From positions 14,147 to 38,146 of the forward strand of contig DAOUHB010000015.1 in NCBI GenBank assembly GCA_034428935.1: a stretch of 24,000 bases of DNA, given 5' to 3'. The position numbers were made by a program, and so were the translations under genes. This DNA is from Anaerolineae bacterium (GTDB lineage: Bacteria > Chloroflexota > Anaerolineae > JAAYZQ01). The notes beneath the pieces are model-generated. The model worked only from the letters and a program-made list of their open reading frames with translations, had not been told where the DNA came from and did not search any database. Positions 1 through 24,000 of this stretch are shown piece by piece. Positions within the stretch are counted from its first letter, which is position 1. Each line of letters begins with the position of its first letter.

Positions 1-476
1 CCAACGCGGGCTACCTGTTCCTCAAGAAGCTGGCCCGCAATGAGCCCGGCATCCAACCCGGCGGCGATGAGGTCGACGCGGCCTTTGCGACCCTGGGCAT
101 GGATCCGTCGGTCGAGCCGGGGTATGGCTGGACCGGCCTGTCGAGCTACGAGAGCACCATGGAAGGGGAGCTGGCCATGGCGCCGTGCTACGGCCTCGAA
201 CCGACAGTTGGCATTCTGAAGGCGTCTTACCTGGCGATTGCGAACAAGGCTCCGCATCCCAACGCCGCCAAGCTGTTCATCAAGTTCGCCCTCTCGGAAG
301 AGGGCTTTAAGCCGTGGAACCAGATGGGTGCCTACTCTGGCGTGGAGGGGATGCCCCTCGCCGAAGGCATGCCGGCCAGGGACGAGATCAAGCTCTGGCC
401 CAGCGACGATCTCTTTGGCTATCAAAACCTGAGCCCCGTGCGTGACTTCTGGGCCATCAGTCTACTGGCTCCCTAG
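1..476 (+). CDS. ABC transporter substrate-binding protein, C-terminal part (5' end lies outside the window)
   Basis: The frame is open from the window edge (codon phase from nt 3) to TAG 474-476; track ORF 99..476 is its tail. '...LAIANKAPHPNAAKLFIKFALSEEGFKPW...' resembles the conserved C-terminal lobe of iron/phosphonate/polyamine-class periplasmic binding proteins. The substrate cannot be determined. Confidence 0.7.
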   Translation, partial: NAGYLFLKKLARNEPGIQPGGDEVDAAFATLGMDPSVEPGYGWTGLSSYESTMEGELAMAPCYGLEPTVGILKASYLAIANKAPHPNAAKLFIKFALSEEGFKPWNQMGAYSGVEGMPLAEGMPARDEIKLWPSDDLFGYQNLSPVRDFWAISLLAP

Positions 477-506
477 GGATAAAACGGGCTGACAGGAACT
501 CGGGCT

Positions 507-541
507 CTTTGGACACGAACACGCCGTGTTCGTGTCCAAAG
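507..541. terminator. Perfect 17-bp inverted repeat (hairpin); candidate terminator or attenuator between the transporter gene and the HAD operon
   Basis: CTTTGGACACGAACACG (507-523), C (524), CGTGTTCGTGTCCAAAG (525-541) are exact reverse complements. It lies 31 nt after the binding-protein stop. No downstream T-tract, so terminator function is inferred. Confidence 0.4.
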
Positions 542-579
542 GCCCGGCAACCTCACGCGGGAAGGAAAGCGATTCATCC

Positions 580-1353
580 ATGGCGACCAATCGCATCCGC
601 GCCGTCATCTTTGACATGGGCGGCACGCTGGAGACTGTTTACTATGACGATACCACCCGCCACGCGGGTGCGTGCGCGATGCTCGAGTTCTTGCGCAGCC
701 ACGACCTGGACCCCGGCCTGGGGGTGTCCGAGTTACAGGCCGCCGTCGTCTCCGGGATGGAGGCGTACCAGGCGTGGCGAGAAGGAAGCGAGGTGGAGCT
801 GTCGCCCGAGCAGGTGTGGACAGAGCACATCCTGACCGATGGCAGTCTGTGCAAGGAGCGGTTGGCGGCCGTCGCCGAAGAACTGACCTATCTGCACGCC
901 ACCCGGTTTCAGGCGCGGAGCTTGCGCCCCGAGGCGCCGGCCCTTCTCGAGGCGTTGCGCAGCCGCGGACTTCGCCTGGGCATGATCTCCAATGTCCTCA
1001 GCCGCAGGCTGGTGCCGGCCTGCCTCTCAGAGTACGGCATCGCCCACTACTTCGAGCACGTCCTGACCAGCGCTGATTTCGGCTGGCGCAAGCCGAATCG
1101 ACGCATCTTTGACGAGGCGGTCCGCTTGATGGGGGTGCCGGCTGCGGCCTGCGCCTACGTGGGCGACACTCTTTCGCGCGACGTCGTCGGGGCCCGGCGC
1201 GCCGGCTACGGCCTGGCGATCCAGATCCGGTCCTTTCTCACGGCCCGGTCGGACCAGGGCATCGTGGATGTGGAGCCTGACGCGGCCATCCAGGACCTGA
1301 TGGACGTCCTGGGGCTCGTCTCGCCCGTGGGGGAGGCCTCTGCCCATGCTTAA
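580..1353 (+). CDS. HAD-superfamily hydrolase, subfamily IA-like (paralogue 1)
   Basis: Start moved from track ATG 526, which lies inside the 507-541 hairpin, to ATG 580, which is preceded by GGAAGGAAAG (560-569). Motifs: I 'VIFDMGGTL', II 'LGMISNV', III 'WRKPNRRIF', IV 'YVGDTLSRDVVGA'. A helical cap insert sits between motifs I and II. Confidence 0.85.
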   Translation: MATNRIRAVIFDMGGTLETVYYDDTTRHAGACAMLEFLRSHDLDPGLGVSELQAAVVSGMEAYQAWREGSEVELSPEQVWTEHILTDGSLCKERLAAVAEELTYLHATRFQARSLRPEAPALLEALRSRGLRLGMISNVLSRRLVPACLSEYGIAHYFEHVLTSADFGWRKPNRRIFDEAVRLMGVPAAACAYVGDTLSRDVVGARRAGYGLAIQIRSFLTARSDQGIVDVEPDAAIQDLMDVLGLVSPVGEASAHA

Positions 1354-2032
1354 AGGAGTCCTGTTCGATGCGGCGGGCGTGCTGTATCAACGCCCGCAAT
1401 CCACGGGCCAGTTCGTGGCCGACCGTTTGCGGGAGAGGGGTCTCCCGACCGAGCTGACGGAGGAGGATCGCCTGCGGCAGAAGGCGCTCAAGTCGGAAGG
1501 AAGCCGGGGGCGCATCAGCCCCGAGGAATACTGGGATCGGGTGCTCCAGATGCACGGCCTCGACGACCCGGAGGAGCGCCAGAGGCTGATGGCCGCCATC
1601 GACCGCCACTCGGACGACGTCAGGCCGATGCCCGGCTGCCAGGAAACCCTGGCAGGGCTGAAGCAGCGCGGCCTGATCCTGTGTATCGTCACCGACACGA
1701 TGCACTCCCTCGAGCATAAGATGCAGTGGTTGGTGAAGGCCGGCATCGCCCCGTGGATCGATTTCGTGGCCTGTTCGACGGTCCTGGGCGTCCATAAACC
1801 CGACCCTGCCATCTACCTGGACGCGCTGCGACAGGCAGGGCTGCAGGCGGACGAGGCCGCTTTCGTGGGCCACGACGCCGAGGAGCTGGACGGCGCCCGC
1901 GCGGTTGGGCTGGCGACCATCGCCGTGAACCATGATCCTGGCGCCAGGGCGGACTATTACCTGGGCTCGCTCACAGATCTACTCAACGTGCCCATCCTTC
2001 GGGACACAGACGAGCAAGGGGGCAGCGAATGA
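1346..2032 (+). CDS. HAD-superfamily hydrolase, subfamily IA-like (paralogue 2)
   Basis: ATG 1346 overlaps the previous stop (TAA 1351-1353) by 8 nt. Motifs: I 'VLFDAAGVL', II 'ILCIVTDT', III 'VHKPDPAIY', IV 'FVGHDAEELDGA'. Confidence 0.85.
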   Translation: MLKGVLFDAAGVLYQRPQSTGQFVADRLRERGLPTELTEEDRLRQKALKSEGSRGRISPEEYWDRVLQMHGLDDPEERQRLMAAIDRHSDDVRPMPGCQETLAGLKQRGLILCIVTDTMHSLEHKMQWLVKAGIAPWIDFVACSTVLGVHKPDPAIYLDALRQAGLQADEAAFVGHDAEELDGARAVGLATIAVNHDPGARADYYLGSLTDLLNVPILRDTDEQGGSE

Positions 2033-2820
2033 AGGACAACAGGGACATGGAAGCCATTTTCATCGACGTGGGCAACACGATGCGCATTGTGGTCAAGGAC
2101 GACGAGTTTCAGAGCCAGGCCAGGCAGCAGCTCGTGACGTTGGTCGGGGCGAACGAGACGCCCGATGCCTTCTGCGACTTGCTGGAAGCAAGGTACCGGG
2201 TCTACCGGAAGCATGCCAAGCAGTCCTTAACCGAAGCCTGCGAAAGAGATCTGTGGACCCAGTGGATGCTGCCCGACTTTCCGGCCGACAGGATCGGGCC
2301 GCTGTCCGGAAGGCTCACCCGCCTGTGGCGCGATCGCGACGGGCGGCGGGTCGCGCGGCCGGACGTCAAAGACGTGGTGCTGGAGCTGACCCGGCGGGGC
2401 TATCACCTGGGGATCATTGCCAACACGATCACCGAGACCGAGATCCCCGACTGGCTGGAAGCGGACGGCCTGACCGGCTACTTTGAGACCGTGGTCCTTT
2501 CCTCCAAGACCGGCCTGCGCAAGCCCGGCCCGGAGATCTATATCGAGGCGGCGCGCCGCATTGGCGTGGAACCGGCCCGCTCGGTGTACGTGGGCGACAA
2601 TCCTTCCCGCGACATCCTGGGGGCGCGCCTGGCCGGCTACGGGCTGGCCATTATCTTGATGGAGCCGGCCACGCTGGCCAAGGAACCCCCCACCGAGGAT
2701 CACAAGCCCGACTATGTGATCCACGAAATGAGCGATCTCCTCGACCTCTTTCCCGGCCCTCTATCGGGCGCAACGGGCGCGGCAGCGGCAGCCGGAACGC
2801 GGAGAATCGATGCCGGATGA
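2029..2820 (+). CDS. HAD-superfamily hydrolase-like protein (paralogue 3, degenerate motifs)
   Basis: ATGA start/stop overlap with the previous gene (2029-2032). Motifs: I 'IFIDVGNTM', II 'LGIIANT' (Ala where Ser/Thr is expected), III 'LRKPGPEIY', IV 'YVGDNPSRDILGA'. It shares '...SRD..GAR.AGYGLAI' with paralogue 1. Confidence 0.8.
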   Translation: MKDNRDMEAIFIDVGNTMRIVVKDDEFQSQARQQLVTLVGANETPDAFCDLLEARYRVYRKHAKQSLTEACERDLWTQWMLPDFPADRIGPLSGRLTRLWRDRDGRRVARPDVKDVVLELTRRGYHLGIIANTITETEIPDWLEADGLTGYFETVVLSSKTGLRKPGPEIYIEAARRIGVEPARSVYVGDNPSRDILGARLAGYGLAIILMEPATLAKEPPTEDHKPDYVIHEMSDLLDLFPGPLSGATGAAAAAGTRRIDAG

Positions 2821-4417
2821 TTCCCTCCCGCGTGGCGGAGCCATCCTCGCCGAGGCCGTCCGGGACCTGTATCGCCAGGGACAGACCGACTACTGGATCG
2901 AGCCGCTGGTCCTGCTCGACGGCCAGAACAGGCCGGCCGGCCGGATCCAGGACGGCGACGCCGTCGTCTTTTGCTGCCGCCGCGGCGAGCGCGAGATCCA
3001 ACTGACGGAGGCCTTTGTCGATCCCGGCCTGGACCGCTTTCCCCGGCACGAGTTTCAGGATCTGCACTTTGTGATCCTGACCCTCTACCACCAGAAGTTT
3101 GTAGACGTGCCCGTGGCCTTTGCCCCCACCAGCATCGAGGATACCCTGGGGCAGGTCGTCAGCCGCGCCGGACTGCGGCAACTGCGCGTTGCCGAGTCGG
3201 AAAAGTATGCACACGTCACCTATTTCTTGAACGGGGGCCGGGTTCAGCCGTTCCCCGGCCAGGACGGGACGCGCGTTCCCTCTCCCCACGGCATCCCCTT
3301 CGAGCAGGTACCAGAGCTGAGCCTGCCCCGGGTGGCCGAGGAAGTGCTGCGCGGCATGCAGGCGGGCTACGATCTCGTCGTGGCCAATTTTGCCAACGGC
3401 GACGTGCTGGGACACACCCAGAATGCCGAGAGCAAGGTCGCGTGCGCCGGGCTGATCGATGCCCGGCTGGGACAGGTCATCGATGCCGCCCGAGCCCTGG
3501 ACTATGTGACGCTGGTGACGGCCGATCACGGGAACCTGGAAGTGATGGTCCATCCCGACGGCAGGCCCCACGTCTCGCACACGGCCAACCCCGTGCCGTT
3601 CATCCTCGTCGATCCCCGCGGGCCGCAGCCTGTCACGCTGCGCGACGGCAAGCTGGCGGACGTGGCGCCGACCGTGCTGGACGCCCTCGCCCTGGACACG
3701 CCCGGGTCCATGACCGGAGAAACCCTGGCGCCCGGCTGCCGCTGGGGCGGCCGCCGCCGCCTGCTGCTCTTGATCCTCGATGGCTGGGGCCTGGGCAAGA
3801 GCGACGACACGAACCCCATCTTTATCGCCAGGACGCCTGTGTGGGACGAGCTGTTGCAGCGCTTCCCGTGTTCCCTGTTGCAGGCCGCGGGCGAGGCAGT
3901 GGGCCTGCGGCCGGGAAAGCCGGGCAACTCCGAGGCCGGCCACATGAACGCCGGCGCCGGCCGGGTCGTGCTCCAGGACGACGTCCGGCTCGACCTGGCG
4001 ATGCGCGATGGCTCGTTCTACGAGAACGAGGTCCTTGGCCGCGCCATCGAGGAGGCCAAGGCCCGCGACACGAGCCTGCACCTCATCGGCCTCCTCACCG
4101 AAAAAAGCTCCCACGGCTCCATCGACTATCCCCTGGCCCTGCTGCGCATGGCCAGGGCCAGAGGCCTCGGCCGCGTCTACCTGCACCTGATCCTGGACGG
4201 GCGCAGCACGGAGCCGGGCAGCGCCCCGGCGATGCTCGAGAAGCTGGACCGCCAGATAGACGAGATCGGAGTGGGGCGGATCGTCTCCGGGATGGGGAGG
4301 GGGATCGCCCTGGACCGCGATGGCGACTATGCCAGGACCCGGCGCGCCTACGACGTGCTGGTGTTTGGCACCGGGAGGCCGTGCGCCGCCCGGGGATCGA
4401 CACAGAGCGAAAGGTGA
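2810..4417 (+). CDS. Cofactor-independent phosphoglycerate mutase (iPGM, alkaline-phosphatase superfamily) homologue with circularly permuted segment order
   Basis: ATG 2810 overlaps the HAD-3 stop by 11 nt.
- Residues 1-~308 match the C-terminal ~300 aa of canonical iPGM: 'GLRQLRVAESEKYAHVTYFLNGG', 'NFANGDVLGH', 'VTADHGN', 'SHTANPVP', and 'MTGETL' (the normal C-terminus).
- Residues ~317-535 match the normal N-terminus: 'LLLILDGWG', 'GNSEAGHMNAGAGR' (catalytic Ser motif), 'SLHLIGLL', 'LILDGRS', 'ALDRD'. Confidence 0.85.
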   Translation: MPDDSLPRGGAILAEAVRDLYRQGQTDYWIEPLVLLDGQNRPAGRIQDGDAVVFCCRRGEREIQLTEAFVDPGLDRFPRHEFQDLHFVILTLYHQKFVDVPVAFAPTSIEDTLGQVVSRAGLRQLRVAESEKYAHVTYFLNGGRVQPFPGQDGTRVPSPHGIPFEQVPELSLPRVAEEVLRGMQAGYDLVVANFANGDVLGHTQNAESKVACAGLIDARLGQVIDAARALDYVTLVTADHGNLEVMVHPDGRPHVSHTANPVPFILVDPRGPQPVTLRDGKLADVAPTVLDALALDTPGSMTGETLAPGCRWGGRRRLLLLILDGWGLGKSDDTNPIFIARTPVWDELLQRFPCSLLQAAGEAVGLRPGKPGNSEAGHMNAGAGRVVLQDDVRLDLAMRDGSFYENEVLGRAIEEAKARDTSLHLIGLLTEKSSHGSIDYPLALLRMARARGLGRVYLHLILDGRSTEPGSAPAMLEKLDRQIDEIGVGRIVSGMGRGIALDRDGDYARTRRAYDVLVFGTGRPCAARGSTQSER

Positions 4418-4421
4418 GACC

Positions 4422-5615
4422 ATGCTGCCGCCCGACCTGAGTTATGCGCGCTTTTCCCAGGCTCTGTACGAGAGGATGGGAGCCATCAATCCCGGCATCG
4501 AAGACCTGGAGCTGTACGAGTTCCGTTACTGCCTGAACAACCTGAACCCCGGGGAGGGCGGCTGGCCCGCCGTCGCGCCCGCGCCGAGGCAAGAGATCGA
4601 GGCGTGGATCCGGGACGCCGACTTTTATCGGGGCATCCAGATCAAGCCCCGTGCCGGCGACCGGATCGTGCTGGACGAGACCATCGAGCGGCTGACCACC
4701 ATGCTCCTGGTCGGGCTGGTGACCGGGGAATACCCGGCGGAGTGGATTCGGGCCCACTTTTACTTTGACATCCGCGGCTTTTACTTCTTGACGCGGACGC
4801 ACTATTTCACCGAGGCCGTGGTGGCCCACCTGGGCGGCGCGCCGTTCCAGGCCTTCGAACGACGGCAGCGATGCCTCGATCGCTGCCAATCCATCGGCTA
4901 CAAGGCCTTCAAAGAGGCCAACGCCGAGGTGGACGCCGCGTTCATGGACGACGTTGAGAGGCTCATCGCCGTCAAGGGTACCCCCATTGTCCTGGCCATC
5001 GCCGGGCCGACGGCGGCTGGCAAGACCGAGATCGTCGAGCGCCTGCGCTGCCGCTTCGAGGAGGCAGGAAGGCAGGTCACCTCCATCGAGATGGACAACT
5101 TCTTGACCGACCGCGAGCAGCGCGAGGAGAAGGGCATCCACACCCTGGGCAAAGAAGCCATTCATTTTGAGCTTTTCCGGCAGAGCCTGGAGGACATTTG
5201 CCGGGGACGGGCGATCTCGATCCCGCGCTACGATTTCATCTTTGCCACGTCCAGCCACGACCTGGACGGCACGCTAAAGCCGGGCGGGGTGCCCGTCGAG
5301 ATCGAGCCGGCCGACGTCATCTTTATCGAGGGCAACTTTCCGTTCCTGCTGGACGAGGTCGCGCACCTCATCGGCATCAAGGTCGTCTACCTCACCGACG
5401 ACGCCATCCGGCTGAAGCGCAAATGGCGGCGCGATATCGACTATCGCAAGAAGTACGAGCCCACCTACTTTCGCAACCGGTACTTTCGCAACCAGTTCCT
5501 CATGGCCCAAAAGTGCTACGTGCCCCAGATGCAGCTCTGCGATCTGACCGTCGACACAACCGGCGCGGCCATCTGGGCCACGCCCGAAACTGCCGCGACC
5601 CTGAGAAGTCCTTAG
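4422..5615 (+). CDS. Uridine kinase / phosphoribulokinase-family P-loop kinase with an unrecognised N-terminal domain
   Basis: ATG 4422 follows GAAAGGTGA (4409-4417) and lies 4 nt after the mutase stop. Track ATG 4320 would overlap the mutase gene by 98 nt. The C-terminal half carries a Walker A 'IAGPTAAGKTEIVERL', 'SIEMDNF', 'IPRYDF', 'VIFIEGNF' and 'DAIRLKRKWRRDI', as in the Udk/PRK family. I do not recognise residues 1-~185. Confidence 0.8.
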   Translation: MLPPDLSYARFSQALYERMGAINPGIEDLELYEFRYCLNNLNPGEGGWPAVAPAPRQEIEAWIRDADFYRGIQIKPRAGDRIVLDETIERLTTMLLVGLVTGEYPAEWIRAHFYFDIRGFYFLTRTHYFTEAVVAHLGGAPFQAFERRQRCLDRCQSIGYKAFKEANAEVDAAFMDDVERLIAVKGTPIVLAIAGPTAAGKTEIVERLRCRFEEAGRQVTSIEMDNFLTDREQREEKGIHTLGKEAIHFELFRQSLEDICRGRAISIPRYDFIFATSSHDLDGTLKPGGVPVEIEPADVIFIEGNFPFLLDEVAHLIGIKVVYLTDDAIRLKRKWRRDIDYRKKYEPTYFRNRYFRNQFLMAQKCYVPQMQLCDLTVDTTGAAIWATPETAATLRSP

Positions 5616-7990
5616 GATGCGTCGTCGGGGCCGGCGTCGCTCGTGGTCGGCTCCAGCACCGTCTGCCGCAGCAGCGAGTGCAGGGCGCTGCTGCGCCGTT
5701 TGACGACCACCACCGAGACCTCAGCCCGGCGGGCCACCTCCCGCGAGATGTTGCCCGCCAGCAGGTTCTTGAACAGGGGCTCTTCCGTGGCGCCGATGAC
5801 GATCAGGTCGTGGCCCTCCGCGGCCTCCAGAACGGCATCCACCACGTTGGTCCCCTCCACCGTCTGGCGATGCACGGCGTCGTAGCTCAGGCCCTCCAGG
5901 GCATAGTCCATCACCTGCCGGGCACGCACCTGGTCCGCCGGGCGGGATCCCGGAGGCAGGACGTGCAGCAGCGTCACACGCACTGGGCCGTCCGATTCGC
6001 CATGGGCCATGTTCACTGCCATGCGTGCTGCCCGCCGGCTATTGGGGCCGCCCGCCACCGGCACGAGAATCGAGCGGAGCGGCCGGTAGGCCCGGTAGCG
6101 CACGATGGCCATGTCGGTGGGCGGGTCATCGAGGATTGGGTCGATCACCGAGCCAAAGAGGCGGCCGGCGGTGTTCGTGTAGCCGGGCCATCCCAGGACG
6201 ATCAGGTCGGACGCGTTCTCGATCACGGTCTTGCGCACCGCTTGAGCCACGTCGCGGCCCAGGCGGATCATGGTGTGCACGGGCACGTCGCGATCCTTGG
6301 CCTGCCCGATGACTGTTTCCAGGTAGGAACGCCCCTCCTTGAGCATCAGTCGGCCGTCGGCCAGGCTCAGTTGGACCGGCACCCGGACGACGTGCAAGGC
6401 CAGCACCTCGCCCTGGTTCGCCTGGGCCAGAACCGCACCGATACGCCCCAGGATGCGTGCCTGCTCCTCCGTCGCCACCGGCACCAACACGGAATAATCG
6501 CGGCTGACCAACACCTCCTCCAGGAGAATCTCCTTGGGCCTTTCCATGGCCTCAACGCGAGAGAAATAGGTATAGTACGAAAGCATGCCCACCACCAGCC
6601 AGCCGGCGGCCAGGTACCAGGCCCGGGGGCTGAAGGTGAACAGCAGCACGGCCAAAGCGGCGTTGCAGACGATGGCAGCCATCGGGATGGCCGGCACCCA
6701 GGGAACTCGAAAGCCGCGGTCGAGGTTGGGCAACTTGCGCCGAAGCAGCAGGAGTGCCACGTTGACCTGCAGGAAGAGCAGCAAGAACATGATGTCGGCC
6801 GAGGCGGCGACGTCCTCCAGCGGCAGCGACCAGGCGATGATGAGCATCAAGCCGCCCGAAGCCAGGACGGCCAGGTGGGGCGTGTGCCGCCGCGGGTGGA
6901 CGCGGGCGAAAAAGGCCGGCAGGTTGCGGTCGCGGCCCATGGCGAACGAGACGCGGGAGGAAGAGTAGGTGGCGGCGTTGAGGGCCGACATGGTGGACAC
7001 CAGCCCGCTGATGAGCAGCACCACCGCACCGATGCCCAGGGGGAACACCTGCCGGGCTACTTCGACGATGGCCACCTCTTTCGCCTGGCCCAGGTATTCG
7101 TAGGCCTCCATGCCCGGGGGCGCGACCGTGGCACCGATGGCGGTGACGCCGACCAGCAGATAGATGATCACGGCGATGACGATGGCTGCAAAGATGGCGC
7201 GGGGGACGTTGCGCTTGGGGTTGATCACCTCCTCGCCCGACTGGGCAATGATCTCGTAGCCCTCGAAGGCGATAAAAGTGAGGCCCATGGCCACAAACAC
7301 CCCCGCCAGGCCGTTTGGCATGAACCCGGTCGTGAATCGTGCCTGCCAGGCCTCGGTACGGGCCATGGCCAGGACGCCAAAGAGCACAAACATGCCCAGG
7401 ATGACGATCTTGGCCACGGTCACGATGTTGCCCACCTTCCCGGTCTCCGAGGCACCCCTGTAGTTGACGCTGGTGAAGAACAGGACGATGAGCGTCATAA
7501 GAACCAGGGTCATCTGCTGGACCGACAGACCCCAGGTGGGCAGGCCGGCCATGATCCACAATTCGCTGGCAAAGCGGCCAAATCCCAGCGCGTACAGGCT
7601 GCCGGCGATGGCCGCCGCGAACCAGTTCATCCAGCCTGCCAGGAAGCCTTGTACTCCGCCCACGCCCTCCTTGACCCACAGGTAGCCGCCGCCGGCCTCC
7701 GGAAAGGCCGAGCCCAGCTCCGCGTAGGCCATGCCGGTCAGTGTGGTGACGAGGCCGTTGAGGAAAAAAGCCAGGATGAGGGCGGGTCCGGCCACGCCAG
7801 CGGCCGTGCCGGTGAGCACAAAGACACCGGCTCCGATCATGCCGCCCACGCCGATCATCGTGATGGTGAACAGGTTCAGGTCGCGGCTGAGGCTGACCTC
7901 GACCGGGACGTTGGTGGTATTGCGGTTATTCTTGCTCAAGGGCTCTCCTCTGGAGGACGATGTTCTGGATCGTCCCTGGTCGCGGTCCAT
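5612..7990 (-). CDS. APC-family amino-acid/polyamine permease fused to two C-terminal universal stress protein (USP) domains
   Basis: N-terminal half: 'LFTITMIGVGGMIGAGVFVLTG...AYAELGSAFPEAGGGYLW' plus about 12 hydrophobic segments. C-terminal half: two USP-like units ('YSVLVPVAT...LIVLGW' and 'RSILVPVAGG...LIVIGAT...VVVVK'). It is convergent with the kinase gene and the stops overlap by 4 nt. Alternative start TTG 7939 follows GAGGAG (7944-7949). Confidence 0.9.
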   Translation of the reverse strand: MDRDQGRSRTSSSRGEPLSKNNRNTTNVPVEVSLSRDLNLFTITMIGVGGMIGAGVFVLTGTAAGVAGPALILAFFLNGLVTTLTGMAYAELGSAFPEAGGGYLWVKEGVGGVQGFLAGWMNWFAAAIAGSLYALGFGRFASELWIMAGLPTWGLSVQQMTLVLMTLIVLFFTSVNYRGASETGKVGNIVTVAKIVILGMFVLFGVLAMARTEAWQARFTTGFMPNGLAGVFVAMGLTFIAFEGYEIIAQSGEEVINPKRNVPRAIFAAIVIAVIIYLLVGVTAIGATVAPPGMEAYEYLGQAKEVAIVEVARQVFPLGIGAVVLLISGLVSTMSALNAATYSSSRVSFAMGRDRNLPAFFARVHPRRHTPHLAVLASGGLMLIIAWSLPLEDVAASADIMFLLLFLQVNVALLLLRRKLPNLDRGFRVPWVPAIPMAAIVCNAALAVLLFTFSPRAWYLAAGWLVVGMLSYYTYFSRVEAMERPKEILLEEVLVSRDYSVLVPVATEEQARILGRIGAVLAQANQGEVLALHVVRVPVQLSLADGRLMLKEGRSYLETVIGQAKDRDVPVHTMIRLGRDVAQAVRKTVIENASDLIVLGWPGYTNTAGRLFGSVIDPILDDPPTDMAIVRYRAYRPLRSILVPVAGGPNSRRAARMAVNMAHGESDGPVRVTLLHVLPPGSRPADQVRARQVMDYALEGLSYDAVHRQTVEGTNVVDAVLEAAEGHDLIVIGATEEPLFKNLLAGNISREVARRAEVSVVVVKRRSSALHSLLRQTVLEPTTSDAGPDDAS

Positions 7991-8007
7991 GACACCAGCA
8001 GTTCGCC

Positions 8008-8035
8008 ATTATATCACAGCCCGGGGGAGGGTCAA
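8008..8035 (-). promoter_or_regulatory. Sigma70-type promoter for the APC-USP permease
   Basis: On the minus strand: TTGACC (8035-8030), 16-nt spacer ending in TGa, TATAAT (8013-8008). Only 17 nt separate the -10 box from ATG 7990. Confidence 0.6.
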
Positions 8036-8268
8036 CTGCGAATCATCTCCTTCCCCACCCTGGGCCATAAATCTGGCGAACGGCGGCCGCGCGCTGCCAG
8101 GACTCGGCACATGAGCTTGACATAAACGTACTGCCGCGGCATCATTCTCCCACGTCCACTGCTTGCCCCTCGGGCAGATTGCGCTGCCCCCGGCCAGACG
8201 CGGCCTTGACAACCAACTCAGCCGGGGCCAACATCTCGCCCAGGGCATGATAGACTTGCCGGCATCCC

Positions 8269-8297
8269 TTGTCGGCCCCCAAAAACTGTGCTACAAT
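8269..8297 (+). promoter_or_regulatory. Sigma70-type promoter with extended -10
   Basis: TTGTCG (8269-8274), N17, TGc + TACAAT (8292-8297). It points into the decayed DUF3795/acyltransferase locus. Confidence 0.5.
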
Positions 8298-8339
8298 GGC
8301 GCTGGTTGCTATCTTCTTGTCTGGCAAGGGAAACGGAGC

Positions 8340-8408
8340 GTGGAGGGGATTCTGACGCGGTGTGGTTACCGGTGTGACCTGTGCCTGGCCTGGCGATGGA
8401 GAACATAA
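8340..8408 (+). pseudogene. Truncated DUF3795-like N-terminal stub (22 codons)
   Basis: GTG 8340 gives '(M)EGILTRCGYRCDLCLAWRWRT*'. The CGxxCxxC start resembles the N-terminus of DUF3795 proteins (compare the intact copy at 13845). The frame then breaks, and the downstream sequence stays open only in other frames. Confidence 0.3.
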
Positions 8409-8436
8409 TGGCGAAAGATAAGGGCTTTACGCCAGT

Positions 8437-8751
8437 GTGTCCCGCAGCCCCCACATGCACAAGAAAGGACTGGGCACCGTAGCCATGTCGTCCGTGGGCA
8501 TGTTCGGCGGGCCGGGCCGTGGAAGCGTGGGCGGCTGGGGCATCCCCGTCAGCCACCACACCCTGGCCGTCACCCTGGGCGGCATCGGCTGCAGGCAGGT
8601 CCTGGTCGACGCCGGCCCGCAGGACCGCGAGTTCCTATGCGTGACGATTAGCGTCGACCACGCCATCGTCGATGGCGCCCCGGCGGCTCGCTTTGCCGCC
8701 CGGTTCCGCGAGCTGCTGGAGAGTGCCTACGGCCTGGAAGACGATGTGTGA
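8437..8751 (+). pseudogene. C-terminal fragment of a 2-oxoacid dehydrogenase E2-type (CAT-fold) acyltransferase catalytic domain
   Basis: 'GTVAMSSVGMFGG...PVSHHTLAVTLGGI...CVTISVDHAIVDGAPAARFAARFRELLE' matches the last ~100 aa of the E2 catalytic domain, including the DHxxxDG active-site motif. The frame opens only at 8422 (TAA at 8419-8421), so the N-terminal ~130 aa of the domain are missing. Confidence 0.5.
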
Positions 8752-8882
8752 GCAGTGCTTCCAGAATATTCGACCCTTGTACAGGACTATTGAGGAACTG
8801 ATGAAACTAGACCTTCCCCTGGATGCTACAGCGCCCAGGGACGCGCCCCGGTCGCAGGCACAAGTCGGAGGGCCAGCGCAGC

Positions 8883-9680
8883 ATGGACAGGGTCCAGTCA
8901 GCAAATAGATCGCCCTATCTCTTTTTCCTGTTGGTGTTCCTGCTATCCGTCCCATTCTGGATTTTGATCTTTTGGGGGGAACGGTTCCTGCCGGATGTGC
9001 CCGCTAACCTACCCATCACCGCCCCCATGGTCCTCATCCCCATGATCGCGGCCGCCATCCTGGTCTACCGGGAGAGCGGCAGGGAAGGAGTGAAGGCCCT
9101 GCTCAGGAGGGCCTTTGACTGGAAAAAGATCCCGCCGGCCTGGTACCTGCCCATCTTTTTGCTGCTGCCGCTCATCATGGTCCTGTCGTACACCTGGCTG
9201 AGGCTGGCGGGAAGCCCCCTCCCTGACCCCGAGATCCCCCTCCTGATGGTGCCGGTTTACCTCCTCATGTTCACCGCAGCGGGCATCGGCGAGGAGCTGG
9301 GCTGGATGGGCTACGCCTTCGATCCGCTGGAGGAGCGGTGGCGCGCGCTGGGAGCTGCCCTCATCGTCGGCATCGTGTGGCAGTTGTGGCACCTCCTGCC
9401 CGACATCCAGGCAGGCGAGAGCGCGTCGTGGATCTTCTGGCAGCGCGTCTCTTCGGTTGCCCTCAGGGTGCTCATCGCCTGGGTGTACATAAACACCGGC
9501 AGGAGCGTGTTCGCGGCCATTGCCTTTCACGCCGTGTCCAACGTCGGGGTCTACCTTTTTCCCAACTATGGCTCGCACTATGACCCCTTTACCGCCGGCG
9601 TGCTTATCATCGTTGTCGCCGTAGTCGTCGTGTTCCTGTGGGGGCCCAGGACGCTGGCCCGGCTCCGGTTGGCGACGTGA
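8883..9680 (+). CDS. CPBP-family intramembrane glutamic endopeptidase (CAAX protease / Abi-like)
   Basis: ATG 8883 follows GGAGGG (8868-8873); track ATG 8823 has no SD. The protein is polytopic, with motif 1 'GIGEELGWMGY', motif 2 'WQLWHL' and motif 3 'AFHAVSN'. Confidence 0.8.
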   Translation: MDRVQSANRSPYLFFLLVFLLSVPFWILIFWGERFLPDVPANLPITAPMVLIPMIAAAILVYRESGREGVKALLRRAFDWKKIPPAWYLPIFLLLPLIMVLSYTWLRLAGSPLPDPEIPLLMVPVYLLMFTAAGIGEELGWMGYAFDPLEERWRALGAALIVGIVWQLWHLLPDIQAGESASWIFWQRVSSVALRVLIAWVYINTGRSVFAAIAFHAVSNVGVYLFPNYGSHYDPFTAGVLIIVVAVVVVFLWGPRTLARLRLAT

Positions 9681-9723
9681 AGCAGGGCACCCCGTCCGAA
9701 ATCATTGGTACAGGAGATAGAGC

Positions 9724-10275
9724 ATGGAAGCAGAGGAAGGGATGCACATCAACACGCCGCGTGGGTCGGTGATCATCCGTCCTGGCCTGGAAGGGGACGC
9801 GCCAGCCTATCGAGATCTGCGCCTGGAGGCGCTGCACAATCATCCGGAGGCGTTCTCTTCGGACTATGAGAAGTACACTGCCATGCCCATGAGCTACTGG
9901 GTCCAACGGCTGCGATTTGACCATCCCGACAACGAGGTGATGATGTACTTTGCCGCCCACGGCGAGGAATTGCTGGGCATGTGCGGCGTCGCCTATTCGC
10001 GGGCGCGTAAGTCGCGCCACAGTGCCTACCTGGTGAGCATGTACGTCCGGCCCGATTGGCGCGGCCTGGGCGTTGCCGACGGGCTCATCGCCGCCTGCCG
10101 CGATTGGGCGCGAGCACGAGAGATCACGATCCTCAAGCTGGGGGTGGCTTCGGCGAACGTGCCCGCCATCCTCTGCTACGTCCGCTCCGGCTTTCAGGTG
10201 TACGGCCTCGAGCCCCAGGCCATCTATCACGACGGTGTCTATTACGACGAGCTCTTGATGGCCCGCAGCCCATAG
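9724..10275 (+). CDS. GNAT-family N-acetyltransferase
   Basis: AGGAG (9712-9716) lies 7 nt upstream of the ATG. Acetyl-CoA motif A: 'YVRPDWRGLGVADGLIAACRDWA'. C-terminal 'YVRSGFQVYG'. Confidence 0.85.
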   Translation: MEAEEGMHINTPRGSVIIRPGLEGDAPAYRDLRLEALHNHPEAFSSDYEKYTAMPMSYWVQRLRFDHPDNEVMMYFAAHGEELLGMCGVAYSRARKSRHSAYLVSMYVRPDWRGLGVADGLIAACRDWARAREITILKLGVASANVPAILCYVRSGFQVYGLEPQAIYHDGVYYDELLMARSP

Positions 10276-10384
10276 GCTCGCCCGGGCACGCCTGGGACCA
10301 TCCGCCAGCCGGCCTCCTATTGTCACATCGTTGGGCCTGCCTGCTCTTGCTCCGGCTCGGGCTACTTGGACATGATGCCATCCT

Positions 10385-10413
10385 TTGACAAATGCCGCGT
10401 TTGATGGCACAAT
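10385..10413 (+). promoter_or_regulatory. Sigma70-type promoter with extended -10, upstream of the eRF1-like gene
   Basis: TTGACA (10385-10390), N17, TGg + CACAAT (10408-10413). The predicted transcription start near 10420 leaves a ~220-nt leader. Confidence 0.6.
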
Positions 10414-10641
10414 GAGTGCGTGGGCGGCGTTGCCCCATCTCAAGCTCGATTTCGCGAGCGTCCTCGCCATATGCCCTGACAATGTTGTTCCCCGGGACAC
10501 CGATCAGGTCGCGAACCAAGAGCATCGATCCTACCGGCGCCAGCCGGCAGGCGGCGACGTGTCGCGCGATCTTGGCTTCCTGTTCGCTGGCTGGGTCCGG
10601 TGTTGGCGGTCGAATCACCCTTTTGTACGGGAGGTACCAGT

Positions 10642-11799
10642 ATGGACATTCTGACCCTGGACGACTTTGGCGCTCTCGAGGCCCAGGATGCCAGCCCCTG
10701 CGTCTCGATCTTTATGCCCACCCATCGCGCCGGCCGGGAGACCCAGCAGGACCCGCTTCGCCTCAAGAACCTGCTGGGAGAGGCGGAAGCGCGGCTGATC
10801 GACGCCGGCCTGCGCTCCCCCGTGGCGCGGGAGGTGTTGGAACCTGCCCAGGCGCTCCTGGACGAATCCGCCTTTTGGCGGCACGCGAGCGACGGCCTGG
10901 CGTTGTTTGCCGCGCCGGGGGAGTTTCACACCTATCGCCTGCCCCTCGACCTGGAAGAACTGCTCGTCGTCGCCCCACGCTTTCACCTGAAGCCGCTGTT
11001 GCCGTTTTTCGCCGGCGACGGCCACTTTTTCATCCTGGCCCTCAGCCAGGACCACGTCCGCCTGCTGGAAGGCACCCGCCACGGCGTGGACGAGATCGAG
11101 CTGGAAGGAGTCCCCACCAGCATGGCCGAGTCCCTGCCCCACGATGACCTGCAAGCGCACCTCCAGTTCCAGACCCGCACGGGGATGGCGCAGGAGGGGG
11201 GCGATCGGGCAGCCGGTTTTCACGGCCACGATCCCGACGACGAGGCCAAGAACCGCATCCTCCGCTACTTTCAGCGTCTCGACGAGGGCCTTCAGGAGGT
11301 GCTGCGCAACGAGCGGTCACCCCTGGTGCTGGCCGGCGTAGACTATCTCCTGCCCATTTACCGGGAGGCGAACAGCTATCGCCACCTGGTGGACGACGAG
11401 GGGATCACGGGCAACCCTGAGGAGATGAGGGCCGAGGAGCTTCACACACCGGCGTGGGAGATTGTGGAGCCCCGCTTTGCCGCCGCCCAGCGCCAGGCGC
11501 GGGACGCCTATGCCCAGGTGGCAGGCACCGGGCGGACATCCACCCGCGTGGGAGAGGTCGTGCCGGCGGCTCACTACGGCCGCGTGGACGTGCTGTGGGT
11601 GTCCCTGAATAGCCAGGTGTGGGGGCGCTTCGACCCGGAGACCGGGAACATCCAGAGGCGCGAGGAGCCGGAAGCCGGAGACGAGGACCTGCTGGACCTG
11701 GCTGCCCTGCGGACCCTGTCGAATGGCGGCACGGTTTATGCCGTAGACACGGCCGGGGTGCCCGGCGGCGGGCCGCTGGCGGCCCTCTTGCGCTATTGA
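10642..11799 (+). CDS. Bacterial archaeo-eukaryotic release-factor-like (baeRF-type, eRF1/Pelota superfamily) protein
   Basis: ATG 10642 follows GGGAGG (10629-10634). The N-terminus 'PCVSIFMPTHRAGRETQQDPLRLKNLLGEAEARL' is, as I recall it, the signature of baeRF3-like proteins. The C-terminus 'LLDLAALRTLSNGGTVYAV' resembles eRF1 domain 3. No GGQ motif is present. The family call is from memory only. Confidence 0.6.
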   Translation: MDILTLDDFGALEAQDASPCVSIFMPTHRAGRETQQDPLRLKNLLGEAEARLIDAGLRSPVAREVLEPAQALLDESAFWRHASDGLALFAAPGEFHTYRLPLDLEELLVVAPRFHLKPLLPFFAGDGHFFILALSQDHVRLLEGTRHGVDEIELEGVPTSMAESLPHDDLQAHLQFQTRTGMAQEGGDRAAGFHGHDPDDEAKNRILRYFQRLDEGLQEVLRNERSPLVLAGVDYLLPIYREANSYRHLVDDEGITGNPEEMRAEELHTPAWEIVEPRFAAAQRQARDAYAQVAGTGRTSTRVGEVVPAAHYGRVDVLWVSLNSQVWGRFDPETGNIQRREEPEAGDEDLLDLAALRTLSNGGTVYAVDTAGVPGGGPLAALLRY

Positions 11800-11908
11800 C
11801 CGAGGTCCCGGGTAACTCTAACCAGCGGACAAGTCGTGGGTGACACCCACCGCAGCCCTGGCCCCGCTGCCGTTGGCCACGGCCGCGATCCACGAAGGAC
11901 AGTAGAAC

Positions 11909-13687
11909 ATGACGCCACAAATTGCCCTCACCCTGGCCATTATCGGCGTGGCGGTGGTGCTCTTTGCCACGGAAAAGCTGCGCGTCGACGTGATCGCCCT
12001 CCTGGTTCTCGTGGCCCTGTTCCTCGGGGGCCTGGTCAGCCCTGGCGAAATGTTTGCCGGCTTTGCCAGCCCCGCGGTCGTGACCGTGTGGGCCGTCTAT
12101 ATCGTGTCCGGCGCCCTGTTCAAGACCGGCGTCGCCGACTTTTTAGGAGAGCGCATTATCAGCCTCGCGGGTACCAGCGAGCCGCGGCTCATCGCCATTA
12201 TCATGCTCACCTGCGGCGTCATGTCGGCCTTTATGAACAACATCGGGGCCACGGCTGTTTTGCTCCCGGCCGTGGTGGGCGTTTCGCGCAAGGCCAACGT
12301 GCCGCTGTCGCGGCTGCTCATCCCCCTGTCGTTCTCGTCGCTCCTGGGCGGCAACATGACCCTCATCGGCACGCCGCCCAACGTCCTCGCCGCCGGCCTG
12401 CTGGCCGATCAAGGGCTGCCCGGTTTCGGATTCTTTGACTTCCTGCCGACGGGCGCCATCGTCTTTGGCGCCGGCATCCTCTACATGGTGCTTGCCGGCC
12501 GGCACCTTATCCCTGTGCGGCAGCCGGTGGAGGAGGTACAGGCGGCGGCCATGCGGGAATACGTCAGCGAGGTCCGGGTGTCGACGGATGGCACGCTTGC
12601 GGGCCAGACCCTGCGTGAATCCCGCCTCGGGGCGGAATATGACCTGACGGTCATCGGCATCCTTCGGGACGACGTGATGCTGAGCATGCTCAATCCTGAG
12701 ACACGCCTGGAGCCCGGCGACCTCCTTCTTCTGGAGGGCACAGTAGAGGGGTTGATGCGCGCCCGTGGCGCCCTTGGACTGGAAATCGAGGCCGAGCGCA
12801 AATGGGCCCTGGACGACCTGGAGTCCGGCGATGCCCACGTCGTGGAGGCTACCCTGGCCCCCCGCTCGCACATGGTGGGCCGCACCCTACGGAACACGCA
12901 CTTTCGGGATCGCTACGGCTTCACAGCCCTGGCCATCTGGCGCCAGGGCGAGGTCATCACCCAGCGCCTGCGCGACGTGCGGCTGCGGTTCGGCGACGCC
13001 TTGCTGTTATGGGGGCCACGCCACCGCCTGCCCGGGCTCCAGGAAGATGGCGATTTCCTGGTCCTGGAGCCCGTCAAGATGGAAACGCGCCGCCAGCACA
13101 AGGCGCCCATCGCCGTTGGGGCCATGGCCCTCGTCCTGATCCTGGCAACCCTGGCAGACCTGCCCATCGCCACGGCCATGGTCATCGGCGCGGTGGTGAC
13201 GGTGCTGGGCGGGTGCCTCACCATGGACGAGGCCTACCAGAGCATCGAATGGCGCAGCGTGTTCTTGATCGCCGGCATGCTGCCCCTGGGTACGGCCATG
13301 GAGACGACCGGCACCGCCCGCTTCCTGGCCGATCTGCTCGTGGGCCTCCTGGGCAGCATTGGCCCGTTGGCCATCCTGGCGGGCATCTATATCCTGGCCG
13401 GCCTGATCACCGAGCCCATGTCCAATGCCGCGGCCACGGTGTTGATGGTCCCCATCGCCATCGACATCGCCCTGGGCCTGGGCGCCAATCCCCAGCCCTT
13501 TGTCCTGGCGACGGTCATCGGCGCTTCGACCAGTTTTCTCACTCCCGTAGGCCACCAGGCCAACGTCCTGGTGCTCGGACCCGGTGGCTACCGTTTTTTC
13601 GATTACACCCGCGTCGGAAGCCTTCTCAACCTGGTCATCCTGGCCGTCACGTTGGTCTTCTTGCCGCTCATCTGGCCGCTGTTCTAG
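11909..13687 (+). CDS. SLC13/DASS-family anion permease with two central TrkA-C (RCK C-terminal) domains
   Basis: Hydrophobic N- and C-terminal halves ('MSAFMNNIGATAVLLP', 'EPMSNAAATVLMVPIA') flank two TrkA-C-like units ('VRVSTDGTLAGQTLRES...LEPGDLLLLEG' and 'VEATLAPRSHMVGRTLRN...LRFGDALLLWG'). Confidence 0.85.
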   Translation: MTPQIALTLAIIGVAVVLFATEKLRVDVIALLVLVALFLGGLVSPGEMFAGFASPAVVTVWAVYIVSGALFKTGVADFLGERIISLAGTSEPRLIAIIMLTCGVMSAFMNNIGATAVLLPAVVGVSRKANVPLSRLLIPLSFSSLLGGNMTLIGTPPNVLAAGLLADQGLPGFGFFDFLPTGAIVFGAGILYMVLAGRHLIPVRQPVEEVQAAAMREYVSEVRVSTDGTLAGQTLRESRLGAEYDLTVIGILRDDVMLSMLNPETRLEPGDLLLLEGTVEGLMRARGALGLEIEAERKWALDDLESGDAHVVEATLAPRSHMVGRTLRNTHFRDRYGFTALAIWRQGEVITQRLRDVRLRFGDALLLWGPRHRLPGLQEDGDFLVLEPVKMETRRQHKAPIAVGAMALVLILATLADLPIATAMVIGAVVTVLGGCLTMDEAYQSIEWRSVFLIAGMLPLGTAMETTGTARFLADLLVGLLGSIGPLAILAGIYILAGLITEPMSNAAATVLMVPIAIDIALGLGANPQPFVLATVIGASTSFLTPVGHQANVLVLGPGGYRFFDYTRVGSLLNLVILAVTLVFLPLIWPLF

Positions 13688-13750
13688 AGCGCGCCAGGGC
13701 CCTCGCGCCGTTTGCGGGGGCCTGCGGCGCCATTTCCGGGCCCCGGCCGT

Positions 13751-13779
13751 TTGACTTTTCTGCGTCCCTATTCTAGAAT
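13751..13779 (+). promoter_or_regulatory. Sigma70-type promoter for the DUF3795/TIGR04076 pair
   Basis: TTGACT (13751-13756), N17, TAGAAT (13774-13779). Confidence 0.6.
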
Positions 13780-13844
13780 CTCCTTGCCCGGCTGCAAGCC
13801 GATGCTATGACGGACAACGTAGTGTGCCATGCAAGGGGGGTGAA

Positions 13845-14228
13845 ATGGACACCGGTTGGTTGGCCGCTTGCGGTTTGGATTGTGGACCGTGCGAGATCCG
13901 GCTGGCGCCGGCCGACGAGGCCGCCGCGCGGGTCGTCGTCGACTGGTTCCGGAGCCAGGGGTGGCTGGCCGAGGGCGAGGGGATGGCCCAGGTTCTCGAG
14001 CGCAAGATGTACTGCACCGGATGCCTGGGCAGTCGCGAGACCCATTGGTCGGCCGACTGCTGGATCTTGACCTGTTGCGTCGACGAGCGGGGTCGTGACA
14101 ACTGCGCCCAGTGCGAGCAATTCCCCTGCCCTCGCCTGGTGGACTGGGCGGGGCAAAACGAGGGTTATGGCGCCGCCCTGGCCCGCTTGCAGCGGTTGCA
14201 CGCCGGGTCCGGCATGCCGCCCGCCTGA
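13845..14228 (+). CDS. DUF3795-family Cys-rich protein
   Basis: ATG 13845 follows AAGGGGGG (13832-13839); track ATG 13824 lacks an SD. 'CGLDCGPCE...CTGCLG...CWILTCC...CAQCEQFPC' matches the DUF3795 cysteine pattern. Confidence 0.7.
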   Translation: MDTGWLAACGLDCGPCEIRLAPADEAAARVVVDWFRSQGWLAEGEGMAQVLERKMYCTGCLGSRETHWSADCWILTCCVDERGRDNCAQCEQFPCPRLVDWAGQNEGYGAALARLQRLHAGSGMPPA

Positions 14229-14311
14229 TCGAACCTCGATCCAGGGTCAAGAAAGATGGGCCAGGAGCAACCGACGGCTCGCTGGCCGGCGTTCACAAGG
14301 GAGGTAGAAAG

Positions 14312-14623
14312 ATGCCACCGCCGAGGTATGCCATCGAAGTCGAGGTTGTAGAAGGGGCACAGGCCCGGTGCCACCAGTTGGGAGATAGGTTCCAGTATCC
14401 CGCCGACATGGGCCGGATCTGTCCCTGGCTCAGGGACAGCCTGGGCGGCATGCTCCGCGTGCTCGAATGCGGCGGCACGCTGCCGTGGACCTATGCCGGG
14501 ACGTCCTACGCGAAGGAGATCGACCCGGAGGGAATCACCACCGAGTTCGTGCGCTGCCCGGACCCAACCGAGGCGGGCATCGTGGTCAAGATCACCCGGG
14601 CCAGGCTGCCCGACCGGGCGTGA
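14312..14623 (+). CDS. TIGR04076-family small Cys-containing protein
   Basis: ATG 14312 follows AAGGGAGGT (14298-14306); track start 14111 overlaps the previous gene. 'CHQLGDRF...ICPWLRDSLGGMLRVLECGGTLPW...VRCPDP...VVKITR' fits the TIGR04076 pattern as I recall it. Confidence 0.7.
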   Translation: MPPPRYAIEVEVVEGAQARCHQLGDRFQYPADMGRICPWLRDSLGGMLRVLECGGTLPWTYAGTSYAKEIDPEGITTEFVRCPDPTEAGIVVKITRARLPDRA

Positions 14624-14795
14624 AGGCCGCCCACATTTGCCGGGGGCGGAGACAACCGGTAGGGATGCTGTAAGATGGCTTGACAATCTACGCGCGCTCC
14701 GGCGGCAGATCCCGCTGCTTTCTGGCGATCCGCCAGGAGCCTTGAAGGCCAGAATGTCGACTTGGCCGCAGCCGTACGAGCACCCGCCATCAAGG

Positions 14796-14824
14796 TTGAC
14801 TTCTTTCGGGTTCTGCTGTATACT
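14796..14824 (+). promoter_or_regulatory. Sigma70-type promoter
   Basis: TTGACT (14796-14801), exactly 17 nt, TATACT (14819-14824). No CDS begins for ~230 nt downstream. Confidence 0.65.
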
Positions 14825-14830
14825 GCAAGA

Positions 14831-15061
14831 GGTCTTGTAGGATCGCTCCTGGCTTTGGACAGGAGTGTCTTCATCGAGGTTTCAACGCTGCAGCCACAAG
14901 TGGGGGAGGGCCGTACGCCCGGCTATTCGCCTCCGCACGAGTTAGCCCACAGGCTCCTCGCCGGCGTGTGAGGAGTTGGGGACTCTCTGACCGGCCTTTG
15001 GCCGCGGAGCAAGGAGAGTCATCGGATTGGGAATCTCGACGCGTCCTTCAAGGAGGAGAAC
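14831..15061 (+). promoter_or_regulatory. Long structured 5' leader (candidate cis-regulatory RNA) of the small membrane-peptide gene
   Basis: Several local hairpins:
- CTCCTG/CAGGAG near 14847-14868.
- GGAGG...CCTCC enclosing GGGC-CGTAC-GCCC near 14904-14936.
- CTCCTC/GAGGAG near 14954-14975.
- GACTCTC...GAGAGTC enclosing GGCC-TTT-GGCC near 14981-15020.
I matched it to no known riboswitch consensus. Confidence 0.35.
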
Positions 15062-15232
15062 ATGAGACTGAATGCGCCAAGGCAGGTGACCTGGATCATT
15101 GCCTTGATCCTGGGGATTCTGGGGCTTATTGGAGCGGTGGTGACCATTGCGGTTCTCACCGACCTTGCCTTCTGGCTCGTGCTCGTGGGGCTGGCGCTCA
15201 TGCTGCTGGCCACGCTGTTAGAGGGCTTGTAG
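15062..15232 (+). CDS. Small hydrophobic protein, 56 aa, two predicted TM helices (not in the ORF track, <60 aa)
   Basis: AAGGAGGAG (15050-15058) lies 3 nt before ATG 15062. Translation: MRLNAPRQVTWIIALILGILGLIGAVVTIAVLTDLAFWLVLVGLALMLLATLLEGL*. It is followed by the 15330-15356 terminator. Confidence 0.55.
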   Translation: MRLNAPRQVTWIIALILGILGLIGAVVTIAVLTDLAFWLVLVGLALMLLATLLEGL

Positions 15233-15329
15233 CCCTAACTCCGCATCCGTCTCGCCGACGGACCGAGGGCGCAGCCGGCAGTCGTGTGGTCGGCTCCGCG
15301 CAGGCTGTCGTCTGCGCCTGCACACAGAA

Positions 15330-15356
15330 GGCTCCCGCTGGTTGGCGGGAGCCTTT
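15330..15356. terminator. Bidirectional intrinsic terminator hairpin
   Basis: GGCTCCCGC (15330-15338), loop TGGTTG, GCGGGAGCC (15345-15353), then TTT on the + strand. On the minus strand the hairpin is followed by TTCTGTGTG. It sits between the convergent small-peptide gene and the tRNA operon. Confidence 0.6.
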
Positions 15357-15362
15357 GATCAG

Positions 15363-15436
15363 TACCCTCGGAGCGATTCGAACGCTCGGCCTTCTCCTCC
15401 GCAGGGAGACGCTCTAATCCACTGAGCTACGAGGGC
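15363..15436 (-). tRNA. tRNA-Arg (anticodon GCG)
   Basis: The reverse complement folds as a 74-nt cloverleaf: GCCCTCG-TA-GCTC-AGTGGATTA-GAGC-G-TCTCC-CTGCGGA-GGAGA-AGGCC-GAGCG-TTCGAAT-CGCTC-CGAGGGT-A. Features: U33, anticodon GCG, G37, A20, a G1-U72 pair, and no encoded CCA. Confidence 0.85.
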
Positions 15437-15443
15437 TCGCAGG

Positions 15444-15533
15444 CGGGGAGGCAGGGATTCGAACCCTGGGTGGAGCTTTTAACCCCACAACCACTTAGCA
15501 GGCGGCCCCGATCGTCCACTCCGGCACCTCCCC
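15444..15533 (-). tRNA. tRNA-Ser (anticodon GCT), class II with a long variable arm
   Basis: Reverse complement: GGGGAGG...GCCGC-CTGCTAA-GTGGT-(long variable arm TGTGGGGTTAAAAGCTCCACC)-CAGGG-TTCGAAT-CCCTG-CCTCCCC-G. Length 90 nt. CCA is not fully encoded. Confidence 0.9.
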
Positions 15534-23607: not shown

Positions 23608-24000
23608 ATGCAGCCCAACGGCTATCGAGACGCTCTCAACTATCTCTACAGTTTCACCGACTACGAAAAAAGAGGATTTGCCGCATACGCCCCCGAGTTC
23701 TACAACCTCGACCGTATGCGGCACTTTTTGGCGCTGCTGGGCGATCCGCAGCAGGCGTTTCCGTCGCTGCACGTTGCCGGCACCAAGGGCAAGGGATCCA
23801 CGGCGGCCCTGGTCGAGTCGATCCTGCGCGCCGCCGGCCTGAAGACCGGCCTGTACACTTCTCCCCACCTGCACTCCTTTCGCGAGCGGATACAGGCTGG
23901 CGGGGCCTTGATCCCCGAGGCGGACGTCGTGCGCCTGGTGGAGAGCACCCGGTCCCTCGTCCGCCAGGTGGACGATATCACCACCTTCGAGATCATGACC
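23608..24000 (+). CDS. folC: Folylpolyglutamate synthase / dihydrofolate synthase, N-terminal part (runs off the window end)
   Basis: Not in the ORF track because there is no stop in the window. ATG 23608 gives 'MQPNGYRDALNYLYSFTDYEK...LDRMRHFLALLGDPQQAFPSLHVAGTKGKGSTAALVESILRAAGLKTGLYTSPHLHSFRERI', the Mur-ligase/FolC P-loop and N-terminal pattern. Confidence 0.9.
   Translation, partial: MQPNGYRDALNYLYSFTDYEKRGFAAYAPEFYNLDRMRHFLALLGDPQQAFPSLHVAGTKGKGSTAALVESILRAAGLKTGLYTSPHLHSFRERIQAGGALIPEADVVRLVESTRSLVRQVDDITTFEIMT

Follow-up and report, generated by a model that had tools for sequence, protein, structure and literature searches.

Gene organization of the locus

The window, i.e., the whole 24,000-nucleotide stretch of Anaerolineae DNA analysed here, contains at positions 580-5615 five plus-strand open reading frames, as given in the initial annotation. 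They encode three HAD-fold proteins (HAD1, HAD2, and HAD3), a homologue of cofactor-independent phosphoglycerate mutase in circularly permuted form (pPGM), and a kinase of the Udk/PRK family. Upstream of these are the end of a gene for a solute-binding protein (SBP) and an RNA stem-loop:

3..476, plus strand: 3′ end (last 158 codons) of the SBP gene; weak SBP_bac_1/8/11 matches, collinear with the 453-aa SBP of the related locus L001
500..547, plus strand: conserved intercistronic RNA stem-loop, by fold z-score, spacer survey, and covariation
580..1353, plus strand: HAD1, 257 aa, motif I DMGGT; PF00702 at 82.7 bits and motif analysis
1346..2032, plus strand: HAD2, 228 aa, motif I DAAGV; PF00702/PF13419 and motif analysis
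2029..2820, plus strand: HAD3, 263 aa, motif I DVGNT; PF00702/PF13419 and motif analysis
2810..4417, plus strand: pPGM, 535 aa, by alignment to iPGM a circularly permuted cofactor-independent phosphoglycerate-mutase homologue
4422..5615, plus strand: kinase, 397 aa, P-loop Udk/PRK-fold domain at residues 186-378; PF00485 over residues 190-378

Base-level reading confirms the junctions initially described, namely, overlaps of 8 nt between HAD1 and HAD2 (ATGCTTAA), 4 nt between HAD2 and HAD3 (ATGA), and 11 nt between HAD3 and pPGM (ATGCCGGATGA), followed by a 4-nt gap between pPGM and the kinase gene (TGA-GACC-ATG). A purine-rich, Shine-Dalgarno-like stretch lies 5′ of each start. The chosen starts are consistent with orthologue lengths, the kinase being 100% identical to the 397-aa protein P0121 and pPGM 95% identical to the 535-aa protein P0001; an alternative GTG start at position 526 falls within the hairpin. 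Intergenic gaps are tight, with medians of 10-30 nt in relatives, where HAD1/HAD2 (overlapping in 7/13 cases) is the sole commonly overlapping junction. Overlapping junctions are mostly specific to the window's lineage, and since those of relatives are mostly gapped, the stoichiometric function that had been read from the overlaps, as of one complex, is not implied for the whole set.

The hairpin initially placed at 507-541 is real but slightly larger, extending over ~500-547, with its core palindrome TGGACACGAAC...GTTCGTGTCCA at 510-538 and no U-tract. In a 116-nt context, it folds with -50.5 kcal/mol (z = -4.2), and 0/200 shuffles fold as well. All 47 SBP-HAD1 spacers contain a stem of 10 bp or more. 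The same palindrome was found in 40 of 89 sources, as a single copy in each locus, and the rest of the 1.56 Mb has none. In the stem-loop alignment, 96% of the cells are paired and 10 of 15 pairs covary, which is reached by 0/500 shuffles; there is no match in Rfam. As an RNA element, the hairpin is conserved, covarying, and specific to the locus, and it is not incidental. No sigma-70-like site was found in positions 1-5615, and none scoring at least 9/12 in 42 SBP-HAD1 spacers, a consensus from which Chloroflexota promoters may differ, so that an internal promoter may exist. Within this limit, the earlier statement that no promoter separates the SBP gene from HAD1 holds, and the read-through from the transporter genes proposed along with it is plausible, the loci compared below being codirectional throughout.

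Conservation of the cluster in Anaerolineae

The kinase is encoded in 161 GTDB species genomes, almost all of them Anaerolineae. Eighty loci were examined, and synteny was counted over 51 non-redundant loci with a length of 18 kb or more. The core genes share one strand in 51/51 of these; a mutase is found in 48 (pPGM in 44), an SBP and at least two HADs in 45 each, an RpiR regulator in 41, and the archaeal-type mutase apgM in 38. The synteny is recovered from both anchors, kinase and mutase, over more than 50 species-level loci. In 7/7 mutase-anchored contigs, the HADs and the kinase adjoin the mutase.

In relatives, the conserved order begins with an RpiR regulator (HTH_6 plus SIS), followed by a fused ABC permease, an ATPase, the lipoprotein SBP, the stem-loop, the HAD paralogues, pPGM, and the kinase. 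The permease and ATPase genes lie outside the window and are seen in relatives only; in L001, the SBP is preceded by a fused 611-aa permease plus ATPase. Relatives additionally possess apgM, an AP_endonuc_2 TIM-barrel enzyme, and PhoU_div and Pit, the latter two following within the operon at distances of 11-21 nt; none of these is encoded in the window. Up to six HADs and two mutases occur per locus, and in one case a 935-aa pPGM-apgM fusion is found in the usual gene context. Lineages differ in gene order: there are types A and B, the kinase may precede or follow the mutase, and one inversion was seen. Despite this, the same families remain grouped and codirectional. The five genes of the window are real and represent a compact form of a cluster conserved across many Anaerolineae species, and synteny supports the proposed functional unit tied to an ABC transporter. 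This unit is, however, larger than the five genes initially delimited, comprising in relatives the regulator, the transporter, and the additional enzymes and phosphate-related proteins named above. The searchable literature yielded no account of the cluster, in line with its being put forward as undescribed.

The cluster is frequently adjoined by a divergent, LacI-regulated inositol/hexuronate operon; 33 of 53 loci with a length of 18 kb or more have at least two of its genes within 10 kb. The operon encodes IolG (433-483 bits, cutoff 355), UxaE (461 bits), D-mannonate oxidoreductase (375 bits, cutoff 281), an IolM-like Zn-dependent dehydrogenase, a LarA-like hexonate epimerase, and IolB, IolD, and IolE-like proteins; IolM-, IolO-, and IolE-like matches score under their cutoffs. 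Such neighbours are absent from the window's closest relatives (L001-L016 without the type-B locus L014), except for a single gene in L013, and none was seen 3′ of the cluster in the window.

Properties of the encoded proteins

The SBP, a solute-binding lipoprotein of an ABC importer, belongs by its family profile to the Fe(III)/AfuA/P5PA class (Thermus FbpA, 1e-15; P5PA, 5e-6; AfuA, 1.7e-4). Its closest solved relative in the profile search is a genuine iron-binding protein, and all transporter components score under their NCBIfam cutoffs. Some members of the class bind sugar phosphates or pyridoxal phosphate and had been misannotated as iron binders.

HAD1, HAD2, and HAD3 all match PF00702/PF13419. 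The best NCBIfam match of HAD1 is TIGR02253, under its cutoff, and the HADs weakly match models of phosphoglycolate phosphatase, YjjG, and pyrimidine 5′-nucleotidase. In most loci, HAD3 is the paralogue immediately 5′ of pPGM. HAD1 retains the nucleophilic Asp, and all three proteins lack the Asp at +2, for which a general-acid role is stated (bioRxiv 10.64898/2026.09.11.751015); among 176 HAD-like ORFs with a readable motif I, none has it, although the search pattern would equally match a canonical DxDGT. The three HAD-fold genes are as first described, but to call them three HAD phosphatases would be too simple.

Residues 316-523 of pPGM align to residues 4-211 of G. stearothermophilus iPGM and residues 15-306 to residues 218-508, giving a domain order B2-A2-A1-B1. 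From this swapped order, pPGM is judged to be a true circular permutation of iPGM. The nucleophile Ser374 and all metal ligands are intact. In G. stearothermophilus numbering, 185/185 pPGMs keep D12, S62, H66, H123, R153, R264, K336, D403, H407, D444, H445, and H462, and 184/185 have R185, R191, and R261; D154S and G121S are found without exception, and G120 is replaced by Lys or Arg in 182/185. The protein scores 478.8 bits on TIGR01307 (cutoff 330.65) and 17-32 bits on phosphopentomutase models, and the sources annotate it as iPGM.

The kinase carries a family-specific N-terminal domain of ~185 aa, for which no relatives were found by sequence or structure. Its family is narrow: at 50% identity it comprises ~5 full-length clusters, beyond which the matches fall off abruptly to generic Udk/PRK proteins. 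The family is seen only in the context of this gene cluster. The family profile matches uridine-cytidine kinase at 2.5e-12 and PRK at 2e-8; the window's kinase reaches 59-68 bits on Udk equivalog models with cutoffs of 180-220. Against the glycerate kinase (GLYK) structures 6ckg and 7xpc, E values are 0.6-0.9 and the similarity is limited to the P-loop, so that the glycerate-3-kinase link drawn initially found no specific support. The P-x-Y-D-F and S-S-H motifs align with the acceptor-site region of UCK2. The FD pair of UCK2 binds the ribose 2′/3′-hydroxyls; at its position in the alignment, the kinase family has an invariant L-G.

Predicted function and relation to known systems

The most likely explanation is an RpiR-controlled operon importing and processing an anionic organophosphate, with a phosphorylated sugar, sugar acid, or cyclitol as the most likely substrate. 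There is about an even chance that the five genes form the enzyme-encoding half of a single transcription unit, conserved in Anaerolineae, for uptake and conversion of such a compound. The solute would be imported by the SBP, permease, and ATPase. With its Mn/phospho-Ser machinery and retained basic cluster, pPGM would shift a phosphate between neighbouring hydroxyls of a substrate carrying a second anionic group, its specificity possibly being moved away from plain 2PG/3PG by D154S and the Lys/Arg gained in the TEKSSHGS loop. The kinase would catalyze the ATP-dependent phosphorylation of a hydroxyl on the substrate or an intermediate. The HAD paralogues, possessing the Asp nucleophile and Mg site and no general acid, would serve to accept activated phosphoryl groups or to remove them, or would alternatively be slow, specific hydrolases. 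The SIS domain of the regulator would sense a phosphosugar intermediate, the stem-loop 3′ of the SBP gene would set the ratio of transporter mRNA to enzyme gene expression via partial termination or 3′-end protection, and Pit, where present, would handle released phosphate. Against this explanation stand the iron-binding solved relative of the SBP and the subcutoff transporter scores; pPGM, which keeps essentially the whole phosphoglycerate site, passes TIGR01307, and could be the glycolytic PGM of the organism; the lack of an obvious net chemistry for kinase, mutase, and phosphatase-like enzymes together; and the absence of Pit/PhoU_div, apgM, and AP_endonuc_2 from the window.

A sub-case, the utilisation of inositol phosphates (phytate, lower InsPs) or phospho-hexonates, is unlikely. 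A multiply phosphorylated cyclitol or sugar acid would be imported, its phosphates repositioned by the mutases, stripped by the HADs, and disposed of by Pit, and the skeleton passed to the neighbouring IolG/IolM-like/UxaE/UxuB pathway. The frequent inositol/hexuronate neighbours, the Pit inside the operon, the numbers of HADs and mutases per locus, and a pPGM pocket that has lost one acidic residue (D154S) and gained Lys/Arg, as would suit a more anionic substrate, are consistent with this. However, those neighbours are missing from the window and nearly all its closest relatives, and the adjacent operon lies on the opposite strand under its own regulator, so that adjacency may be inherited synteny only; the kinase has no evident role in dephosphorylation, known phytase families are absent from the loci, and several Iol-like matches are subcutoff. 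Somewhat less probable is a glycerate route, with imported or derived D-glycerate converted to 3PG by the kinase and on to 2PG for glycolysis by pPGM, and the HADs acting as phosphoglycolate/phosphoglycerate-type phosphatases. It would fit the retained Arg/Lys/His residues and TIGR01307 score of pPGM, the weak phosphoglycolate phosphatase matches, and the membership of glycerate 3-kinases, including the two GLYK structures among the profile matches, in the kinase superfamily. It conflicts with the non-significance of that P-loop similarity beside the UCK and PRK values, with pPGM's invariant D154S and remodelled SDGGVHSH loop, which speak against plain PGM specificity, with a second mutase that would be redundant in most loci, with HADs devoid of the general acid for phosphomonoester hydrolysis, and with a transporter class not known for carboxylates.

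It is improbable that there is no dedicated pathway, pPGM being a housekeeping glycolytic enzyme, the ABC system an iron importer, and the rest unrelated neighbours kept by vertical inheritance. The iPGM annotation and the iron-binding SBP relative would agree with this, and since all data come from a single bacterial class, conserved synteny could partly reflect shared ancestry. Yet the families stay grouped through rearrangement, pPGM is once fused to apgM, the active-site changes in the HADs and pPGM are family-wide and invariant, the regulator is of the sugar-phosphate and not of an iron type, and the kinase family is confined to this context. Least probable is nucleoside or nucleotide salvage by a uridine/cytidine-type kinase, HAD 5′-nucleotidases, and a phosphopentomutase-like mutase. 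Uridine-cytidine kinases are indeed nearest to the kinase in solved structure and sequence, their acceptor-site motifs align, and the HADs weakly match nucleotidase models; but the kinase falls far short of the Udk cutoffs, L-G replaces the FD pair, the mutase is clearly iPGM-like (479 bits), and no nucleoside phosphorylase, hydrolase, or deaminase is found in any locus.

The encoded proteins compare with known systems as follows. With iPGM/GpmI (TIGR01307; G. stearothermophilus 1EJJ), pPGM shares ~40% identity over both halves (E = 8e-115), the two-domain alkaline-phosphatase-superfamily fold, the Ser nucleophile, the six metal-ligand side chains checked, and H123, R153, R185, R191, R261, R264, and K336. 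It differs in that its chain starts midway through the transferase domain, near Bst residue 215, a linker of ~9 residues connects the former C and N termini, the window's protein has TEKSSHGS in place of SDGGVHSH, and the gene is always within this locus and not in a glycolytic operon. The HADs share the Rossmannoid core and motifs I-IV of HAD subfamily IA hydrolases of the TIGR02253/TIGR02252 (PH0459, HDHD3/REG-2-like) and L-2-haloacid dehalogenase types, with TIGR02253, HDHD3 (3K1Z), and PH0459 (1X42) as best matches; they remain under all family cutoffs, have the motif I variants DMGGT, DAAGV, or DVGNT, and come as 3-6 linked paralogues per locus. The kinase resembles UCK/PRK (PF00485) in its Walker A GPTAAGKT, the catalytic Asp in an MDNF motif, P-x-Y-D-F, and an Arg-rich lid, and its fold gives a target-normalised TM-score of ~0.67 against UCK2; it is, however, only ~24-30% identical, far under the Udk and PRK equivalog cutoffs, and has a ~10-residue insertion after PxYDF besides the extra 185-aa N-terminal domain.

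For the transporter, the precedent is AfuABC/P5PA of Actinobacillus, where phosphorylated organics are imported under iron-transporter annotations: AfuABC, annotated as an Fe3+ transporter, is actually a sugar-phosphate importer (PMC4546632), and PLP is bound by a related binding protein (PMC8427247). The SBP class is the same, and relatives of the window show a fused double-domain permease with a single ATPase. Similarity to the window's SBP family is, however, weak by the E values given, and the nearest solved relative of that family genuinely binds iron; H205, D206, and E229, with which AfuA binds the sugar, fall outside the alignable region, and no link of AfuABC to HAD, mutase, or kinase genes is made in PMC4546632. 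The cluster's regulator is absent from the window and scores under all equivalog cutoffs, but in relatives, as in the RpiR/MurR phosphosugar operons, an HTH_6 plus SIS regulator comes first and is followed by a transporter and sugar-phosphate-type enzymes.

Organization and conservation of the gene cluster

The genes of the cluster, placed by ORF listing and domain scans, and the stem-loop lying among them are located in the window as follows.

3-476: 3′ end (last 158 residues) of the gene of SBP, the solute-binding lipoprotein of an ABC importer, upstream of HAD1
500-547 (core 510-538): post-SBP stem-loop, consensus CTTTGGACACGGAC-loop-GTCCGTGTCCAAAG
580-1353: HAD1, HAD-fold gene, co-directional with the other four
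1346-2032: HAD2, HAD-fold gene, co-directional with the other four
2029-2820: HAD3, HAD-fold gene, co-directional with the other four
2810-4417: pPGM, circularly permuted iPGM homologue, 535 amino acids, co-directional with the other four
4422-5615: kinase, PF00485 (PRK/Udk), 397 amino acids, co-directional with the other four
5612-7990, minus strand: convergent amino-acid permease/Usp gene, which closes the cluster

The junction geometry given in the initial annotation is found exactly in the window sequence. HAD1 and HAD2 overlap by 8 nt (ATGCTTAA), HAD2 and HAD3 by 4 nt (ATGA), and HAD3 and pPGM by 11 nt (ATGCCGGATGA); a 4-nt gap lies between pPGM and the kinase gene (TGA-GACC-ATG), and a purine-rich, ribosome-binding-like stretch is located 5′ of every start. 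As to translational coupling throughout the operon, as read from this geometry, the overlaps are real in the window, but among the relatives, whose starts are estimated by homology, gaps have medians of 10-30 nt and overlaps are frequent only for HAD1/HAD2 (7/13, median -8). For HAD1 and HAD2, coupling may have functional significance, while that of the remaining junctions is a trait of the compact, 65% G+C lineage of the window. The kinase stop codon TAG occupies 5613-5615 and the convergent permease/Usp ORF ends at 5612 (stop on the minus strand), the 3′ ends overlapping by 4 nt; no terminator is found between the two genes (5612-5615).

The remainder of the window carries genes unrelated to the cluster. 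A protein of baeRF family 3/7 (bacterial archaeo-eukaryotic release-factor-like) is encoded at 10600-11799 (plus strand), adjoined by a CitMHS transporter with TrkA_C domains (11909-13687). The most G+C-rich part (71-72% at 21-23 kb) contains two very long ORFs (17459-23618, minus strand), one of 884 amino acids with no Pfam match and one of 939 amino acids with an ILEI domain at its C-terminus only; the opposite strand likewise has long open frames.

When one genome per GTDB species was scanned, the kinase was found encoded in 161 genomes, and the best 80 loci derive almost all from Anaerolineae; the cultured strain Levilinea saccharolytica KIBI-1 is among them. Complete or near-complete genomes with the locus include CP070811.1, OY969578.1, and that of L. 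saccharolytica (NZ_LGCM01). Three short locus-bearing contigs (L020, L023, L026) bear the labels of Chitinophagales, Bacteroidota, and Syntrophothermus MAGs; as their gene content and identity (67-68%) fit those of the Anaerolineae loci, horizontal transfer is a less likely explanation than mis-binning. Mapping of the loci by tblastn and ORF analysis revealed two layouts. Type A, represented by the window and five relatives (L001, L011, L013, L085, L086), has the order RpiR, fused permease, ATPase, SBP, (AP_endonuc_2), HAD1, HAD2, HAD3, pPGM, (apgM), (AP_endonuc_2), kinase, (Pit, PhoU_div, PfkB), where apgM denotes an archaeal-type mutase. Type B, comprising most of the more distant loci, starts with two or three HAD3-like genes, pPGM, apgM, kinase, (second kinase), and (MFS), followed by RpiR, permease, ATPase, SBP, HAD1′, HAD2′, (HAD3′), AP_endonuc_2, PhoU_div, and Pit.

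Occurrence of cluster features in 51 non-redundant loci of at least 18 kb each
All core genes on one strand: 51/51
Any mutase: 48/51
SBP: 45/51
Two or more HADs: 45/51
pPGM: 44/51
RpiR: 41/51
apgM: 38/51
AP_endonuc_2: 32/51
Tandem second kinase: 12/51

Retrieval through the mutase gave a matching picture, with HADs and kinase beside it in 7/7 contigs, one of which has a pPGM-apgM fusion. The kinase/mutase order is swapped in L003, and in L008 the kinase has the opposite orientation to the remaining core genes. Since gene order has been reshuffled while the gene set has been kept together, this conservation argues for functional linkage, rather than mere inherited adjacency, of a unit larger than the five genes.

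Mutase, HAD, and kinase proteins

The pPGM protein is a true circular permutant. Its residues 316-523 correspond to residues 4-211 of the Geobacillus stearothermophilus iPGM and its residues 15-306 to iPGM 218-508 (E = 8e-115), so that the chain starts midway through the transferase domain. The C-terminal and then the N-terminal phosphatase-domain parts follow, connected via a linker of about nine residues, and the transferase domain's first half comes last. The Pfam order is, correspondingly, iPGM_N, Metalloenzyme, iPGM_N, whereas in canonical iPGM (GpmI) the transferase domain lies between the N- and C-terminal phosphatase parts. The curated cutoff of TIGR01307 is exceeded (478.8 versus 330.65 bits) by two stretches in swapped order, while that of NF003897 is missed (392.9 versus 862). 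An assembly or gene-calling artefact as the source of the permutation was rejected in view of more than 120 full-length clusters at 69-95% identity from independent sources (NCBI, JGI, ENA, and Logan assemblies), the named members being Anaerolineae. Phosphopentomutase identity was likewise rejected (17-32 bits versus 479 for iPGM). The AlphaFold model (pLDDT 70) has iPGM crystal structures as its sole significant structure matches, for which about 297 columns were aligned, as an order-dependent aligner would be expected to give. No description of a permuted iPGM was found in the searchable library, which is incomplete.

Residue conservation was counted over 185 family members in G. stearothermophilus numbering. 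The serine nucleophile and the Mn ligands are those of iPGM (equivalents of D12, S62, D403, H407, D444, H445, and H462 in 185/185). The phosphoglycerate-binding set of iPGM, which from the literature on 1EJJ we take to be H123, R153, D154, R185, R191, R261, R264, and K336, is conserved at seven of eight positions: H123, R153, R264, and K336 are invariant and R185, R191, and R261 are kept in 184/185, but D154 is replaced by Ser in 185/185. The nearby SDGGVHSH loop of iPGM is rebuilt, with the further changes G121S (185/185), H125S (179/185), and replacement of G120 by Lys or Arg (182/185). Due to D154S and the basic residue at position 120, the pocket has one acidic group fewer and one basic group more. 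The main alternative to a dedicated organophosphate operon (below) is a housekeeping role, in which pPGM, alone or together with apgM, would just be the glycolytic mutase of the lineage; the intact metal site and the seven retained binding residues would suit it, the invariant D154S and the rebuilt loop less so. If pPGM were indeed the sole glycolytic phosphoglycerate mutase, the reconstruction of central metabolism in these organisms would change, too. As a clean natural circular permutation among alkaline-phosphatase-superfamily proteins that also bears an invariant change in the active site, pPGM is a tractable system for learning how permutation is linked to altered specificity. In one locus (L088, 10001-12808), a continuous ORF of 935 amino acids (P0048) in the usual gene context encodes pPGM fused to apgM via a short basic linker; its cluster has five member sequences.

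The three HAD proteins of the window share 26-32% mutual identity. They score above the gathering thresholds of PF00702 and PF13419 at the level of the superfamily fold, while their best family match, TIGR02253, stays far under its cutoff. The nucleophilic Asp, the Ser/Thr of motif II, the Lys of motif III, and an acidic motif IV are retained in the alignment, but, in contrast to the DxD motif I of HAD phosphatases and phosphomutases, none of the three has an Asp at +2, where Gly or Ala is found instead. This position is G, A, N, or S in 176/176 HAD-like ORFs with readable motif I from 84 related loci, and the pattern used would also have caught a canonical DxDGT. In HAD phosphatases, Asp+2 functions as the general acid/base (bioRxiv 10.64898/2026.09.11.751015); because it is missing, an ordinary phosphomonoesterase or mutase role of the cluster HADs is unlikely.

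The C-terminal half of the kinase adopts the UCK/PRK fold (target-normalised TM-score about 0.67) and carries the Walker A motif, the catalytic Asp, and a PxYDF motif. It is assigned at the superfamily level alone (PF00485, 66.7 versus 22), while it falls short of the Udk equivalogs (59-68 bits versus cutoffs of 180-220) and the PRK equivalog (72 versus 236). The initial annotation had considered a route from glycerate via 3PG to 2PG, invoking P-loop glycerate 3-kinases. Glycerate 3-kinase identity of the kinase was rejected, as the kinase-family profile matches the GLYK structures 6ckg and 7xpc with E = 0.6-0.9, against 2.5e-12 for UCK2, and similarity to GLYK is confined to about 45 residues around the P-loop. 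For the N-terminal portion of about 185 residues, no relatives were found by phmmer (1.84 billion representatives), by profile search against PDB, or by Foldseek against PDB. Exhaustive search of the same 1.84 billion representatives yielded only about five full-length kinase clusters, with matches down to 43% identity, beyond which scores drop sharply to generic kinases matching the P-loop half alone. Tandem duplicates of the kinase gene are seen in L014, L017, L021, L022, L040, L044, L049, L050, L064, L070, L077-L080, L082, and L084, the second copy being 55-63% identical to the window kinase.

The post-SBP stem-loop

The hairpin noted initially in the SBP-HAD1 spacer is real (z = -4.2) and lacks a U-tract. 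In 47/47 spacers, the SBP gene is followed by a stem with 10 or more consecutive base pairs, and z is below -2 in 44/47; in a few loci the stem at this place is an unrelated GC-rich one. The palindrome TGGACACGGAC-N(3-10)-GTCCGTGTCCA occurs exactly once each in 40/89 sequences (1.56 Mb) and nowhere else, in most of the 40 at 23-49 nt past the SBP stop; same-position stem-loops are found in L001, L008, L011, L015, L021, L085, L086, L088, and others. A dispersed REP-type repeat was rejected, since each locus has a single copy, in every case 3′ of the SBP gene. Rfam 15 holds no family at gathering score, its sole match being noise (mir-3122, 26.6 bits versus 92, E = 0.13).

Covariation is strong: in the alignment of 34 copies, 96% of the cells are paired, and 10/15 pairs have changed on both sides (31 cells); none of 500 shuffles reaches any of the measures, and all slid registers collapse. 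The absence of a promoter ahead of HAD1, as claimed initially, was borne out, no sigma-70-like site being present in 1-5615; none scoring at least 9/12 was found in the SBP-HAD1 spacers of 42 relatives either, which makes an internal promoter of this type less likely. Consensus-like promoters do exist in the window's genome, as is evident from a near-consensus sigma-70-type site (TTGACC, 16-nt spacer, TG-TATAAT; 11/12) at 8008-8035 on the minus strand, just upstream of the amino-acid permease/2xUsp gene starting at 7990.

The simplest reading of the post-SBP stem-loop is that of an RNA-level element within one transcript, which would act by partial termination or 3′-end protection, thereby setting transporter versus enzyme expression. 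The unusually conserved stem sequence suggests that it is additionally recognised in a sequence-specific manner. A palindromic DNA operator is less likely: the loops vary in sequence and length (total element 25-32 nt), and where a change on one side preserves pairing, the pair is G·U in 19/19 cases. The RNA hairpin is a candidate for a new cis-regulatory or processing element.

Transporter, neighbouring genes, and proposed function

The permease of the relatives is a fused, 611-amino acid double BPD_transp_1 protein, whose best match, the putative 2-aminoethylphosphonate model PhnU2, lies far under cutoff; the ATPase is UgpC/PhnT2-like, and the regulator (HTH_6 plus SIS) is of the RpiR/MurR type. 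A profile built from 24 SBP orthologues matches Thermus FbpA (1e-15), another Fe(III) binder (3e-8), the PLP-binding P5PA (5e-6), and the sugar-phosphate-binding AfuA (1.7e-4). These scores place SBP in the "Fe(III)-type" class, which includes importers of phosphorylated organics once annotated as iron transporters (PMC4546632, PMC8427247). The alignment with AfuA of the AfuABC importer covers only chain residues 4-163, and the sugar-binding residues are outside the aligned part.

In many loci, the operon continues, after short gaps, with PhoU_div and Pit. In one genome, further phosphate-related neighbours are found just downstream of the locus (L087, 10388-13347, minus strand), namely a polyphosphate-associated trio of CotH, DUF4956, and VTC-domain genes. 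A divergent operon, which has a LacI-type regulator, is represented by at least two genes near 33/53 loci of at least 18 kb (in the upstream flanks of L014, L028, L031, L036, L039, L040, L044, L046, and others). This operon encodes IolG (true equivalog), an IolM-like Zn-dependent dehydrogenase, UxaE, D-mannonate oxidoreductase, and a LarA-like putative hexonate epimerase, sometimes with IolB, IolD, and an IolE-like protein. It looks like an inositol/hexuronate route, the set resembling the Thermotoga-type pathway from myo-inositol to hexuronates. Because the closest relatives of the window are devoid of these neighbours, the link to the phospho-gene cluster is treated as a lead only. The searchable literature gave nothing relevant under the names of the Iol/Uxa pathway or on ABC import of inositol phosphates by bacteria.

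A conserved, co-directional gene set, catalytic machinery that is intact and carries fixed changes particular to the family, the class of the transporter, and a conserved RNA element are observed, and they support a dedicated RpiR-controlled operon importing and processing an anionic organophosphate; the kind of solute, the flux direction, and the individual enzyme roles we infer. In its most far-reaching form, which we regard as improbable, the cluster would be an unrecognised catabolic system of Anaerolineae for an abundant environmental organophosphate, built from neo-functionalised enzymes. Phosphorylated hexonates or inositol polyphosphates, phytate for instance, would be candidate substrates. 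The permuted iPGM with its more cationic pocket would walk phosphates around the polyol ring or chain, with the archaeal-type mutase working alongside and sometimes fused to it; the HAD paralogues devoid of the general acid would serve as position-specific phosphoryl acceptors or hydrolases, the kinase would be a new family with an orphan substrate domain, and a dedicated, sequence-specific RNA stem-loop would set the transporter:enzyme ratio.

Anaerolineae are among the most abundant bacteria of anaerobic digesters, sediments, and subsurface habitats, with few cultured representatives, and no description of the cluster was found in the incomplete searchable library. A locus kept in well over a hundred species, combining an importer with phosphoryl-transfer enzymes that are all atypical, points to a nutrient or metabolite route hidden by present annotation ("phosphoglycerate mutase", "uridine kinase", "HAD hydrolase"), and is relevant to enzymologists as well as to the reconstruction of Chloroflexota metabolism. 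Since all parts belong to known superfamilies, the cluster is a substrate-uptake operon with variant enzymes, not a new category of system.

Follow-up and report, generated by a model that had tools for sequence, protein, structure and literature searches.

The cofactor-independent phosphoglycerate mutase (iPGM), familiar from textbooks as an enzyme of glycolysis, is also a target for drugs against parasites and bacteria. In its canonical form, the transferase domain is inserted in the phosphatase domain, and the open/close mechanism of this two-domain enzyme relies on two hinge peptides. The closest described relatives of the protein studied here are iPGM/GpmI itself (EC 5.4.2.12; 1EJJ/1O98), the archaeal-type phosphoglycerate mutase apgM (PF10143; TIGR00306/NF003160), which belongs to the same alkaline-phosphatase-like metalloenzyme superfamily but has a different cap domain, and the phosphopentomutase DeoB, with which the protein shares the Metalloenzyme core and, presumably, the phospho-enzyme mutase mechanism. 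No description of a permuted iPGM was found in the literature searched, in agreement with the first-pass annotation of this DNA, which knew of none; databases name the permuted proteins described below plain iPGM. Here, we report an iPGM from an Anaerolineae bacterium whose sequence halves are swapped, and compare its fold, pocket and gene neighbourhood with those of the known enzymes.

Results

A complete iPGM in swapped order

The gene lies in a 24-kb window (the whole stretch of DNA that was analysed). Its ATG is preceded by GGAG, 7 nt on the 5' side, and there is an overlap of 11 nt between this start and the stop of HAD3, the HAD gene before it. The genes at the locus are as follows:

99..476, + strand: ABC solute-binding protein gene, 3' end only; the gene probably begins 5' of the window (weak SBP_bac_1 match)
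526..1353, + strand: HAD-IA phosphatase (HAD1; Pfam/NCBIfam)
1346..2032, + strand: HAD-IA phosphatase (HAD2; Pfam/NCBIfam)
2029..2820, + strand: HAD-IA phosphatase (HAD3; Pfam/NCBIfam), stop overlapping the start of the permuted iPGM gene
2810..4417, + strand: circularly permuted iPGM gene, open ORF of 535 aa plus stop
4422..5615, + strand: P-loop kinase of the PRK/uridine-kinase family (PF00485), 397 aa, last gene of the operon

From the letters alone, the first-pass annotation had proposed that this ORF encodes an iPGM in swapped order, with the break inside the transferase domain and the old termini fused by a short Arg-rich linker, and all of this was borne out. A phmmer comparison with PDB 1EJJ, the Geobacillus stearothermophilus iPGM structure used as the reference for residue mapping ("Bst" numbering), gave two matches in swapped order, far beyond chance (whole-protein E = 8e-115): query residues 316-523 correspond to chain residues 4-211 (160 bits), and query residues 15-306 to chain residues 218-508 (226.5 bits). 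Pfam Metalloenzyme (PF01676; best stretch 105-296, profile positions 64-251 of 252) and iPGM_N (PF06415; best stretch 396-524, profile positions 3-131 of 217) each matched in two stretches, which places the break inside the transferase (iPGM_N) domain. Instead of the canonical colinear order, the protein has the following segments:

aa 1-104, 2810..3121, + strand: second half of the transferase (iPGM_N) domain, about canonical 212-310 (1EJJ alignment)
aa 105-306, 3122..3727, + strand: C-terminal part of the alkaline-phosphatase-like domain, about canonical 311-508 (Pfam Metalloenzyme, residue map)
aa 307-317, 3728..3760, + strand: linker APGCRWGGRRR, from the old C-terminus to the old N-terminus (gap between the phmmer stretches)
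aa 318-388, 3761..3973, + strand: N-terminal part of the phosphatase domain, about canonical 6-76 (1EJJ alignment)
aa 389-535, 3974..4414, + strand: first half of the transferase domain (canonical 77-211) and a disordered 12-residue tail (Pfam iPGM_N)

All the motifs quoted in the first-pass annotation are present, both in the first half (ESEKY 129-133, NGDVLGH 196-202, TADHGN 237-242, SHTANP 256-261 and MTGETL 301-306) and in the second (LILDGWG 321-327, GNSEAGH 372-378, LHLIGLL 423-429, ILDGRS 461-466 and ALDRD 500-504). The PF01676 domain match (207.3 bits; gathering score 24.3) puts the protein in the Metalloenzyme superfamily, and the iPGM equivalog model TIGR01307 scored 478.8 bits, summed over two stretches, against a cut-off of 330.65, while NF003897 stayed below its cut-off (392.9 versus 862 bits). 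The protein is not a member of the apgM family, with no PF10143 match and 36.2 bits for TIGR00306 (cut-off 320), and the DeoB models matched only its metal-binding core (27-32 bits versus cut-offs of 254-256). It is a complete iPGM with its sequence halves swapped, that is, a genuine circular permutant: it has both domains in full (about 39-42% identity to iPGM/GpmI), but the termini are new, at canonical ~212-217, and the old ones are fused by the 11-residue linker.

The predicted structure agrees with this assignment. The AlphaFold2 (AF2) model (pLDDT 88, pTM 0.87) is confident across the linker (pLDDT about 94-95), and in aa 1-104 its pLDDT is mostly 79-95 beyond residue 10. Its best PDB match in Foldseek was the closed iPGM 1EJJ (E = 1.4e-18, 3.3 A), with only 300 of the 535 residues aligned because Foldseek is a sequential aligner. 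Over the aligned part, the modelled fold matches the closed form of iPGM.

The permuted arrangement is fixed in Anaerolineae

The swapped order could in principle be an artefact, produced by a chimeric assembly or by a sequencing error at nt 3728-3760 that merges two genes, and the first-pass annotation had itself worried about a chimera and about a stop or frameshift hidden at the junction. Both worries are removed by independent genomes. At least 536 species-level genomes, drawn from many projects, encode the protein as a single ORF with this junction; the 80 loci retrieved, all from Chloroflexota and mostly labelled Anaerolineae, include the cultured isolate Levilinea saccharolytica KIBI-1 (NZ_LGCM01000037.1; ORF at 8001-9587 of locus L035), the complete chromosome CP070811 and megabase-scale contigs, and one intact ORF of about 531 aa is found in 81/81 loci. 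Moreover, the linker is not only confidently modelled but also conserved, with W312, R316 and R317 kept in at least 90% of 120 homologues, and no long DNA repeats were found at or around the junction. We regard the artefact reading as refuted for practical purposes, with a negligible chance of being right.

Among the best 120 database homologues, 117 were classed as permuted by motif order, and all are colinear with the query (coverage 95-100%, identity 69-95%). Because the motif-order classifier (GNSE.GH versus [AS]DHGN) was too strict, leaving 46/150 proteins unclassified, it was replaced by BLAST of the two query halves. The query's clade comprises 17 of the 20 permuted representatives (neighbour-joining (NJ) bootstrap 189/200). 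For the three others (P0140, P0144 and P0150), which have a canonical pocket, no placement received more than 31% NJ support, compatible with either one or several origins of the permutation. The arrangement is evolutionarily fixed in hundreds of Anaerolineae genomes.

The usual model for the origin of circular permutants is duplication followed by truncation, and on this account the protein might be what is left of a tandem duplication, in decay or without catalytic function. We consider this highly improbable, since the catalytic residues are invariant down to 39% identity, the close homologues show 76% mean column identity without truncations, and no tandem or partial duplication intermediates were found among the long iPGM-containing proteins, which comprised only N-terminal extensions, an apgM fusion and a 5027-aa protein.

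The catalytic site is retained but the pocket has changed

Mapping to 1EJJ showed that the metal site and nucleophile, Bst D12, S62, D403, H407, D444, H445 and H462, correspond to D324, S374, D198, H202, D239, H240 and H257 of the query, and H378, in the aa 318-388 segment, to Bst H66. The first-pass claim that the catalytic Ser and every metal ligand are kept was therefore correct, and none of these residues varies among 16 permuted proteins, whose identity goes down to 39%; D324, S374 and H378 are likewise invariant in the 120 close homologues. Bst H123, R153, R185, R191, R261, R264 and K336, reportedly the substrate cage in the work of Jedrzejas and colleagues from 2000, correspond to H435, R465, R497, R503, R58, R61 and K132, and with the exception of the R153 equivalent they are invariant across the same 16 proteins. 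The query keeps what we take to be all known 3PG/2PG contacts of the Geobacillus enzyme except D154, so that plain phosphoglycerate mutase (PGM) activity is fully possible.

The pocket substitutions flagged in the first-pass annotation are real as well: D154 and H125 are replaced by S and W195 by Y, and the motif DGGVHSH has become EKSSHGS, within which His123 is kept. They are fixed in 120 close homologues and throughout the clade. Altogether, the 17-member clade departs from the canonical residue at 16 positions, each of them 85-98% conserved among 120 canonical representatives; the changes include V122S, H128Y, D154S, M189L, W195Y, E231Y, N259C, D263E and G409Q/P. D154, N259, H128, D263, M189 and G409 are each present in 97-98% of the canonical representatives and E231 in 93%; in the query, they have become S466, C56, Y440, E60, L501, Q204 and Y28, respectively. 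S433, S434, S466 and C56 are invariant in the 120 close homologues. The roles of the substituted residues are presumed from the literature rather than derived from coordinates, and no open-access statement on the role of Asp154 was found in the literature.

The canonical-pocket permuted iPGMs (P0140, P0144 and P0150, together with five relatives) share the breakpoint and the fused termini with the query, but unlike it they keep DGRD, GVHS, N259, E231 and other canonical residues. P0140, P0144 and P0150 have the canonical residue at all 16 positions where aligned. This group is equally close to canonical iPGMs (about 50% identity) and to the query's clade.

A conserved operon without glycolytic neighbours

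Neighbours were counted in 81 loci, within 8 kb on either side of the gene. The conserved operon consists of HAD phosphatases (169 copies in 80/81 loci), the permuted iPGM, usually apgM (directly 3' of it in 63/81 loci), PRK-like kinases (98 copies in 66/81), RpiR (57/81) and an Fbp/Afu-type ABC importer (fused permease in 42/81, ATPase in 43/81). Whether orthologues share the permuted order and the operon, a question left by the first-pass annotation, is thus answered positively by the colinear database homologues and these conserved neighbour families. The most constant neighbour is a HAD3 relative: a tblastn search with HAD3 of the window matched 79/80 related loci, and in nearly all of the 80 loci the HAD3-like match lies directly 5' of the permuted iPGM. 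The solute-binding protein gene is syntenic in 26 loci, and its product is related to the solute-binding proteins adjoining distant permuted iPGMs. Two distant clade members, P0126 and P0124, adjoin the same type of ABC importer, with 40% and 28% identity to the Levilinea permease and 46% and 49% identity to the Levilinea ATPase, respectively. The kinase gene starts at ATG 4422, preceded by GAAAGGTGAG; its product begins with a domain of about 185 aa that is uncharacterised, and in the AF2 model the kinase domain is similar to UCK2/PRK/PanK.

These data bear on the simplest alternative, namely that the topology changed while the function stayed the same, leaving an ordinary glycolytic/gluconeogenic 3PG<->2PG mutase; its neighbours would then be there by coincidence, or would draw on phosphoglycerate as a common intermediate. 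In favour of this alternative, the nucleophile, the metal ligands and the complete cage are all kept, and the TIGR01307 score exceeds its cut-off. No apgM or other PGM gene was found in the 24-kb window, and P0150, with its canonical pocket, lies directly 3' of PGI in a housekeeping neighbourhood, so that a permuted iPGM can evidently fit into a glycolytic setting. However, sixteen near-invariant canonical positions were replaced and then fixed in the query's clade, and the query gene sits in a non-glycolytic operon: synteny with HAD phosphatases, kinases and the ABC importer is near-universal, whereas no glycolytic gene was found among the conserved neighbour families of the Anaerolineae loci. 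In addition, the frequent downstream apgM (NF003160 546 bits versus a cut-off of 468), which is naturally fused to the permuted iPGM in the 935-aa protein P0048, would make the same activity redundant within one operon. We therefore hold an unchanged function to be rather unlikely, though a serious contender. The enzyme of the query's clade is most likely not an ordinary housekeeping copy, judging from its pocket and neighbours, and a substrate other than phosphoglycerate, as the first-pass annotation suggested, is plausible.

A hydrolytic role was also considered, in which the clade would comprise phosphatases or phosphodiesterases for organophosphate scavenging that act with the ABC importer and the HADs, with water instead of a substrate hydroxyl resolving the phospho-Ser. 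The alkaline-phosphatase superfamily switches readily between transfer and hydrolysis, Fbp/Afu-type importers are recurrently linked to the gene, the operon holds several HAD phosphatases, and at one locus (L088) the permuted iPGM is linked to two glycerophosphodiester phosphodiesterases and a LysR regulator. On the contrary, the transferase domain is complete, the Arg cage, meant to hold the dephosphorylated intermediate, is conserved, and the kinases of the operon speak against pure phosphate release. We think that hydrolysis is improbable as the main function.

Discussion

We slightly favour the reading that this genuine, evolutionarily fixed iPGM circular permutant serves, in the query's clade, as a specialised mutase within a conserved operon. 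The chain starts in the middle of the transferase domain and passes through hinge 2 into the phosphatase domain; it then crosses the conserved 11-residue linker at the old termini, completes the phosphatase domain, and goes back by way of hinge 1 to the transferase domain, whose first half comes last. Such a path leaves the phosphatase domain contiguous, the transferase domain split, and two inter-domain hinges in place. In catalysis, the binuclear metal site (D324, S374, D198, H202, D239, H240 and H257), to go by the retained residues, would activate Ser374, which may accept the phosphoryl group from a small anionic phospho-ester that the transferase domain would grip with its Arg/His/Lys cage (H435, R465, R497, R503, R58, R61 and K132); the substrate would then reorient, and the phosphoryl group would go back to a neighbouring hydroxyl. 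The likely partners of this specialised mutase would be the HAD phosphatases, the PRK-like kinases, usually a second (archaeal-type) PGM, RpiR and the Fbp/Afu-type ABC importer, and its substrate may be phosphoglycerate or a close phospho-acid analogue derived from an imported compound.

A more far-reaching proposal is that the SSHG/DGRS-pocket clade has been neofunctionalised into a non-glycolytic phospho-mutase acting on another phospho-acid or phospho-polyol, the permutation having preceded the specialisation. It would belong to a previously undescribed organophosphate-utilisation pathway comprising the Fbp/Afu-type ABC importer, several HAD phosphatases, the two-domain PRK-like kinase family and the archaeal-type PGM. 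We put this forward tentatively, as a real possibility that falls short of an even chance.

This topological variant of a known enzyme is real and new, and, on the sequence evidence, probably specialised. The natural permutant inverts the iPGM architecture, in that the transferase domain now hosts the phosphatase domain, and its fixation in hundreds of species means that the catalytic machinery can cope with an entirely different topology of the chain. Nature thereby provides a ready experiment in protein engineering, folding and hinge dynamics. Anaerolineae are abundant in digesters, sediments and wastewater, and because their permuted proteins are annotated as ordinary iPGM, metabolic reconstructions of these bacteria may credit them with a glycolytic step that is really done by another enzyme. 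Furthermore, the operon ties the enzyme to an ABC importer and to a family of uncharacterised kinases, offering an entry to a possibly new organophosphate/acid-sugar pathway.

Domain order of the permuted enzyme

The gene studied here encodes a circularly permuted cofactor-independent phosphoglycerate mutase (iPGM) and is the fifth in a co-directional, overlapping string of genes.

99-476, + strand: 3' end of a solute-binding protein (SBP) gene
526-1353, + strand: HAD-IA phosphatase
1346-2032, + strand: HAD-IA phosphatase
2029-2820, + strand: HAD-IA phosphatase
2810-4417, + strand: permuted iPGM, open reading frame of 535 residues
3728-3760, + strand: linker APGCRWGGRRR (residues 307-317), joining the old C- and N-termini in the 1EJJ alignment
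4422-5615, + strand: PRK/uridine-kinase-family protein
after 4422-5615, - strand: convergent amino-acid permease-Usp gene

A GGAG lies 7 nt 5' of the iPGM ATG, which overlaps the upstream gene's stop codon by 11 nt. The first-pass annotation had described swapped halves, a breakpoint within the transferase domain and fused old termini, and every motif that it quoted was found in the protein. The top PDB match in phmmer, Geobacillus stearothermophilus iPGM (1EJJ/1O98, E = 8e-115), bore out the swap, aligning as two stretches in swapped order (chain 4-211 with residues 316-523, and chain 218-508 with residues 15-306). The Pfam scan that it had proposed likewise split both Metalloenzyme (PF01676, 207 bits) and iPGM_N (PF06415, 166 bits) in two; at residues 396-524, the best iPGM_N match reached profile positions 3-131 of 217 only. 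The NCBIfam model TIGR01307 was also split in two (478.8 bits, cut-off 330.65). These split, swapped-order matches show that the protein holds a whole iPGM, cut inside the transferase domain at canonical residues ~212-217, with its former ends joined through the short linker. No DNA repeats marking the junction were found.

The phosphatase domain of the canonical chain carries an inserted transferase domain; permutation makes the former contiguous (residues ~105-388) and leaves the latter to be built from an N-terminal (1-104) and a C-terminal (389-523) segment. With the two inter-domain crossings that are left, the open/close mechanism could be preserved. The AlphaFold2 model (120 homologues) was confident, having a mean pLDDT of 88 and a pTM of 0.87, with the linker at ~94-95 and disorder at residues 1-5 and 529-535 only. 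Its top Foldseek match in the PDB was the closed, substrate-bound 1EJJ (E = 1.4e-18; 300 columns, rmsd 3.3 A, query-normalised TM 0.48), which spans about half the length, as any sequential aligner must give for a permutant.

Conservation and diversity of the permuted form

The best 120 of 7745 database homologues gave one colinear alignment each (69-95% identity, 95-100% query coverage); by motif order 117 were permuted and three unclassified, which answers the earlier question of whether orthologues share the order. With one genome scanned for each GTDB species, at least 536 loci proved to encode a relative. The best 80 of these were all from Chloroflexota, mostly labelled Anaerolineae; among them are a cultured type strain, Levilinea saccharolytica KIBI-1, and a complete chromosome of the Anaerolineales, CP070811.1, beside contigs of megabase scale. 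A single intact reading frame of ~531 aa was present in 81/81 loci (these 80 and the window), dispelling the initial worry about a chimera or hidden frameshift, and linker residues W312, R316 and R317 were each at least 90% conserved. Given this number of species-level loci, the intact frames and the conserved linker, an artefact was rejected as effectively excluded. A pseudogene is effectively excluded as well. The permutation is almost certainly real and functional.

When 1.84 billion cluster representatives were searched exhaustively with phmmer, 11,622 matched, and the best 150 of these comprised ~21 permuted and 125 canonical proteins, the first canonical ones appearing at rank 9 (~44% identity). 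In neighbour-joining trees of re-permuted sequences with 120 canonical representatives (501 columns), 17 of 20 permuted sequences formed the query's clade (bootstrap 189/200). The homologues P0140, P0144 and P0150 fell outside it, with support of at most 31% whatever their grouping, and share its breakpoint. For P0150 there are only five permuted relatives, after which come canonical 510-aa iPGMs (~50% identity); its gene stands immediately behind that for glucose-6-phosphate isomerase, in a housekeeping neighbourhood. Separately, a 5027-aa reading frame (P0246; 128-15211 of locus L086) fills a 15.6-kb contig of 61% GC, with 4 stops in its frame and 34-182 in the others. This giant protein has an embedded glycolytic-enzyme domain, a permuted iPGM module with canonical-type motifs at residues 3855-4371, and no Pfam matches outside it are on record.

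Catalytic residues and substrate pocket

Geobacillus residues were transferred to the query through the phmmer 1EJJ alignment, V122 being mapped by hand.

Correspondence of Geobacillus and query residues
Metal site and nucleophile: D12 to D324, S62 to S374, D403 to D198, H407 to H202, D444 to D239, H445 to H240, H462 to H257
Substrate cage (roles as reported in the Jedrzejas/Rigden structural papers): H123 to H435, R153 to R465, R185 to R497, R191 to R503, R261 to R58, R264 to R61, K336 to K132
Clade substitutions: V122 to S434, H128 to Y440, D154 to S466, M189 to L501, W195 to Y507, E231 to Y28, N259 to C56, D263 to E60, G409 to Q204

All listed metal-site, nucleophile and cage residues were invariant in 16 permuted proteins (identity down to 39%) except the R153 equivalent, and the retention of the nucleophilic serine and six metal ligands was upheld. 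With this equipment kept, the expected mechanism is a two-metal phosphotransfer through phospho-Ser as in iPGM, and the chemistry is probably conserved.

The pocket is changed. Sixteen positions that are 85-98% conserved in canonical representatives are all replaced in the 17-member clade, mostly in the transferase domain beside the substrate-binding arginines, whereas P0140, P0144 and P0150 keep the canonical residue wherever aligned. Permutation and pocket change are thus separable, the latter following the clade. The Anaerolineae group has these changes fixed: in 120 sequences, S433, S434, H435, G436, D463, G464, R465, S466, T467 and C56 are invariant; the GRD-to-GRS change noticed at first reading is therefore fixed there.

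Operon and possible function

Across the 81 loci, HAD genes (169 copies) occurred in 80, PRK-like kinases (98 copies) in 66, an RpiR regulator in 57, an ABC ATPase in 43 and a fused two-domain ABC permease in 42. A gene for an archaeal-type cofactor-independent mutase, apgM (NF003160, 546 bits, cut-off 468), lay directly downstream in 63; none was found in the 24-kb window. The 935-aa homologue P0048 is a natural fusion of a permuted iPGM (1-530) and an archaeal-type ApgM (535-935), the latter 69% identical to the Levilinea neighbour; such a fusion is a Rosetta-stone link between both mutases. The transporter linkage recurs in distant members of the clade. Upstream of the P0126 gene lie LysR, SBP, fused permease and ATPase genes in order. 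The P0124 gene has LysR on one side and, on the other, genes for a fused permease, an ATPase and a putative SBP; close by are another permuted iPGM and two glycerophosphodiester phosphodiesterases. The transporter components at these P0124 and P0126 loci are homologous to those of Levilinea (permease 40% and 28% identity; ATPase 46% and 49%; SBP 25%, E = 4e-30). P0150, whose pocket is canonical, differs from them in its housekeeping surroundings.

On balance, we favour a specialised mutase for the query's clade, with phosphoglycerate or something closely similar as its substrate within this HAD/kinase/apgM/ABC operon, because near-invariant pocket residues gave way to others that then became fixed, another PGM-type enzyme is encoded alongside and sometimes fused, and the transporter linkage persists in distant clade members. 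The main rival, an ordinary phosphoglycerate mutase with permuted topology, would agree with the intact Arg/His/Lys cage and the above-cut-off TIGR01307 score, and we regard it as possible though rather doubtful. A hydrolytic, phosphate-scavenging role is quite improbable, the conserved transferase domain and the operon kinases both fitting it poorly.

Several neighbours are of separate note. The PRK-like kinases, which carry no annotation beyond 'uridine kinase' or 'hypothetical', form a ~400-aa family, often in tandem duplicates, with a P-loop domain after a conserved ~185-aa N-terminal domain that has no Pfam match. A model (pLDDT 80) matched UCK2, PRK and PanK in the C-terminal domain only, and the listed PDB fold matches span ~200 columns, the size of a kinase domain. 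In locus L088, two diverged permuted paralogues (14522-15548 and 7001-8548; ~50% mutually identical) lie on either side of an ABC importer and a pair of glycerophosphodiester phosphodiesterase genes. Sugar-acid/inositol genes adjoin the operon in Levilinea (L035, 2661-6226) and ~17-49 other loci (iolG-like inositol 2-dehydrogenase, iolE-like gene and MMSDH), with LacI, D-mannonate oxidoreductase, a LarA-like putative hexonate epimerase and gnd on the opposite strand.

Elsewhere in the window, a gene of baeRF family 3/7 (10600-11799; bacterial archaeo-eukaryotic release-factor-like, E = 1e-47) precedes one for a CitMHS transporter that has TrkA_C domains (11909-13687), and 17201-20071 (+) encodes a 956-aa secreted-type protein with reprolysin-like M12B metallopeptidase, fn3 and 3-keto-disaccharide hydrolase/LamG-like domains. 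A 939-aa frame at 20799-23618 (-), whose sole Pfam match is a C-terminal ILEI domain, lies in a region where GC is unusually high (0.71-0.72) and the AT skew is strong (0.36 at 22001-23000); the long frame 20655-23561 (+) has no Pfam match, and its translation resembles an antisense reading of that gene.

Novelty and significance

The first-pass annotation knew of no described permuted iPGM, and none was found in searches of 7.7 million PMC papers and of bioRxiv, nor is one mentioned in a survey from 2010 of how bacterial PGMs evolved. Where these proteins have a name, it is mostly 2,3-bisphosphoglycerate-independent phosphoglycerate mutase, and NCBIfam has no dedicated model. The protein represents a new topology, and a new subfamily, within an enzyme already known and does not amount to a novel type of system; circular permutation is itself an established evolutionary route. 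Its significance is that a textbook enzyme carries a clean and widespread permutation that apparently went unnoticed, that the operon around it is conserved and uncharacterised, and that the permuted clade shows signs of neofunctionalisation.
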